Of a stretch of 64,000 bases of DNA, positions 1 to 64,000 are shown one piece after another; within the stretch, counting starts at the first letter, position 1, and each line of letters opens with the position of its first letter. The notes beneath the pieces are model-generated. The model was given only the letters and a program-made list of their open reading frames with translations, searched no databases and was not told where the DNA came from. This stretch comes from Acidobacteriota bacterium (GTDB lineage: Bacteria > Acidobacteriota > Thermoanaerobaculia > Multivoradales > UBA5704). A program made the position numbers and the translations under genes. The stretch lies in contig JBDTZG010000012.1 of assembly GCA_040005235.1 (NCBI GenBank), forward strand, positions 1 to 64,000. The letters are read 5' to 3'.

Positions 1-277
1 TCAGCTCGGCCTGGTCGTAGTCGAAATAGACGTCGCCGAGCAGGCCCTGGGCGCGCGCATATGCGGCCACCGATTCGAGATCGCCGGCGAACGGATCGGA
101 CTCCGCTACCGGCGTGGGTGCCACATCCGGCGGTTCCGATGCCTGCGGCGCGGGGGTGGCGGCGATCGTCGGCGCGATGTCGGGCGGGGTGACCGGCGCC
201 ATCTTTTTACGGCAGCCGGCGGCTCCGCCGAGCAGGAGGGCGAAGCAAAGCAAAGAGGTCAATGCACGGTAAGACAT
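1..277 (-). CDS. pal: Peptidoglycan-associated lipoprotein (Pal/OmpA family), partial; runs off the window start
   Basis: Manual translation from the ATG at 277 gives MSYRALTSLLCFALLLGGAAGC (lipobox), a Pro/Ala linker, then GLLGDVYFDYDQAEL, the typical start of the Pal OmpA-like domain. Not in the ORF track. Confidence 0.85.
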   Translation of the reverse strand, partial: MSYRALTSLLCFALLLGGAAGCRKKMAPVTPPDIAPTIAATPAPQASEPPDVAPTPVAESDPFAGDLESVAAYARAQGLLGDVYFDYDQAEL

Positions 278-461
278 GGGTTTTCTCCCGAGTCGGAAGG
301 CTCGACTCTCTGAGTCCAGAGGCCCGGAGGCGGGCCTCGCAAGATGTCGCGGGACAGTATAGGGAGCAGCTTGAAGCTCTTGAATCGGCGGTTGGACCTA
401 TCTTTCTAGATCTTTCGGTCGAGTGCTTCGGCACGGTCAAGGACGTATCATCGGCCACCCC

Positions 462-2171
462 ATGGAGCCGCTCTATTCACCCCACAACCGCGCCGAACGG
501 CTGATCGCCGCGGGCCGCGTTACGCTCGCCACTTCGTCGCTGTTCGCAGTCTGGTTAGACCCTTCCGAGCCGGCCAACTACGCCGCGGTCGCTTACGCGC
601 TGCTCGCCCTCTACGTCGTCTACGCGGTCGCGATCGCCGCCCTGGTCTGGCGCTCGGACGCTCCCGCCGGCCGCCAGCGGCTGATCACCCACGCCTTCGA
701 TTTCGTCTTCTTTTCGCTCTTCGTCTACTTCACCGCCGGCCCGGCAAGCCCGTTCACCACCTATTTCGTCTTCTCGATGATCTGCGCCACCCTGCGCTGG
801 CAGTGGCGCGGCGCACTGTGGACCGCGGTGGCTTCCCTCGGCACGTTCCTCGCGCTCGGCCTCTATTTCGCGGAGGGGCTGCGCGATCCGGCGTTTGCCC
901 CTACGCCGTTCATCGTCCGCGGCGTCTATCTGGTGGTGGTCGCGGTCCTGCTCGGCTACCTGGGGGTTCACGAGCAGCGCACCCGGCGCGAGATGGCCGC
1001 GCTCGCGGCTTGGCCGCACAGCGCGCCGCTCGCTCTGGAAGCGACGCTCGGCGACCTGCTCACCCACACCGCGCAGACCTTCGAGGCGCCGCGCGCGGCG
1101 CTCGCCTGGTTCGAGCCCGACGAGCCCTGGCTCTACCTCGCGACGTGGCACGACGGCCGACTCACCCTCGACCGTGAGGCGCCCACGAGCTTCGAGCCGC
1201 TGGTGCCGGAACCGCTTGCGCAGGCGAGTTTTCTCTGCTCGGACGTGGCCGCCGACGCGCCCGTGGCACTCGCGCGAACGGCCGAGGGGTTCAAGCGCTG
1301 CCGCGAACGGCCGCTCCATCCGGACTTGGCGGATCGGCTCCACGCCCGCTCGGTCCTGTCGCTCCGGCTGCGCGGCGAGACGTTCGAAGGGCGCCTGTTC
1401 GTACTCGACAAGGCGGCGATGACGTCGGACGACCTGCTGCTCGGCGAGGTGGTCGGCGAGCGCGTCGGGGCGCGGCTCGACCTCTTCTATCTGACCCAAC
1501 GCCTGCGCGAAACCGCCGCCACCGAAGAGCGCATCCGCCTCGCGCGCGACCTGCACGACGGCGTGCTCCAATCGCTCACCGGCATCGGCCTGCGGCTGGA
1601 GGCGCTGCGCCGACAGATCGCCGTCCGTGGCAGCGATCTCCCGGGCGAGGAAGGGGGACTCGCCGACCTTCAGCGCCTGGTCGCCCTGGAGCAGCGCGAC
1701 CTGCGTTTCTTCATCCGCGAGCTGACCCCGGAAGAGACCTCGGACGACGATGCCGGATTCGATCTCGCGACCCGGCTCGCCGATCTGCGCCAACGGCTGC
1801 AGATCGAATGGGGCGTCGATGCCGAGTTGCACGCCGAAGGGCTCGACCGGCCGCTACCCGCGGTCCTCGCGCGCGAGATCTACCACCTAGTACGCGAAGC
1901 GCTGGTGAACGCCTTGCGCCACGGCCAGGCCTCCTCGGTGCGCCTGGAGATCGATGCCGGCGCGGGCCGGTCGGTGGCGTTGAGCGTCGCCGACAACGGC
2001 CGCGGTTTTCCGTTCGCCGGACGCTTTTCCGGGCCGGAGCTGGCGGCCCAAAACCTCGGCCCCCGGTCCCTTCGCGAGCGGGTTGCCGCTCTGCACGGAA
2101 CGCTCCTGCTCGTTTCCAACGATGCGGGCAGCCGCCTCGACATCCGGCTGCCGATCGCGGAGGCCGCATGA
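462..2171 (+). CDS. Membrane sensor histidine kinase, HisKA_3 (NarX/UhpB type)
   Basis: N-terminal TM helices; H-box ERIRLARDLHDGVLQSL; N-box EALVNALRHG; DNGRGF. ATG at 462 preferred over the upstream start at 423. Confidence 0.9.
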   Translation: MEPLYSPHNRAERLIAAGRVTLATSSLFAVWLDPSEPANYAAVAYALLALYVVYAVAIAALVWRSDAPAGRQRLITHAFDFVFFSLFVYFTAGPASPFTTYFVFSMICATLRWQWRGALWTAVASLGTFLALGLYFAEGLRDPAFAPTPFIVRGVYLVVVAVLLGYLGVHEQRTRREMAALAAWPHSAPLALEATLGDLLTHTAQTFEAPRAALAWFEPDEPWLYLATWHDGRLTLDREAPTSFEPLVPEPLAQASFLCSDVAADAPVALARTAEGFKRCRERPLHPDLADRLHARSVLSLRLRGETFEGRLFVLDKAAMTSDDLLLGEVVGERVGARLDLFYLTQRLRETAATEERIRLARDLHDGVLQSLTGIGLRLEALRRQIAVRGSDLPGEEGGLADLQRLVALEQRDLRFFIRELTPEETSDDDAGFDLATRLADLRQRLQIEWGVDAELHAEGLDRPLPAVLAREIYHLVREALVNALRHGQASSVRLEIDAGAGRSVALSVADNGRGFPFAGRFSGPELAAQNLGPRSLRERVAALHGTLLLVSNDAGSRLDIRLPIAEAA

Positions 2172-2809
2172 GCCCGCCGATCCGGCTCGCGCTTGCCGAC
2201 GATCACCCGATCGTGCTCGACGGGCTCGCCCAACTGTTCCGCCTGGAAGAGGACTTCGAGGTCGTCGCCCGCTGCCGCGACGGCGAAGAAACCTTGCGCC
2301 TGCTGCGCGAGCGTCCGGTCGATGTCCTGGTGCTCGATTTGAAGATGCCCGGCACCGACGGGCTGGCGGTCCTCGCCGCGATCCGTGAGGAGAAGCTCGC
2401 CGGGAAGGTGCTGGTGCTTACCGCCGCGATCGACGACGACCAGCTCGCCCGCGCCCTCCACCTCGGCGTCTCCGGCGTAGTGCTCAAGGAGGTGGCGCCG
2501 CAGATCCTGGTCCAAGCCGTGCGCACGGTGCATGCGGGCGGGCTCTGGCTCGACGAGAGTTTCGGCCGCACGCTCGACCGTCTGGTCCACCGCGGCGCCG
2601 CGGCCCGCGAAGCCGCTAAGGTGCTCACCCGCCGCGAGCTGGAGATCGTGCGCATGGCGGAAAGCGGGCTGCGCAGCCGCACGATCGCCGAAAAGCTGAT
2701 CATCAGCGAGGCGACGGTGAAGATTCACCTGCACAACATCTATCAGAAGCTGAAGGTCAACGGCCGGCTGGAGCTGGCGGCGTACGCCCGGAGGAACGGT
2801 TTGCTGTAA
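2168..2809 (+). CDS. NarL/LuxR-family response regulator
   Basis: Receiver motifs LADDHP and VLDLKMP; LuxR HTH LTRRELEI...ISEATVKIHLHNIYQKL; ATGA overlap with the kinase. Confidence 0.93.
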   Translation: MSPPIRLALADDHPIVLDGLAQLFRLEEDFEVVARCRDGEETLRLLRERPVDVLVLDLKMPGTDGLAVLAAIREEKLAGKVLVLTAAIDDDQLARALHLGVSGVVLKEVAPQILVQAVRTVHAGGLWLDESFGRTLDRLVHRGAAAREAAKVLTRRELEIVRMAESGLRSRTIAEKLIISEATVKIHLHNIYQKLKVNGRLELAAYARRNGLL

Positions 2810-2823
2810 CGCCCCGGGCGTTT

Positions 2824-4560
2824 TCAGCGCTCCGCCCGCCGAAGGCGCCGCAAAAGGCGTCTGGCCTGGAGGCGCGAAAAGACGTAGGCGAGGGCGAAGC
2901 CTCCAGCGAGCGCCGCGAGCCAAAGATCGTATGGCGCCCCGCGGGCCGCGTGGTAGAGAAGGGCAGAAGCGGCGGCACCGAAGGCGCCGAGGGCGTAGAT
3001 CTTCTGGTGCCCCGCCGCATAGAGAAGAAGGACGCCTTCGGAGAACCCGCGGACTCCTACCTTAAGCTCGCCGCGGTTGGCTTTGGCGAGCAGGCCGCGC
3101 AGCTCCCCCGGCACGCTGAACAGGGAGGCGGCTAGCTCCTTGCCGAAAGTCTTCGCAAGCCCCACCCAATCGCGGTCCGGGCCGAGCAGCAGCTCCTCGA
3201 CGTAGGGGCGAACGATCGCAGCGGGCTTGAGATCCGGGGCAAGCTCGTTGGCGAGGCCCGTGAGCAGCAGCAGCGTACGCTGGAGCAAGATCCACTCGCG
3301 CGGCACCGTAAAGACCGAGGTGAGGTCGCGGAGCGAGATGTCGAGCTTGGACAGATCGGCCATCATCTCGGCTTTCATCCGAACGTCGGCCTGGACGTCT
3401 TCGAGCCGGAACGAATCGAAGTCGAGCCCGGCGAGCAGGCGGCCGTAGAGGTAGTCGATCGCTCGACCGGCGACGTCGTCCTCGGGATCGCGGCGCACGA
3501 AGCCCATCTGTTCGAGAGCGCCGACGATCTCGGGACGGTTCCGGCGCAGCACCGCGGCGAGCAGCCGGGAGACTCCGGCTTTCATTGCGGGCGACAGCCG
3601 CGCGACCGCGCCGAAATCGACCAGGCCGATCCGTCCGTCGGCCAGCACCAGAATGTTTCCGGGATGCGGATCGGCGTGGTAGAGACCGTCCTTGAAGACC
3701 ATCCGGCACCAGATGTCGAGGACGATTTCTGCGAGGGCTTTCGGATCGTGGCCGGCGGCGAGGAGGGCCTCGCGGTCGCTTATCTTTTCGCCGGCGAGGA
3801 ATTCGGTGGTGAGGACCCTCCGGGACGAGCGGGAGCGAAAGACCGGCGGGATCGCGACCCTCGCACGGTCGTCACCGTCGGCTGCGAAATTCGCCGCGAT
3901 CGATTCGAGCGAAGCCGCTTCTCGACCAAAGTCGAGCTCCTCCTCGATCGTCTCCCGCACCTGCTCGGCGAGGTCGACGAGGCCGCGGATGCGCAGGATG
4001 ATTTGGACCAGCCGGAGGATGCGCCCGAGCGCGCGGAGATCGCGGCGGGCGGTGGTCTCGATGTCCTGATGCTGAACCTTGACCGCGACCCGGATCGGTC
4101 CCCGCGGGCCGTCGGTGTAGGTGGCGACGTGGACCTGGGCGAGCGATGCGCTCGCGATCGGTACCGGATCGAAATCGGCGAACAGCTCGGCCGACCCTCG
4201 CCCGAGCTCCGCGCGGAGGCGCGCCTCGATCTCGGCCAACGGCCGCGCCGGAATGCGGTCTTGAAGCGCTTCGAGATCGGCGCGGAAGTCCGCGGGCAGG
4301 AAGTTGCTGAGAACGCTCACCAGCTGGCCGACTTTGATGAACAGCCCCTGGACTTCGAGGATCGTCGTCTTGATCCTCCGCGAGCTGCGCCGATGGCAGG
4401 CGGCGAGAAGCTCCGCCCGGCGCCGTTCCCCGCGCCAGCGGGCGAACCCGAGGACCCGACCGTAGTCGATGAGGACGCGGGCGACCGTCGCATAGACGCG
4501 AAGCAGGCGAAATCGTCGAGGGGGAGCGATTTCCTCGGTGGCGCGGGAGGGCTCGATCAT
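2824..4560 (-). CDS. ABC1/UbiB (AarF) atypical kinase family protein
   Basis: KVGQLVS, ASASLAQVH, VAVKVQ, HADPHPGN and DFG motifs; C-terminal TM helices. Start uncertain (4560 or 4587). Confidence 0.9.
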   Translation of the reverse strand: MIEPSRATEEIAPPRRFRLLRVYATVARVLIDYGRVLGFARWRGERRRAELLAACHRRSSRRIKTTILEVQGLFIKVGQLVSVLSNFLPADFRADLEALQDRIPARPLAEIEARLRAELGRGSAELFADFDPVPIASASLAQVHVATYTDGPRGPIRVAVKVQHQDIETTARRDLRALGRILRLVQIILRIRGLVDLAEQVRETIEEELDFGREAASLESIAANFAADGDDRARVAIPPVFRSRSSRRVLTTEFLAGEKISDREALLAAGHDPKALAEIVLDIWCRMVFKDGLYHADPHPGNILVLADGRIGLVDFGAVARLSPAMKAGVSRLLAAVLRRNRPEIVGALEQMGFVRRDPEDDVAGRAIDYLYGRLLAGLDFDSFRLEDVQADVRMKAEMMADLSKLDISLRDLTSVFTVPREWILLQRTLLLLTGLANELAPDLKPAAIVRPYVEELLLGPDRDWVGLAKTFGKELAASLFSVPGELRGLLAKANRGELKVGVRGFSEGVLLLYAAGHQKIYALGAFGAAASALLYHAARGAPYDLWLAALAGGFALAYVFSRLQARRLLRRLRRAER

Positions 4561-4646
4561 AGGCGTTCGTTCCTGGAAGGTACCCATGCTACGACGAAGA
4601 TCCCATTTGCATCGACTCCGGTCTCCAAAGTCGATAAGGTGGCGAA

Positions 4647-6122
4647 ATGACTTCCGGCCTGGCCGCTGCCGCCGCGGCGCATGCGTTTCCGACTCCGCTC
4701 GGCCAATATCCCCCACCCTCGGCCGACGGCCTGTTTGCGACTCTGTCCGAGCGGCTCCACGCCGACCCATGGAACGGCATCGCGGCGCTGATCTTCCTTC
4801 TGGCGATCGTCCACACGTTCGCGGCGGCCCGCTTTTCCGCCTACGCCCACACCCTTCAACACCGGCACGACGAGCGGGCTGGCTTGGCGAAGCACCCCCC
4901 CACTCCGAGCGTCGCAGCGGAGATCCTCCACTTCTTTGGTGAAGTCGAGGTGGTGTTCGGACTCTGGGCGCTCGTGCTGTTGGTTGCGTTGACGATCTAT
5001 GAAGGCTGGGACGTCGCCTCAAACTACTTGAACCACACGGTCAACTACACCGAGCCGCTGTTCGTGGTGGTGATCATGGCGCTCGCCTCGACCCGCCCGA
5101 TCATCGGCCTTGCCCGGGGTGCGCTCTCGCGCGTCGCGGCGCTCGGCAAAGGCACCCCTCTCGCATGGTGGTTCGCGATCCTCACGCTCGGGCCGCTACT
5201 CGGCTCGCTGATCACCGAACCGGCGGCGATGACCATCTGCGCCATCCTGCTCGCGCGGCAGTTTTATGACCTCTCGCCCAGCCCGCGGCTCAAGTACGCG
5301 ACGCTCGGGCTGCTGTTCGTCAACGTCTCGATCGGCGGCACGCTCACCCACTTCGCCGCGCCGCCGATCCTGATGGTCGCGCGCCCCTGGGGCTGGGATA
5401 CACCGTTCCTGCTCGCGCACTTCGGCGAACGGGCGGTGATCGGCGTCTTTTGCGCGACGCTCCTTTACTCCCTGATCTTCCGGAAAGAGCTGCGCGCGCT
5501 CGCCGCCCGTCCGGACGTACCCGACCTGGAGGTGCCCGAGCCGTCGAACGAACCCGCGGACTGCGAGGAACCGTCTCCCGGCGTCCTCCTGCCGGTGCCG
5601 CTGTGGATCACCGTGGTCCATGTCGCGTTCATGGCGTGGACGGTCTTAAACGCGCACTCCCCCGTGCTGTTTCTCGGCGGCTTCCTGTTCTTCCTCGGCT
5701 TCGTGCGCGCGACCTCGCACTACCAATCCGAAGTCGAGCTGCGCGGACCGTTGATGGTCGGTTTCTTTCTCGGCGGCCTGGTGATCCACGGCGGCCTTCA
5801 AGGATGGTGGATCGCTCCGGTGCTCGCGAGCCTCAAAGAGACTCCGCTCTTTTTCGGCGCGGCGTTCCTCACCGCATTCAACGACAACGCGCTGATCACC
5901 TATCTGGCAACTCTCGTCCCGAACCTACCCCGGGCGCTTGAGATCGCGGTGGTCCAAGGAGCGGTCACCGGCGGCGGCCTGACCGTGATCGCCAACGCCC
6001 CGAACCCCGCCGGCCAGGCGCTGCTCGGCCAGTTCTTCGAAGGCGGCATCTCGCCGCTCAAGCTCTTGCTTGCGGCGCTCCTGCCGACGCTCCTGGCGAC
6101 GCTCGCCTTCCGGTTGTTTTGA
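4647..6122 (+). CDS. Putative Na+/H+ antiporter (DUF1504-type, IT superfamily)
   Basis: Polytopic membrane protein with motifs ITEPAAMT, GGTLTHFAAPP, DNALITYL and NAPNPAG. Confidence 0.8.
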   Translation: MTSGLAAAAAAHAFPTPLGQYPPPSADGLFATLSERLHADPWNGIAALIFLLAIVHTFAAARFSAYAHTLQHRHDERAGLAKHPPTPSVAAEILHFFGEVEVVFGLWALVLLVALTIYEGWDVASNYLNHTVNYTEPLFVVVIMALASTRPIIGLARGALSRVAALGKGTPLAWWFAILTLGPLLGSLITEPAAMTICAILLARQFYDLSPSPRLKYATLGLLFVNVSIGGTLTHFAAPPILMVARPWGWDTPFLLAHFGERAVIGVFCATLLYSLIFRKELRALAARPDVPDLEVPEPSNEPADCEEPSPGVLLPVPLWITVVHVAFMAWTVLNAHSPVLFLGGFLFFLGFVRATSHYQSEVELRGPLMVGFFLGGLVIHGGLQGWWIAPVLASLKETPLFFGAAFLTAFNDNALITYLATLVPNLPRALEIAVVQGAVTGGGLTVIANAPNPAGQALLGQFFEGGISPLKLLLAALLPTLLATLAFRLF

Positions 6123-6132
6123 TCCGGAGGAG

Positions 6133-6558
6133 ATGTCAAGGTTGGCCGAATCGAATGCACCGCTCGACCTGGAGTCGTTTCTCGGCGAATACGTCGAGAG
6201 CTACGAAGAGCTCAAGGCGCTGATCTGCCTGGGGGGAGCTCCGGAGGGGTGGCGATCCGCCGCGGAGATCGCGAAGGACTGCAAGCTGGACGAGGACGGG
6301 AGTCTCGCCGCTCTTGAGCGCCTGGCCCGCGTGGGCCTTCTCGCGCGGCGGGGAGAGATCTCCGCGCCGGAATTTCGACTCCATGACGACTTTCGCACCC
6401 GGGGCGAGCTGTTCGACCGGCTCGCCTCGGAGTACCGCGACAACACGCTGCGACTGATCGAAATCATGACCAAGAACTCCATCGAACGCGTACGCGCTTC
6501 CGCCTTGCGGACCTTCGCCGACTGTTTCCGCATCCGAGGACCGCACGATGTTGGTTAA
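6133..6558 (+). CDS. Hypothetical protein, winged-helix-like
   Basis: GGAGG RBS before the ATG at 6133; SAAEIA...LERLARVGLL wHTH-like pattern; C-terminal ALRTFADCFRI; overlaps the next gene. Confidence 0.65.
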   Translation: MSRLAESNAPLDLESFLGEYVESYEELKALICLGGAPEGWRSAAEIAKDCKLDEDGSLAALERLARVGLLARRGEISAPEFRLHDDFRTRGELFDRLASEYRDNTLRLIEIMTKNSIERVRASALRTFADCFRIRGPHDVG

Positions 6559-6808
6559 GGTCGTCTACCTCCTCTGCGCGCTCGCGAGCGTGTTCTGCGC
6601 CTGGCTCCTGGTCCGCAACTACCGCCGGACCCGCATGCGGCTGGCGCTCTGGACCTGCCTCTGCTTCGTCGGCCTGGCGCTCAACAACCTCGTCCTCTTC
6701 GTCGACCTCGTGGTCGTCCCGAACATCAACTTCGGCCTCTGGCGCTCGATGATCGCTCTCACCGCGGTCTCCGTCCTACTGTTCGGTCTGATCTGGGAGG
6801 AGCGATGA
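6548..6808 (+). CDS. DUF5985-family small 3-TM membrane protein
   Basis: 86 aa; VYLLCALAS...LWTCLCFVGLALNN...LLFGLIWE pattern. Confidence 0.75.
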   Translation: MLVKVVYLLCALASVFCAWLLVRNYRRTRMRLALWTCLCFVGLALNNLVLFVDLVVVPNINFGLWRSMIALTAVSVLLFGLIWEER

Positions 6809-7068
6809 GCCAGATCCTCTCGGGCGCGTCGGCGGCGGTCTGCCTTTTCATCGGCATCTTCTTCCTCCGTTTCTGGCGTACCAGCCGCGACCGGCTGTTC
6901 CTGGTTTTCGCCGTAGCCTTCGGAGTCTTCAGCCTCCACTGGGCACTCCTCGGGCTCGCGGACGTCCCGAACGAGTCCCGGCATTATTTCTACCTGCTCC
7001 GCCTGCTCGCCTTTGTGCTGATCATCGGCGGCGTGATCGACAAGAACCGAAGACCCAATCCGCGCTAA
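6805..7068 (+). CDS. DUF5985-family small 3-TM membrane protein
   Basis: 87 aa; FFLRFWRTSRDRLF...YLLRLLAFVLII...DKNR pattern; ATGA overlap with the previous gene. Confidence 0.75.
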   Translation: MSQILSGASAAVCLFIGIFFLRFWRTSRDRLFLVFAVAFGVFSLHWALLGLADVPNESRHYFYLLRLLAFVLIIGGVIDKNRRPNPR

Positions 7069-7081
7069 GGAGCAACGCGTC

Positions 7082-8710
7082 ATGAGCGACGAGCCTGAGA
7101 AATCCGAGGAGCCGGCGCCCGATCTGGGCATCACTCCGCAGGACGTCTCGGGCGAGATCCGCGATTTCGTCAGCCGCCAGGAACGGCGGCGGCGCCTGGT
7201 TCCGCGCGCGGCGCTGGTCGGCCTGTGCGCCGGGCTGCTCGCGATCGCGTTTCGCCTGTCGATCGAGGGCGCCGAGCATCTCCGCGCGGCGCTCTACTCC
7301 GCCGCGCGGGCGCTGGGAGCTTGGGGCTATCCGCTGCCGCCGCTCGCCTGCGCTCTCGCCGCGGGACTCTCGCTGTACCTGGTCCGCCGCTTCGCGCCCG
7401 AGGCGGCCGGCAGCGGCATCCCTCATCTGAAAGCGGTGCTCCACCGCCTGCGCGGTTTGCGCTCGGCGCGGCTGGTGCCGATCAAGTTCGCGAGCGGTTT
7501 GCTGGCGATCGGCAGCGGGCTCGCGCTCGGGCGCGAGGGGCCGACGGTGCAGATGGGCGGCGCCTCCGGCCACCTGATCGGCGGCTGGCTGGGCGTCACG
7601 CCGCGCGAGCGCCAGGTGCTGATCGCGGCCGGCGCGGGCGCCGGGTTAGCCGCGGCGTTCAACGCACCGCTCGCGGGGGTGATCTTCGTACTCGAAGAGC
7701 TGCAAGGGGATTTCGCGCCGGGGGTGCTCACCTCGTCGTTCGTCGCCTCGCTCACCGCGGATCTCGTGTCGCGCCTGGCGCTCGGTCAGCTGCCGGTGTT
7801 CCATCTCGCGGCGGCCCCGGCGCCGCCGCTCGGCAGCCTGCCGGCGTTCCTCGCGCTCGGCGCTCTCGCGGGTCTTCTCGGCGTGCTGTTCAACCGTTCG
7901 CTGCTCGCGGGGCTGCGCGGCTTCGAGCGCCTCGCCGCCTGGCCCGTGGGCCTGCCGGCCGCGCTCGTGGGGCTGCTGATCGGAATCGTCGGCTGGTTTC
8001 TCCCCGGAGCGCTCGGCGGCGGTGTTTCGCTGCTCCAAGGCGCATTCGCCGGCCAGATCGCGATGGCGCCGCTGCTCGCCCTGCTCGCGCTGCGCTTCGG
8101 GATGACCATCCTCTCCTATGGCAGCGGCGTCGCAGGAGGGATCTTCGCCCCCTTGCTGGTGATCGGCGCGCTGCTCGGCCAAGCGGTGAGCTTGGCGGCC
8201 GGCCGCTGGGGCGCCTCGATCTCAAGCGCTCCGGGTTCCTCCTCGGCGTTTCCGGTGGTCGGCATGGCGGCCCTGTTCGCCGCGATCGTCCGCGCGCCGC
8301 TCACCGCGATCGTGCTGATCCTGGAGATGACCGCGAACTACTCGCTGATGCTGCCGCTGCTCGCCGCGACGTTCATCGCCTTCGGCCTGGCCGACCTGAT
8401 GGGCGACCGGCCGATCTATCAGGCGCTGCTCGAACGCGACACCCTGCGCGGCCAGGACGCGCCCGAGCTCGAAGGAACCCTCCTCTTCGAAAGGTCGATC
8501 CGGCCGGGCGCGCCGTTCGACGGCCGCCGCGTGGCCGATCTGCAGCTGCCCGCGGGCTGCCTGCTGATCACCGTCGAACGCGAAGGAAAAAGCGTGGTGC
8601 CCGATCGCGACACCGTTCTCAAAGCGGGCGACCGGATCACCGCGGTGGTGGCCCCCCGCGCGGCCGATGGCCACCGGCTGCTGGTCGAGGGAACCTCGCC
8701 GCACCCTTGA
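7082..8710 (+). CDS. clcA: ClC-family H+/Cl- exchange transporter with C-terminal TrkA-C (RCK_C) domain
   Basis: Canonical GSGIP, GREGP (gating Glu), GIFAP and PIY motifs; TrkA-C tail DLQLPAGCLLITVER...LKAGDRI. Confidence 0.92.
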   Translation: MSDEPEKSEEPAPDLGITPQDVSGEIRDFVSRQERRRRLVPRAALVGLCAGLLAIAFRLSIEGAEHLRAALYSAARALGAWGYPLPPLACALAAGLSLYLVRRFAPEAAGSGIPHLKAVLHRLRGLRSARLVPIKFASGLLAIGSGLALGREGPTVQMGGASGHLIGGWLGVTPRERQVLIAAGAGAGLAAAFNAPLAGVIFVLEELQGDFAPGVLTSSFVASLTADLVSRLALGQLPVFHLAAAPAPPLGSLPAFLALGALAGLLGVLFNRSLLAGLRGFERLAAWPVGLPAALVGLLIGIVGWFLPGALGGGVSLLQGAFAGQIAMAPLLALLALRFGMTILSYGSGVAGGIFAPLLVIGALLGQAVSLAAGRWGASISSAPGSSSAFPVVGMAALFAAIVRAPLTAIVLILEMTANYSLMLPLLAATFIAFGLADLMGDRPIYQALLERDTLRGQDAPELEGTLLFERSIRPGAPFDGRRVADLQLPAGCLLITVEREGKSVVPDRDTVLKAGDRITAVVAPRAADGHRLLVEGTSPHP

Positions 8711-8811
8711 GGACGCCTCCCGCGCTGGGACGAACTGCCGAAACCTGCCGACCAACTATCTCGTAAGAGAATTGGATTTGAAACCACCAGGAACGGCCGA
8801 GGAGAGGAACG

Positions 8812-10677
8812 ATGCGCGCGACCACTCGGAAGAGCTCGACGGTTCGAAGCGGCAGGGCGAAGCAGAGGCTCGGGATCTTCGTAAGGTTTGCGATTGCCGC
8901 GATCGGCGCGATCAGCCTCGCCGCCTCTGCCATCGGCGCCGTGGGAACAACCGCGAGCGGAAAAACGGGATCAACCGCAGCGGCCCGGCCGGCCGGCGCC
9001 ACCCGTTTCGAGCTCAAGCCGTGCACCCTCGAAGGGGTTTCGGTCCCGGCTCGCTGCGGCACCTACGAGGTTTTCGAGCATCGCGAGACGAAGAGCGGAC
9101 GGAAGATCGGGCTCAAGGTAGTGGTGTTGCCGGCGACCGATCCGAATCCGGCTCCGGATCCGATGGTCTACTTCGAAGGCGGGCCGGGAGCGTCGGCGAC
9201 CGCTGACGCCGCCGGGCTGGCGGGCGATCCGCTGCTCAAACGCCACGACATCGTGCTGGTCGACGTTCGCGGCACGGGAGGGTCGAATCCGCTCTATTGC
9301 CCCTACCAGACGGACGGCTCCCGCCAGCTCGGCCTGCTCGAAGAGTTCTTGCCACTAGCTGGCGTCAAAGCCTGCCGCGCCAAGCTCGAAGCCGACAACG
9401 ACCTTTCGACCTACACCACGCCGGTATTGGTCGACGACGTCCATGAAGTCGTCACCGCCCTCGGCTATACGAAGGTCAACCTCAGCGGCGGTTCCTACGG
9501 AAGCTTCGCGGTCCAGGCCTACATGGGGCGCCATCCTGAAGGCGTGCGCACGGCGATCCTCGAAGGAGTGGTGGGGTATGACACCCGCCTGCCGCTCCAT
9601 TTTGCGGCCGACGCGCAGAAGGCGCTCGACGGACTGTTCGCCGAATGCGCCGCCGAGGCGACCTGCGCGGCGGCCTTTCCCGACCTCGCGGGCGATCTGA
9701 AGGCCGTCCTCGAACGCGCGAAAGCGGGTCCGGCGCGGGCCACGGTGATCGATCCGAAGACCGGCAAAAACGTGGACCGCGAGCTCAGCTGGGCCACCTT
9801 GGTTCAGACCCTGCGCTACATGAGCTACTCCTCGGCGAGCGCGCAAGAGATTCCGCTTGGCCTACACCTCGCGGCCCAGGGCGACTATTCGGTCCTCGCG
9901 AGGAACGCCGCCGTCTACGGCGGGGCGCTCGGCAACATGCCCGACGGCCTCTACCTCTCGATCACCTGCCCGGAAGACGTGGCGCGCATCCACGACGAAG
10001 ACGTCGCTGCGGCCGTCCAGGGCACCTACCTCGGCGATTACCGGGTGCGCCAGCAGCGCGAGGCCTGCGCGCTCTGGCCGAAAGGGCCGCTGCCGGCCGA
10101 CTTTTGGGAACCGTTGCGCTCGACGATCCCGACGCTCTTGGTGACGGGCGAGCGCGATCCCGTGACCCCGGCGAGGGACACCCTTCTGGTGGCCAAGGCG
10201 TTGTCGAACAGCCGGACGATGATCGTGCCCGACGGCGCCCACGGCTCGAACGGCCTCGAAGGGCTCAAGTGCATCGAGGACCTCGAACAGCGGTTCGTCG
10301 AACAAGGGGACTTCCAAGGTCTCGACACCGAGCGGTGCGTCGCCTCGATCCGTCGGCCCCCCTTCCCCACCAAGCCGCCGGCCGCGGCCATTAAGCTGAG
10401 CACAGCCCAGCTCAACCGATATTCCGGCACCTATGTCTCAAAGGAACCGGCGATGGAGATCACGGTCCGCCTCGTCGATGGCCTGCTGTTCGCCGATACC
10501 CCTTTCCAGCCCAACCTGCGCGTCACCCCGACCTCCGCAACCGAGCTCCGCATCGAAGGAGCGCCGTTCGGCTACGGCTTCCGGTTCGAGCTCGACGGCG
10601 CGGAAGCGCCGGCCCGCGTGCTGTTCCTATTGCAACCCGGCGAGGAGGCAACCCGATTGGAGCGCAAGCCGAGCTGA
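8812..10677 (+). CDS. Secreted alpha/beta hydrolase (TAP-like peptidase) with C-terminal DUF3471-like domain
   Basis: Signal peptide; GGPG oxyanion motif; GGSYG nucleophile elbow; DPVTP; GAHG. Start uncertain. Confidence 0.85.
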   Translation: MRATTRKSSTVRSGRAKQRLGIFVRFAIAAIGAISLAASAIGAVGTTASGKTGSTAAARPAGATRFELKPCTLEGVSVPARCGTYEVFEHRETKSGRKIGLKVVVLPATDPNPAPDPMVYFEGGPGASATADAAGLAGDPLLKRHDIVLVDVRGTGGSNPLYCPYQTDGSRQLGLLEEFLPLAGVKACRAKLEADNDLSTYTTPVLVDDVHEVVTALGYTKVNLSGGSYGSFAVQAYMGRHPEGVRTAILEGVVGYDTRLPLHFAADAQKALDGLFAECAAEATCAAAFPDLAGDLKAVLERAKAGPARATVIDPKTGKNVDRELSWATLVQTLRYMSYSSASAQEIPLGLHLAAQGDYSVLARNAAVYGGALGNMPDGLYLSITCPEDVARIHDEDVAAAVQGTYLGDYRVRQQREACALWPKGPLPADFWEPLRSTIPTLLVTGERDPVTPARDTLLVAKALSNSRTMIVPDGAHGSNGLEGLKCIEDLEQRFVEQGDFQGLDTERCVASIRRPPFPTKPPAAAIKLSTAQLNRYSGTYVSKEPAMEITVRLVDGLLFADTPFQPNLRVTPTSATELRIEGAPFGYGFRFELDGAEAPARVLFLLQPGEEATRLERKPS

Positions 10678-10745
10678 AAAGCCGGCGTTCGTCCGGCCGT
10701 TGAAGCCGAATCGGGCTATTCTTTCCGCGCGTTTTCGCACGGGAG

Positions 10746-12990
10746 ATGGCCATGAACAACCTGCTCCTCGAAGCTCGCCTGACGCTGCGCGGGCTCCTCC
10801 GCCAACCGGGTTTCGCCTTGACGGTCATCGTCACGCTGGCGGTGGGCATCGGCGCCAACCTGGCGTTTTTCGGTTACGCGAGCTATTTCCTCGCGCCGAC
10901 GATCGAGGCGCCCGAGCCGGGGCGGGTCGTGAAAGTCCACACCGGGACCCGCGAGGCACCGGACGGCGCGAATTCCTATCTGGATTGGCAAGACTTCCGG
11001 TCGGGCGTCGCCCGGACCTTCTCGCAGCTTCCCGCCTTTCAGATCTTCGGCTCCACGGTGGTCGCCAAGGAGCAGACGCTCCACGCCTGGGGCATGGCGG
11101 TAAGCGGCGAGTATTTTCCGCTGTTCGCCCGGCCCGCCCGGTTAGGTCGGCTGCTCGACGACAACGACGATCGGCCGGGCGCCGAGCGGGTGCTGGTGCT
11201 CAATTATTTCTATTGGAAGAACCACTTCGGCGGCGACCCCGCGTTGGTCGGGCGCCCGGGCGGCGATGGCGGCGCTCGCGCGCGGGCTCGACCTGGCCCA
11301 CGCCGAAACCGACGCGCGCAAGGTGAACCTGGAGCCGGTAACGGAAGCGAACGTCACGGTCTTGGCCGATCCGACCGTCCGGGCCTCGAAGGGTTTGCTG
11401 ATCGCGGTGGGCCTCCTGCAGTTGCTCGCCTGCGCGAACGTCGCGAATCTGGTGCTCGCGCGCACCGTCGCAAAGCGGCGCGAGATGGCGATCCACGCCG
11501 CTCTCGGTGCCGGCCGGCTGCGGATCGGCCGTCGGCTGCTCGCCGAGGCGCTGCTGCTCTCGATCTCGGGTGGCCTGCTCGGCCTGGCGCTCGCGCGCGG
11601 CATCACGCGGGTGATCGAGCACTATCTCCTGCAGGCGGTGCCGGTCGGACTGGGCGACTTCAGCGCCGGCTCGTCGCTGATCGCCGACCCGCGCCGCATG
11701 ACGATCTTCTTTACCGCGCTCTGCCTCGGCACGGCCCTCCTGGTGACCCTCGCGCCGCTCGTCGAGGCGCTTCGGCGGAACCTCGTCGGCGCCTTGAAGA
11801 GCCGCGGCGAAGGCGATAGCGCGAGCCGCACCCTCGACTTCCGGAGCCTTCTGGTAATCGTCCAGGTCGCCCTCTCGGTCGTCCTGCTGCTCGCCGCCGG
11901 CCTCCTGCTACGGACGAATTTCGAGGTGCGCGGCCAGAAACTCGGGTTCGATTCCGACCGGCTGACGCTCGTCACCCTGCACATTCCAACGCTCCGCGGC
12001 ACCGACAACACGCAAGGATTGAAGCTCTACCAGAGCATCCTCGAACGGGTGAAGGCGTTGCCCGGGGTGAGCGCGGCGGGGCTCGCCTCGCGGGTGCCGC
12101 TTTCGATCGCCAGTTCGACCGATCCGGTGTCGCTTCCCGGCGCGGTCGACAAGGTGCCGGTCGCGATGAACGTCGTAAGCCCCGAGTACCTGGACACGTT
12201 GGGGCTTCGACTCGTCGCCGGTCGGGATTTTTCGACCATCGACCGGCCGGACGCCGCGGGCGCCGTGCTGTTGAACCAGGCCGCGGTCGCGCAGTTCTTT
12301 CCCAAGGGCCAACCGCTCGGCCAGCGGCTCGCCGTCGCGGCCGACGACGTGCCGGGCGGCGAGGTCGAGGTCGTGGGAGTGGTCGCCGACTCCCGGTTCG
12401 GCCGGCTCACCGAGCCGATCAAGCCGCTGATCTATTACCCCTTCGCCCAGCGCTTCCGCCAGCGCATGACCCTGATGGTGCGCGCGAACGGGCCGCTCGC
12501 CCGGCCGCTCGCCGAGTGCCTGCGTCGGAACTTCCCGGACGTGGCGGTGGTCGATTTCCAGCCGATGAGCGAACAGGTCCGCCGCGCTGGCGCGGACCAG
12601 AAGATGAACGCGGACCTCGCCGGAGGCTTCGGCCTGTTCGGGCTCGGCCTCGCGGCGCTCGGCATCTTCAGCGTCCTCTCCTTCACCGTGAACCGCAGCG
12701 GGCGCGCGATCGGCATCCGCATGGCGCTCGGAGCGACCACCCGCGACATAGGGCTCTGGGTTCTCGGCGGCGCGGGCCGTTGGGTCGCCATCGGCCTCGG
12801 GATCGGCCTCGCCGCCTCGCTCGCGCTCGGTCGCCTGCTCGAAAGCCTGCTCTATGGAGTGCGCGCGAAAGATCCGCTGATCGCCCTCGGAGTCGTCGCC
12901 CTCCTCGGCACCGTGGCCCTCGTCGCAGCCCTCGTGCCGGCTCGGCGGGCAACGCGCATCGAGCCGGTGCGGGCGCTCAAGGAGGAGTAG
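10746..12990 (+). pseudogene. ADOP-type duplicated ABC permease (MacB_PCD/FtsX x2) with an internal deletion and frameshift near 11255
   Basis: The N-terminal part (TLAVGIGAN ... FGGDPALVGR) and the rest (LLACANVANL, VQVALSVVLL, IGIRMALGA) are in different frames. About 60 aa present in the intact paralog at 13183 are missing at the junction. Confidence 0.8.
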
Positions 12991-12991
12991 G

Positions 12992-13186
12992 GTGAAGCTC
13001 GCGGAGTTCGTTAAAACGGCGATCTTGGAGGCGCGCTGGGAAGCCGAGGAGCAGGCCACGGCAGAGGTGTACTCACGCCAGCCGGACAGTCCCAACACGA
13101 TTTTCGATCCGGCGGTTTGGGAGTCAGTCGCTCTGACCCTGACCGACTCCACTTTCGTTTCCGACGGCCCGCCGCAAAGGAAATGA
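12992..13186 (+). pseudogene. C-terminal fragment of an RHH/CopG-type antitoxin-like protein
   Basis: AEFVKTAILEARWEAEEQATAEVYSRQPD...FDPAVWE. DNA at 13002-13124 is clearly homologous to 18241-18363. Confidence 0.6.
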
Positions 13187-15612
13187 CCATGCTGAGCCAA
13201 TGGACCGCCGATCTCCGTCACGCCGCGCGCTCCTTGAGGCGCCGGCCCGGTTTCACTCTGATGGCGGTGGGCACGCTCGCCCTCGCGCTCGGCGCCAATG
13301 CCGGGATGTTCGGCGTCGTCAACACGGTGCTGGTCCATCCGCTCCCCTATTCTCAGCCCGACCGGCTGGTCTACATCGCTGGCACCGCGCCGGGCTCCGA
13401 CCTTCCCGAAGAATTCGGAGTGGGCCAGGAGTTCTATCTCCAATATCGCGAGCAGTCCCACCGCCTCAAGGACATCGCGATCTACAACTCGTTCACCTCG
13501 ACCTTGCGCATCACCGACCGGGTGGAGCGAATTCGGATGTCCGCGCCCACCAACTCGCTTTACTCGACGCTTGGCGCGCGTCCCGCGCTCGGCCGTCTGC
13601 CCATCGCCGCCGACGAGTCGCGGGTGGTGGTGATCAGCGATGAGCTGTGGCGCACCTGGTTCGGGGCCGACCCGAAGGTCGTCGGACGCACCTATGACAT
13701 CGCGGGAGAGAGGCGCGAGGTGGTCGGTGTGATGGGACCTGAATTCCGGTTTCCCAACGACGGCACCCTGCTGTGGATTTCCGGCGAGGTCCGTCCGGAG
13801 GAGATCACGCCCGGCAATTTCGGCGTCCGTCTGGTCGGGCGCATGGCGCCGGGAGCCACGCTCAAGACGGTGGCCGACGAGCTGACCACTCTCGCCCGCC
13901 GGCTGCCGGAGCGCTTCGGAGGCCCGGCGAGCTACGCAAAACTGATCCAACAACACCACGCGGTCGTGCGCCCGCTTCTGGATGAGATGCTCGGCTCCGC
14001 CGCGAAGTCCCTATGGGTGCTCTTGGCGGCGGTCGCCTTCGTGCTGCTGATCGCCTGCGCCAACATCACCAACCTGTTCATGGTGCGCGCCGAGGGGCGC
14101 CGCCGGGATCTCGCGATCCGGCGGGCGGTGGGCGCCTCCCGCCGGCAGCTGGTCCGCCTCCAATTGGCGGAATCCCTGATCGTGGCGACGGTTGCGGGCG
14201 GCTTGGCGATCCTGCTCGCCGCCGTCGCCCTTCCCCTCTTCCTGCGCGCGGCACCCGCCCGCATTCCGCGCCTCGACGAGGTCCACCTCGATGGCGCGAC
14301 GATCCTGTTTACCGCCGTTGCGGCTCTTCTGTCGGGGCTCGCGTGCGGCCTGATTCCGGCCCTTCGCGCCTCCATGGCTGGCGACCTCACTCCCCTGCGG
14401 GACGGCGGGCGCGGCGCCACCCCCGGACGACATTGGCTTCGCGATGGCCTGGTGGTGGGCCAGACCGCCCTCGCGCTCTTGCTGCTCATCGGCTCAGGAC
14501 TTCTGGTGCGGAGCTTCCAGGCGCTCCGCCAGGTGGACCCCGGCTACGACACCCGGGACGTCTTTACCTTTCAGTTCGCGCCCGAGCAGGAGCAACTGAA
14601 GGACGGCCCCTCGTGGGCGCGCTTTCACCTCGATTTCCTGAAGCGTCTGGCGGCGGTGCCGGGCGTCACGTCGGTGGGGCTGGTGGAAAACGTCCCGTTG
14701 AACGAGGGTACCGCCGACGATCGATTCCGCACCGAAGCGATGGCTTCCGATCCGGACGCGGGCATCCTTCTCAACTACACCTACACGGCCGGCGACTACT
14801 TCCGGACGATGGGGATCAAACTGCTCCAAGGCCGGCCGTTCGACACGGCGGACCAGCTCACGACGCCGGGCAACGTGGTCATCAGCCGCACCGCCGCCAA
14901 GCTGATGTGGCCCGGAACGAGCGCCATCGGCCGCCGGCTCCAAGCCCGGGACGCGACGACTTGGAACACCGTCGTGGGCGTCGTCGACGACGTAATGCAG
15001 GACGGTTTCCGCGACTCCCCGCAGGCTCTCGTCTACCTGCCGCTGGCGGGGCCGACGCCTACGAGCTGGGAGATCAGCTCGCCGGCCTACGTGCTCAAGA
15101 CCGCCCGGGCCGAGGTCATCACGCCGGAGATCCGCGAGCTGGTCCGCGAGGTGGCACCCGAGGCGCCGATGTACCGGGTCTACACCCTGGCGGGCCTGGC
15201 GGCGGACTCGATGGCGCAGCTGTCCTTCACCATGCTGACGCTCGGCGTCCTCTCCACCCTGGCCCTCCTCCTGGGCGCCATCGGGCTCTACGGCGTTCTC
15301 TCCTACGCGGTCGCCGAGCGGACGCGCGAGATCGGCGTGCGGCTGGCCTTGGGCGCCACCGTCGCCAACGTCCGGCGGATGGTCGTGGCGCAGGGCGCGC
15401 GGGTGGTGGGCCTGGGGCTCGTGCTGGGCCTCGTGGCCGCCCTCGCCTCGTCGCGGGTCGTAGCGAGCCTGCTCTTCGGCGTCGCCGCTTTCGACCCCGC
15501 AACCTTCGGCGGCATGTCCGCCCTGATGGCTGCAGTCGGCGTGCTCGCCTGTCTCCTCCCGGCGTTCCGGGCGTCGAGCGTCGACCCGATCGACTCGCTG
15601 CGCAACGGCTAG
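13183..15612 (+). CDS. ADOP-type duplicated ABC transporter permease (MacB_PCD/FtsX x2)
   Basis: DLRHAARSLRRRPGF, TLALALGAN, LLIACANITNL, GQTALALLLL and ERTREIGVRLALGA; no ATPase gene adjacent. Confidence 0.92.
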   Translation: MTMLSQWTADLRHAARSLRRRPGFTLMAVGTLALALGANAGMFGVVNTVLVHPLPYSQPDRLVYIAGTAPGSDLPEEFGVGQEFYLQYREQSHRLKDIAIYNSFTSTLRITDRVERIRMSAPTNSLYSTLGARPALGRLPIAADESRVVVISDELWRTWFGADPKVVGRTYDIAGERREVVGVMGPEFRFPNDGTLLWISGEVRPEEITPGNFGVRLVGRMAPGATLKTVADELTTLARRLPERFGGPASYAKLIQQHHAVVRPLLDEMLGSAAKSLWVLLAAVAFVLLIACANITNLFMVRAEGRRRDLAIRRAVGASRRQLVRLQLAESLIVATVAGGLAILLAAVALPLFLRAAPARIPRLDEVHLDGATILFTAVAALLSGLACGLIPALRASMAGDLTPLRDGGRGATPGRHWLRDGLVVGQTALALLLLIGSGLLVRSFQALRQVDPGYDTRDVFTFQFAPEQEQLKDGPSWARFHLDFLKRLAAVPGVTSVGLVENVPLNEGTADDRFRTEAMASDPDAGILLNYTYTAGDYFRTMGIKLLQGRPFDTADQLTTPGNVVISRTAAKLMWPGTSAIGRRLQARDATTWNTVVGVVDDVMQDGFRDSPQALVYLPLAGPTPTSWEISSPAYVLKTARAEVITPEIRELVREVAPEAPMYRVYTLAGLAADSMAQLSFTMLTLGVLSTLALLLGAIGLYGVLSYAVAERTREIGVRLALGATVANVRRMVVAQGARVVGLGLVLGLVAALASSRVVASLLFGVAAFDPATFGGMSALMAAVGVLACLLPAFRASSVDPIDSLRNG

Positions 15613-15709
15613 GGGACTTTGGCGGCGCCAGCCACCTGTCCCCAAGGGTGCCGGGCACATGCAACCGGCCCTTTCGGTTTGCGTACTAGGTATCCAAAAG
15701 GAGCCCATC

Positions 15710-17257
15710 ATGCCGAGCCGATCGCGCCTCGCCACTCTTCTTACGTCCTTCCTTCTTCTTATCCCTTGTCTGCTGGCCGCGCAGAGCGCCGGGGGCGGGG
15801 CCCAGGATTCGCCGGGGACTCCGCCGCCGCCGCCGCCCGCCTCCCCGAAAGAGTTCGTCACCCGCCACACCTTGGAGATCGGCGGCAAGATTCTGCACTA
15901 CCGGGCCGTCGCGGGCGAGACCCTTCTCAAGAGCGCCAAGGGAGTGCCGAAGGCGAGCGTCTTCAGTACCTCCTATCTGCTCGACGGGGTGGACGCTCCG
16001 TCCCAACGGCCTATTACATTCTTCTTCAACGGCGGGCCAGGCTCGACCGCGACTTGGCTCCACATCGGCGCCTTCGGCCCCGTCCGGCTCGATCTGGGAC
16101 CCGATCCTCTCGACGCCGGGAGCCCGCCGTACGCGCTGCGTCCCAATCAATACAGCCTTCTCGACGTCTCCGATCTGGTGTTCGTCGATCCCATCGGCAC
16201 GGGCTACAGCCACGCCCTGGGAGAGGGCAAGGACAGCGATTATTGGGGTGTCGACGAGGACTCCGCCTCAATGGCCGCCTTCATCCGCGCCTACCTGACC
16301 CAAGAGCGCCGCTGGAGCTCCCCGAAGTACTTGGCCGGCGAGAGCTACGGCACCACTCGCGCCAGCCTGCTGGTGCGGGATCTGTCGCTGGCCCTACTGG
16401 ACGGCGTCGCGTTCAACGGGGTGATCCTGCTCTCCACGGCGCTCGACGTGCGAATCTTCCTCTCCGGCGCGCAGGGCAACGACCTTGCCTACGCGACCTG
16501 TTTGCCGACCTATGCAGCCACCGCCTATTACCACGACCAGCTTCCGGAGAAGCCGGCCAACTTCGAGGCTTTCCTCGCCGAAGCGCGCGAGTTCGCCGCC
16601 ACCGAGTACCTGACGGCGCTCTTCCGGGGTGACGCCCTCTCCGAGACGGAGACCGCGGCAGTCGCCGCCAAGCTCCACCGGTTCACCGGCCTCTCCGAGG
16701 CCTACTTGCGCCGCAGCCATCTACGCGTGTCGGTGGATCATTTCCTCAAGGAGCTGCTGCGCGATCGCGGCGAGGTCCTGGGCGTGCACGACACGCGCTT
16801 CCGCGGCAAGGACCCCGACGAGGCCGGCGAGCTCGTCGCCTGGGATCCCTTCATGTACGGCATCGCCAGTCCCTTCGTCACGGCCATCAACGGCTATCTC
16901 ACCGACGACCTGAAGGTGGAAATGGGGGAACGTTACGAGGTCTTCTCCACGCAGGCGAACGGCGCCTGGAAGCGCCCCGCCGACCAACAGAGGGCATTCT
17001 CAGGCTTTCTCTACACCACCGACTACCTGGCTCAAGCGGCAGCCACCAACCGGGACTTCCGCATCTTCGTGGCGGGCGGCTACTACGATCTCACGACCAC
17101 CTTCTACGGCGTCGAACATACCTTCAACCACAGCGGCATCCCCAAGGATCGCATCACCCTCAAGAACTACGAGGGCGGCCACATGATGTATCTCCGCGAG
17201 GCCTCACTGGCGGCGCTCTCGGCGGATATTCGGGCGTTTATTCGGGGGGGGGGGTAG
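15710..17257 (+). CDS. Secreted serine carboxypeptidase, family S10
   Basis: Signal peptide; FNGGPGS, DPIGTGYS, GESYG (catalytic Ser), GYYDL and GHMMY (catalytic His). Confidence 0.92.
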   Translation: MPSRSRLATLLTSFLLLIPCLLAAQSAGGGAQDSPGTPPPPPPASPKEFVTRHTLEIGGKILHYRAVAGETLLKSAKGVPKASVFSTSYLLDGVDAPSQRPITFFFNGGPGSTATWLHIGAFGPVRLDLGPDPLDAGSPPYALRPNQYSLLDVSDLVFVDPIGTGYSHALGEGKDSDYWGVDEDSASMAAFIRAYLTQERRWSSPKYLAGESYGTTRASLLVRDLSLALLDGVAFNGVILLSTALDVRIFLSGAQGNDLAYATCLPTYAATAYYHDQLPEKPANFEAFLAEAREFAATEYLTALFRGDALSETETAAVAAKLHRFTGLSEAYLRRSHLRVSVDHFLKELLRDRGEVLGVHDTRFRGKDPDEAGELVAWDPFMYGIASPFVTAINGYLTDDLKVEMGERYEVFSTQANGAWKRPADQQRAFSGFLYTTDYLAQAAATNRDFRIFVAGGYYDLTTTFYGVEHTFNHSGIPKDRITLKNYEGGHMMYLREASLAALSADIRAFIRGGG

Positions 17258-17299
17258 CGCCACGATCCGGGGGGCTGCCGAGAATCCGCCAACTTCACT

Positions 17300-17337
17300 C
17301 GCCGCGCAGGGCGTTGATGGGATCAACCTGCGCGGCG
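17300..17337. repeat. Intergenic inverted repeat (hairpin)
   Basis: 11-bp arms CGCCGCGCAGG and CCTGCGCGGCG with inner TTGAT/ATCAA pairing; no U-tract. Confidence 0.5.
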
Positions 17338-17510
17338 TGGACCACCGGAATGAGACTCGCGAGGACCGCCGTCCCGACCTTTGCCTCCCGAAGCCGGCCA
17401 GCGAAGTTCTCGAGGGAGACATCGCTGGCGGCGATGAGCCGTTCGTCGAGAGGTCTTCGCGTCTCTCAATAGGTCCACTAACAAAGGTGGATCCCAAGGA
17501 GGGCTCAAAA

Positions 17511-17774
17511 GTGGAGAAACGACGCGTTCTGGCAACGGGGAAAGACAAGGACGGGGATATCACGGAACTTTGCAATTCCCATGCGGCGTGGTCGCCTCGT
17601 AAGAAGGCGGCTGCAATTTCGGACATCGAAGGCGGGGAAATCTCCTATTTCGTCAAAGTTGGTGACGCAGAGGTCGGAGTTCACGTCGTGAACGATGCCA
17701 AAAAAGGTAAATACCTGCGTACGAATCAGGACAGTACAGGTAAGGACAACCTGGACAATCTGCCGGACTGCTGA
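17511..17774 (+). CDS. DUF3892-domain protein
   Basis: AAGGAGG RBS then GTG; ISDIEGG...YFV...VHVV...KYLRT..D....DNLDNLPDC signature. Confidence 0.8.
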   Translation: MEKRRVLATGKDKDGDITELCNSHAAWSPRKKAAAISDIEGGEISYFVKVGDAEVGVHVVNDAKKGKYLRTNQDSTGKDNLDNLPDC

Positions 17775-17865
17775 GAGGTATCTCTATGATTCCGAACTCA
17801 AACCAAATCGGTTTCGGAGAGGAACTCCAGGGTTTGCCAACTTGGAAGCGTGTATAGTGAAGTGC

Positions 17866-18093
17866 ATGTCGCGCAAGCTCACTACGACCGTCCGGGTGGA
17901 CCCCGAGAACGCCGAAGCTCTCGCCAAGGCCCGTGAGGCTGGATTGTCGGCATCCGATCTCCTCCGAAAGGGTCTGCGTATCGCGGCTTCAAGTTATTAC
18001 GAGAATCGACGGGCACCCTCAACGGACCTCTTCGTATCTACGGACCCGAAGCTGGGTGAAGAATCAGAGTTGTTCAGGAGCCTCGAGCGGTGA
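17866..18093 (+). CDS. RHH/VapB-like antitoxin
   Basis: 75 aa; TTVRVD...LSASDLLRKGL RHH-like pattern; GTGA overlap with the downstream PIN stub. TATAGT lies 7 bp upstream of the ATG (possibly leaderless). Confidence 0.6.
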   Translation: MSRKLTTTVRVDPENAEALAKAREAGLSASDLLRKGLRIAASSYYENRRAPSTDLFVSTDPKLGEESELFRSLER

Positions 18094-18404
18094 AGGAAGG
18101 GCTGGTCGCTGACACCGGCGGCCTGCTGCGAGCCCTCGCTGCGCAGTTCTCCGCTGTTCGTGTCGGCCCGCACTACAAGCAAGCACTCGACCTGGCAGGA
18201 CGTTTGGAGCAAATTGCTCCTGCTCGGTCGCGTCGTCGGTCGGAGTTCGTTCTAACGGCGATCTTGAAGGCGCTCTGGGAAGCGGAAGAGCAAGCCACGG
18301 CGGAAGCGTACGCGCGCCAGCCGGATAGGTCCGAAACGGCGTTCGATCCGGCGGCATGGGAGTATCGCGACCCAGGCAAGCGAATGAGGCAGTACGAGAT
18401 CTAG
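18090..18404 (+). pseudogene. Chimeric remnant: PIN/VapC N-terminal stub fused to an RHH antitoxin body
   Basis: Begins LVADTGGLLRAL (first PIN strand with Asp), then switches to RLEQIAPARSRRRSEFVLTAILKALW...AYARQPD. Confidence 0.55.
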
Positions 18405-18500
18405 TGGGCCGACCTTCCCCCCGTAGGCCTACGGCTATTTGATCAAGGCGATCGTCGCCGAGATCACCACCACCATCCGCGGAATTCCTCAAGTTTCCCG
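18384..18500 (+). pseudogene. MazF/PemK-family toxin pseudogene
   Basis: MRQYEI*WADLPPVG has an in-frame TAG. After a deletion that removes the RPVLV segment comes AYGYLIKAIVAEITTTIRGIPQ; truncated by the convergent gene. Confidence 0.65.
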
Positions 18501-18513
18501 TGGGCCGGGCCTG

Positions 18514-19266
18514 CTAGGTCGTTGGGCACTTATTGCTCGCGATCAGCGCCATCATCTCCGGGTAGTCATACGTCGCGCTCATCGCGGGGTGGTGCTTCGC
18601 GGTCGCGATCATCGCCTTCGCGATCTGTTCTACACGGATCGATTTGTACTTCGCAGGCGTGACGAACGAGAGAAGTGGCAACGTCTTCTCGAGAAGCCAC
18701 GGCGTGTGCTGAGAACCGATGATCATCGCGGGACGGAACACGCTCACGACCGCCGGCCCGCTCGCGCGCACGGCTTCTTCGGACTCGCCCTTCACGCGGT
18801 TGTAACGCGACATGCCTGCGCCGCCACCCCCGCTGGCGTTCGCCGTCGGGTCGGCGCCCGCGGCGCTCATGAACGCGAGATGCCGGACCTTGCCCGAATC
18901 CCGCAGCGCCCGTGCGAACGACTCGTTCAGCGCAACGTCCACCGCGCGATGCTCCTCAAGGGTGAGCTTCGCAGTACCGGCACCGACGCCGAGCACACTG
19001 AATCCTTCCAGTTCGCCGTCGAGCTCTCTCGCCGCATCGATCGTCGCCGCGGCCAGGGGCCCGGGCTTCATGTCGGGAACGAACTTCTCCACCAGTCTGC
19101 ATCCGGCGGCACAAGCCATCGCGACGGCCTCGGGTAGCGATCGGCGCGATAGCGTGATGACAGCGTCGAAGCCATCGTCGTGGAATAACTCGCGGAGCAG
19201 TCCAGTTCCGACCGACCCGGAACCACCGAGCACGATCGCAGTGCGTTTGCTGGTCATCGCGGCCAT
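18514..19266 (-). CDS. NAD(P)-binding Rossmann-fold protein (TIP30/YraR-like atypical SDR)
   Basis: GGSGSVG; MSAAGAD; YNRVKGESE (YxxxK); FRPAMIIG. Confidence 0.85.
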   Translation of the reverse strand: MAAMTSKRTAIVLGGSGSVGTGLLRELFHDDGFDAVITLSRRSLPEAVAMACAAGCRLVEKFVPDMKPGPLAAATIDAARELDGELEGFSVLGVGAGTAKLTLEEHRAVDVALNESFARALRDSGKVRHLAFMSAAGADPTANASGGGGAGMSRYNRVKGESEEAVRASGPAVVSVFRPAMIIGSQHTPWLLEKTLPLLSFVTPAKYKSIRVEQIAKAMIATAKHHPAMSATYDYPEMMALIASNKCPTT

Positions 19267-19534
19267 GATACGCGCGAAATGCTGCCGAAACGGGGCTCAG
19301 TAATGACGCAGCGCTTCCGAATGCGAGTTTCCGCCCGAACCCGGTCGCCGATCGAATCCGCGGGCCCTCGCCGACCTTTAGCGTGGCAAGCAGCGAGTCC
19401 CTGATCCTATTCTTCGGGGAATGACTGGGGGCTCGCCGCGAGATGCTTCTGTTCAGGCTATACTTCAAAAGAGTAGCCGCTGCTCCGCGCTTTGTCACTG
19501 CGTCGGAAGTCCAGATCACGATCGGAAGGTCTCC

Positions 19535-22498
19535 ATGCTCTCGCCCCCCCTGCTCGGCCGTCTCCTCCTTGCCGTCCTACCATCCCTGGCGCTCGGAGAT
19601 CTTCCCGTCCGGGCGCAAGGCCCCGGACCCAGCATCGTCCAAGTCTCCGGCCGTCAGCTCGTCGTTCGGAAGCGCAACCCCGACGGTACCCTCGGCGCCG
19701 CGGCGCCATACACCATGCGAGGCGTCGTCTGGTCGCCGGCCAGTAAGACGACGAACACCTCGCCCCACGATCCGAACGGCGCCGTGGTCCGCCGGCCGGA
19801 GCTGGCCCTCTGGGCGGCAACGGATATCCCGCTGATGGCAGGCATGAACGCGAATACGGTCCGGATGTTTCTCGATCCCGGCGTCGGGAGCCAAGGTGCC
19901 GCTGGCCGGGCTGTGCTCGATCGGCTCTACGCCCGCGGCCTCATGGTCGTCTTGACCGTCGACGACACGGTCGACGACACCGCGCGCATCTCCTCGGCCG
20001 TGAACCTTTACAAAGATCACCCCGCGGTTCTCCTCTGGATGATCGGCAACGAGTGGAACATCAACAGGTTTTACGGCGAGGCGAGCTCCGTCCTGAACGC
20101 CGCACAGCGGGCCGAGGCGGCGGCCACGCTGATCAAGTCGCTCGACTCGCACCATCCGGTCGCAACGAGCTACGGTGAGATCGACATCAACTCAGATGGT
20201 CTTCGCCTCGCTGATACGAGCCACTACGTCAATGATGTCGCTCCGAGCGTGGACGTTTGGAGCCTGAACGTCTACCGTTCGTCGAGCTTTGGCAGCCTGT
20301 TCGCGGAGTGGGCGTCGATCAGCACGAAGCCGATGTTCCTCGGCGAGTTCGGGACCGACGCCTACGCCTCGACCTGCGCCCGGACGAATCCACCCACGGG
20401 AGCGATCGACGAGAGGACGCAGCGGCGGTGGGATCTCTCTCTCTGGAACGAGATCGCGTCCCACCTCTCCGCGAACGATCCGGCCCAGGTGGCGCTCGGA
20501 GGCACGGTCTTCGCGCTCAGCGACGAATGGTGGAAGGTATCGCCTGCGGGAGCGCAGCAGACCGGTGGCTTCCTCTTCGTCAACGGTCATCCCGACGATT
20601 TTGCGAACGAGGAGTACTGGGGCCTCACCGACATCGACCGAATCCCGCGCGAGGCCTACTATGGGATGCGGCTCGCCTTCGCTGCCGGATCGTCCGAGGT
20701 GCCGCCCTTCCGGGTCGATTTCTTCACCATGCCCGCCGCGGTCACGACTAATCTTCCTGCGTTCCTGATCGCCGGGACGGTGCAGAAGGGAAGCCGCGCT
20801 TTCCTCAACGGCAGCGAGATCCCGGTCGATGGCGGCGGAACCTTCGCCGTTCGCTTTCCGGTCTCGATCGCTCAGATCCTCGCGGTAGGTCCAAACGCGG
20901 TCACGCTCCGCATCGTTGGGCCTGACGCGAGCGAAACGACGACCATAAAAACGATCGATTTCGAGCCCACCTTCTCGACCGGCGGCGAACGGCTCCTCTA
21001 CGTCGACTCGGTGGCGCCGGGCGTCTCCGGAACCGTGGTGCTCGATCTGGATACGGGAACCATTCTCGGCCTTCTCGACCAGCAGCATGTCAGAGGCGTC
21101 GCCGCGGACGGTAGCGCGGTCTATATGGACACCCGCGGCGTGATCGATACGGCTACGCACGCCGCCGCGGGCGCTTCGCTCCCGTTCACCTCCCCAATCC
21201 CCGTCGACGGCTTCCTCGTCAGTCCGCTCGGAGACTTCCTCTACTCCCGCAATGAAATCGTCGACCGTGCGGCGAACACCCTTTCCGCGTCGCACCTTCC
21301 CGCGAACCTCGTAAGCGGTAACACCTTCGGAGGAGCGACGGTCCCCGGGGGACCGGCGATCACTCCCGACGGCCAATTCCTCTTCGCCGGCACGAGCGGC
21401 AACCTCATCCGGATCGACAGGCCGTCGCTCACCTCGATGTCCATCAACCCGTCGTTCGGCGGCGCTTTCTTGAGCGACTACACCGTATCGCCGGACGGCG
21501 GGACGCTGGCTCGTACGACCTACGGCGGCGCGGTCCCGCAGGTGCAGTTCTATGATTCCGGAAGCCTTGCCTTGACGGGAACCGGACTCGGACCTGGGGA
21601 TTTCGCGAGCGAGGTGGTCTTCTCTTCTGCGAGCCAGTGCGCGATCGTCGGCAGCGCGGGGAACCCGGCAAACCGCGGCGGTAACCTCACCGCTATAGAG
21701 ATCCCGGGCTTTGGGCAGGGCGCCTGCTCCCTCATAGACCTCGCCGACAACCTTGTGATCTCGGGCGGCGACCAGATCTACGTCACCTCCGGAACGCGTT
21801 TCGGGATTGACGTCTACGACCTCGAACCCTGTGGAGCATTGAAGCGGCGGCGCACCTACTTCCTCGGGATCAATCAGTTCGTGCTCTCGACGGGAAGCCC
21901 GAAGAACGACGACATCAAGCGCATCGTCTTGCGCGACCTGCCGACTCTCAACGTGGAGACGGCCGGCACCGGCGGAGGAACCGTTGCAAGCTCGCCCACC
22001 GGCATCAACTGCGGAGCCGACTGCTCGGAGGGTTACAGCTTCGGAACCCAGGTGACCCTCACCGCCACCCCGACGACAGGATCCCACTTCGCCGGGTGGG
22101 CCGGCGACGGCTCTTGTGCCGGAACCGGTGCCTGCACAGTGGTGCTCGATACGGATCGCTCCGCGACGGCAACCTTCAACGTCAACGTCATTCCACCCGC
22201 GGCCCCCACAGAGCTCCGCGTCGATCGCATCCCGGGGAGACCTACTCAGCTCAAACTGGTGTGGCATGACAATTCCAGCAACGAATCCGGGTTCAAGGTC
22301 GAGCGCAAGCGGAAGTGCTGCGGTACGTGGACGGTACTGCCTAATGCACCGGCCAACTCCACCAGTACAGCCACCTACCGAAGCATCGGTCTGCGGTGCG
22401 GCGGAACCAGATACGCCTACCGTGTCTCGGCTTTCAACGCGGGGGGAGTGTCTGCAAGGTCCAACGAGGCAGAACGAGCGACACTTCCCTGCAATTAA
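19535..22498 (+). CDS. Secreted multidomain clan GH-A glycoside hydrolase (GH2-like barrel, Ig-like, beta-propeller, InlB B-repeat-like, FN3)
   Basis: Signal peptide; WMIGNEW (acid/base) and FLGEFG (nucleophile); SPDG propeller repeats; GTVASSPTGINCG...VTLTATP...FAGW; WHDNSSNESGFKVER...YRVSAFN. Confidence 0.8.
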   Translation: MLSPPLLGRLLLAVLPSLALGDLPVRAQGPGPSIVQVSGRQLVVRKRNPDGTLGAAAPYTMRGVVWSPASKTTNTSPHDPNGAVVRRPELALWAATDIPLMAGMNANTVRMFLDPGVGSQGAAGRAVLDRLYARGLMVVLTVDDTVDDTARISSAVNLYKDHPAVLLWMIGNEWNINRFYGEASSVLNAAQRAEAAATLIKSLDSHHPVATSYGEIDINSDGLRLADTSHYVNDVAPSVDVWSLNVYRSSSFGSLFAEWASISTKPMFLGEFGTDAYASTCARTNPPTGAIDERTQRRWDLSLWNEIASHLSANDPAQVALGGTVFALSDEWWKVSPAGAQQTGGFLFVNGHPDDFANEEYWGLTDIDRIPREAYYGMRLAFAAGSSEVPPFRVDFFTMPAAVTTNLPAFLIAGTVQKGSRAFLNGSEIPVDGGGTFAVRFPVSIAQILAVGPNAVTLRIVGPDASETTTIKTIDFEPTFSTGGERLLYVDSVAPGVSGTVVLDLDTGTILGLLDQQHVRGVAADGSAVYMDTRGVIDTATHAAAGASLPFTSPIPVDGFLVSPLGDFLYSRNEIVDRAANTLSASHLPANLVSGNTFGGATVPGGPAITPDGQFLFAGTSGNLIRIDRPSLTSMSINPSFGGAFLSDYTVSPDGGTLARTTYGGAVPQVQFYDSGSLALTGTGLGPGDFASEVVFSSASQCAIVGSAGNPANRGGNLTAIEIPGFGQGACSLIDLADNLVISGGDQIYVTSGTRFGIDVYDLEPCGALKRRRTYFLGINQFVLSTGSPKNDDIKRIVLRDLPTLNVETAGTGGGTVASSPTGINCGADCSEGYSFGTQVTLTATPTTGSHFAGWAGDGSCAGTGACTVVLDTDRSATATFNVNVIPPAAPTELRVDRIPGRPTQLKLVWHDNSSNESGFKVERKRKCCGTWTVLPNAPANSTSTATYRSIGLRCGGTRYAYRVSAFNAGGVSARSNEAERATLPCN

Positions 22499-22611
22499 GC
22501 CCGAGCGAGCGCCGGAGGCCCTCGCTCACCGACTCATACGAAGCTCTCGCCGGCCGCCGAGGTCGCCGCGCTCGGGGCGCGCCCTCGCCGCGGACTCTGG
22601 GGCCGACATCC

Positions 22612-23046
22612 CGGCACCGGTGCGCTTTTATCCAGCACTGCTGCTTCCCGAGCCGACACCGCCGCACTTTCGTCCGGCAACGTTGCGCTTTCATCCGGCA
22701 ACGCCGCGCCGCGATCCAGAACACCTGCGTTCCGGTTCAAGCTGGCTGAGCTCCGATGCAACACGCCTGAAACTTTTTCGGGCCTTGCTGAACTTTTTGT
22801 GCGCACTGCTGGATTTCTCGCACAAGTGGATGGAGATTTCTTCAACCAGGTTTTATCCGGGCTTTACCGGGAAAAGCTTGAGCATGGCTGAAGTTTTCTC
22901 CAGCCTGGCTGAACTTTCTTGAGCGTGGCTGGATTTTTCTTCGGCGTGGTTGAACTTTTCTCTAGCGTGGTTGCGCTGTTCGCACAGATGGCTGAACTTT
23001 TTGTGCGGAGGGCACAGTTTTTTTCGTGGCTGGCTGCGCTGGGATG
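22612..23046. repeat. Degenerate 21-bp tandem array, copy A (21 units)
   Basis: Parsed by hand: 19 units of 21 nt, one of 16 nt and one of 20 nt; consensus near CAGCRTGGCTGAACTTTTCTC. Homologous to 26127-26587. Confidence 0.85.
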
Positions 23047-23265
23047 ATGTTCAGGAGCCTCGAGGTTGTTGAGCCGCACCAGACAGGGCAATCGCTAACT
23101 CTTGTCGATGTGACAGCGCGGCTTGGAAGCCCCCTGGTGACTGCTTCGAGGCCTGACGGCCATACGATTTGGTCCTACACCTACACACCAAGCGGCGGCT
23201 TCGGTTGGGAAAAACGGCTCCTTACTTTCGACTCGCGGGGATCCTTGTGGACGTCTTGCATTTAG
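23047..23265 (+). pseudogene. Possible SmpA/OmlA (BamE)-like domain fragment
   Basis: T..DV.ARLGSP.....DG..IWSY.Y...LTFDSRG pattern; lacks a signal peptide; starts immediately after repeat copy A. Confidence 0.4.
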
Positions 23266-23339
23266 ACGAGCCCTAGTTCCAGGCTCGCAGAGGCGAGCTG
23301 GTGCAGCCAGCAGGCCCCAGCAACCGGAACGAGGAACCG

Positions 23340-23837
23340 TTGAAGCGTTATGCGACGTTGATGCTCTTAGCAGGCCTGCTCGCGGGATGTGGAACTGCTG
23401 GCAGGAGCCGCGGTCCTTTACCGGTGACGGCAGCTCCAACTCCGAGCCAGTCCAATGTCGGCCTCAGCCGCGAGACCGCGATCGAGGTCTGCGAGCCGGC
23501 GGGCGAAAAGGCCTACCTTGCCCGGCTGTGTTGCCCTGATGGAGCCGTTCCCACTTATGAACGGTCCGGGAGCGTCGGATTGCGAAATGCGGTTGACACG
23601 AAATCCGAGGAAGAGCTGGCACGGCAACAGATGTTGGAAGAAAGACCCATTGCTCCAGGTGAAGCTGACTACCATGTCGTCGATCTCTATGACGTGATTT
23701 GCTCGGATAAGGAGTACGGGATTTTCCTGGACATGTACCACTGCGGGCAACCGGAACCCAAGGCCGCACCAGCAGATTTCTCGATCGCCGGGCGCAACGC
23801 AGCTTGGCGGCGAGGCGGCTTCCTATCCTACTTTTGA
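23340..23837 (+). CDS. Hypothetical lipoprotein
   Basis: GAGGA RBS and TTG start; MKRYATLMLLAGLLAGC lipobox; GEKAYLARLCCPDG...R.GS and FLDMYHC motifs. Confidence 0.7.
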   Translation: MKRYATLMLLAGLLAGCGTAGRSRGPLPVTAAPTPSQSNVGLSRETAIEVCEPAGEKAYLARLCCPDGAVPTYERSGSVGLRNAVDTKSEEELARQQMLEERPIAPGEADYHVVDLYDVICSDKEYGIFLDMYHCGQPEPKAAPADFSIAGRNAAWRRGGFLSYF

Positions 23838-23981
23838 AATCGACGTGCCATCTTCGGTCGCGAACTATTGCGCCTTGGCCGTTGGTGTTGCGCCTGGATC
23901 CGTCGGCAATGGATTTCTAGGAGACGTCGCAGGAGCCCTGTCACTCGGCTCGGTGTCTCCAGGAGACTCTTTCACAACGGT

Positions 23982-24500
23982 TTACTCCGTGCCCACAATA
24001 ACGAGGTTTTGTTTCGTGTTTATCGTCTGCATACGTTGCACGAGATCGGACATGTCGACGCCTGTCCGCTGAGGCAATAGATCGTAAGCAAGGTTCTCCA
24101 TGTCCGAGGCGGCGATTCGATTCGCCTGCCACTTGCGGGCAAAATCGCCGCTTGTGGTAAGAGTGATCAGAAGCGCTGCTAGCGTTGCCAGGATGGCGGG
24201 GAGATCCTTTTGAAGTCGCGGATGCGCGGCCAGGATTTCGAGTTTGAGTAGAAGGGCCGACAATGCGCTGAAAGCCGCAGCTCCAAACAAGCAGCCGAAG
24301 TAGACCGCGCTCCAGCGAATGGAGTTCCCTCTGTATCGGTGGTAGTTGTCCACCACGACTTGGGCCAGGTCGTGTTTGTTCTTGGTAACTAGACACGGAA
24401 CTCTATCGATGGCGCTTGTATCGTGCCAGTTGCTCTGGAGTATCACTAAACCGATCACGAAAACGAGGACAACCACTGCTATCCAGTGACCCTTTTTCAT
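23982..24500 (-). CDS. SLATT/DUF4231-like membrane protein with an extra N-terminal TM helix
   Basis: Two TM helices followed by DFARKWQANRIAASDMENL (W..xR..A..LE SLATT-like helix); visibly lower GC than the flanks. Confidence 0.6.
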   Translation of the reverse strand: MKKGHWIAVVVLVFVIGLVILQSNWHDTSAIDRVPCLVTKNKHDLAQVVVDNYHRYRGNSIRWSAVYFGCLFGAAAFSALSALLLKLEILAAHPRLQKDLPAILATLAALLITLTTSGDFARKWQANRIAASDMENLAYDLLPQRTGVDMSDLVQRMQTINTKQNLVIVGTE

Positions 24501-25035
24501 TGTAAGTTTGTCGGCGCTTCGGTTTGAGGAAGCAGGAATCTCCCTCCAGCCCTAGGATCTTGGGACGAGCACCCCCCCCTTCTCTCACCGTTTAGACGGA
24601 CGACTGAGCCGAATTCCTAACCGGGCTTGTGCGCTTATCGGCGTCGCGGCCATGGTCCGGCGATCTTCGGCGGATGTCCGCTTTGATAGCCGGGGTTGGC
24701 CTGTTCGCCTGCTCCCTACCCGCGCAACGGGCTTCGAGCGTCAATCCGGTCGAATCGCTGCGCAACGGTTAGCGACGACCGAGCGAAGTCGAGCACGGCG
24801 GCCTTCGAGCCGCCAACGCGCTCGTTCGCGCATTGGAATGGACCGTCGTGGCCAGCCTACGCCGACGCTCTCATTTTGCCCCGACCGCCCCATTTACTCG
24901 ATTTCTCGGAAACCGCTCTCTATCGTTGCGGCGTGGCGCTGATCTCGCCTCGTCGCGCAGCCGGGCCGTGCCCCAGCGGCGCATCCGGCCGAGGAACCAC
25001 CCTCTACCTCATGACGGCTTCGCTCTGCCGCAAGC

Positions 25036-25384
25036 TCAGGCTGCCGGCAACAAACGGTCCCAGGCCTCTCGGGCATCTCTAACCGTTCTGGCAAGATCCT
25101 GGATCCGGATGAACCCATAGTGATCCATGGCCCATGAACGAAGCTCGCGCGAGCTCAGCACGTAGGATTCCGCGGTGGGCGGGGAATCGGACCTGTTCTT
25201 CCCGAACCTGACGAACACGATGAAGTGGCCATTTTCGGCCGTGAAGTCATGCATCGGCCAAGACTTGGAATTGGCTGCCGCTTTCACGTCCACCGTGACG
25301 GCTTCGCCGGGCTTGCGAACGATCGTGATGTCGCCGTCATTTTCGGCGCCGACCGAAACCGTTGCGGCGGGAGGTTCTTTCCTC
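25036..25384 (-). pseudogene. N-terminally truncated PD-(D/E)XK-like nuclease
   Basis: The open frame upstream of the listed ORF reads GDITIVRKPGEAVTVDVKA...SWPM...FIVFVRF...YVL...EAWDRL. No start codon lies before the putative catalytic Asp. Confidence 0.5.
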
Positions 25385-26068
25385 CTATACCGAGAACCGT
25401 CGACGGAGCGTCAGTCCTCCGACCGCAGCGAGCAAAGCCGCGAGACCTGCCAAGCCCCATTCCGACAGGGTGGGGACCTCAATGACCGAGGGTACCGGCG
25501 CCGTCAGTGTCAGGTCGTCGAGGTTGAGGATCGGGGAGCAAGGCTCGCCGATCGAGCAGCCGGCTGGCAGGATCGCGAAGCGGGCGATCGGCTCGGTGGT
25601 CGAAACGCTCAGCGTACCCAGGAAGAAGAACGATCCGGGGCTCGGATGTTCGAGCGTGTCGGAGGCGAGAATGGCGCCTTTCGCATCGAGGGCGTAGAGG
25701 GTTGCCGTCCAGAGGGAGTAGGAGGTGGTCGAAATCCCGGCCACCGGGCGGGTGAATGTGGCGTCGGGCGGCGTTGAGGTGATGTAGTGATTGGTGACCG
25801 GAGCACCGGGAAACAGGGGGATCGTACCGAGCGTCCCGCTCGAGAAGGTCATTCCGAAGCTCGAGAACTCGTTGCTCAACGGGCCGCAGATGCCGCCGGG
25901 GCAGGGCGGCGCGGGGATGTCGTCGGCGGTTCCGAAGGCTCCGTCCGGACCCGGGAAGTTCTCGAAATCGACGAGGACGGATTGCGCCCCGGCGGGTCGG
26001 GCGAGAACTGAGGCGAGAAGCAGGCTGGCAAATACGACGGAGACTCGCTTCTCGATGTGCGTCTTCAC
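25385..26068 (-). CDS. Secreted protein with IPTL-CTERM sorting signal
   Basis: Signal peptide; C-terminal EVPTLSEWGLAGLAALLAAVGGLTLRRR. Confidence 0.85.
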   Translation of the reverse strand: MKTHIEKRVSVVFASLLLASVLARPAGAQSVLVDFENFPGPDGAFGTADDIPAPPCPGGICGPLSNEFSSFGMTFSSGTLGTIPLFPGAPVTNHYITSTPPDATFTRPVAGISTTSYSLWTATLYALDAKGAILASDTLEHPSPGSFFFLGTLSVSTTEPIARFAILPAGCSIGEPCSPILNLDDLTLTAPVPSVIEVPTLSEWGLAGLAALLAAVGGLTLRRRFSV

Positions 26069-26126
26069 GGTCGGACCTCCGAATCGGATTTCATGTCATG
26101 GTAGCGCGTTCCGTGGTCCACCGGGC

Positions 26127-26587
26127 CAGCACCGCTGCTTTCCAAATCAGCACCGCTGTGCTTTTATCCAGCATTCCTTCTGCCCGAGCCAGCAAGGCTG
26201 CGCTTTTGTCCAGCAAGGCTGCACCGTAATCCATCCCACCTGCGTGCCGGTTCAAGTTGGCTGAGCTCTGACGCAACACCCCTGAACCTTTTTCGGGCCT
26301 CGCTGGACTTTTTGTGGGCATCCTTGGCCGTTTGTGCGCACTGCTGGGTTTCTCGCACAAGTGGATGGAGATTTCTCCAACGTGGCCCGGTTTTATCCGG
26401 GCTTTACCCAGAAACAATTGAGCATGGCTGAGGTCTTCTCCAGCATGGCTGGATATTTCTTCAGCGTGGCTGCGCTCTTCTTCAGCGGGGTTGAACTTTT
26501 CTCGAGCGTGGCTGCGCTGTTCGCACGGTTGGCTGAACTTTTTGTGCGGAGGGCTCGGTTTTTCTCGCGGCTGGCTGCCCTGGGAAT
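26127..26587. repeat. Degenerate 21-bp tandem array, copy B (22 units)
   Basis: 21 units of 21 nt and one of 20 nt; aligns unit by unit with copy A in direct orientation. Confidence 0.85.
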
Positions 26588-26827
26588 GAGAATCGCCGGA
26601 CGCCCTCTACGGGCTTCTTCGTCGTGCGGCCCGCACTACCCAAAAAACACTCGGCCTGATTCCCCTGGGTGCTACCCCCCGCGTGCTTTTCGTGGCGCAG
26701 GCTCCCAACCTCGCCCAATCTGGCGCCCTCCCTTCCTCCCGTGACAGACTCGCCGCCGACCGTTTTCGGCTGGCAAATAACCGGGGCTTTTAAGCTATCG
26801 CTTGCCCCAAGAGTCGGAGGACCCACC

Positions 26828-28564
<1,737 letters not shown>

Positions 28565-28592
28565 AGCCGCTTCTCGCCGCGAATCGCATCTC

Positions 28593-28645
28593 GTAGGGGC
28601 GGAGCTTGCCTCCGCCCGCCGGGGGCAGACAAGCTGCCCCCCTAC
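28593..28645. repeat. GTAG-type REP doublet
   Basis: GTAGGGGCGGAGCTTGCCTCCGCCC followed by an inverted copy ending CCCCTAC; intergenic. Confidence 0.7.
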
Positions 28646-28676
28646 GTGGTCTGCTCTAAAAGGGTAAGCGACGCTC

Positions 28677-29276
28677 GTGGCAAAGACCTATCGGGTCAAC
28701 GAGATCTTCTACAGCCTGCAGGGGGAAGGGGTTCGCGCCGGAACGGCGAACCTCTTCCTCCGCTTCTCGAAGTGCAACCTCACCTGTAAGGTCCTAACCC
28801 ACGGCTTCGACTGCGATACCGAATTCGAATCGGGACGCGATCTGGCGCTGGACGAGATCCTCTCCGAGTTTCAGGCTCTCTCGTCGGCGTGCCGCTGGGT
28901 GATCCTGACCGGCGGCGAGCCGGCTCTCCAGGTCGATCGGGAGCTGATCGACGCGCTCCACGCCGCGGGGTACTCGCTCGCGATCGAGACCAATGGCTCG
29001 TTCGCGCTCCCCGACGGAATCGACTGGATCACCGTGAGCCCGAAAGTCGCCGAGCATGCGATCCGCCAGCGAACGGCCCATGAGGTGAAATACGTCCGCG
29101 GCCATGGCCAGGCGATCCCGCAGACCGTGGTCGAAGCGGAGCACTATCTGATCTCCCCCGCGTTCGTCGGCGACCAGGCCGACCCGCGGGCGCTCGCCTG
29201 GTGCCTGCGTCTGGTGGAGGCGAATCCCGCCTGGCGGCTGTCGATCCAGCAACATAAGGTCTGGGGCGTGCGGTAG
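28677..29276 (+). CDS. queE: 7-carboxy-7-deazaguanine synthase QueE (radical SAM)
   Basis: EIFYSLQGEG, FLRF, CNLTC...CDT, TGGEP, IETNG, TVSPK and LSIQQHK. Confidence 0.9.
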   Translation: MAKTYRVNEIFYSLQGEGVRAGTANLFLRFSKCNLTCKVLTHGFDCDTEFESGRDLALDEILSEFQALSSACRWVILTGGEPALQVDRELIDALHAAGYSLAIETNGSFALPDGIDWITVSPKVAEHAIRQRTAHEVKYVRGHGQAIPQTVVEAEHYLISPAFVGDQADPRALAWCLRLVEANPAWRLSIQQHKVWGVR

Positions 29277-29287
29277 GCGGCTCGTCG

Positions 29288-30193
29288 ATGCCCGTCTGCG
29301 CCCAGCATCCGGAGATCGCCGCGCTCTACGCCTGCGACGGCTGCGGGCGGCAACTTTGCGACCAGTGCATCACGGCGGGCCACGCCCTTTTGTTCTGCAA
29401 GGTCTGCGGCGAGCGGGCGATCCCAGTCACCCCTGAGGTCGGTCCCGCGCCCGGAGCTCACTCCGCGATCCAACATCGGCGCCGCGCGGCGGTCGACTCG
29501 ACGTACCGCCTGGTCGACGCGTTCGGCTATCCGTTCCGCGGCATGGGGAAGTTGCTCTTCGTCGCCGCGCTGGTCTGCCAGGGCGCGGTGGAGATCATGG
29601 TGCGCTTCGGCATCGATTTCTTCCGCTTCGCGCTCGCGTTCGGTTTCTGGTCGCTGCTCGTCGGGCTCCAGTTGAAGATCGCTCGATCGACCAGCGAGGG
29701 TCAGGACGAGCTGCCCGACTGGCCGGATTACTTTTCGCTCGGCGAGCGCTTCTTCGACATCCTGGTCTTCGTGATTCTCCAGATCTGGCGCTACGGCCTG
29801 GTGGCGCTCTATGTCCTGGTGTTCCGCGGTGCCATCTTCGCCAAGGAGCCGAACCTCCTCGTCTGGCTCGGTCTCGCGGTTCTCGCCTGGCTCGGCGCGG
29901 CCCTCGCCACGACGGCGCTCGGCGCGGTCGGCAAATTCAATCCCGACCAGGTGCTGCGGCTCGATCTGCATTACCGCGCGTTCCGCGCCTGCGGCGCCGA
30001 CGCGATCGTCATCGCCAATCTCGTCTTCGCCCTCGACCTCGCCTTCTGGCTCGCTCGCATCGGCCTTGGCGGCATCCCCCTCGCCGGCAGCGCGATCACC
30101 GGGATTCTCGGCACCTACGCGCTGTTCGTCTCCGCCCACCTTGCGGGGTTGTTGTTCCGGCGGAACGCGCCGGAGGTCGAAGAAGTCTACTGA
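29288..30193 (+). CDS. Membrane protein with N-terminal B-box-like zinc finger
   Basis: C..H...C..C....C..C...C..C cluster, then AFGYPF, ELPDWPD and several TM helices. Confidence 0.7.
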   Translation: MPVCAQHPEIAALYACDGCGRQLCDQCITAGHALLFCKVCGERAIPVTPEVGPAPGAHSAIQHRRRAAVDSTYRLVDAFGYPFRGMGKLLFVAALVCQGAVEIMVRFGIDFFRFALAFGFWSLLVGLQLKIARSTSEGQDELPDWPDYFSLGERFFDILVFVILQIWRYGLVALYVLVFRGAIFAKEPNLLVWLGLAVLAWLGAALATTALGAVGKFNPDQVLRLDLHYRAFRACGADAIVIANLVFALDLAFWLARIGLGGIPLAGSAITGILGTYALFVSAHLAGLLFRRNAPEVEEVY

Positions 30194-30225
30194 CCGGTCG
30201 GCTCCCGGCTTACAATATCGTCCCC

Positions 30226-30564
30226 ATGCGTCCCGGCCTGCTCACCCGCCTTCTGTTCGTCTCATATTGCTTGGAAGCGGGGATGTTCCTGCTCATGGTG
30301 CCGTGGAGCCCCGCCTGGGATCGGACGGTTTCCCAGCTCCCGGTCCCTCTGCTCGCCGCCGCCCTGCGCGCCACGTTCGGGCGCGCGGCGCTGGCCGGCT
30401 TCGGCATGGTCCATCTGATTTGGGGGGTTCACGACCTCGATTCGCTCTGGCCGCGCGGAAAGGGAAAGACCTCCGAAGGAACGGGCGCCGCGCCGCCGGC
30501 GGAACCGCCCGCCGATTCCGGCCTCGACGCCGGGGCGCCCGGTGCCGCAACCCCCGGGGTTTGA
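30226..30564 (+). CDS. Hypothetical membrane protein
   Basis: Two hydrophobic segments (YCLEAGMFLLMVPWS..W); co-oriented within the operon. Confidence 0.65.
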   Translation: MRPGLLTRLLFVSYCLEAGMFLLMVPWSPAWDRTVSQLPVPLLAAALRATFGRAALAGFGMVHLIWGVHDLDSLWPRGKGKTSEGTGAAPPAEPPADSGLDAGAPGAATPGV

Positions 30565-31225
30565 GCTTTTGGCGATCAGCGACCGCCGGGCGGTTCCCGG
30601 CGGCGCGCTCGAACCCTGGCTCGAACAGATCGGAGCCGCGGGGGTCGGGGCGGTGCAGATCCGCGAGAAGGACCTGGAGGATCGCGCGCTGCTCGCCCTC
30701 GCCCGATCCGCCCGCAACCTCCTGCCGCCGGAGACCACCCTCTTGATCAACGGCCGCATCGACGTGGCGCTGGCCGTGGGCCCGGAGCGCGACGACGCCG
30801 CGGGCGGGTGCCGGGTCGGCGTCCATCTGCCGAGCACCGGCCTGCCCACCGCGGCGCTGCGCGACCGGTTCGGCGTCGATCTCGTGATCGGCCGCTCCAC
30901 CCACACGCTCAATGAGATCGAAACCGCACTCGAACAGGGGGCCGATTACGCCACGTTCGGCCCGGTCTATCCGACCCCGAGCAAGGCGGCGTTCGGACCG
31001 CCGGTGGGCCTTGCGGCGTTCGAGCGCGCGGCGGCCCTCGGGCTTCCCCTCTACGCGCTCGGCGGCGTTACACTAGAGCGCCTGCCGGAGCTGGCCCGGG
31101 CGGGCGCCGCGGGGATCGCCGGAATTCGGATCTTCCTCGAACCCGTCGAGCTGCCCGCGCTGGTCGCCGCCGCCCGCGCACTTTTTCCGCCGCGCTCCCC
31201 CGCCGCAACGAGGCTTCCCACGTGA
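30542..31225 (+). CDS. thiE: Thiamine phosphate synthase (ThiE/TenI family)
   Basis: QIREKD, LINGRIDVA, GVHL, GRSTH, GPVYPTPSK and ALGGV. Start uncertain. Confidence 0.85.
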   Translation: MPQPPGFELLAISDRRAVPGGALEPWLEQIGAAGVGAVQIREKDLEDRALLALARSARNLLPPETTLLINGRIDVALAVGPERDDAAGGCRVGVHLPSTGLPTAALRDRFGVDLVIGRSTHTLNEIETALEQGADYATFGPVYPTPSKAAFGPPVGLAAFERAAALGLPLYALGGVTLERLPELARAGAAGIAGIRIFLEPVELPALVAAARALFPPRSPAATRLPT

Positions 31226-31746
31226 CCGAGAACGTCCTGACCGCCGTGCGTAAAGCTCCCCAAAAACTCGGATTCCTGTTCGTCTCGCTCGCCGTGCTGG
31301 TGCTCGATCAGTGGACGAAATGGCTGATCGAGGTCCATCTGCCGCTCCACGCCTCGACCCCGGTGCTCGGCGGCCTCGCGAACTTCACCCATGTGAGAAA
31401 TACCGGCGTCGCTTTCGGCCTGTTCGCGGCGCAGGGGCTTTCGAGCGGCAGCTGGCTGCTCACCGCCCTCGGCCTCGGCGCCCTGGCCGCCGTCTGCATC
31501 TACTTTTGGCGTACTCCCACGAAAGACAGCACCCTGCTGGCCGCGCTCGCCCTGGTGGTCGGCGGCGCGCTCGGCAACCTTCTCGACCGGGCTGCCACCG
31601 GGGCCGTGACCGATTTCGTCGATCTGTTCGTCGGCATGCACCATTGGCCGGCGTTCAACGTCGCCGACGCCGCGATTTCGGTCGGCATTTTGTTGATGGC
31701 GATCGACAGCGTGAAGCGCCGCCATCCGGCCCCGGAACCGGCGTAG
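31222..31746 (+). CDS. lspA: Lipoprotein signal peptidase II
   Basis: DQWTK, NTGVAFG, GGALGNLLDR, VTDF and FNVAD. Confidence 0.95.
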   Translation: MTENVLTAVRKAPQKLGFLFVSLAVLVLDQWTKWLIEVHLPLHASTPVLGGLANFTHVRNTGVAFGLFAAQGLSSGSWLLTALGLGALAAVCIYFWRTPTKDSTLLAALALVVGGALGNLLDRAATGAVTDFVDLFVGMHHWPAFNVADAAISVGILLMAIDSVKRRHPAPEPA

Positions 31747-31757
31747 CTTCCTCCTCG

Positions 31758-32756
31758 ATGGGACATCCCGTGCCGTCCACCTGGGTGGTCGTACCTCCCG
31801 CATCCGGGGAAGAGGCGGCCGGGGCGCTCGATCGCATGTCTCGGATCGACCGCTACATCGCCCACCACCTCGACGTGCCGCGGAACCAGGTGCAGCGCTG
31901 GCTGCGCGACGGCCGGGTGCTCAAGAACGGCAAACCCGCCTCCGGCTCGGATTCCGTCTCCGTGGGCGACGAGATCGCCTGCGATCCTCCCGTCCCCGGC
32001 GACGACCGGGTGGTGGCGGAGAGCGGCGATCTGGCGATCCTGTTCGAGGATTCCGAGCTGCTCGTGCTCGACAAACCGGCGGGGCTCGCGGTCCATCCGG
32101 GGGCCGGACGGGCGACCGGAACGCTCGCCCACTTTCTGCTCGGCCACGATGCTTCGATCGCCGGAGTCGGCGGACCCGGGCGACCGGGAATCGTCCACCG
32201 GCTCGATCTCGGCACCAGCGGCGCAATGGTCATCGCCAAGACCCCCGAAGCGTACCGGGCGCTCTCCGAGGCTTTCGCCGGCCGGGCGATCGACAAGCGC
32301 TACCTGGCGATCGTCCACGGCGAGCCGAAAATCGCGGCTGGAACGATCGACGCCCCGATCGGTCGACATCCGGCGAACCGGCAGGAGATGGCGGTCGTCC
32401 CGCGCGGCCGGCAAGCCCGCACCGACTACCGGACGTTGGCCACGGCAGGGGGATTGGCGCTGCTCGCCTTCCATCTCCACACCGGACGGACGCACCAGAT
32501 CCGCGTCCACGCCAAGCACCTGGGTCATCCGCTGGTGGGAGATCCGGTCTACGGCGAAGCGCGGTGGAAGACGTTGGAGAAGACGCGCCAGGCGGTGGTG
32601 CGGGATTTCGCTCGGCCCGCGCTGCACGCCTGGCGGCTGGCATTCGACCACCCGAAAACCGGCGCGCTGCTTGTCTTCGAGGCGCCGGTACCGGAAGATC
32701 TGCGCGCCCTTTGGCAGGCCGCCACGGGAATCTCTTGGCCCAAACTTCCTAGTTGA
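31758..32756 (+). CDS. rluD: RluA-family pseudouridine synthase with S4 domain
   Basis: DKPAGLAVHP, GIVHRLD..TSG, TGRTHQIRVH, GDPVYG and ALHA. Confidence 0.92.
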   Translation: MGHPVPSTWVVVPPASGEEAAGALDRMSRIDRYIAHHLDVPRNQVQRWLRDGRVLKNGKPASGSDSVSVGDEIACDPPVPGDDRVVAESGDLAILFEDSELLVLDKPAGLAVHPGAGRATGTLAHFLLGHDASIAGVGGPGRPGIVHRLDLGTSGAMVIAKTPEAYRALSEAFAGRAIDKRYLAIVHGEPKIAAGTIDAPIGRHPANRQEMAVVPRGRQARTDYRTLATAGGLALLAFHLHTGRTHQIRVHAKHLGHPLVGDPVYGEARWKTLEKTRQAVVRDFARPALHAWRLAFDHPKTGALLVFEAPVPEDLRALWQAATGISWPKLPS

Positions 32757-33741
32757 ACGTGATCTGACCGTTCTTCATCGTGAACGGCGACAGGTCGTCC
32801 GGTCCGTTCGCGAGGTAGGTGAGGTTCGGGTCGATCCGCACCGCAACTTTTCGGCCGTGGGGTACCGACGCCTTGGTCGGGAGGGTGATTTCGATGAACT
32901 TTCCCGCGACCGTGTTGAGCGAAGCGTCCGGGCTTGCGAACGTGACGATCAGCAGGCCGGGGGTCGAGCGATCGACGGTGAACGTCGAATGGCCGAAGCG
33001 CGCATCCATCCGCACCGAGGGTTTCGCCGCCTGGATCGCCGGATCCCAACGCAGGCCGACCTGGCCTTTGGTGAACGGCCGGGCCTCGATCGTCGAGACG
33101 CCGAGAGCCGCCGACCGGCCCGGGGCCAGTCGAGCCCCCGGCGCCCGCAGCTCGATCGACTCGCCTCGCGCCTCGATCCGCAGTTGGCCCGGCTTGACCA
33201 GGATCGAGATCGGCTGGCCGGCCTCGTCGACCAGGAACGTGTCGGCCGGATCGAGGTCGAGGGTAAAGGTGTCGCCCGGCTGCAGGTCCGCTGCGAGCCG
33301 CAGGTAGAGCACCGCGACGGGGCCGTCCAAGCGGTTGATCATCGCAGCGGGCGAAGCGAACGTGAGCATCGTTTCCAAAGGCTGAAGCGCGGCGCGATAG
33401 GTGACCGCGCCGCGCGGACCGAACACCAGGGCGCCGATCAGCGCCGCGAACGGCTGGTCCCCGGCGTTGCCGGTGAGGCCGCCCGCCGCCAGTGGGCTTT
33501 GCAAAATGCGCTGCGGACCGCGCCGGGGGCGGAAACAGACCTGGCCCTGCTTGATCGGACGGGCGGCGTAGGTGCGCACGACCACCGCGACGATTCCCCC
33601 GGGCTGCCCCACGGCATCGCTGACGCGCAGGGCGAGCTGGGTCTCTCCCCCGCCGCGGGCGAACGCCGGAGCGGCGAGGCTCGCCAAGCCGAGGGCGAGA
33701 CCTAAGTAGAGGAGACGAAATGATTTGCGCGCGGTAGGCAT
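32749..33741 (-). CDS. Secreted protein with two tandem cohesin-like beta-sandwich domains
   Basis: Signal peptide; internal repeat P..[QK]GQV...TFASP.A..N...G...[LI]DP..T[FY]L; GGAGGA RBS. Confidence 0.6.
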   Translation of the reverse strand: MPTARKSFRLLYLGLALGLASLAAPAFARGGGETQLALRVSDAVGQPGGIVAVVVRTYAARPIKQGQVCFRPRRGPQRILQSPLAAGGLTGNAGDQPFAALIGALVFGPRGAVTYRAALQPLETMLTFASPAAMINRLDGPVAVLYLRLAADLQPGDTFTLDLDPADTFLVDEAGQPISILVKPGQLRIEARGESIELRAPGARLAPGRSAALGVSTIEARPFTKGQVGLRWDPAIQAAKPSVRMDARFGHSTFTVDRSTPGLLIVTFASPDASLNTVAGKFIEITLPTKASVPHGRKVAVRIDPNLTYLANGPDDLSPFTMKNGQITFN

Positions 33742-33834
33742 GACCCGATCCTCCGGGAGAAACGGCTGGAGCGCCAAAGGTAACGCTCTCCGGATTACAG
33801 GAATATGACAGGCGAGAAGTGCCGCGGGAACAAC

Positions 33835-34809
33835 CTAAACGGTGGCCACTGCGAGATCCGCAGGCTCTTCTTTGGGCTTCGCGGGTTCCGGGGCCAGGTA
33901 CTCGTCGATCATCGCGGCCAGACCCGACGCTCCCGACCGGGCGACCGCCTGCTCGACCAGAGTCCCAGCGAGCCCTTCGAGCTCGGCGATCACCCCGAGG
34001 TGCCCTTCGCGGCAGAGCGAGGCGAGGTCGTAGCGCGTCGCATCCGCCCAGCGCGAGGCGCGAAACAGCGCCTGGCCCGGTTCCGCCGGACGGCCGAGCC
34101 GGAGCCAGATCTCGGCGGCGACCCCCAGCAGGCCGGCAATCCGGCGGTTGTCGCGCAGCTGGATCGGCGGGCGCGGCAGCGGCCGGGGGAGAAACGGGGT
34201 GAAGCCGAAGCGTGCCAAGGCGCGGGAGAAATCGCGTTCGACCGGCGGCTCGCGGTGAAACAGCGCCTCGAACGCATCGTCGCGCGCCAGCCGCCGCCGT
34301 TCTACGGGAGTGAGCTGGGGGGCCACGCCGTGGACCCAGGCGGCCTCCGCCTCGCTCATCCGCTCGCCGACGATCGCCCAGATCTCCGGGTCGTCGGTGA
34401 GCCCGGCGAGCAGCGGAAACGCCACCCCCGCCCCTTCCGGCAGCCGATCGAGCAGCGACAGATCGCCCGCAAGCACGGCGGGCAGGGCATCGACCACCAG
34501 GGTCGCCCCCGGCGCCTCGGCCCGTTCGCCGGGCAAGAGGTGCAAAAGCACCGGAGTGCCGCGCGCCAGATGATCGCGGGCGAGAGCGTCGCGCGCCGTA
34601 GCGAGGAGCGGCGGCACCGGCGGCAGGTAGGCGACATCGTCGAGCGGTTGGCCGAGGAGAGGCGAAAAATCGACCCCCTCGCCCGAATCGCCCAGGCGCC
34701 CGCGAGAAAGGTCGAGCCAGGGTTCGTTCGCCCCCGGCCAGTCGCGAGGCGCGAAGCGCACCCAAAAGCGCGCCGGCTCGGGGCGGGTCGCCGCCCAGCG
34801 GAGGCTCAT
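33835..34809 (-). CDS. Hypothetical protein: degenerate SPL-like radical-SAM segment plus PolX-type HHH_8-like C-terminal domain
   Basis: ATGA overlap with the riboflavin synthase gene; PLLAGLTDDPE segment; C-terminal NRRIAGLL..AAE...RA.R....DLA.L..EG.L. Only one Cys in 324 aa. Confidence 0.55.
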   Translation of the reverse strand: MSLRWAATRPEPARFWVRFAPRDWPGANEPWLDLSRGRLGDSGEGVDFSPLLGQPLDDVAYLPPVPPLLATARDALARDHLARGTPVLLHLLPGERAEAPGATLVVDALPAVLAGDLSLLDRLPEGAGVAFPLLAGLTDDPEIWAIVGERMSEAEAAWVHGVAPQLTPVERRRLARDDAFEALFHREPPVERDFSRALARFGFTPFLPRPLPRPPIQLRDNRRIAGLLGVAAEIWLRLGRPAEPGQALFRASRWADATRYDLASLCREGHLGVIAELEGLAGTLVEQAVARSGASGLAAMIDEYLAPEPAKPKEEPADLAVATV

Positions 34810-35489
34810 GCCCAGGCTCCCAGGGGTAAAACCGGCGCAACGGGAAGGTCCGGTCCAGCCCGCTCGGATCGGGCGGCCAGTGCGCGTTCGACGTATTTCG
34901 CCAGCACGTCGACCTCCAGGTGCACCCGATCGCCCGGCACCCGATCTTTGAGCGTCGTGACCGCGAGGGTATGCGGCACCAGCGCCACCTCGAATCGATC
35001 CCCGGCGAGCGCGGAGACCGTTAGGCTTACGCCGTCGACCGTAATCGAGCCTTTTTCGACCAGGTACCGCTCCAGAGCCTCGGGCAGCGAGAAAGCGAGA
35101 ATCCGAAACCCACCCTGCTCGCGCCGATCGATGACGGTCGCGGTCCCGTCGACGTGGCCCTGTACCCAATGGCCGCCCAGCGGATCGCCCACCCGCAAAG
35201 CCGGCTCCAGATTGACCTCCGCTCCGGAGCGAAGATCGCCCAGGGCGGTGCGCGCAAGCGTTTCGGGCGACAGCTCGAAGGCGGCGCGGAACATCGCGGG
35301 AGAGATCGGGGCGAGCGCCATGACGGTCAAACAGACGCCGGAGACCGCGACGCTCGCGCCGAGCGGCGGCGAGGGCAGGCGCGCGACGAGATCAGACGAA
35401 AGATCAACCGCCAAGCGGCGACCGTCGCCCGGCGTCGGCCGAGGATCGCCCGCGACGCGACCGGTTTCGAGGATCAGGCCGCTGAACAT
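34806..35489 (-). CDS. ribE: Riboflavin synthase (alpha chain)
   Basis: MFSGLI, GVCLTV, VNLEPAL, GGHWVQGHVD and KGSITVDGVSLTV. Confidence 0.95.
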   Translation of the reverse strand: MFSGLILETGRVAGDPRPTPGDGRRLAVDLSSDLVARLPSPPLGASVAVSGVCLTVMALAPISPAMFRAAFELSPETLARTALGDLRSGAEVNLEPALRVGDPLGGHWVQGHVDGTATVIDRREQGGFRILAFSLPEALERYLVEKGSITVDGVSLTVSALAGDRFEVALVPHTLAVTTLKDRVPGDRVHLEVDVLAKYVERALAARSERAGPDLPVAPVLPLGAWA

Positions 35490-35586
35490 CAGGCGGGGGC
35501 CTTCCCATCGAGATTGGCGCGCTTTGTAAGGTCTGCGATCTTCACAATCCCGATGGTACCAGAGGGTACCGCAACCGAAACGTTTT

Positions 35587-36732
35587 TCAGACCGCGCGCA
35601 GCAGCTCGTTCAAACATCCGGCGCGCAGGCCGGAAAGGATCACGTCCTCGCCCCGGCGTTTCCCTTCGATCCGCTCCAGCCGTGGCGCCTCGGCCAACCG
35701 GGCAAAACCCAGGCCCCCGAGGGGGCTCGGAGCCGAGGCTCCGCCGAGCAGCAGCGGCGCCGCGTCGACCTGCACGGCATCGTAGGTTCCGGCGGCGACG
35801 AAGCTCGCATGGACCTCGCCGCCCCCTTCGACCAGGACGCTTCGGACCCCGCGCTCGAACAGCGCTGCCAGCACCGCCACGGGCTCGACTTCGGCCAAGC
35901 GGACCACTTCGGCGCCGGCCGCGGCGAGCGCCGCGGATTTCTCCAAATCCCCGGATTCGGTGAAGATCGCCACCGGTCCCGGCACTTTGAGTATCTGCGC
36001 CGAGGGAGGCGTCCGCAGGCGCCGGTCGAGTACCACGCGGAGGATCGGCCCTTTCGCGCGCCCGAGCCGCCGGTCGAGCCGCGGGTCGTCGGCGAGCACG
36101 GTGCCCACCCCGATAAGGATCGCGTCGTGCTCCTCGCGCAGCAGGAGGGATGCCTTGCGCGCCTCGGGCGACGAGATCCACCGGCTCTCCCCCGCGACGG
36201 TCGCAATCTTGCCGTCGAGGCTCATCGCCCATTTGAGCGTCACGGAAGGCCGGCCGAGCACCTGGGAGACGAAAAACGGCAGGTTGATCCGCACGGCGTC
36301 CTCGGCGAGAGCACCGGCTTCGACTTCGATTCCCGCCTCCCGCAGCCGGGCGAAGCCCTGACCCGCCACTTTAAGGTTCGGATCGCCGACGCAGACGATC
36401 ACCCGGGAGATGCCCGCCGCGATCACCGCGTCGGCGCACGGAGGGGTGCGGCCGAAGTGGGAGCACGGTTCGAGCGTGACGTAGAGGGTGCCCCCCCGCG
36501 CGGCGCCCGGCGAAGCGGCGGCCGCGGCGCGCAACGCCTCCACCTCGGCGTGCGGGCCGCCGACCTCGCGGTGCCACCCTTCCCCCAGGACTTGGCCGTC
36601 GCGCACCAGGACGGCGCCGACTCTAGGGTTCGGCGCCGTGCGGTAGCGCCCGAGCCCCGCCAGGCGCAACGCGCGCCGCAAATGCCGCAGGTCGAGGGAG
36701 CCGATCGAGCCACTGGGATTGTCGGGGGGCAA
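35587..36732 (-). CDS. ribD: Bifunctional pyrimidine deaminase/reductase RibD
   Basis: PNPRVG, HAE, TLEPCSHFGRTPPC, SLDGKIA and VEGG. Confidence 0.95.
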   Translation of the reverse strand: MPPDNPSGSIGSLDLRHLRRALRLAGLGRYRTAPNPRVGAVLVRDGQVLGEGWHREVGGPHAEVEALRAAAAASPGAARGGTLYVTLEPCSHFGRTPPCADAVIAAGISRVIVCVGDPNLKVAGQGFARLREAGIEVEAGALAEDAVRINLPFFVSQVLGRPSVTLKWAMSLDGKIATVAGESRWISSPEARKASLLLREEHDAILIGVGTVLADDPRLDRRLGRAKGPILRVVLDRRLRTPPSAQILKVPGPVAIFTESGDLEKSAALAAAGAEVVRLAEVEPVAVLAALFERGVRSVLVEGGGEVHASFVAAGTYDAVQVDAAPLLLGGASAPSPLGGLGFARLAEAPRLERIEGKRRGEDVILSGLRAGCLNELLRAV

Positions 36733-36742
36733 AGAGCGACCC

Positions 36743-37720
36743 TCAGCCGAGCAGAGCGTTGGCGAACGCGCGCGGCTCGAAGTCGATCAGGTCGTCCGCC
36801 TTTTCGCCCACCCCGAGGAACAGCACCGGAAGCTTGAGCTCGCGCGCGATCGCGACCGCCATTCCCCCCTTGGCCGTGCCGTCGAGCTTCGCGAGCAGGA
36901 CGCCGTCGACCGGCACGACCTGGGCGAACGTCCGCGCCTGGACCAGCGCGTTCTGGCCGGTCGTGGCGTCGAGCACTAGGATCGTCTCGCGCGGCCAGCC
37001 GGCGGCCTCGCGGTCGATGATCCGGTTGATCTTGGACAGCTCGGCCATCAGGTGATCCTTGGTGTGCAACCGACCGGCGGTGTCGACGATCAGCCGGGTC
37101 ACCCCCCGGGCGCGCGCCGCCTGGATTGCGTCGTAGACCACGGCGGCCGGATCGGCGCCGGTCGCCTGGCGGATCACGTCCACCCCCAGCCGCTCGCCCC
37201 AGAGCGCCAGCTGCTCTATCGCCGCAGCCCGGAACGTATCGGCCGCCGCGAGCAGAACACGCTCCCCCTGGTCCTTCGAGCGCCGCGCGAGCTTGGCGAT
37301 CGAGGTGGTCTTGCCGACGCCGTTCACCCCCACCACCAGAGTCACCCGCGGCCCGTCGCCGATCGGTTTCTTCTTCGGTGCCTGTTCGAGCAGCCGGGCG
37401 ACCTCTTCGGCCAGCCGGGAACGGAGAGCCTGCGGGTCGGTCGTGTCGGTGGTCTTGCGGAGCATCTCGACCAGCTCCAGCGAGGTTTCGACCCCGAGGT
37501 CGGCGGAAATCAGCGCCTCTTCGAGGTAATCGAGCGTCGTGGCGTCGAGCACCGCGCGGCCGGCGACGGCGGCGCCCACCCGTTCGATGATCTCGGTGTG
37601 GGTCATCAACAGCCCGCGCTTCAGCTTGGTCCAGAATCCCGCCCTCTTCGCGGCGTCGGGATCGGGAACCTGGGCTTCGGGCGCGAGCGCAAGGTCGATC
37701 GGAGGTTTCGTTTCCATCAT
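36743..37720 (-). CDS. ftsY: Signal recognition particle receptor FtsY
   Basis: [28 protein letters not shown] and KLDGTAKGG. Confidence 0.96.
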
Positions 37721-37787
37721 CCGCGGGATGATATCCCGCTCTGCTATCGTCCATCTCCGCCCCAACCCTACCGAGGAGAAGCTCGCC

Positions 37788-38846
37788 ATGTCCCTTACCC
37801 GCTTCGCGCCGCTCCTGCTCCTGGTGCTCGCCCCCGCCGCGGGCCGGCCGGAAGCGCCTACCGCCGCCGCGCCGGCTCCTCCGCCGCCGGCGGCCCTCCG
37901 AACGCTTGAGGCAACCCCGATCGCCCTTCCGGGCGGGACGGCCGGCATCGGCTTCGACGATCTCCAATTCGCCCCGGGCCTCGGCAAGCTCCTCGCTCCG
38001 GCGGGTGGAACCGGCAACCTGGCATTGATCGACCCTGCGACCCACGCCATCACAACCATCGGCGGGTTCCAGCCCGCGACAGGCTCTTCCGGTGGCCACG
38101 ACGCAGGGACTACCTCGGCCGAAGAGGGCCGGGGCTACCTGTTCGCCATCGACCGCGGCGCCAAGCGGCTCGACGTGATCGACCCCGCGGCCGGCAAGAT
38201 CGTCGCCGGAGCCGACCTCGCGGGGAGCCCCGACTACGTCCGCTACGTCGCCGCGACGAACGAGGTCTGGGTGACCGAGCCCGACGGCGAGCGGATCGAA
38301 GTCTTTGCCCTCTCGAAGTCAAAGCCGCCGATCCCGGAGCACGTGGCCTTCGTCGCCGTCCCCGGCGGCCCGGAAGCCCTACAGATCGACCCCGCCCGCG
38401 GACGGGGCTACAGCAACCTGTGGAAGGAAAAAACCGTCGCGATCGATTTGGTGAAGCGCGCCGTCGTCGCTACCTGGGACAACGGCTGCACGGGAGCCCG
38501 GGGCCTGGCGTTCGACACCCGGCGCGGGTTCCTCTTCGTCGGCTGCGCCGAAGGAGGCGCGAGCGTCCTCGACCTCAACCACGACGCCAAGCGCCTCGAT
38601 CACGCGGAATCCGGAGCCGGAGTCGACATCATCGCCTTCGACGCCGGCCTCTCGCACCTCTACGTCCCCGGCGGAAAAGCCGCGACGATGACCGTTTTCT
38701 CGGTCGGCGATGACGGCCGCCTCACCCCCGTCGCGACCGCCAAGACGGCCGCCAAAGCGCATTGCGTCGCGGTCGACGACCGGCACCAGGCGTATGTCTG
38801 CGACCCGACGGGGGGCCGGTTGTTGATGTACCGGGATGGTGGGTAG
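37788..38846 (+). CDS. Secreted YncE-like beta-propeller protein
   Basis: GAGGAG RBS; signal peptide; repeated blades (GFDDL, SPDYV, GPEAL, GARGL, GVDII). Confidence 0.75.
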   Translation: MSLTRFAPLLLLVLAPAAGRPEAPTAAAPAPPPPAALRTLEATPIALPGGTAGIGFDDLQFAPGLGKLLAPAGGTGNLALIDPATHAITTIGGFQPATGSSGGHDAGTTSAEEGRGYLFAIDRGAKRLDVIDPAAGKIVAGADLAGSPDYVRYVAATNEVWVTEPDGERIEVFALSKSKPPIPEHVAFVAVPGGPEALQIDPARGRGYSNLWKEKTVAIDLVKRAVVATWDNGCTGARGLAFDTRRGFLFVGCAEGGASVLDLNHDAKRLDHAESGAGVDIIAFDAGLSHLYVPGGKAATMTVFSVGDDGRLTPVATAKTAAKAHCVAVDDRHQAYVCDPTGGRLLMYRDGG

Positions 38847-38905
38847 ACCCGATGATCTAGAACGGTCCGCCCTTTGCCGCCCCTTCCAGGGCGATTAGCC
38901 GCTCC

Positions 38906-41866
38906 ATGCATTACCTCGACTTCACGCTCGATTTCGTTCCCGATGGCAAGGGCGGCGCCTCCGTGAAAGTCGCGGATTCGCCGGCCGGGCAAGGAAGTCT
39001 CGAACCCTTCGACCCTCCACCGGTCGAGGAAGATCTCGCCGTCGTGACCCGGGCGGCAGCTGCGCGTCTCGATGCCGAACGGTCGGGGGTCGCGAGATCC
39101 GATCTCGGCGGCCTCGAAGAGCTGTCTGCGGCAGCTCTTCGCTCCCTCGGAGCACAGCTTTTCGAACGCCTCTTTCGTGGCTCCGTGCGCCGGCTCTTCG
39201 ACCTCAGTCTCGGTCGCCTACGCCCGGACGATGGACTACGGATCAAGATCCAGCTCGACCTGCACGAGCAAGCGCTCGCTCCTCTACACACGCTGCCGTG
39301 GGAATTGCTCTTTGAAGGACAGAGCAACCACCGTTTGGGTCTCGACCAACGGTTCTCGATCGTCCGCTTCGTTCCTCAGCGGCGGATGCTCGATCGACGA
39401 GAGCTGCCTCGCCCTCTGCGCATTCTGCTGGCCGGCGCCGAGCCTCGTTCCGCGAGGATTCTTTCCCTCGACGACGAAATCGAACGGGTCCGTAAAGCGG
39501 TAGAGCAACCGGGCAAGATCGAGGTCGAGCCGCTGATCCATACGACGCCCGAGTCGCTGCGCCGGGCGCTCACGGACGGAAAGGAGTTTCACGTCCTCCA
39601 CTTCATGGGCCACGGCGATTTCGATTCCGATTCCGGCGAGGGCGAGATTCATTTGGAAGATGGCAGGCGCGGTACCTCGAAAGTGCCTGGCCGCACGCTC
39701 GCCGACCAGTTGCGCGATCGGACCTCCCTCCGGTTGGTTTTCCTGAACGCCTGCCGTACCGCCCGATCCGCCGCGCCCAATCCTTTCAGCGGAGTGGCCG
39801 CCGCCTTGGTCCAAGCGGGGGTGCCGGCGGTGATCGCGATGCAGTTTCCGATCACCGACAGCGCAGCGATCGTTTTCAGCGAAACGGTGTACCGACGCCT
39901 CGCGGCCGGCGAGCCGATCGATGCCGCGGTGACCGAAGGGCGACACGCGATGGCCGCACGGTTCCCGCGGCAGCTCTCTTGGGGCACGCCGGTCCTGTTT
40001 CTTCACGTGTCGGATGGGCGCCTGTTCGTCCCGGTGCTGAGACCTCCCGATCCTAAGCGTGCTCCTTCCTCGCCTGCTCCTCTGCGTCCCCTCCATCAGC
40101 TCCCCGCTCCACCCGCCGACTTCGTTGGCCGCGAGGCGGAGCTCGCAGAATTGCGTGGCGCGATGTCGAAAGGCGCCCCGATCTGTTCTGTTCAAGGGAT
40201 GGGGGGAGTAGGCAAGACCGCCTTGGCGCTCAAGGTGGCGCACGAGTTTCGCGATGACTTTCCGGACGGTCAGATCTACCTCGACCTTCAAGGCATGAGC
40301 GCCAGGCCCCTCACCCCGGCCGAGGGGGCGGCGCATGTGATCCGCTCGTTCCATCCGGAAGCGCCTCTCCCCGCGGACTCTCGGCTCGCCGCCCTTTATC
40401 GCGAAGTGCTCCACGATAAACGTGTTCTTCTCTTGATGGACAACGCGGCAGATCGAGGACAGGTCGAGCCTTTACTTCCGCCCGACACGTGCGCTCTTCT
40501 CGTCACCTCGCGCCAACGCTTTTCTCTTCCTGGACTGTTTCGCCGGGATCTGGATCAGCTTCCGCCGGACGATGCCTGCGCGCTCCTCCGGAAGATTTCT
40601 CCCCGGATTGGCGACCAGGCCGCCAGCATCGCGCGCAATTGCGGCTACCTGCCGTTTGCCCTCCGCGTCGCGGCGAGCACCCTCGCCGAGCGCACGGACC
40701 TCTCCGTCGCCGACTATGTTCAGCGACTGGAGAAAGAAGGACAAAGGGCCAAGCTCGGGGAAGCCGCGCTTGGCCTTAGCTACAAGCTGCTTCCCGAGAT
40801 CCTACAAACGCGCTTCCGTGCTCTCGCCGTCTTCCCGGCGACCTTCGATGCGGCGGCGGTCGCCGCCGTCTGGAGTCTGCAAGGGAACGACGACGAAACG
40901 GACGAATCTCTCGGCGAACTGGTGCGCCGCAGCCTTCTCGCCGGAGAAGATAGGCGCTACCGGTTGCATGACCTGGCGCACGCGTTTCTCCGAGCGAATC
41001 TCCCCTCTGTTGAGGAGGAAGCGGCCAAGTCGTGGCACGCGAACCACTTTCTCGCAGTCCTCGCCGCCGCGAACGAGCGATACCTGGAGGGCAACGACGG
41101 CATTCTGATAGGGCTCTCGTCGTTCGACCGGGAACGGATCCACATCCTCGCGGGCCAAGCGTGGGCATCCGCTCGAACGGAAGTCTCCGAAGAAGCCGCC
41201 CGCGCCGCCGGTCGATTCCCTTCTGCCGGCGTTCATCTCTTGAAGTTGCGCCTTGCCCCGCAAGAGCAGATCGCCTGGGTGGAAAAAGGCCTCGCCGCGG
41301 CTCGGCGGCTCGGCGATCGGTCGCTCGAAGGAGGGCACCTGGGAGGCCTGGGGATCGCTCATGCCGCCTTGGGCGAAACCCAACGAGCGATCGAATGCTT
41401 CGAGCAGTATCTGGCGATCTCTCGCGAGACCGGCGATCGGCGGGGCGAGGGGAACGCCCTCGGAAATCTGGGCAACACCTACGCCGACCTCGGCGAGACC
41501 CGACGTGCCATCGAGCTATACGCCCAAGATCTCGCCATCCGACGCGAGCTGGGCGACCGCCGCGGCGAAGGCAATGCCCTCGGTAATCTTGGTACCGCCC
41601 ACGCCGACCTCGGAGAGACCCGAAAGGCGATTGAGCTCTACGAGCAGCGCCTCGAAATCGCCCGCGAAATCGGCGATCGAAGAGGAGGCGCGAACGCCTC
41701 GTGGAATCTAGGCGCCGCCTACGAGAAACTCGGAGAGATCGCCCGGGCGATCGACTTCCTGCAGGCCTGTGTCGATTTCGAGCGGGAAGTCGGCCACCCG
41801 GATGCCGAGCAGGACGCGGCGCATGTCGAGGAGCTTCGGGCGCTGGCGGAAGAGAACAAGGCTTAG
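38906..41866 (+). CDS. CHAT (caspase-like) protease + NB-ARC STAND NTPase + TPR protein
   Basis: LPWELL; HFMGHG and FLNAC dyad; Walker A GMGGVGKT; Walker B LLLMDN; LVTSR; GYLPFAL; LHDL; about 40-aa GDRRGEGNALGNLG TPR units. Confidence 0.9.
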   Translation: MHYLDFTLDFVPDGKGGASVKVADSPAGQGSLEPFDPPPVEEDLAVVTRAAAARLDAERSGVARSDLGGLEELSAAALRSLGAQLFERLFRGSVRRLFDLSLGRLRPDDGLRIKIQLDLHEQALAPLHTLPWELLFEGQSNHRLGLDQRFSIVRFVPQRRMLDRRELPRPLRILLAGAEPRSARILSLDDEIERVRKAVEQPGKIEVEPLIHTTPESLRRALTDGKEFHVLHFMGHGDFDSDSGEGEIHLEDGRRGTSKVPGRTLADQLRDRTSLRLVFLNACRTARSAAPNPFSGVAAALVQAGVPAVIAMQFPITDSAAIVFSETVYRRLAAGEPIDAAVTEGRHAMAARFPRQLSWGTPVLFLHVSDGRLFVPVLRPPDPKRAPSSPAPLRPLHQLPAPPADFVGREAELAELRGAMSKGAPICSVQGMGGVGKTALALKVAHEFRDDFPDGQIYLDLQGMSARPLTPAEGAAHVIRSFHPEAPLPADSRLAALYREVLHDKRVLLLMDNAADRGQVEPLLPPDTCALLVTSRQRFSLPGLFRRDLDQLPPDDACALLRKISPRIGDQAASIARNCGYLPFALRVAASTLAERTDLSVADYVQRLEKEGQRAKLGEAALGLSYKLLPEILQTRFRALAVFPATFDAAAVAAVWSLQGNDDETDESLGELVRRSLLAGEDRRYRLHDLAHAFLRANLPSVEEEAAKSWHANHFLAVLAAANERYLEGNDGILIGLSSFDRERIHILAGQAWASARTEVSEEAARAAGRFPSAGVHLLKLRLAPQEQIAWVEKGLAAARRLGDRSLEGGHLGGLGIAHAALGETQRAIECFEQYLAISRETGDRRGEGNALGNLGNTYADLGETRRAIELYAQDLAIRRELGDRRGEGNALGNLGTAHADLGETRKAIELYEQRLEIAREIGDRRGGANASWNLGAAYEKLGEIARAIDFLQACVDFEREVGHPDAEQDAAHVEELRALAEENKA

Positions 41867-41937
41867 TTCCGTCCTAGCCGTAGCATGATAGCCGTGCAGT
41901 CGTACTAGCGTGTCACTGAATACCGAGCGAGGCATTT

Positions 41938-42267
41938 ATGATTCGAGTCCCTACCCACCGCGAACCCACCCATCCGGGAGAGATGCTGCTGGAGGAGTTC
42001 CTCAAACCCATGTCCTTGTCGCAACGCGACTTGGCCGATGGAATTCACGTACCCTATCAGCGCGTCAACGAGCTGGTGAACAAGAGGCGGGGGGTGACGC
42101 CGAGCACGGCACTTCGCCTTTCTAAGTTCTTCGGCACGTCGGCAGACTTCTGGATGAACCTGCAGCTGCGCTGGGATCTCTATCGAGCAAACCTCGACGA
42201 GGCCGTGGAGTTGAAGTTGATCCAGAGAATCAAGCCGAGCGGCGAAGCGGTAACCGCGAGCCGTTAG
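41938..42267 (+). CDS. higA: HigA-family antitoxin (XRE HTH), orphan
   Basis: PTHPGEMLLEEFLKP...SQRDLA...RGVTPSTALRL..FFGTSADFWMNLQ. Confidence 0.92.
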   Translation: MIRVPTHREPTHPGEMLLEEFLKPMSLSQRDLADGIHVPYQRVNELVNKRRGVTPSTALRLSKFFGTSADFWMNLQLRWDLYRANLDEAVELKLIQRIKPSGEAVTASR

Positions 42268-42376
42268 TTGCCCCCCCCCGAATAGCCTAGATCACTGGTG
42301 AGCTGGACCACTACTGTTCTGGCCAAGATCACCACCAGATCACTGGTGACCTGGAGGGTCTCCGTCGCGACGATTC

Positions 42377-42435
42377 CGGCTGTTCAAGTGAATTTCGCCG
42401 CCTCGGTGCCGAGCTGGTGCTCGGCGGTCCCGGGG
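42377..42435. repeat. REP-like element, partial copy of the 43014-43094 doublet
   Basis: GCCGAGCTGGTGCTCGGCGGTCCCGGG (42408-42434) is identical to 43068-43094; the upstream spacer is also similar. Confidence 0.75.
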
Positions 42436-42522
42436 AAAGGCGCTTGGCCTCGGCGCTTGCGAGTGCGGCCGGGGGTTCCAGGATTCTCCAGTGTTACGCT
42501 CTGCGCTGTTCCTGGAGGAATC

Positions 42523-42991
42523 ATGGACGCGCCAGTTCCTGGAAAGCGGTTCCGGGTGGCTCTCTCGTTTCCCGGCAAGCATCGCGATTTCGTCCGGCAG
42601 GACTCCGACTCGGACCTGATCGCCGTTTTCCTCTGCGCCGAGTATGAGAAGAAGGATTGGTGCCATCTGAAGTGGCGCGCGGTCCGCTCGCCCACGGCTG
42701 CCACGCGGGCCGGCAGCAGGAGGCGTGCGATGAGGTCTACACGAACCGCATCCAGCGAGGTAAGGAAGCCTTCAGCACGAAGAAGCTAGGAGCGATCAGC
42801 GCCGATCTGGGCGCCGTGGCCTGCTTCTTCGATCCTCCCTGGAACCGTTGTTTCTGGCCGATATCGCCTTGATGCGGGTGCGGTTGTTCCGGGACCCCGT
42901 GGCGTTGGGGGAGGCGCGGCGGTTGATCGATGCGCATGGCTATGGGCGGCGGCGGGAGGAGCTGGCGGACTTGACGGCGGAGTTGGGGTAG
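42523..42991 (+). pseudogene. Collapsed TIR-STAND/TPR gene remnant
   Basis: GGAGG RBS and ATG. TIR pieces RFRVALSFPG.HRDFV and LIAVFLCAEYEKKDWC..[K]W; then AHGCHAG...EVY..RI.RG...STKKLGA..ADL.A...FFDPPW; then LADIAL.R.RLF...ARRLI...GYGRR.EEL. Three frame-shifted segments. Confidence 0.7.
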
Positions 42992-43013
42992 AGGCTCGGC
43001 GGCTGGGGCTTCT

Positions 43014-43094
43014 CCCGGGACCGCCGAGCACCAGCTCGGCTGTTTTTGACGTTTGCGCCGCTTCGGTGCCGAGCTGGTGCTCGGCGGTCCCGGG
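43014..43094. repeat. REP doublet (REPIN-like) with perfect 27-bp inverted arms
   Basis: CCCGGGACCGCCGAGCACCAGCTCGGC (43014-43040) and its reverse complement (43068-43094); each arm is itself a hairpin. Confidence 0.85.
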
Positions 43095-43264
43095 GTGGGC
43101 TTTGTGTAAGGCGGGAACCAACGTCGAGATGTCCGTGCAGGAAAGCCTGAGGGTCGTCCGCCTCGGCGGAGCCAATGGCGTGATGGCAGCCGATCTGGCG
43201 GCGGCGCAAGCGCTCAGCGAGTCCCGCTGGGCGAATGCGGCCGCCGACACGGTGGCGTGACCGT

Positions 43265-43560
43265 CGAAAGCGGCTTTCCGCCGCTGGATTCGGGCGTCTG
43301 GCACGGAATCCGGGATGCAGAAGGAAAAACGCGCGATTCCTTGATCTAGAGCGGCTATCCGAGGCCGCTAGCCGCTCGCAGCCGCCGCAACGTCGCTCTT
43401 CGCGAGCGATAGCTGCTTTCGAGGAGCAATGCCAGCTATTCCGTTCTCGATAGCGGGGTTCCACGGGTGATGGCGGAATCCAGAGCCGGATAGCCGGTCT
43501 CGAAGACCGCAGAGCCGCCATCGACGGCCGATAGCGGCTCTACGGCGCCGTTCGGCGTCG
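43265..43560. repeat. Highly degenerate tract with about 20-21 bp periodicity
   Basis: GATAGC recurs at 43408, 43449, 43489 and 43530, with variants near 43266 and 43347. Confidence 0.45.
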
Positions 43561-43692
43561 TTCCCCGGCGGATTTTCGCGGAATCCGCCGGATGAACGAT
43601 TGCCGCGTAGGAAAGTGAAGCTACAACCACCACTTACGGGATCACCCGCGCGCAGGCTCCTAGGGAGAGGTTTCAGCTCCTCGCGCCGCCTC

Positions 43693-44502
43693 CTACCCGC
43701 GGTTCTTTTCGTAGATCAACTTCAACCCCACCAGAGTGAGCATGGGATCCACCTTCTGGATATACCGCGAGCCGGAGGCGATCATTTCGGCTTGGCCTCC
43801 GGTGGCGACTACGTTCTTCAAGCCGGGGAATTCGGCGACGAGGCGCTCGAGGATTCCGTCGACGAGGCCTACGTAGCCGTAGTAGATGCCGGCTTGCATG
43901 GCGTTTACGGTATTGCGGCCGACCAGTTGATCGGGCTTTTTGACGTCGACGCGGTAGAGGCGCGAGGCGTGGGCGAATAGGGCTTCGGCGGAGATGGTGA
44001 TGCCGGGGCAGATGATGCCTCCAACGTATTCGCCTTTGGCGTTCACCACGTCAAACGTGGTGGCGGTGCCGAAATCGACCACGACGACCGGGGCTCCGTA
44101 CAGTTCTCTTGCGGCGACCGAGTTGACGATCCGGTCGGCACCCACTTCGGCGGGGTTGTCGTAGCGGATCGGCATGCCGGTTTTGACCCCCGGCTCGATG
44201 AACAGGGGGCGCTTGCCGAAGTAGCGCTCGGCGAGTTGGTCCAAGGTGAAATGGAGCGGCGGCACGACCGAGGAGATGACCACCGCTTCCGAAGCCGTGG
44301 GGTCGATGCCCGCGCGCTCGAACAGCGGCAAGAGGAGGGCGCCGTATTCGTCGGCGGTGCGCTCGGCGTCGGTGGAAAGGCGAAAGCTTTCGATCAGCTC
44401 GTCGCCGCGGTAGACGCCGAAAACGGTATTGGTGTTGCCGACGTCGACCAGGACCAGCAGGCCGTCGGTCACGGGGGTCGTGGCTTTTCGCGCGCGGATC
44501 AT
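43693..44502 (-). CDS. coaX: Type III pantothenate kinase
   Basis: DVGNTN, SSVVP, GADR, DFGTATT, GGIICPG and ATGG. Confidence 0.95.
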   Translation of the reverse strand: MIRARKATTPVTDGLLVLVDVGNTNTVFGVYRGDELIESFRLSTDAERTADEYGALLLPLFERAGIDPTASEAVVISSVVPPLHFTLDQLAERYFGKRPLFIEPGVKTGMPIRYDNPAEVGADRIVNSVAARELYGAPVVVVDFGTATTFDVVNAKGEYVGGIICPGITISAEALFAHASRLYRVDVKKPDQLVGRNTVNAMQAGIYYGYVGLVDGILERLVAEFPGLKNVVATGGQAEMIASGSRYIQKVDPMLTLVGLKLIYEKNRG

Positions 44503-45326
44503 GCGATCACCTCTCCGGCCGAGATCGTGATTTCTTCGAGCGTTCCGGGAACGGCCGCGCCGGGCGGCGACGTCGCCAGGCGCAGGCCCCCGTTGGCGTC
44601 GAAGCCGAGGAACGTTCCGGAGACGGTCCGGTCGCCCATCCGGCAGACCAGCCGATCGCCGACTTGGTGGACCGACAAAGCGCGATAGGCGTCCGCCGCG
44701 TAGGCGGTGTCGCCCAGATGCTTCAGCTCCTCTTCGATCGCGCAGGCGAGGCTTGTCGCCAGCTCCGAAAGCGAGGCGTGCCCCCCTTCGATTTCGAGCG
44801 AGGTCGCGGCGGCGATCGGCAGATCTTCCGGCCGGTGCGAATGGTTGACGCCGAATCCGAGCATCACGATTGCCCCCTCGTCCGTTCGGTGCGCCGCTTC
44901 GATCAGCAGGCCGCCGATCTTACGGCCGGCGATCATGACGTCGTTCGGCCACTTGAGTCGCGGCGCCTGGTCTTCCTCGGGGCTTCCGCCGGCGGGGAGA
45001 AGCGGCGCGAGCCCGCGGCAGATCGCCACCCCGGCGAGCAGCGGAAGGGTCGCCAAGTGCGCCGGATTGGCGACCCAGGTCAGCATCGTCGCATAGATCC
45101 CCAAACCGCCCGGGCTTGCCCACTGCCGTTTCTCGCGCCCGCGCCCCGCGGACTGGGTCCACGCGAAGAGGTAGGCGCGCGGCAGATTCTGGCGCTCGTC
45201 TTCATACTCGGCGGCGATCATCCGCGCCAGGCGGTTCGTCGAGTCGGTGTCGGCGACGATGATGAGGTTCTCGTCGCCGCACGGGTGCCAGCGCGTCAGC
45301 TCGGCGGCGAATGTCGGAAAATCCAC
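44499..45326 (-). CDS. birA: Biotin--protein ligase (no HTH domain)
   Basis: DSTN, QSAGRGR, KWPND, RKIGGLL and GVN. Confidence 0.92.
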   Translation of the reverse strand: MDFPTFAAELTRWHPCGDENLIIVADTDSTNRLARMIAAEYEDERQNLPRAYLFAWTQSAGRGREKRQWASPGGLGIYATMLTWVANPAHLATLPLLAGVAICRGLAPLLPAGGSPEEDQAPRLKWPNDVMIAGRKIGGLLIEAAHRTDEGAIVMLGFGVNHSHRPEDLPIAAATSLEIEGGHASLSELATSLACAIEEELKHLGDTAYAADAYRALSVHQVGDRLVCRMGDRTVSGTFLGFDANGGLRLATSPPGAAVPGTLEEITISAGEVIA

Positions 45327-45346
45327 GATGAGCTCCGGCTCTTTCC

Positions 45347-48097
45347 TCAGCCCGCCAGGCTCGAACGGAGGCTCGACCGGCGGTCTTCCATTTGGGCGAG
45401 CGCGGCTCGGCGTTTCTCCACCACCGGGGCCGGGGCCTTGGCGAGGAAGCTCTCGTCGGCGAGCTGGGCATGGGTCCGCTCGATCTCAAGGTCGAGCTTT
45501 TCGATTTCCTTTTCGAGCTTCGCCCGCTCGGCCGCCTCGTCGCCGCCTTTCTTGGCGCCGAGGATCTTGATTCCGATCCCCGCCACCAGGTCCTCCGGTC
45601 CGCCGTCGGACGTCGACCAGGCGCGCGAGCTGACTTCCAGGGATTCGAGCCGGCAGAGGGCGGCGAACAGCCCCTGCTGCTCGGCGACGAATGCTTCGAG
45701 CACGGGCGATGCGGTCCACAAGCCCACTTTCCGCTCGCGGCCGGTCTCGGCGAGCACGGCGCGGACGCGGGTGACCGCTTCGAACATCGCATCCATCTGC
45801 GCCTCGACCGATTCATCGCGCCAGACAGGGTTCGCCTGCGGATAGGGGGCCAGGCAGATCGTCGAGGGATGGATCTCCGCGCGGCCGGGCAGGCGCTGCC
45901 AGACCTCTTCGGTGAGGAACGGCATCACCGGATGGAGCATGCGGAGAGCCTGGTCGAGCACGGTGAGGAGAACGTCGCCGATCCGCGGCCGGAGCTTGCG
46001 GTCGGCGTCCGAGCCGAGCAGCGCGGGCTTGGCCAGCTCGATGTACCAGTCGCACAGCTCTCCCCAGAAGAAGTGGTAGAGCCGGTTGCACGCCTCGTCG
46101 AAGCGGAAGGTCTCGAACTTCTCGTGGACCTCGGCCGCGGTGGCCGAGAGGCGCGAGAGAATCCAGCGCTCCGGCGCGGCGAGGTCGGCCACGGCAAGAT
46201 CTTCGGGCCGCACCCTGACGCGCGCCCCTTCCGGAATGCGGGCGAGCGCGAAGCGGGTGGCGTTCCAGATCTTGTTGCCGAACGCCCGGTAACCGGCGAT
46301 CTGGTCGGGGTTGAGCGGGATGTCGCGGCCGGGGCTGTCGAGCGAGGCGAGCGTGAAGCGCACCGCATCCGCGCCGTACTCATCGATCAGGTCCACGGGG
46401 TCGAGCACGTTCCCCTTGGTCTTGGACATCTTGACGCCTTCGGCGTCGCGCACCAGGCCGGTGAGGTGGACGGCGGCAAACGGCGATTCCCCGGTGAGAT
46501 GCAGGCCGGCCATCACCATCCGCGCGACCCAGAAGAACAGGATGTCGTGGCCGGTGATCAAGACGGAGGTGGGATAAAACGTCTTCAAATCCGCCGTCTG
46601 CTCCGGCCAGCCGAGGGTTGAAAACGGCCAGAGCGCGGAGGAGAACCAGGTGTCGAGAACGTCCGGGTCTTGGCTCAGCTCCGCGGCGCTCGCCACCCCT
46701 GCCAGACGCACCGCCTCTTCCTCGTCGTGCGCCACGATCGTCTTGCCGTCGCCGGTGTACCAGGCGGGAATCTGATGGCCCCACCAGAGCTGGCGAGAGA
46801 TGCACCAGGGCCGGATGTTCGTCAGCCAGTGCTCCCACGTTTTGCCCCAGGTATCAGGGATCAGCCGCAACCGGCCGTCCTCGACCGCCGCGAGCGCCTG
46901 GGCCGCCATGCCGGACACGTCGCAGAACCATTGGGTGGAGACGAGCGGCTCGATCGCCTCGCCGCCCCGTTGGCTGTGGCCGACGTTGTGGACGTGATCC
47001 TCCACCTTCACCAGATGACCCGCGGCGCGCAACTGCTCGACCACCTTGATCCGCGCCTCTTCGCGGGTGAGCCCGGCGAAATCGGGCCCGGCCTCAGGCG
47101 TCATCCGGCCGGACTTGTCGATCACCGAGATGCCGGGCAGGTTGTGGCGCTTGGCGACCTCCAAGTCGTTCGGGTCGTGAAACGGCGTGATCTTCACGAG
47201 ACCCGTGCCGAATTCGCGATCGACCATCTCGTCGGGCACGAACGGCAGGCGCCGGCCGAGCAGCGGCAGGATCGCCGCCTTCCCCACGAGATGGGCGTAG
47301 CGCTCGTCTTCGGGGTGGAACGCCACGGCCGTGTCGCCGAGCATCGTCTCGGGCCGGGTGGTGGCGACGACGATCCGCTCGCCGGTGCCCTCCGGGTCTC
47401 CGGGCTCCCCTTCGATCAGGTATGAGATGTGGTAGAGCTTGCCCTGTACCGTCTTGGTCTCGACTTCGAGATCGGAAACGGCGGTTTCGAGCACCGGCGA
47501 CCAGTTGACCATGTACTCGCCGCGGGTGATCAGCCCTTCGCGGTAGAGCCGGACGAACGCCTCGCGCACCGCCCGATTGAGCCCTTCGTCCAGCGTGAAG
47601 CGCTCGCGCGTCCAATCGCAGGAGGCGCCCATCAGGTCGAGCTGTTGGCGGATGTTGCCGTGGTATTCCTTCTTCCACTCCCAGGTCCGTTCGAGGAACG
47701 CCTCGCGGCCGAGCGCCTTCCTCGACGTGCCTTCCTTCTCGACCTGCCGCTCGACCATCAACTGCGTGGCGATCCCAGCGTGGTCGGTGCCGGGGAGCCA
47801 GAGCGCGTTTTCGCCGCGCATCCGATGCCAGCGGACCAGGAGGTCCTGAAGGGTCGATTGGAGCGCGTGGCCGATGTGCAGTTTGCCCGTCACGTTCGGC
47901 GGCGGGATCATGATGCAGAAGCTCGGCCGGCCGGGAACCGGGACGACTTCAAAAATCCCCGCCTCCGCCCAACGGCGCTGCCAGACCTGCTCGTAGGTCG
48001 AAGGTTCGAAGCGCTTGTCCATCTCGGACTGGAGCGAGCTTCCCCCGGCTTCGGGCGCGGGATCGGAGGCTTCTGGGGTCGGTTCGGTCGGGCTCAT
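45347..48097 (-). CDS. valS: Valine--tRNA ligase
   Basis: PPPNVTG.LHIGHA, DHAGIATQ, WCISRQLWWGH, DVLDTWFSS, KMSKT and a C-terminal coiled coil. Confidence 0.98.
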   Translation of the reverse strand: MSPTEPTPEASDPAPEAGGSSLQSEMDKRFEPSTYEQVWQRRWAEAGIFEVVPVPGRPSFCIMIPPPNVTGKLHIGHALQSTLQDLLVRWHRMRGENALWLPGTDHAGIATQLMVERQVEKEGTSRKALGREAFLERTWEWKKEYHGNIRQQLDLMGASCDWTRERFTLDEGLNRAVREAFVRLYREGLITRGEYMVNWSPVLETAVSDLEVETKTVQGKLYHISYLIEGEPGDPEGTGERIVVATTRPETMLGDTAVAFHPEDERYAHLVGKAAILPLLGRRLPFVPDEMVDREFGTGLVKITPFHDPNDLEVAKRHNLPGISVIDKSGRMTPEAGPDFAGLTREEARIKVVEQLRAAGHLVKVEDHVHNVGHSQRGGEAIEPLVSTQWFCDVSGMAAQALAAVEDGRLRLIPDTWGKTWEHWLTNIRPWCISRQLWWGHQIPAWYTGDGKTIVAHDEEEAVRLAGVASAAELSQDPDVLDTWFSSALWPFSTLGWPEQTADLKTFYPTSVLITGHDILFFWVARMVMAGLHLTGESPFAAVHLTGLVRDAEGVKMSKTKGNVLDPVDLIDEYGADAVRFTLASLDSPGRDIPLNPDQIAGYRAFGNKIWNATRFALARIPEGARVRVRPEDLAVADLAAPERWILSRLSATAAEVHEKFETFRFDEACNRLYHFFWGELCDWYIELAKPALLGSDADRKLRPRIGDVLLTVLDQALRMLHPVMPFLTEEVWQRLPGRAEIHPSTICLAPYPQANPVWRDESVEAQMDAMFEAVTRVRAVLAETGRERKVGLWTASPVLEAFVAEQQGLFAALCRLESLEVSSRAWSTSDGGPEDLVAGIGIKILGAKKGGDEAAERAKLEKEIEKLDLEIERTHAQLADESFLAKAPAPVVEKRRAALAQMEDRRSSLRSSLAG

Positions 48098-48130
48098 GAT
48101 CTCGGTCTCTTCGCTGCCATAGGCGTCTCA

Positions 48131-48159
48131 GTAGGGGCGGGGGGAAACCCCGCCCCTAC
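48131..48159. repeat. GTAG-type REP palindrome
   Basis: GTAGGGGCGGGG-GGAAA-CCCCGCCCCTAC with perfect 12-bp arms; same termini as 28593-28645. Confidence 0.75.
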
Positions 48160-48185
48160 ACATTTGGGCCGAGGTTTCTTCAGGT

Positions 48186-49373
48186 TCAGGCGTCGACCGC
48201 GGCTTCGAGCTCGCGGATCCGGTCGCGGATCACGACTTCGGCGAGATCGGGGATGACTTCCCAGGCGACGTCCCGGACCGGACGGTCGCCGATCAGCTCG
48301 ATCACCCGGCGGGCGATCGCGTCGATGTCGGCGTCGGTCAACGCATAGTCGGCGGCGGAACCCGCCGGTGCCGAGGCGATTGATGCCGAGGCGGCCGATG
48401 CGGACGCCGCGGCCGGCGGGGCCGCTGCAGCCGGCGCTGGGGCTACGGGTGCTGGAGCCGCCGCGGCGGGCGCTGCGGGAAAGATCGTCGGCGTCCAGGG
48501 AGCTTCCTGGATCGGCTCGAACGCCGGTTCGGCGATCGAGAGGGCGGCGGGCAGATCGTCGGCGGAAAGATCGAACAGCGGCTCGGGCTCGACGCGCAGG
48601 CCGAGATCGGCCTCGGAGAGCGGCGGCAGAGACGCGCCCTCCTCTTCCACCTCGAAGGTCGACCAGACCGGCTCGGCGGGCGGCAGATAGGCGGGCTCGA
48701 CCCCTACCGGAGGATCGTCGGCGAACGTGAAGGCGGGCTCGGCGGGCGGCGCGGGAGGAGGAGGCGCGAACGCCGGGAACGGATCGGCCGCCGGAGCGGG
48801 CGAGAACGCGAAGCCGCCGAACGGGTCGTTGGCAGGGGCTGCCGGGGGCGTCGAAAACGTTGAGAACGTCGGGGCTGGCGGGGCCATCGGAGCCATCGGC
48901 GCCATCGGAGCCGCGGCGAGCGGCGCAGCCGGAGCGAGCCCGGGGAACGGATCGTCGGCGAAGCTCGGCGGGGCGGGCGGCAGGGCGGCGGGCGGCAGCG
49001 AGGAGGGCGAGCCGGAGGCGAGCAGGTCGTCGACGATCTGCAACAGCTCTTGGGAGTCGAACGGCTTCTTCAGGTGGCGATCCGCGCCGCAGGCCCGCGC
49101 TTCTGCTTCGTCAAAGGGCTCGAACGTGCCGACCAGCAGGAGCACGGGCCGATCCCGGCGGAGCGCTTTGGCGCGGCGGGCGACCTCGTAGCCGTTCGCC
49201 CCCGGCATGTGGACGTCGGCGATGACCACGTCCGGATCGACCGAGTCGAGCAACGCGATCGCTTCGTCGCCGTTGCCGACCGCCCGAACTTCGTAGTCAC
49301 CGTCCATGAAGGTCAGCTCGATCACCTTCTGGATCGTCACGCTGTCGTCGGCCAGCAGGATGCGTCGGCTCAT
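48186..49373 (-). CDS. RomR-like response regulator (receiver, Pro/Ala/acidic linker, conserved C-terminal helix)
   Basis: LLADDSVTIQKVI...ADVHMPG receiver; C-terminus VRDVAWEVIPDLAEVVIRDRIREL. Confidence 0.75.
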   Translation of the reverse strand: MSRRILLADDSVTIQKVIELTFMDGDYEVRAVGNGDEAIALLDSVDPDVVIADVHMPGANGYEVARRAKALRRDRPVLLLVGTFEPFDEAEARACGADRHLKKPFDSQELLQIVDDLLASGSPSSLPPAALPPAPPSFADDPFPGLAPAAPLAAAPMAPMAPMAPPAPTFSTFSTPPAAPANDPFGGFAFSPAPAADPFPAFAPPPPAPPAEPAFTFADDPPVGVEPAYLPPAEPVWSTFEVEEEGASLPPLSEADLGLRVEPEPLFDLSADDLPAALSIAEPAFEPIQEAPWTPTIFPAAPAAAAPAPVAPAPAAAAPPAAASASAASASIASAPAGSAADYALTDADIDAIARRVIELIGDRPVRDVAWEVIPDLAEVVIRDRIRELEAAVDA

Positions 49374-49419
49374 TGGGTTCGTTCTCCGGTCTGCTTAAAC
49401 TTAAAGCGGCCCCTTAGCT

Positions 49420-49821
49420 TCAGGCCGCCTCTAAACGTTGCTTCAAGTAGTCCACGATGTCTCGGGTCGCCGTACCGGGCAGGAAGATCGCATCCACGCC
49501 CGCGAGTTTGAGCTTCGGAATGTCCGCCGCCGGGATGATCCCCCCGGCGAAGACCAGCACGTCCGCGGCCCCCTGGTCGCGCAACAAGCGCGTCACCTCG
49601 GGCAGCAGGCTGTTGTGCGCACCCGACAGGATCGACAGGCCGACGGCGTCGACGTCCTCCTGCACGGCGGCGGCGGCGATCTGCTCCGGCGTCTGGCGCA
49701 GCCCGGTGTAGATCACCTCGTATCCGGCGTCGCGCAAGGCCCGCGCCACCACTTTCGCTCCCCGATCGTGGCCGTCCAAACCCGGCTTCGCGATCAGCAC
49801 CCGCACCCGTCGATTCGTCAT
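49420..49821 (-). CDS. Stand-alone cobalamin-binding subunit of an acyl-CoA (methylmalonyl-CoA-type) mutase
   Basis: [13 protein letters not shown] (DxHxxG), GLSILSGAH and GGIIP. Confidence 0.92.
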
Positions 49822-50006
49822 AAGTCCCAAGTTTATCAGACGCCTACCCGTTTGGGCGTGGGACACGGTGCCTATCGCTCTGTTAGAATAAGTTCCCCCG
49901 GCCGTGAGGCCGAGAGTCCATTCGCGGGATCCCCATCGATCTCAGCTCAGGCCGCTCAGGCCAAATTTCAGGTCCCTCGGCGGACCAGAAATCGGGACAT
50001 TTTCTA

Positions 50007-52031
50007 ATGAAATACCTTCGCCTTCGTGCCCTTGGTGTACGCCGCTCTCTTCTCACCCTTCTCTGTCTCGCAGCTTCTTTCACCCCGGCGCTCCGCGCCC
50101 AGCAGCCAAGCCTGCCTGCCAACAAGAGCGGCTTCCCGATCTCGATTCCCGGCCAGCTCGTGAACAATGGCAACGGCAACGGCGTGTTCAGCCAGCCGGT
50201 GGCTGCGGACCTCGGCCTCTCGCCGGGATTCAAATCGATCGTCTTCGGCCTACGCAACGGCAGGCTCTACGTGATCTACCGCAATCCGGCCAACGGCGTC
50301 TGGGGAGTGGCGCCCGGCTTTCCAGTGCAGTTGCCGAGCCACATCGCGGCGAGCCCGACGGTCGGCGACGTCACCGGCGACGGGGTCGCCGAGATCGCGG
50401 TCGGCTACGGCTCGACGCTACAGGGCGCGCCACCGAACCCCGCGCCCGGAGGGTTCCGGGTCTACCGCAACAACGGCACGCTGCTCTGGCAGAAGATCAC
50501 CGAAGATCGGGTGGAGGGCGTGGACGGCCAGCCCGACCCGGTGGTCGGCTCGGCGGCGATCGGCGACGTCGATGGCGACGGCGATCCCGACGTAGTGTTC
50601 GGCGGGTTCGATTACAACCTCTACCTGGTCGACGGTCCGACCGGCAACAACCTTGCCGGCTGGCCGAAGTTCATGCGCGACACGGTGTTCTCGTCGCCCG
50701 TTCTCCACGACATCGACGGCGACGGCAAGAAAGACGTGATCTTGGGCGTCGACGCCCATCAGGAAGGCTCGCCGTTCTTCACCCCGAACGGCGGCTGCCT
50801 GCGCGTCTTCCGCTACGACGCCACCGGCACCGGCTTATCGAGCATGACCATGTTGGGCTCGCCGATCAGCGAAATCCCGGGCTTTCCCAAGTGCGTCGAC
50901 CAGGTGATCGTAAGCTCCCCCGCGGTGGGCGACATCGACGGCGACGGCCGTCCGGAGATCATCCACGGCACGGGCTCGTTTTATGCCGGCCGCCAGCAAA
51001 AGATCTACGGCTGGCACTGCGACGGCTCGCCGGTCTGGGGTAGCGTCGCCAACCCGGGCCTCGCGGTGACCGGCCAGGTGATCACCGATCCGGCGCTTGC
51101 CGACATCACCGGCGACGGCATTCTCGACGTCCTCTTCACCACCGACAACACCTCGCCGGCCACGACGTTCCTACTTCACGCCGTCCGCGCGAACGGCACC
51201 GACATCTTCCCGCCGGTGGCGCCGAAGAGCTTTTTCGGCAATACCCCGAACGCGGGCGACCCGATCGTCGCCGACGTTCTCGGCGACACGGCGCTCGAAA
51301 TCCTGGTGCCGGTCAATACCGAGGTCGCGGCGTTCACCACCGCGGGCGTGCAACTCACCGAGACGACGCCGCACCCGAATCCGGTCGTCAAGCCGAGCTT
51401 CTATACCGCCAACACCGTCTCCGGCGTGGCGGTCACCGATCTCGAAACCAACGGCGCGGGCGCTCAGTCCGAGGTGGTCGTGGTCTCCGCAACGCCGTTC
51501 TCAACCCAGAGCGATACCCAGGTCAACGTCTGGACCCCGATCAACCGGGTCGGCGCCATGCCCTGGCCGATGTTCCACCAAAATCCGCTGCGCACCGGGG
51601 TGGTCCCGGGAACGGGACCTTGCGCGGTTCACGGCGTGTGCAACATCTCCAACGTCGCCCGTCAGTTCTTCACCCTCTCCCCTTGCCGGATCCTCGACAC
51701 GCGCAACGCCAACGGACCCTACGGCGGGCCGGCCCTCACCTCGGGTGCCCTGCGCGACTTCTCGGTCTTCGGCGTCTGCGGCATTCCGATCACCGCGCGC
51801 GCGATCTCGACCAACGTCACCGTGGTCGCGCCCACCAGCAGCGGCTTCGTCCGCTTCTCACCCGGCTGCGAAGTCCCGGTCCCCGCGGTGGTCAATTTCT
51901 CGCCCAATCAGGTCCGCGGCAACAACGCGGTTCTGTCGATCAGCGACACGGGCGTCCTCACCGGCAACTCCTTCGTCGGCGGCAACGGCACGGTCCACGT
52001 GATCGTGGACGTGAACGGGTATTACCAGTAG
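50007..52031 (+). CDS. Secreted FG-GAP/VCBS-repeat protein with C-terminal PCRxxDTR domain
   Basis: Signal peptide; several SP.vGDiDGDG..ei repeats; WPMFHQN..RTG; terminal FFTLSPCRILDTR...HVIVDVNGYYQ. Confidence 0.85.
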   Translation: MKYLRLRALGVRRSLLTLLCLAASFTPALRAQQPSLPANKSGFPISIPGQLVNNGNGNGVFSQPVAADLGLSPGFKSIVFGLRNGRLYVIYRNPANGVWGVAPGFPVQLPSHIAASPTVGDVTGDGVAEIAVGYGSTLQGAPPNPAPGGFRVYRNNGTLLWQKITEDRVEGVDGQPDPVVGSAAIGDVDGDGDPDVVFGGFDYNLYLVDGPTGNNLAGWPKFMRDTVFSSPVLHDIDGDGKKDVILGVDAHQEGSPFFTPNGGCLRVFRYDATGTGLSSMTMLGSPISEIPGFPKCVDQVIVSSPAVGDIDGDGRPEIIHGTGSFYAGRQQKIYGWHCDGSPVWGSVANPGLAVTGQVITDPALADITGDGILDVLFTTDNTSPATTFLLHAVRANGTDIFPPVAPKSFFGNTPNAGDPIVADVLGDTALEILVPVNTEVAAFTTAGVQLTETTPHPNPVVKPSFYTANTVSGVAVTDLETNGAGAQSEVVVVSATPFSTQSDTQVNVWTPINRVGAMPWPMFHQNPLRTGVVPGTGPCAVHGVCNISNVARQFFTLSPCRILDTRNANGPYGGPALTSGALRDFSVFGVCGIPITARAISTNVTVVAPTSSGFVRFSPGCEVPVPAVVNFSPNQVRGNNAVLSISDTGVLTGNSFVGGNGTVHVIVDVNGYYQ

Positions 52032-52034
52032 GGG

Positions 52035-52718
52035 CTAGGCACGCCGGGCGAGCGCGAGCAGCTGATAGCCGAGCAGCGTCGGCATCAGCCGCGTGAGCCC
52101 GACGAGCAGCCCTTCGGCCGGGGTGAGCAGCCAGCCCGGCCAACCCGGGAGCGCGAGGCGGAGCGGCAGGGTCGAAACCGCCCGCCTCTCGACCCGGAAT
52201 CCCGCCGCTGCCAACCGGCGTTCGAGGGTTCGGCGGGTCAGAAACACCCGATGGGTCCGGTCGAGAATTCCGCGCTCCGCGTAGTCGAAGCGACCGAACA
52301 ACAGCGCCAGGCGGACGGTCAGGTTCGCGATGTTCGGCACCGAGACCAGCAGCGGTGCCCCGGAGGGCAGCGCAGCCGCAAGCTGGGCGAGCGTACGATC
52401 CGGATCGACCAGGTGTTCGAGCACGTCGGCGGCGAGCGCGGCGTCGAAGCTGCGGGGCAGTCGGTCGAGGGTTTCGAGATCGACGATCGCCCCTCCGGCG
52501 AAACGCTCCGCGAGCGGTGCCAAACCTTCCAAGCTCCCTTCGAGCCCGACCCAATGGAGATCGGCGCGCCCGGCCAGCCGCGCCACCTGGCCGGTGCCCG
52601 GTCCCAGCTCCAGCAGGCGAACCCCTATGGGCAGCTCGCGCACCCAGGCCGCGAGTTGCCGGTGACTGGAGCCGTGGAAATCCTTGAGCACGTAGCTCCC
52701 GGGAGCCGGCGTGATCAT
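52035..52718 (-). CDS. Class I SAM-dependent methyltransferase (glycan-associated)
   Basis: LLELGPGTG, DVLEHL.DP, SVPNIAN and GILDRTH. Confidence 0.85.
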   Translation of the reverse strand: MITPAPGSYVLKDFHGSSHRQLAAWVRELPIGVRLLELGPGTGQVARLAGRADLHWVGLEGSLEGLAPLAERFAGGAIVDLETLDRLPRSFDAALAADVLEHLVDPDRTLAQLAAALPSGAPLLVSVPNIANLTVRLALLFGRFDYAERGILDRTHRVFLTRRTLERRLAAAGFRVERRAVSTLPLRLALPGWPGWLLTPAEGLLVGLTRLMPTLLGYQLLALARRA

Positions 52719-53614
52719 TCGGCCTCTCCGGGCTGCGCGGGAGCCGGGGTCAATTCGATCGCCTCGGCGGCCGCCAGCAGGGGATAGCGAAGGATCTTCT
52801 TCTTGTGCAGCTTGTAGCGCACGAGCACGCCCAGGATCGAAAAACCGTACTGGACGCTCTTCCAGAAACCGATCTGGGACGCCTCGTCGAAATAGCGCGT
52901 GGCGATCGGGATCTCGCGAATCCGCAATCTGCGCCAGACCCCTTGGGCGATGATCTCGGTGTCGAACACGAAGTTGTCCGAGTTCGCTTCGAGGGCGACC
53001 CCTTCGAGGTAGCGCCGGCTATAGGCCCGCAGGCCGGAGTGGTATTCCGACAGGAAAACGTAAAACGTGGCGTTCGCGAGCGCGGTGAGCCCCAGGTTTG
53101 CCAGGTACTTCCACTTCGGCATTCCCCCTTCGAGCGGCCGGCCGCCGAGCATTCGACTGCCGAACACGGCGTCGCATTCGCCCGAGATCAATGGCCCGAC
53201 CAGCTGGGGGATCGCCTTGGGATCGTACTGATGGTCGGGATGGACCATCACCACGATGTCCGCCCCGCGCGCGAGCGCCTCGCGGTAGCAGGTCTTCTGG
53301 TTGCCGCCATAGCCCCGATTCTGCGGATGGACGACCGTATGAATCCCCAACTCGCGGGCGATCGCCACGGTCCGGTCCCGGCTGCCGTCGTCAACCAGCA
53401 CGACGTCATCCACCCAACGTAACGGCAGATCGGAAAACGTCCGCTCGAGCGTCGTCTCCGCGTTGTAGGCGGGCATGACGACGCAGATCTTCTGCAGACG
53501 GGGCGCACCAGTCGCGGTTTCCACGGCAGCGAAGTCTAGGGGGCTCCGCGGCAGGAATCCAGCTTGAACGGCGATTCCGCCGCCGTCCGTCCCCCTCTCT
53601 TCCCCACCCATCAC
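52715..53614 (-). CDS. GT2 glycosyltransferase (Dol-P-Man synthase-like)
   Basis: VVMPAYN, VDDGS.D, NRGYGGNQK, HPDHQY, GSR and FVFDTE. The true start may be nearer 53524. Confidence 0.9.
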   Translation of the reverse strand: MMGGEERGTDGGGIAVQAGFLPRSPLDFAAVETATGAPRLQKICVVMPAYNAETTLERTFSDLPLRWVDDVVLVDDGSRDRTVAIARELGIHTVVHPQNRGYGGNQKTCYREALARGADIVVMVHPDHQYDPKAIPQLVGPLISGECDAVFGSRMLGGRPLEGGMPKWKYLANLGLTALANATFYVFLSEYHSGLRAYSRRYLEGVALEANSDNFVFDTEIIAQGVWRRLRIREIPIATRYFDEASQIGFWKSVQYGFSILGVLVRYKLHKKKILRYPLLAAAEAIELTPAPAQPGEAE

Positions 53615-53653
53615 GTTCTACGGATATACTCCGGTCCCTTTTCGAGGTTCTTG

Positions 53654-54007
53654 ATGCCTTCCGTAGAGACTGCCGAAGCCCGACCCATGCCTATTCCGGC
53701 CTCCCGCTCGCTGGAGAACGCGATTGAGGATGCCGAGCGGTTCGGTCGATTGGAGGCCGAGGCATTCGAAGCCGGGCTGCGCGAGATCGAGCAGCGGGAA
53801 CGCGAGAACCTGATGGGAAAGACGGCGCTCGCCTCGGATCAGTTCGGTCCCGGGGTCCAAGACGACCTCCCGGTGGCGACTAGTACGGAAGTGCTTCGTC
53901 TCCGCCGTGAGATCGACCGGCTCGCCGATTTTCACCGGACGCTCCTCCATTCGCGATCTTGGCGCCTGCTCCAGGCGCTCAAGCGTCCGATCGGACGGGC
54001 CTGGTAG
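53654..54007 (+). CDS. Small coiled-coil protein ending in an SxSWR amphipathic helix
   Basis: EVLRLRREIDRL...LLHSRSWRLLQALKR. Confidence 0.55.
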   Translation: MPSVETAEARPMPIPASRSLENAIEDAERFGRLEAEAFEAGLREIEQRERENLMGKTALASDQFGPGVQDDLPVATSTEVLRLRREIDRLADFHRTLLHSRSWRLLQALKRPIGRAW

Positions 54008-54029
54008 GGGATCGGGGCGCAAAGGAACG

Positions 54030-54332
54030 ATGCCGAACGACCGGGACGCTTTGGAGTCCGCGCTACGGATCGCCCGCCTCGAAGCGCGGGTGGCCACGCT
54101 CGAAGAGGCGTTGCTGCGCCGCTCCAGGGAGTTGCGCGAGCTGCAGCGTCATCTGCCGAGCTGGGAGCTTTTGAACCTGTCGCGCCTGGCCGGCGGGCTG
54201 CCTCCGGTTCCCCACGGACGCTACGACCTCGAAGTCTGGCGCGAGACGACCGCACTTTCCCACGCGAGCGTAGAAGAGACGCTGCTCGACCTTTGGCAGA
54301 GCCTGACCCCTACAGTCGCCGCCTCCCGATGA
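54030..54332 (+). CDS. Small hypothetical coiled-coil protein
   Basis: AAGGA RBS; RIARLEARVATLEEAL heptads; ATGA overlap with the glycosyltransferase. Confidence 0.55.
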   Translation: MPNDRDALESALRIARLEARVATLEEALLRRSRELRELQRHLPSWELLNLSRLAGGLPPVPHGRYDLEVWRETTALSHASVEETLLDLWQSLTPTVAASR

Positions 54333-56215
54333 CCGATTTTGCCTCGACATCGCCTCCCGGCGCCCCGTCGCGGAAGGCCACGCTGCTGGTTCTCGCCTGG
54401 AATCGTTGGGATCTCACCGAGCGCTGCCTCGCCACCCTGCTTACGACCGACCTTAGAAACACCGAGGTTCTGGTGGTCGACAACGGTTCGACCGATGAGA
54501 CGCCGGAGCGGCTGGCCGAAATCAGCGGGATCCGCGTGCTGCGGCTGCCTAAAAACCTCGGCTTCGTGCGCGGCAACAACGCCGGAATCGCCGCCGTCGA
54601 TCCGGCCAACGACATCGTCTTGTTGAACAACGACCTGATTTTTACTCAGGACGACTGGCTGACCCGCCTGCGCGCGGCCGCCGTGTCGGACCCGAAGATC
54701 GGCGTCGTCGGCGCCCGGCTGCGGCTGCCGGACGGCAGGTTGCTCCATGCCGGAACTTACATCCTGCCCGACACCATGTGGGGCCAGCAGATCGGATCGC
54801 TCGAACAGGACCTCGGCCAGTACACGGCGGAGGTCCGCGAGGTCGAGGGGATCGTCTTTGCCTGCGCCTATATCAAGCGCGAGCTGATGGCGCAGATCGG
54901 CGGCCTGGCGCTCGATTTCGAGTCGTATTTCGAGGACACCGACTACTGCTTGCGGGCGCGGGACGCGGGCTTTAAGACCGTCGTCTGCGGCGGCGTCACT
55001 CTGATCCATGACGAGCACGGCTCGACCCAAAACGACCCCGATTCGCTCGGCCGCCTGTTCCAGACCAGCCGCGCGACGTTCCGGGCGAAATGGGGATCGG
55101 ATCTGGCGGACCGCTACGGGCATCGCCTGCTCTGGCAGTCGATCATGAACTTCCCCACCGGCTACGCGATGAGCTGCCGCGAGATCCTGCGCGCGCTCGA
55201 TGCCGAGGGGGTGGAGGTCGCCTACCGCTACGTCTACGGGCCGCGCACGGTATTTCCGCCCAACGAGCCGGAGGACAGCGAGGACTACCGGCTGAACGTG
55301 CTGCGCTCGCGGCGCGTCTCGTGGCGCCCGAAAGCCTCGGTGGTCTACGGCCAGGCCGACGTCTTTGGCAGCAACCGCGGCCGGATCAAGATTGGCTACA
55401 CGATGCTCGAAGTCGACGGCTTCCCCCGCGACTGGGTGCGCGCGGCGCAGAAGATGGCCGAGGTCTGGGTGCCGAGCGAGTTCAACCGGCAGGGATTTCT
55501 CGACTCGGGTCTCACCCGGCCGATCCAGATCGTCCCTCTCGGCGTCGACACCCATTATTTCCATCCCGGGCTCCACTCCTTCCCCAACCCGCATGGGGAA
55601 TACGTCTTCTTCTCCGCATTCGAGTGGGGGGAGCGCAAAGAGCCCGGTCTGCTGCTCAAGATCTTCAACGACGAGTTCGGCTGCGACGAGCCGGTGCGTC
55701 TGGTCTGCAAGGTGATCAATCGCGATCCCGGCTTGAAGCTCAAGGAGGAGATCCGCGCCCTGCGCCTGCGCGATCAGGGGGGCCGGATCTCGTTCCTGTT
55801 CAACCAGGAGTTCCCCCACTATCAGCTCGGTTCGCTCTACCGGTCAATGGACTGTTTCGTCTCGGTGTCGCGCGGCGAGGGGTGGAACATGCCGCTGATG
55901 GAGGCGATGGCCTGCGGCCTTCCCGCGATCGCCACCGATTGGGGCGCTCATCGCGAGTTCGTCCACGAGGGGAACGCCTATCCGCTGCGCGTTCGCGGCA
56001 CCATCCCCGCGATCGCAAAGTGCCCCTATTACACGGGTTTCCGTTGGGCCGATCCGGACCCCGACCACCTGCGCCACCTGATGCGCTGGGTGTTCGAGCA
56101 CCGCGACGAGGCGCGGGCCAAAGGCGCCCAAGCCGCCCGCGAGGTCGCCGAACGTTGGACCTGGCGGCACACCGCGCAGAAGATCGTCGCGCGGTTGACG
56201 GCATTGGGCGCCTGA
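54329..56215 (+). CDS. Bifunctional GT2 + GT4 glycosyltransferase
   Basis: VDNGSTD, NLGF..GNN, LLNND and FEDTD (GT2); RGEGWNMPLMEAMACG (GT4 EX7E). Confidence 0.9.
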   Translation: MTDFASTSPPGAPSRKATLLVLAWNRWDLTERCLATLLTTDLRNTEVLVVDNGSTDETPERLAEISGIRVLRLPKNLGFVRGNNAGIAAVDPANDIVLLNNDLIFTQDDWLTRLRAAAVSDPKIGVVGARLRLPDGRLLHAGTYILPDTMWGQQIGSLEQDLGQYTAEVREVEGIVFACAYIKRELMAQIGGLALDFESYFEDTDYCLRARDAGFKTVVCGGVTLIHDEHGSTQNDPDSLGRLFQTSRATFRAKWGSDLADRYGHRLLWQSIMNFPTGYAMSCREILRALDAEGVEVAYRYVYGPRTVFPPNEPEDSEDYRLNVLRSRRVSWRPKASVVYGQADVFGSNRGRIKIGYTMLEVDGFPRDWVRAAQKMAEVWVPSEFNRQGFLDSGLTRPIQIVPLGVDTHYFHPGLHSFPNPHGEYVFFSAFEWGERKEPGLLLKIFNDEFGCDEPVRLVCKVINRDPGLKLKEEIRALRLRDQGGRISFLFNQEFPHYQLGSLYRSMDCFVSVSRGEGWNMPLMEAMACGLPAIATDWGAHREFVHEGNAYPLRVRGTIPAIAKCPYYTGFRWADPDPDHLRHLMRWVFEHRDEARAKGAQAAREVAERWTWRHTAQKIVARLTALGA

Positions 56216-56225
56216 GAACGTCGCC

Positions 56226-57368
56226 CTAGTCGATCGCCTCGCCCTTCTCCACCTTGGCGATCAGGTTCTCCAGGTTCTTCTTCGCCGCGTCGTCGGGCGC
56301 GGTCGTGAACGCGGCTTTCAAATGCCGCAGGGCGTCGTCTTTCTTGCCCGCGGCCGCGCTCGCTCGGCCGAGGCTCACCTCGGTCGGCCAGACCCCGGGG
56401 AAGCGCTTGCCGTTGGTCTCCAAGACCTTGATGCCGAGGGCGGTCTTCTTTGCCGCCAGGAACTGTCGGCCGGCGTTGTGAATCTCGAAGGCGCCCGCGG
56501 ACGGGTGGCTGATCGCCAGATCGAGCGTCTTGGCCGATTCCGCGGTCTGGCCATTGGCTTCCTGGAGCGCGGCGAGGGTGGAGAGAGTGGTGAAATTGGC
56601 CTGACCGCCGAACGAACCGGCTACCGCGGCCTGTGCCCAGGCGAGGCCCTCGGGCAGGTTGACCAGATGCGCGAGGCAGAAGTTCGCCGCCGCATCCCAG
56701 TTCTGCCAGGAGAAGCCTTGGGAGTTCTGCAGCTCGCGGCGGATGTTTTCGACGTAGAGCTGGTCGGCGTTCGGCACGTCGATCTTCAAGGGGAGGGCGA
56801 GGTTTTCCCACTCCAGCTCGACCGTCGCGGTGGCCGGCTGGCGATCGACGAACTCGTAGGTCAGAAACTCGCGATAGGCGCTCTCGACCGGTTTGGCGGT
56901 CACCCGCAAAGCGTCTTGCTTGGCGTCATAGAAAAAGCTGCCCCACGCGGTCGAGTTGTGGGAAAAGACCACCGTCCATTCCTCTTTGCCCGGAATGAAA
57001 TGCAAGCCGTAGGTGCCGGCCGGGAGCGGCTTGCCTTGCACCACCACGTCCTGATCGACCGAAAACGTGGTGTTCTGGTTCGAGCCGCCCCGCCAGGGGC
57101 ACTGGTCGCCGCAGGTGCCGAACCCCAGGTTCGCCAGTCCATACGGGACCAGGTCACCCCAGATCTTGCCTTTGCGGTCGGTGCCGTCCGGCGCGTGGAC
57201 GTTCGGGCTGTTGTAGGTGATCTCGACGTTGACCCGGCCGATCTGCTGCGACACTTCGGAGTGCTGGTTGTCGCCGCTCGGAGGAAGGGTGAGGCCCTGG
57301 GAGACGGAGGGGGAAGCAAGTGCGAGGAGAGTGAGGAGTGTGAGGCAGGGTCTCAAAGAACGCTTCAT
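56226..57368 (-). CDS. DUF2911-domain secreted protein with C-terminal TPR-like helices
   Basis: YNSP...IWGDLVPYG, WRGGSN, LPAGTYGL..IP and LEWEN. Confidence 0.85.
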   Translation of the reverse strand: MKRSLRPCLTLLTLLALASPSVSQGLTLPPSGDNQHSEVSQQIGRVNVEITYNSPNVHAPDGTDRKGKIWGDLVPYGLANLGFGTCGDQCPWRGGSNQNTTFSVDQDVVVQGKPLPAGTYGLHFIPGKEEWTVVFSHNSTAWGSFFYDAKQDALRVTAKPVESAYREFLTYEFVDRQPATATVELEWENLALPLKIDVPNADQLYVENIRRELQNSQGFSWQNWDAAANFCLAHLVNLPEGLAWAQAAVAGSFGGQANFTTLSTLAALQEANGQTAESAKTLDLAISHPSAGAFEIHNAGRQFLAAKKTALGIKVLETNGKRFPGVWPTEVSLGRASAAAGKKDDALRHLKAAFTTAPDDAAKKNLENLIAKVEKGEAID

Positions 57369-57474
57369 CAGTGTTTCCTCCCGGTGGGCGTGGATGTCCT
57401 CTCGATGGACTTGGAAGACAGCTACGCAACGGCTCGGCGAAGGTTTGCCCGGTTTCGTTTACGATGCCTGCATC

Positions 57475-58587
57475 ATGCGCCGCTTAACGCCGCTCTTCCT
57501 GCTGGTTCTGGTCCTTCCGCTCGCCCCCGGGGCCGCCCGAGCCCAGGCGCCGACGTTCGACGCCCAGGCCGCCGCGCGCTTCGCCGATCTGGCGCTCGCC
57601 TGCGTCGGCAAGGAATATCCCAACAAGATCGCCCACGTGATGACCGGCGATGCCGACGCCAAGCCGCCGCACCTGCTCACCCCCGCGTTCTTCGGCTGCT
57701 ACGACTGGCACTCCGCCGTCCACGGCCATTGGCTGCTCGCCCGGCTCGCGCGGACCTATCCGGAAGCGCCGTTCGCGGCACCGGCCCGCGCGGCCCTCGC
57801 CGCGAGCCTTACCCCGGAAAAGATCACCGCCGAGGTGGCCTATTTAGACGGCCCGGGCCGAGTCTCGTTCGAGCGTCCCTACGGCCTCGCCTGGCTGCTC
57901 CAGCTCGGCGCCGAGCTGCGCGGCTGGGACGACCCGCAAGCCAAATCCTGGTCCGCCGCGCTCGCGCCGCTCGAACGGGCGGCGGCGAAACGGATCTCCG
58001 ACTGGCTGCCGAAGCTCTCGCGGCCGATCCGGATCGGCGAGCACGACCAGACCGCGTTCTCGTTCGGGCTGATCCTCGATTGGGCGCGCGCCGCCAAGGA
58101 CGCCGATCTCGAAAGGTTGGTCCTCGAACGCAGCCAGGCGTACTACCTCGCCGACCGCACCTGCCCGCTGTCGTATGAACCGTCGGGCCAGGACTTTCTC
58201 TCCCCCTGCCTCGCCGAGGCCGACCTGATGCGGCGCATCCTGCCGGCCGAGCGTTTCGCCGCCTGGCTCGGCGACTTCCTGCCGCAGATCCCCAAGGCGA
58301 TCGAAGCCCCCGGCTCGCCCTCGTGGCTGGAGCCCGCGATCGTCACCGATCCGACCGACCCCAAGCTCGCGCATCTGGACGGCTTGAACCTCTCGCGCGC
58401 CTGGATGCTCGAAGGGATCGTCGCCAGCCTGCCCGCCACCGATCCCCGCCTGCCGGAGCTGCGCGCCACCGCCCTGCGCCATCGCAAGGCGGGGCTCGCC
58501 GCGGTGACCGGGGAGCACTACGAGGGAGGGCACTGGCTCGGCAGCTTCGCCACCTACTTGGCGACCGGCCGGGGGCTCGAACGGTAG
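57475..58587 (+). CDS. DUF2891-domain secreted protein
   Basis: EYPNK, FGCYDWHSAVH, FERPYG.AW, EPSG.DFLSP, HLDGLNLSRAW and HWLGSFA. Confidence 0.87.
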   Translation: MRRLTPLFLLVLVLPLAPGAARAQAPTFDAQAAARFADLALACVGKEYPNKIAHVMTGDADAKPPHLLTPAFFGCYDWHSAVHGHWLLARLARTYPEAPFAAPARAALAASLTPEKITAEVAYLDGPGRVSFERPYGLAWLLQLGAELRGWDDPQAKSWSAALAPLERAAAKRISDWLPKLSRPIRIGEHDQTAFSFGLILDWARAAKDADLERLVLERSQAYYLADRTCPLSYEPSGQDFLSPCLAEADLMRRILPAERFAAWLGDFLPQIPKAIEAPGSPSWLEPAIVTDPTDPKLAHLDGLNLSRAWMLEGIVASLPATDPRLPELRATALRHRKAGLAAVTGEHYEGGHWLGSFATYLATGRGLER

Positions 58588-58628
58588 GGGCGATTCTGGA
58601 GGCACAGGAGCTGGATCGGCGCGGCGAC

Positions 58629-59399
58629 CTACAGCATCTCGGCTTTCCGCGCCCGCCGCAGCACTTCGCCGCCCAGCTTGCCGTAGGCGGCGGCGCCGGT
58701 CGACCAGGACTCGTAGTCGAAGATGCTCCGGCCATAGCCAGGCGCCTCGGCGAGGCGGACGTTGATCGGGATCTCGGTCTTGAGCACCTTGCTGCCGTAC
58801 TTCTTGCGCAGATCGGCCACCAGCTCCTCGGTCAGCTTGGTCCGGTGGTCGACCATGGTGAGCAGAATGCCGAGCAGTTGCGTCTTGCCCACCCGGTCCT
58901 TGTTCAGCTCCAACAGCTCGAAGAAACCGCCCAGCGCATCGGCGTCCAGGTGGTGCGGCGCGAGCGGCACGAGGTAGGCGTCGGAGGCGGCGAGCCCGTT
59001 GACCGTCAAAACCGACAGACCCGGCGGGCAGTCGATGACCACCGCGTCGAACCGGCGGCGAACGGACGCAAGAGCCTTCTTGAGCAGTTTCTCCGGCTCC
59101 TGCTTCCGGGCGACCGCGAGGTCCATACCGGCCAAGGCGAGCGCGCCGGGGATCAGCGAGACCCCTTCGATGCTCGACTCCCGAATCGCCTCGGCCGCCT
59201 CGACCTTGCCCAACAGCAGATCGGCGGTCGAAGGCTCGGCGTCGGCCCGGCCCACCCCGAGCGAATAGCTCGCCGACCCCTGCGGATCCAGGTCGACGAC
59301 CAGGGTCTTCAAGCCCCCGCGGGCGAAAGCCGCCGTCAGGTTCACCGCCGTCGTGGTCTTGCCCACTCCTCCTTTGACGTTCACCAGAGCCAGATTCAT
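58629..59399 (-). CDS. ParA/Soj-family ATPase, orphan
   Basis: KGGVGKTT, DLDPQG, IDCPP and RLAEAP..G; no parB adjacent. Confidence 0.9.
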   Translation of the reverse strand: MNLALVNVKGGVGKTTTAVNLTAAFARGGLKTLVVDLDPQGSASYSLGVGRADAEPSTADLLLGKVEAAEAIRESSIEGVSLIPGALALAGMDLAVARKQEPEKLLKKALASVRRRFDAVVIDCPPGLSVLTVNGLAASDAYLVPLAPHHLDADALGGFFELLELNKDRVGKTQLLGILLTMVDHRTKLTEELVADLRKKYGSKVLKTEIPINVRLAEAPGYGRSIFDYESWSTGAAAYGKLGGEVLRRARKAEML

Positions 59400-59478
59400 C
59401 GCGTCCTCCTCGTTTGCAACGATTCTACGCAAGTCTATCCGTCGGGAGTGCGGAGCGCGAACGGAACGAGGAAATGCG

Positions 59479-59526
59479 AAAAAACCCGGCCGACCGGCAT
59501 CCGTACGGAAGCCGATCGACCGGGTT
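59479..59526 (-). terminator. Intrinsic terminator downstream of the fasciclin gene
   Basis: Minus strand reads AACCCGGTCGATCGGC...GCCGGTCGGCCGGG followed by TTTTTT. Confidence 0.7.
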
Positions 59527-59555
59527 GCGGGGAGGCCCCCCGAGAGGGGCGAAAA

Positions 59556-60125
59556 TCAGTTCGGCATCAGCACCGCGTCGACGACGTGGATGACGCCATT
59601 ACTCTGGAAGACGTCGGCGGTAGTGACGGTCGCGGAGTTGCCCTTCTCGTCCCAGATCTTGACCGCTTTGCCGTCGAGCTTCGCGATCAGCTTGCCGCCG
59701 GCCACCGTGTCGAGCGTCGCCTTGCCGCCACCCGCCTTGATCTTCGCCATCAAGGAGGCCGCGTCCCATTTGCCCGCGACGACGTGGTAAGTGAGGATCT
59801 TGACCAGGGTCGCCTTGTTCTCGGGCTTGAGCAGATTTTCGACCGTTCCGGCCGGCAGCGCGGCGAACGCGGCGTTGGTGGGCGCAAAGACCGTGAACGG
59901 CCCCGGACCCTTGAGCGTATCGACCAGTCCGGCGGCCTTGACCGCGGCGACCAGGGTCGTATGGTCCTTCGAGTTGACGGCGTTGTCGATGATGTCCTTG
60001 GTCGGATACATCTCCGCACCACCAACCATCTTGGTTCCCATCTCATGGTTCGGAGCCGCGATGACGGTCGACGCGACCAGGGCGGCCGCCAAACCCATCC
60101 AGATTTTCACATTCTTGGAACGCAT
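59556..60125 (-). CDS. Fasciclin (FAS1) domain protein
   Basis: Signal peptide; GPFTVFAPTNAAF, ILTYHVV and SNGVIHVVDAVL. Confidence 0.93.
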   Translation of the reverse strand: MRSKNVKIWMGLAAALVASTVIAAPNHEMGTKMVGGAEMYPTKDIIDNAVNSKDHTTLVAAVKAAGLVDTLKGPGPFTVFAPTNAAFAALPAGTVENLLKPENKATLVKILTYHVVAGKWDAASLMAKIKAGGGKATLDTVAGGKLIAKLDGKAVKIWDEKGNSATVTTADVFQSNGVIHVVDAVLMPN

Positions 60126-60248
60126 GTGGGAATTCCTCTCAATTGGCATTCGGTCTCAGGAGAGCTCATGCAGGCCTCTTTTGGCGCCTGCAAACACTCC
60201 TACGCGGACAGGAGCATTCCGGATGAGATCGGCGGCGAGGCCGCTTCC

Positions 60249-60467
60249 TTACGCCGAAGCGATCGCCCAGAGGAACATCACGATCCCCGCCGCGACCAGG
60301 AAGCCGCCGGGGAACATGAAGACGATGAAGGCGAGCGGGTGCGCGGAGCTTAAGGTGAGCGCCTGGATCGCGAGTCCGGGGGCGATCAGCAGCGCCGCCC
60401 GGCGCAGGCGCTTGTCGGTCGGTCGATCGCTGGCCTGGGGGTCCGCGCCGGCTTCCAAGGCGGTCAT
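60249..60467 (-). CDS. Small 2-TM membrane protein
   Basis: 72 aa with two hydrophobic helices; ATGA overlap with the NapC/NirT gene. Confidence 0.65.
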   Translation of the reverse strand: MTALEAGADPQASDRPTDKRLRRAALLIAPGLAIQALTLSSAHPLAFIVFMFPGGFLVAAGIVMFLWAIASA

Positions 60468-61078
60468 GGCTTGGGCTCCTTCCACAGGGCGTGCTTGGCG
60501 ATGTTGGCCGCGTCGTGAACGTCGCTGTGGCATTCGATGCAGGAAGTCTTCTCGGCCGCGAGGTCTTCCAGCTGGTCGTCGTGCCCTTCGCTCTCGACGT
60601 AGCCGCGCGATCCGGCATGGCAATGCAGGCACTCGCGATTCTGGAACGGCTCGTACAGCGCGATCTTCGCGGGCATCGTGCCGAGATAGTTGATATACAG
60701 ATGGCGCAGGCCGCGGATCTTCGACTTGAATCCGCCGAACATGGCGTAGTTCGTATGGCAGGTGTAACACGCCTGGTCGCGCGGGATGCGCCGGTTCTGG
60801 AAGTGCGCCGCCGGCACGAAGTCGGCGCTGTCGATGTGAAGGCTCTTGCCGTACGGCTCCATCACGTGGCAGGAAAGGCAGAACTCGGTCGATTTCGACC
60901 GCTCGAGGTGCGCTTCGAGCGCGAAGACGGTGCCCAGCACGGGCAGCAGGAAAAACGCCAGGAACGCCAGAACCTTGCCGCCGCGAACGGCGGTGAGATT
61001 CGGACGAACGGCGACGACGGCGATCAATGCGATCGCAAAGACGATCAGCGAGACGACGGCCAAGGCCATGCCGGACAT
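60464..61078 (-). CDS. NapC/NirT-family tetraheme cytochrome c (CymA-like quinol oxidoreductase)
   Basis: N-terminal TM helices; STEFCLSCHVM, CYTCH, CLHCH and CIECH (4 CxxCH). Confidence 0.88.
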   Translation of the reverse strand: MSGMALAVVSLIVFAIALIAVVAVRPNLTAVRGGKVLAFLAFFLLPVLGTVFALEAHLERSKSTEFCLSCHVMEPYGKSLHIDSADFVPAAHFQNRRIPRDQACYTCHTNYAMFGGFKSKIRGLRHLYINYLGTMPAKIALYEPFQNRECLHCHAGSRGYVESEGHDDQLEDLAAEKTSCIECHSDVHDAANIAKHALWKEPKP

Positions 61079-61109
61079 GCGGCGATTCCCTCCCGTTTCA
61101 AGCGAAGCT

Positions 61110-61451
61110 TCACTTGGCCTTCTGAGCTACCAGCCAATCCAAAACCGCTTGGATCTCCTCGTCGGTTCCCTTGAATTCCTTCGTGTGCTTCTTGCCTTTT
61201 TCTCCACCCGGCTCCAGCTTGCGCAGAAATTTGATCAGTTTCGGCGCATCCGCCGCCTTGACCTTGCCGGTGAGATCGGGCGCCTTCATCTTGTCGCTGG
61301 TTTGGGTGATTCCGGCCGCCGAAATTGAATGACAAAGGTTGCATTTCTGGGCGAGGAAAATCGCCTTGCCATCCAAAGCAGCTCCGGCCGCCGAAACGAA
61401 GGTCAAGGCGAGGCCCACGGTGAAAGCCGCCAGTAGTCGTCGATTTTGCAT
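61110..61451 (-). CDS. Periplasmic monoheme class I cytochrome c
   Basis: Signal peptide; GKAIF...CNLCH; APDL; EEIQAVLDWL. Confidence 0.88.
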   Translation of the reverse strand: MQNRRLLAAFTVGLALTFVSAAGAALDGKAIFLAQKCNLCHSISAAGITQTSDKMKAPDLTGKVKAADAPKLIKFLRKLEPGGEKGKKHTKEFKGTDEEIQAVLDWLVAQKAK

Positions 61452-61709
61452 TGAGGTCTTCTCCTGTCAGTAACGACCGGAGTGTAACGCCGCGGTCCAC
61501 GCGTAGGGACCCAGAGCGGCGGTTGTTCAAGAAGTCTACCCCACGGCGCGCGGCTACCCTTTTGTCCCTACCCTGGAGGGTAGGAGCGAGGCCACCTCGC
61601 AAGAGTGCGACTTTCTCCCCTCGATCTGAAGAATGAACCTCGTCGTACTTTCTCGATCCAGCTTCACCAGAGAGAGCCGGTCCTTTACGTCCGGTCGGAG
61701 GGGCTCCGC

Positions 61710-62696
61710 ATGAATCTCAGACTTCGAGTCGCGTTCATCACCCTGGTCGCCGCCCTATGGCTCGGCGGTGCCGCCGGTGCTCTGGGCTTCGCCCTGATCC
61801 CGGGACACTCCCCCGAGACCCCCGCCCCTCCGACCGCTCCGGCATCCACCGCCACCTCCGCGCCCGCCGTTCCGGTATCTTCCGGATACGCCGGCAGCGA
61901 GGCGTGCGTCGGCTGCCATGGCGACCAGGCCGATCATCTGGCCAATACCCCGCACGGCCGCGCGGGATTCGCCAAGCTCTCGTCGCTCGGCTGCGAGACC
62001 TGCCACGGGCCGGGCAACGCCCACGCGGAAACGCCGGACGATCCCGCCCTGTATCCCAAGCTTGAGAACCTGACGGCGGCCAAGGCCTCCGCCGTCTGCC
62101 AGGGCTGCCACTCGGGGGGCAAGCAGTTCTTCTGGCACAACGGCCGCCACGAGGCGCGCGGCCTGTCGTGCATCACCTGCCACAGCGTCCATTCTCCCAA
62201 GTCGGAGCATGCGCAGCTCAAGCAGGAGTCGGTCACCGAGCAGTGCTTCTCCTGCCACAAGGACGTGCGCGCCGACACCTGGAAGACCTCGCACCATCCG
62301 ATCCGCGAGGGCAAGATCTCCTGCGCCGACTGCCACAACCCGCACGGCACGCAGACCCCGAAGATGATCGAAGCGGCCTCGGTCAACGAGCAGTGCTACA
62401 GCTGCCACACCGAAAAGCGCGGTCCGTTTCTTTGGGAGCACCCGCCGGTCCGCGAGAACTGCCTGAACTGCCATTCGCCGCACGGATCCAACCACCTGAA
62501 GCTGCAGAAGACCTCGGTGCCGTTCCTCTGCCAGCAGTGCCACGCCAACACGCGGCATCCCGGCACGCTCTACGACGCCACCACGCTGGCCGACGGCGCG
62601 CGGGCGAGCAACCGAATCTTCAATCGTGCCTGTCTCGACTGCCACGCCTCGATCCATGGCAGCAACCATCCGTCGAGCCCGTACCTTGGCCATTGA
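61710..62696 (+). CDS. mtrA: Decaheme c-type cytochrome, DmsE/MtrA/MtoA/PioA family
   Basis: 10 CxxCH counted; KRGPFLWEHPPV.ENC; terminal IHGSNHPS. Confidence 0.92.
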   Translation: MNLRLRVAFITLVAALWLGGAAGALGFALIPGHSPETPAPPTAPASTATSAPAVPVSSGYAGSEACVGCHGDQADHLANTPHGRAGFAKLSSLGCETCHGPGNAHAETPDDPALYPKLENLTAAKASAVCQGCHSGGKQFFWHNGRHEARGLSCITCHSVHSPKSEHAQLKQESVTEQCFSCHKDVRADTWKTSHHPIREGKISCADCHNPHGTQTPKMIEAASVNEQCYSCHTEKRGPFLWEHPPVRENCLNCHSPHGSNHLKLQKTSVPFLCQQCHANTRHPGTLYDATTLADGARASNRIFNRACLDCHASIHGSNHPSSPYLGH

Positions 62697-62721
62697 TCCG
62701 CATGCAACCCGGAGCGAGAAG

Positions 62722-64000
62722 ATGAGAACTCAAAAAACCGTCTCCCTTCCGATCCTGACGCTGGTGCTTCTGCTGGCGCCGCTCGGCTCCTCGTTCGCCG
62801 CCGACCCCGCTGCGGTCGCGAGCGGAGGCTCGGGCCAAGGACCGTTCACCTTCCACCTCGACCCCGTGGCGATCGAGTGGCTTTCCCTCGATCAGGACAC
62901 GAGCTCCTCGAAGTTCCAGGAGTACCGGGACCTCGACAACGGATTCCGCATCCCGCTGCTCAAGCTCTGGGGCGCGAGCGCGGACGGCAACCGTACGCTC
63001 GACTTTTCGGCCCAGAACGTCTGGCGCGACGACGCCCGGCTCGAGCTCGACTACGCCCAGGCCGGCAAGTACGGCCTTAGCCTGTCGTACGACAAGATTC
63101 CCCACCGCTTCGGCAACGACGCGAGCTTCCTCTGGACCCGCACGGGCGCCGGACGGTTCGAGATCGACGACGCGGTCCAGCGGGCGAACCAGGCGGCGAT
63201 CACCGCTCAGTTCGCGGCGAACAAGGCTCTGGTCGCCTTCCCCTTTCTGAACAATCTGATCTCGCCGCAGATCGCGGCGGCCAAGAAGATCGACATCTCG
63301 CTCGAACGCGAACGGACCCGGCTCGACTTCGACCTCGGTACGCTCAAGGGTCTCTCTTGGGACGTCTCGCTGTTCAACGAGAAACGGACCGGCTTGCGCC
63401 CGTACGGCGCCTCGTTCGGCTTCAGCAACGCGACCGAGATCGTCGAGCCGATCGACTACGACACCTCCGAGGTGACGGCGCGCGGCGAATGGGCCGGCAA
63501 GAACGGCGGCCTGGTGTTCGGCTTCCGCTCCTCGCGGTTTGAAAACTCGATCAAGAGCGTCACTTGGGACAACCCGTTCCGCGCCACCGACTCGACCGAT
63601 CCAGGCGCCTATTCCGCCCCCGGCAGCGGTTCGATCAACGGCCCGGCGACCGGCAGGAACGCGCTCGCGCCGGACAACAAGGCGGGCAGCTTCTTCCTCG
63701 ATGGTCGCTGGCGTTTCCCTTCCGGCTGGTGGACCAACGCGAGCGCGAGCAAGACCCGCATGAAGCAGGACGAGGCGCTGCTCGCCTACACCACGAACAC
63801 GGCGATCAACACCCGCGGCGGCGCGCCGTTCGACGCCTCCCTGAGGTCGAATCTGCCGCAGCAGACGGCGGACCGGACGGCCGACGTCACCACCTTCTCG
63901 GCCAACGCCGGGGCTAAGTTCGCCCACAACCTGGGTCTAACGTTCCGGCTGCGTTCTTACGACTACAAGGACGACAGCGACCGGGTGACGATTCCCGGCT
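62722..64000 (+). CDS. mtrB: MtrB/PioB-family outer-membrane beta-barrel, partial; runs off the window end
   Basis: Manual translation gives a signal peptide (MRTQKTVSLPILTLVLLLAP...), then SSSKFQEYRDL, YDKIPH, LERER, EPIDYDT, WDNPF and APDN. Directly follows the decaheme gene; not in the ORF track. Confidence 0.88.
   Translation, partial: MRTQKTVSLPILTLVLLLAPLGSSFAADPAAVASGGSGQGPFTFHLDPVAIEWLSLDQDTSSSKFQEYRDLDNGFRIPLLKLWGASADGNRTLDFSAQNVWRDDARLELDYAQAGKYGLSLSYDKIPHRFGNDASFLWTRTGAGRFEIDDAVQRANQAAITAQFAANKALVAFPFLNNLISPQIAAAKKIDISLERERTRLDFDLGTLKGLSWDVSLFNEKRTGLRPYGASFGFSNATEIVEPIDYDTSEVTARGEWAGKNGGLVFGFRSSRFENSIKSVTWDNPFRATDSTDPGAYSAPGSGSINGPATGRNALAPDNKAGSFFLDGRWRFPSGWWTNASASKTRMKQDEALLAYTTNTAINTRGGAPFDASLRSNLPQQTADRTADVTTFSANAGAKFAHNLGLTFRLRSYDYKDDSDRVTIPG

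Follow-up and report, generated by a model that had tools for sequence, protein, structure and literature searches.

Plasmid iteron clusters are built from iterons of 19–22 bp, the sopC centromere of F comprises 12 units of 43 bp, and a length of 21 bp corresponds to two turns of B-DNA. The ToxI-type repeats of type III toxin-antitoxin systems have near-identical units of approximately 34–45 nt and precede a ToxN-type nuclease. In the part of Di Nocera et al. (2013, PMC3733652) considered here, REP/BIME elements are described as carrying a GTAG or CGTC tag at one end, and short REPs as capable of tandem reiteration. We analysed a window of 64,000 nt from the genome of a soil acidobacterium (Acidobacteriota; Thermoanaerobaculia; contig JBDTZG010000012.1, positions 1 to 64,000), in which two arrays of 21-nt units, A and B, enclose a 3.1-kb block of small cargo genes. 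An earlier note had offered three readings of this pair, namely dispersed repeats forming a non-autonomous element or recombination platform, a phased protein-binding or curved DNA array, and a decayed coiled-coil gene family. Our preferred reading, to which we assign a probability of roughly 0.4, is that the pair represents a discrete non-coding module of approximately 450 bp, present as the two old copies A and B, which would act at the DNA level as a phased scaffold (a protein-binding and/or bent array) travelling in accessory islands.

Architecture and copies of the module

Copy A (22612..23046) was delimited by repeat search, BLAST, alignment and segmentation, and copy B (26121..26589) by repeat search, BLAST and segmentation; both lie with their T-rich strand on the forward strand. 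The module of approximately 450 bases consists of a left sub-array of about 11–12 units, a unique centre of 40–60 nt and, to its right, a second sub-array with 8 units. Neighbouring units join head to tail; each is 21 bp long (consensus CAGCATGGCTGAACTTTTCTC) and combines a core of 11 nt (consensus CAGC-N3-GCTG) with a 10-nt spacer rich in T. The units are diverged (approximately 50% alike), with GGCT(G) in the core as their best-conserved part. In copy A, the left sub-array (22612..22842) holds 11 units of the type CAGCAnnGCTGCGCTTTTATC with every step 21 nt long, the centre (22843..22879) is 5 nt shorter than those of the other copies and contains a small hairpin with one mismatch (CCAGGTTTTATCCGGG, 22846–22861), and the right sub-array (22880..23046) is made of 8 CAGCGTGGCTGAACTTTTCTC-type units, one of the steps being 20 nt. 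In copy B, 12 units with one 20-nt step (26127..26377) are followed by the centre (26378..26419), with the hairpin GCCCGGTTTTATCCGGGC at 26385–26402, and by 8 further units (26420..26587). By segmentation, A has 21 units and B has 22 unit slots, in agreement with the positions and numbers originally reported. The 21-nt periodicity is real: the lag-21 self-identity was 0.52 in A and 0.52 in B, in comparison to 0.26 at other lags and in shuffles (sd 0.02) and 0.28 in the cargo used as a control. Tandem Repeats Finder reported 21/42-nt periods within both copies, and a 3-nt rhythm was absent from the per-position information within the unit.

A and B are direct, not inverted, repeats. The repeat search linked them in five collinear blocks (76–88% identity, 3499–3540 nt apart), and whole-genome BLAST aligned them at approximately 77% identity (E 1e-105). 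The gaps between them measured 20+1 nt, equal to one whole unit, 5 nt and 1 nt, which bears out the view that they differ partly by gain or loss of whole units. Four full copies of the module are known, i.e., A, B, one in the same-genus genome G003 and one on a metagenome contig of only 1,223 nt; further copies are known through two database ORFs that are translated array DNA. Whole-genome BLAST found no third copy in the genome of origin, in agreement with an nhmmer profile, which sets the copy number at 2 in 6.2 Mb. Apart from its full copy, G003 contains one short relative (L010) and a 30-nt scrap from the left end of the module, which is kept at the syntenic permease locus and joined to a peptidase tail. 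Each of the four full copies has a different neighbourhood, with homology stopping sharply at its ends, and the region ahead of the permease gene is different in each of the three closest relatives. No match was found in plasmids or viral contigs, and the location is chromosomal. The idea of a dispersed family holds only to a small extent: further copies occur, in variable neighbourhoods, but they are few. The A-cargo-B arrangement is spanned by two metagenome assemblies and shows no sign of misassembly: one X1 contig (27,792 nt) covers 21500–27500 and one X2 contig (5,235 nt) covers 21943–27177, both with 0 differences, although X1 and X2 may be the source of this DNA and are therefore not independent support.

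The module is non-coding

The proposal that the arrays are relics of a heptad-repeat (coiled-coil) protein gene family draws on the equality of 21 nt with seven codons and on the long open frames seen in the arrays. Such frames appear because five of the six frames of the consensus unit have no stop; they include a plus-strand ORF of 136–137 aa and, in G003, the only frame open through a whole copy (180 codons from stop to stop), which contains no ATG, GTG or TTG in its first 80 or so codons. The differences between copies were spread evenly over the three codon phases (13/11/12 for the G003 copy versus B, 28/31/27 for B versus A and 24/28/26 for the G003 copy versus A), whereas real-gene controls between the same genomes gave 14/1/69 (the neighbouring permease) and 23/22/111. 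The synonymous share of differing codons was 13–32% in every frame, in comparison to 69 of 80 in the permease frame; none of the six frames had an excess of synonymous changes, and all had negative codon log-odds. Frameshifting indels of 1 nt and 5 nt occur between copies, including close ones, and the TAA of the LEKSSAT frame sits in the central GGATAAAACC, in line with the original observation that the heptad frame is intact in neither A nor B. Searches of two very large protein libraries found no intact relatives of the array frames. Two hits were obtained among 5.8 billion proteins and two among 1.84 billion representatives; the four corresponded to the window's own ORF, two translated array copies and one unrelated protein with a GKFSQAV heptad repeat. 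As far as sequence can tell, descent from a heptad gene is already refuted, and we regard it as extremely improbable. The module is non-coding, neither a gene nor the relic of one. This calls for caution in annotation, since arrays of this kind contain long frames free of stops that public gene callers have already predicted as proteins although they are not genes.

Neighbouring genes and the wider array population

The left neighbour of the module pair is a GH2-like glycoside hydrolase gene (19421..22498, forward strand), and the right neighbour is an amino-acid permease gene (26828..28564, forward strand), ahead of which homology to the three nearest relatives begins at approximately 26705–26719. 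An intact small RHH-like gene lies at 17866..18093 on the forward strand (Pfam NikA-like, E 5.8e-4, below the cut-off). An ORF overlapping its end starts with LVADTGG and had no Pfam match. A 16-nt scrap next to copy A (GTTCAGGAGCCTCGAG, 23049..23064, forward strand) is identical to the 3′ tail of this RHH-like gene, in G003 a longer stretch of the tail lies directly beside the module copy, and positions 18032–18139 of the window matched positions 10901–11008 of L009 at 90.7% in BLAST. The cargo begins with a forward-strand ORF of 178 aa (23301..23837) without a family match, in which a lipobox-like LLAGC was read by eye, and a reverse-strand SLATT-like membrane protein of 172 aa (23982..24500; NCBIfam SLATT_1, E 2.2e-8, 34 bits, below the 41-bit cut-off). 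It continues with a dead, 47-codon C-terminal fragment of an ADOP-family permease on the forward strand (24629..24772; TIGR03434 positions 772–802 of 803, E 5e-6), which matches at the DNA level the end of the gene at 13117–15612 in relatives and justifies the description of the cargo as partly broken. The remaining genes, both on the reverse strand, encode an 85-aa product without a family match (25036..25293) and a secreted protein of 227 aa with an IPTL-CTERM sorting signal (25385..26068; Pfam PF18203, E 1.7e-7; TIGR04174, E 7e-9). In all four full copies, a co-oriented gene lies 80–260 nt downstream on the T-rich strand of the module (a lipoprotein-like ORF, a permease, a decayed PIN-like ORF without a Pfam match and a membrane protein), a rule that rests on n = 4 because just four to five copies exist. 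The short relative L010 is oriented opposite to its neighbouring HicBA pair, and toxin-antitoxin genes adjoin the module in G003 as well as arrays of a similar unit in this genome.

The A/B module belongs to a much larger, apparently undescribed population of intergenic arrays with a period of 20/21 nt in this lineage. According to counts that rest on crude in-house gene calls, 126 of the 156 intergenic tandem arrays in this genome have a period of 20/21 nt or multiples of it, and they span many unrelated sequence families. The same period class was seen in one genome of the same genus and one of the same family, and was nearly absent from a genome belonging to a different family. These arrays favour convergent gaps (31/95 versus 139/696 long gaps) and are depleted in divergent ones (31/46/18 versus 139/351/206, from convergent to divergent; hand-computed chi-square of approximately 11, 2 df), a preference that fits tolerated insertions as well as function. 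Of ten arrays sampled in G003, five were kept in place in this genome. The genes flanking the arrays were not more foreign in codon usage than those by other long gaps (median 0.281 versus 0.260).

Phase, core conservation and competing explanations

The register of 21 nt is exact in the G003 and metagenome copies. All steps in the G003 copy are 21 nt, and the metagenome copy differs from it by whole 21-nt units only. The indels among the four copies comprised three of 21 nt, a single 1-nt deletion in B (seen against the G003 copy) and indels of 1, 5 and 1 nt in A, and the cleanest differences between copies were the three gains or losses of whole units. The coherence of the T-tracts at 10.5 bp was R = 0.79 in B, 0.84 in the G003 copy and 0.92 in the metagenome copy, in comparison to approximately 0.31 (sd 0.17) in shuffles. 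In copy A it was not above shuffles (R = 0.15). With one unit missing, deletions of 5 nt and 1 nt and the T-tract phase lost, A is probably a decaying copy. Unit positions 8–11 were invariant across the four copies in 56/68 columns, versus 189/287 elsewhere (Fisher p = 0.008), and of the 36 differences that separate B from the G003 copy, only 6 fell in the eight core positions. The T-tract positions were not better conserved than the rest (43/67 versus 202/288). The dyad of the core is present in the consensus only, since 214 of 352 possible pairs were complementary against a shuffle mean of 213, indicating no compensation.

None of the three outcomes that the earlier note named as refuting it was observed: further copies exist and the interval varies in relatives, the copies are not intact ORFs with third-position-biased divergence, and no misassembly was seen. 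Among its three readings, that of a phased protein-binding or curved DNA array has the strongest support. In its favour, the register is exact in two copies, the T-tract phase holds in three of four and the core is conserved; however, domain searches of the neighbours found no cognate DNA-binding, Rep or Par gene beside any copy. The kept register would place all cores and T-tracts on one face of the helix and could thereby yield an intrinsically bent stretch and/or a row of approximately 20 equally phased sites, which would serve cooperative binding by a sequence-specific protein. The module would travel within accessory islands rich in toxin-antitoxin and defence genes. Protein binding or bending, and any effect on neighbouring genes, are what we infer from these features. 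Further points run against such a scaffold: the core dyad shows no compensation, the T-tract positions are conserved no better than the rest, copy A persists despite its broken phase, L010 is oriented opposite to its HicBA neighbours, the orientation rule rests on four copies, the preference for convergent gaps fits tolerated insertions equally well, and a register can persist simply through duplication-born units and rare indels.

In a possible, though doubtful, account the arrays are selfish or neutral intergenic minisatellites, comparable to tandem REP/BIME clusters, that originate through slippage or unequal exchange, survive where they cause little damage and owe their register to the way they arose. 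The whole-unit indels, the period class shared across many unrelated families (as far as the crude gene calls allow), the bias towards convergent and away from divergent gaps, the retention of only half of the sampled G003 arrays and the tandem reiteration of short REPs in the part of PMC3733652 cited above are all consistent with it. Nevertheless, the units are old, yet two copies are in exact register with the core preferentially conserved, and B and the G003 copy diverge by 7.8% in total, less than the third codon positions of flanking genes (12.7–16%). Moreover, neither a GTAG nor a CGTC tag occurs in the consensus unit, the 11 Y1-transposase matches all fall outside this contig, and the quantisation of the period at 20/21 nt across unrelated sequences itself needs a cause. 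An element acting as RNA appears improbable. Here the T-rich strand would be transcribed as a long 5′ leader of the downstream gene, or else one strand would yield a repeat RNA able to sequester an RNA-binding protein or, in the manner of type III antitoxins, to neutralise a toxin. The co-oriented downstream genes, the toxin-antitoxin neighbours and the ability of the module centre to form small hairpins point towards such an RNA role. Conversely, fold z-scores were just −1.7 (plus strand) and −2.2 (minus strand), neither compensatory change nor a G-U strand asymmetry (24 versus 18) was detected, Rfam gave no match, a processed unit RNA would require units much less diverged than these and the downstream genes are not ToxN-type nucleases.

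We consider it quite improbable that the direct repeats A and B form a composite mobile unit or recombination platform, in which homologous or site-specific recombination would mobilise the 3.1-kb cargo or exchange it. The variable interval upstream of the permease, the dead ADOP fragment and the scars at module ends (the RHH-gene tail by A and by the G003 copy, and the 30-nt scrap with the peptidase tail in G003) argue for this, but the G003 copy is single, as is the copy on the metagenome contig, short as that contig is. Copies that are only 77% alike, with short identical runs, would also be poorly suited to homologous exchange, neither a transposase nor an integrase was found between or beside them, inverted ends and target duplications were not seen in the flanks (for target-site duplications, of B and of the G003 and metagenome copies), and array-flanking genes genome-wide are not more foreign. 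The copies sit in highly variable neighbourhoods, but nothing shows that the pair captures cargo jointly. An extension of the phased scaffold that we put forward as an unlikely speculation is that this Thermoanaerobaculia lineage harbours an undescribed class of intergenic arrays, with over 100 per genome and many sequence families, in which the unit length is quantised in steps of two helical turns (20/21 bp or multiples of it). A/B would be a conserved composite member: a DNA-binding protein would recognise its GGCTG cores and build a bent nucleoprotein structure, by which accessory genes would be insulated or tuned. If phase-locking is functional, the arrays would represent a new architectural or regulatory type of DNA in a poorly studied soil phylum and could lead to the protein that recognises them. 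The quantisation of the period across unrelated sequences is a concrete, testable regularity.

In comparison to described systems, the module resembles REP/BIME elements in being extragenic, repeated, partly palindromic and tandem, and the genome-wide arrays share with REPs a preference for gaps at the 3′ ends of genes. It differs in its consensus, which has neither tag, in its 4-bp consensus dyad without compensation, in its low copy number (2 per genome) and in having no adjacent Y1 (RAYT) transposase; a stem-loop kept by compensation, the tag, high copy number and RAYT were all lacking. Like ToxI, it is a tandem direct repeat upstream of a co-oriented gene in a toxin-antitoxin-rich setting, but its units are 21 nt long and approximately 50% alike instead of near-identical, and no ToxN/AbiQ-type endoribonuclease lies downstream. 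A CRISPR array was rejected as well, as the head-to-tail units leave no unique spacers. Iteron and centromere-type arrays differ from the module in that it has no Rep or Par gene nearby (Rep, ParB and ParR domains were absent from the neighbours), is chromosomal without a plasmid or phage match, has approximately 20 diverged units rather than a few near-identical ones and forms two sub-arrays around a unique centre. In common with them, it has direct head-to-tail repeats at whole helical turns (21-nt steps, with a T-tract coherence of 0.79–0.92 in three of the four copies) and a short, partly symmetric core, and proteins bound to its cores would be predicted to line up on one face of the DNA.

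Two 21-nt-periodic arrays of a single module

Tandem Repeats Finder detected 21- and 42-nt periods inside both of the arrays recognized previously from the sequence alone, copy A (22612-23046) and copy B (26121-26589), which represent a module of approximately 450 bp. A repeat search aligned them in direct orientation over five collinear blocks, with 76-88% identity and offsets of 3499-3540 nt, and iterative segmentation divided A into 21 units and B into 22 unit slots. The two copies differed by one whole unit (a gap of 20+1 nt), as well as by a 5-nt gap and a 1-nt gap. The self-identity at a lag of 21 nt equalled 0.52 in both A and B, compared to 0.26 (sd 0.02) for other lags and shuffled sequences and 0.28 for the cargo, i.e., the small genes located between the copies. 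The description of the arrays in the earlier note was consistent with all these measurements. According to BLAST, A and B were 77% identical (E 1e-105), and no other copy was present in the 140 contigs of the 6.2-Mb assembly, in which the window is C122:1-64000. A search with an nhmmer profile derived from three copies likewise did not reveal a third significant one in this genome. The positions 21500-27500 and 21943-27177 were each covered by a single contig from the metagenome runs X1 and X2, respectively, with 0 differences. Since these runs are possibly the source of the assembly, a gross misjoin is ruled out, yet the support is not independent.

A total of four full copies are known. The remaining two are located in the same-genus genome G003 (locus L009, 10413-10882; 92% identical to B by BLAST) and on a metagenome contig of 1,223 nt (copy M1; L101, 236-737). 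All four share the same layout, comprising a left sub-array of CAGCAnnGCTGCGCTTTTATC-type units, a unique centre (GTGCGCACTGCTGGGTTTCTCGCACAAGTGG...GGAGATTTCTCC...GCCCGGTTTTATCCGGGCTTTACC) and a right sub-array of eight CAGCGTGGCTGAACTTTTCTC-type units, with a mean column identity of 88% over the centre and right half. The copies differed mostly by substitutions and whole units: M1 contained one additional left unit and was missing one right unit, while one unit was missing from A. Small deletions comprised a single 1-nt deletion in B and deletions of 1, 5 and 1 nt in A. Every step in the G003 copy was exactly 21 nt and M1 differed from it by whole units only, so that the register was exact in both despite adjacent units being only about half identical. 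The coherence of T-tracts (at least 3 T) at the 10.5-bp helical repeat was R 0.79 in B, 0.84 in the G003 copy and 0.92 in M1, versus approximately 0.31 (sd 0.17) in shuffles; it dropped to 0.15 in A because the 5-nt deletion displaces its halves by half a turn. Unit positions 8-11 were invariant across the four copies in 56 of 68 columns, compared to 189 of 287 elsewhere (p=0.008). A short, more distant relative in G003 (L010, about 8214-8655) consisted of 24 units, one of the steps being 22 nt; the first nine units had a flipped core (CAGCCACGCTG), with the T-tract remaining on the same strand.

The possibility that the arrays are a decayed coiled-coil gene family, read as heptads, was rejected on the basis of even substitution phases, the lack of synonymous excess and negative codon scores; judged from these comparisons, a coding reading of the module is out. 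The differences were distributed over the three codon phases as 13/11/12 (G003 copy versus B), 28/31/27 (B versus A) and 24/28/26 (G003 copy versus A), compared to 14/1/69 and 23/22/111 in two real genes of the same two genomes. The synonymous share of differing codons was 13-32% in each of the six module frames, versus 69 of 80 in the frame of the neighbouring permease gene. With long native ORFs as the training set, the codon log-odds score was negative for all six frames of both arrays, and the flanking genes scored +0.21 and +0.45 when read in their correct frames. The information profile of the 21-nt unit lacked a 3-nt rhythm and formed a block of GC at positions 3-4 and GGCTG at 7-11 with a moderate T-tract. 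Long open frames occur in the arrays because five of the six unit frames have no stops. Only one frame, of 180 codons, stayed open over the entire G003 copy; ATG, GTG and TTG were all absent from its first ~80 codons, and its two matches among 1.84 billion representatives were a more distant array copy in which the layout was retained and a GKFSQAV repeat protein that is unrelated. The plus-strand ORF likewise gave two matches among 5.8 billion proteins, of which one was this same ORF of the window and the other came from another array copy.

Neighbourhoods and distribution of the module

The cargo consisted of a lipoprotein-like ORF (23301-23837), a SLATT-like membrane protein scoring below the cut-off (23982-24500), a dead C-terminal scrap of an ADOP permease (24629-24772), an 85-aa ORF (25036-25293) and an IPTL-CTERM protein (25385-26068). 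The region 5' of the right neighbour, a permease gene (26828-28564, plus strand), differed in each of the close relatives examined (G001, G002 and G003), and homology to these three genomes restarted at 26705-26719. In G001, a peptidase S10 gene directly adjoined the permease gene (gap of 230 nt), while G002 contained different small genes without an array of the module family. The G003 locus contained a Phd/PIN pair, a different array with a 20/40-nt period, and a 30-nt remnant from the left end of the module, fused to the 3'-terminal ~60 nt of the peptidase gene. The array occupying the site of copy B in G003 (L024, contig G003:C1, flipped, 13984-14305) was unrelated, with a 20/40/61-nt period and the unit GTCCCAGGATCGGATCAGCG, and the orthologous permease gene lay ~350 nt downstream of it. 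In the window, the peptidase S10 gene (15659-17257) was inverted relative to G001 (L025, 13002-14522), where it is head to head with the permease gene, and the two genes were separated by ~9.5 kb of variable DNA.

The G003 copy belonged to a different island, where it was flanked by a RecQ-like gene on one side and a cyclic-nucleotide/PilZ gene on the other; DUF488, a STAND-like ATPase and a TIR protein were also present there. This island was syntenic with contig C30 of the studied genome, where no array was present. The right end of the G003 copy adjoined the tail (~55 nt) of a small RHH-like gene, an intact homologue of which was found at 17866-18093 of the window, and copy A was followed by 16 nt of the same gene's tail. 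The RHH-like gene of the window (region 17866-18404) was NikA-like below the cut-off, and the next ORF overlapped it by 4 nt and had a PIN-toxin-like start (LVADTGG). This ORF lost similarity to its G003 counterpart after ~16 codons and had no Pfam match, and the two genes are thus probably a broken toxin-antitoxin pair. A gene lay on the T-rich strand 80-260 nt downstream of all four full copies; the short G003 relative had a GIY-YIG gene on one side and, on the other, a HicBA pair in the opposite orientation. Judging by this sequence context, the module appears to move between accessory neighbourhoods. No empty site, target duplication, inverted ends or recombinase was found for it, and tRNA genes as integration sites were absent from the window, L009 and L010.

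The proposal of a dispersed repeat family held to a limited extent, as BLAST searches of 60 relatives gave a match in G003 only. A module 19-mer was found among genome contigs in the G003 contig only, apart from nine chance matches in unrelated taxa, and in metagenome contigs one of 11 matches was true. There were no matches of a module 24-mer in viral contigs, of the module in plasmids (blastn), or of the central 31-mer (up to 3 mismatches) in 400 other genomes sampled from the class, a sample that did not include G003.

Arrays of the 20/21-nt period class

The genome-wide context of the arrays changes the reading of the A/B module. Tandem Repeats Finder returned 215 rows at period 21 for the whole genome and many at 20, 40-42, 63 and 84. 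According to our own gene calls, which are crude and based on codon log-odds (4,770 genes, 87% coding), 156 arrays of at least 60 nt were intergenic, and periods of 20, 21, 40, 41, 42, 60, 62, 63 or 84 were assigned to 126 of them. Among 59 arrays within genes, 20 had periods of 21, 42 or 63, and almost all the remaining periods were likewise divisible by three. In only 1 of 116 merged arrays of the 20/21 class did both flanks carry one and the same open frame of coding character, although some TTELAQ-type arrays at contig ends score fairly as coding and may be misjudged. The unit sequences belonged to many unrelated families (e.g., intergenic arrays C56:136217-136526, C10:25044-25444, C118:19383-19559 and C85:2284-2578). 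One family had a 20-nt unit centred on the perfect palindrome GGATAGCGGCTATCC and another a 41-nt unit centred on TGATTTTGG-G-CCAAAATCA. Palindromic cores were not a general feature, as an inverted repeat longer than in shuffles was present in only 18 of 90 unit consensuses. The array-bearing gaps were convergent, tandem and divergent in 31, 46 and 18 cases, versus 139, 351 and 206 for all gaps of at least 300 nt (hand-computed chi-square ~11 on 2 df). The use of arrays as general island markers was unsupported (flank-gene codon scores of 0.281 versus 0.260 for control genes beside other long gaps, p=0.07).

In 400-kb samples from each of three other genomes, these periods accounted for 11 of 15 arrays in G003, 10 of 38 in G014 (same family) and 2 of 10 in G043 (another family). 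The other G014 arrays were mostly CRISPR repeats and multiples of three, and one of the G043 arrays examined could plausibly be read as a coding heptad. Five of ten G003 arrays kept their orthologous position in the studied genome. Several CRISPR arrays with the repeat GTCGCAATCCCTCCGTGCTGATCAGGTCGTTTCC were observed in G014 (L029-L030, about 1,078,500-1,093,400 of its contig).

Eight contig ends broke off inside one 21-nt family (unit about CCAGACCACCACTGAGCTGGC, giving TTELAQ heptads when read): C4:1-331, C78:1-191, C79:1-133, C124:4-139, C127:1-239, C137:4066-4180, C59:71688-71868 and C98:54215-54403. The assembly is probably interrupted by these arrays, whose true length may greatly exceed the visible part. 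Some TTELAQ-type arrays were immediately upstream of and in frame with real genes (HXXEE-like membrane protein), and a different 21-nt array on C107 was likewise upstream of a tadA-like gene. Five other arrays (C54:24119-24270, C35:2888-3018, C24:13013-13155, C74:3040-3224 and C7:49414-49535) had the common unit GTGGCTTCAGCGAATTTCTCG, read as EKFAEAT, which resembles the module unit (EKFSHAx) in the same frame and strand; despite this similarity, the nhmmer profile did not join them to the module. The C54 array had a VapB-like/PIN pair 260 nt downstream, and the C35 array lay between a YafQ-type pair and a Y1-transposase-like gene, of which a 50-aa piece had no Pfam match and the whole matched Y1_Tnp. 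A dispersed repeat of ~120 nt (74-83% alike) was also noticed at L009 6380-6517 and in about 13 places of the studied genome (e.g., C99:40249-40363, C114:181-314 and C106:5594-5709), one copy adjoining a Y1_Tnp (IS200-like) gene (C114:444-782).

Possible nature of the module

What calls for an explanation is a non-coding module, discrete and low in copy number, in which a two-turn register persists over ~20 old units together with a GGCT(G) core and which moves from one accessory neighbourhood to another. A DNA-level scaffold, to which we assign a probability of roughly 0.4 from sequence patterns, is the reading that would account for all these features. Its sites would lie in phase, with the T-tracts all facing one side of the helix, and the in-phase array could serve cooperative protein binding and/or bending. 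Against this reading, no reader protein was found and the T-tract positions showed no special conservation (43 of 67 columns invariant). A neutral minisatellite origin, somewhat less probable in our view, would account as well as the scaffold does for the indels of whole units and for the preference among gap types.

RNA-level roles appear improbable from the same sequences. The core CAGC-N3-GCTG resembles a dyad as a consensus property only, and there was no compensation within it (214 of 352 possible pairs complementary versus a shuffle mean of 213). Neither hairpin covariation nor G-U asymmetry was detected (24 G-T versus 18 A-C mismatches), the folding of copy B RNA was not persuasive (z = -1.7 and -2.2), and Rfam gave nothing at E<=1 on 22000-27200 or at the gathering score on the window, L009 and L010. 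Lacking pair compensation, persuasive folding and Rfam matches, RNA and cruciform structures are both unsupported. A scan for promoters and terminators gave one promoter-like and seven terminator-like sites, not above shuffles. The suggestion of the earlier note that A and B together capture the cargo had only circumstantial support, and we regard it as very improbable. A joint fusing A to B was absent from the contigs matched to the region; since contigs drop rare variants, this result weighs neither for nor against it.

No match to the module was obtained among curated RNA and protein families or among plasmid and phage elements. Its composite layout, the phase-locking and the lineage-wide 20/21-bp rule were not described in the portions of the literature covered by a non-exhaustive search, and a non-exhaustive full-text search returned no description of 20/21-bp quantised arrays in Acidobacteria. 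The kind of element to which the module belongs, the tandem intergenic repeat, is known, and the spacing logic of the proposed scaffold would be that of iterons or centromere arrays.
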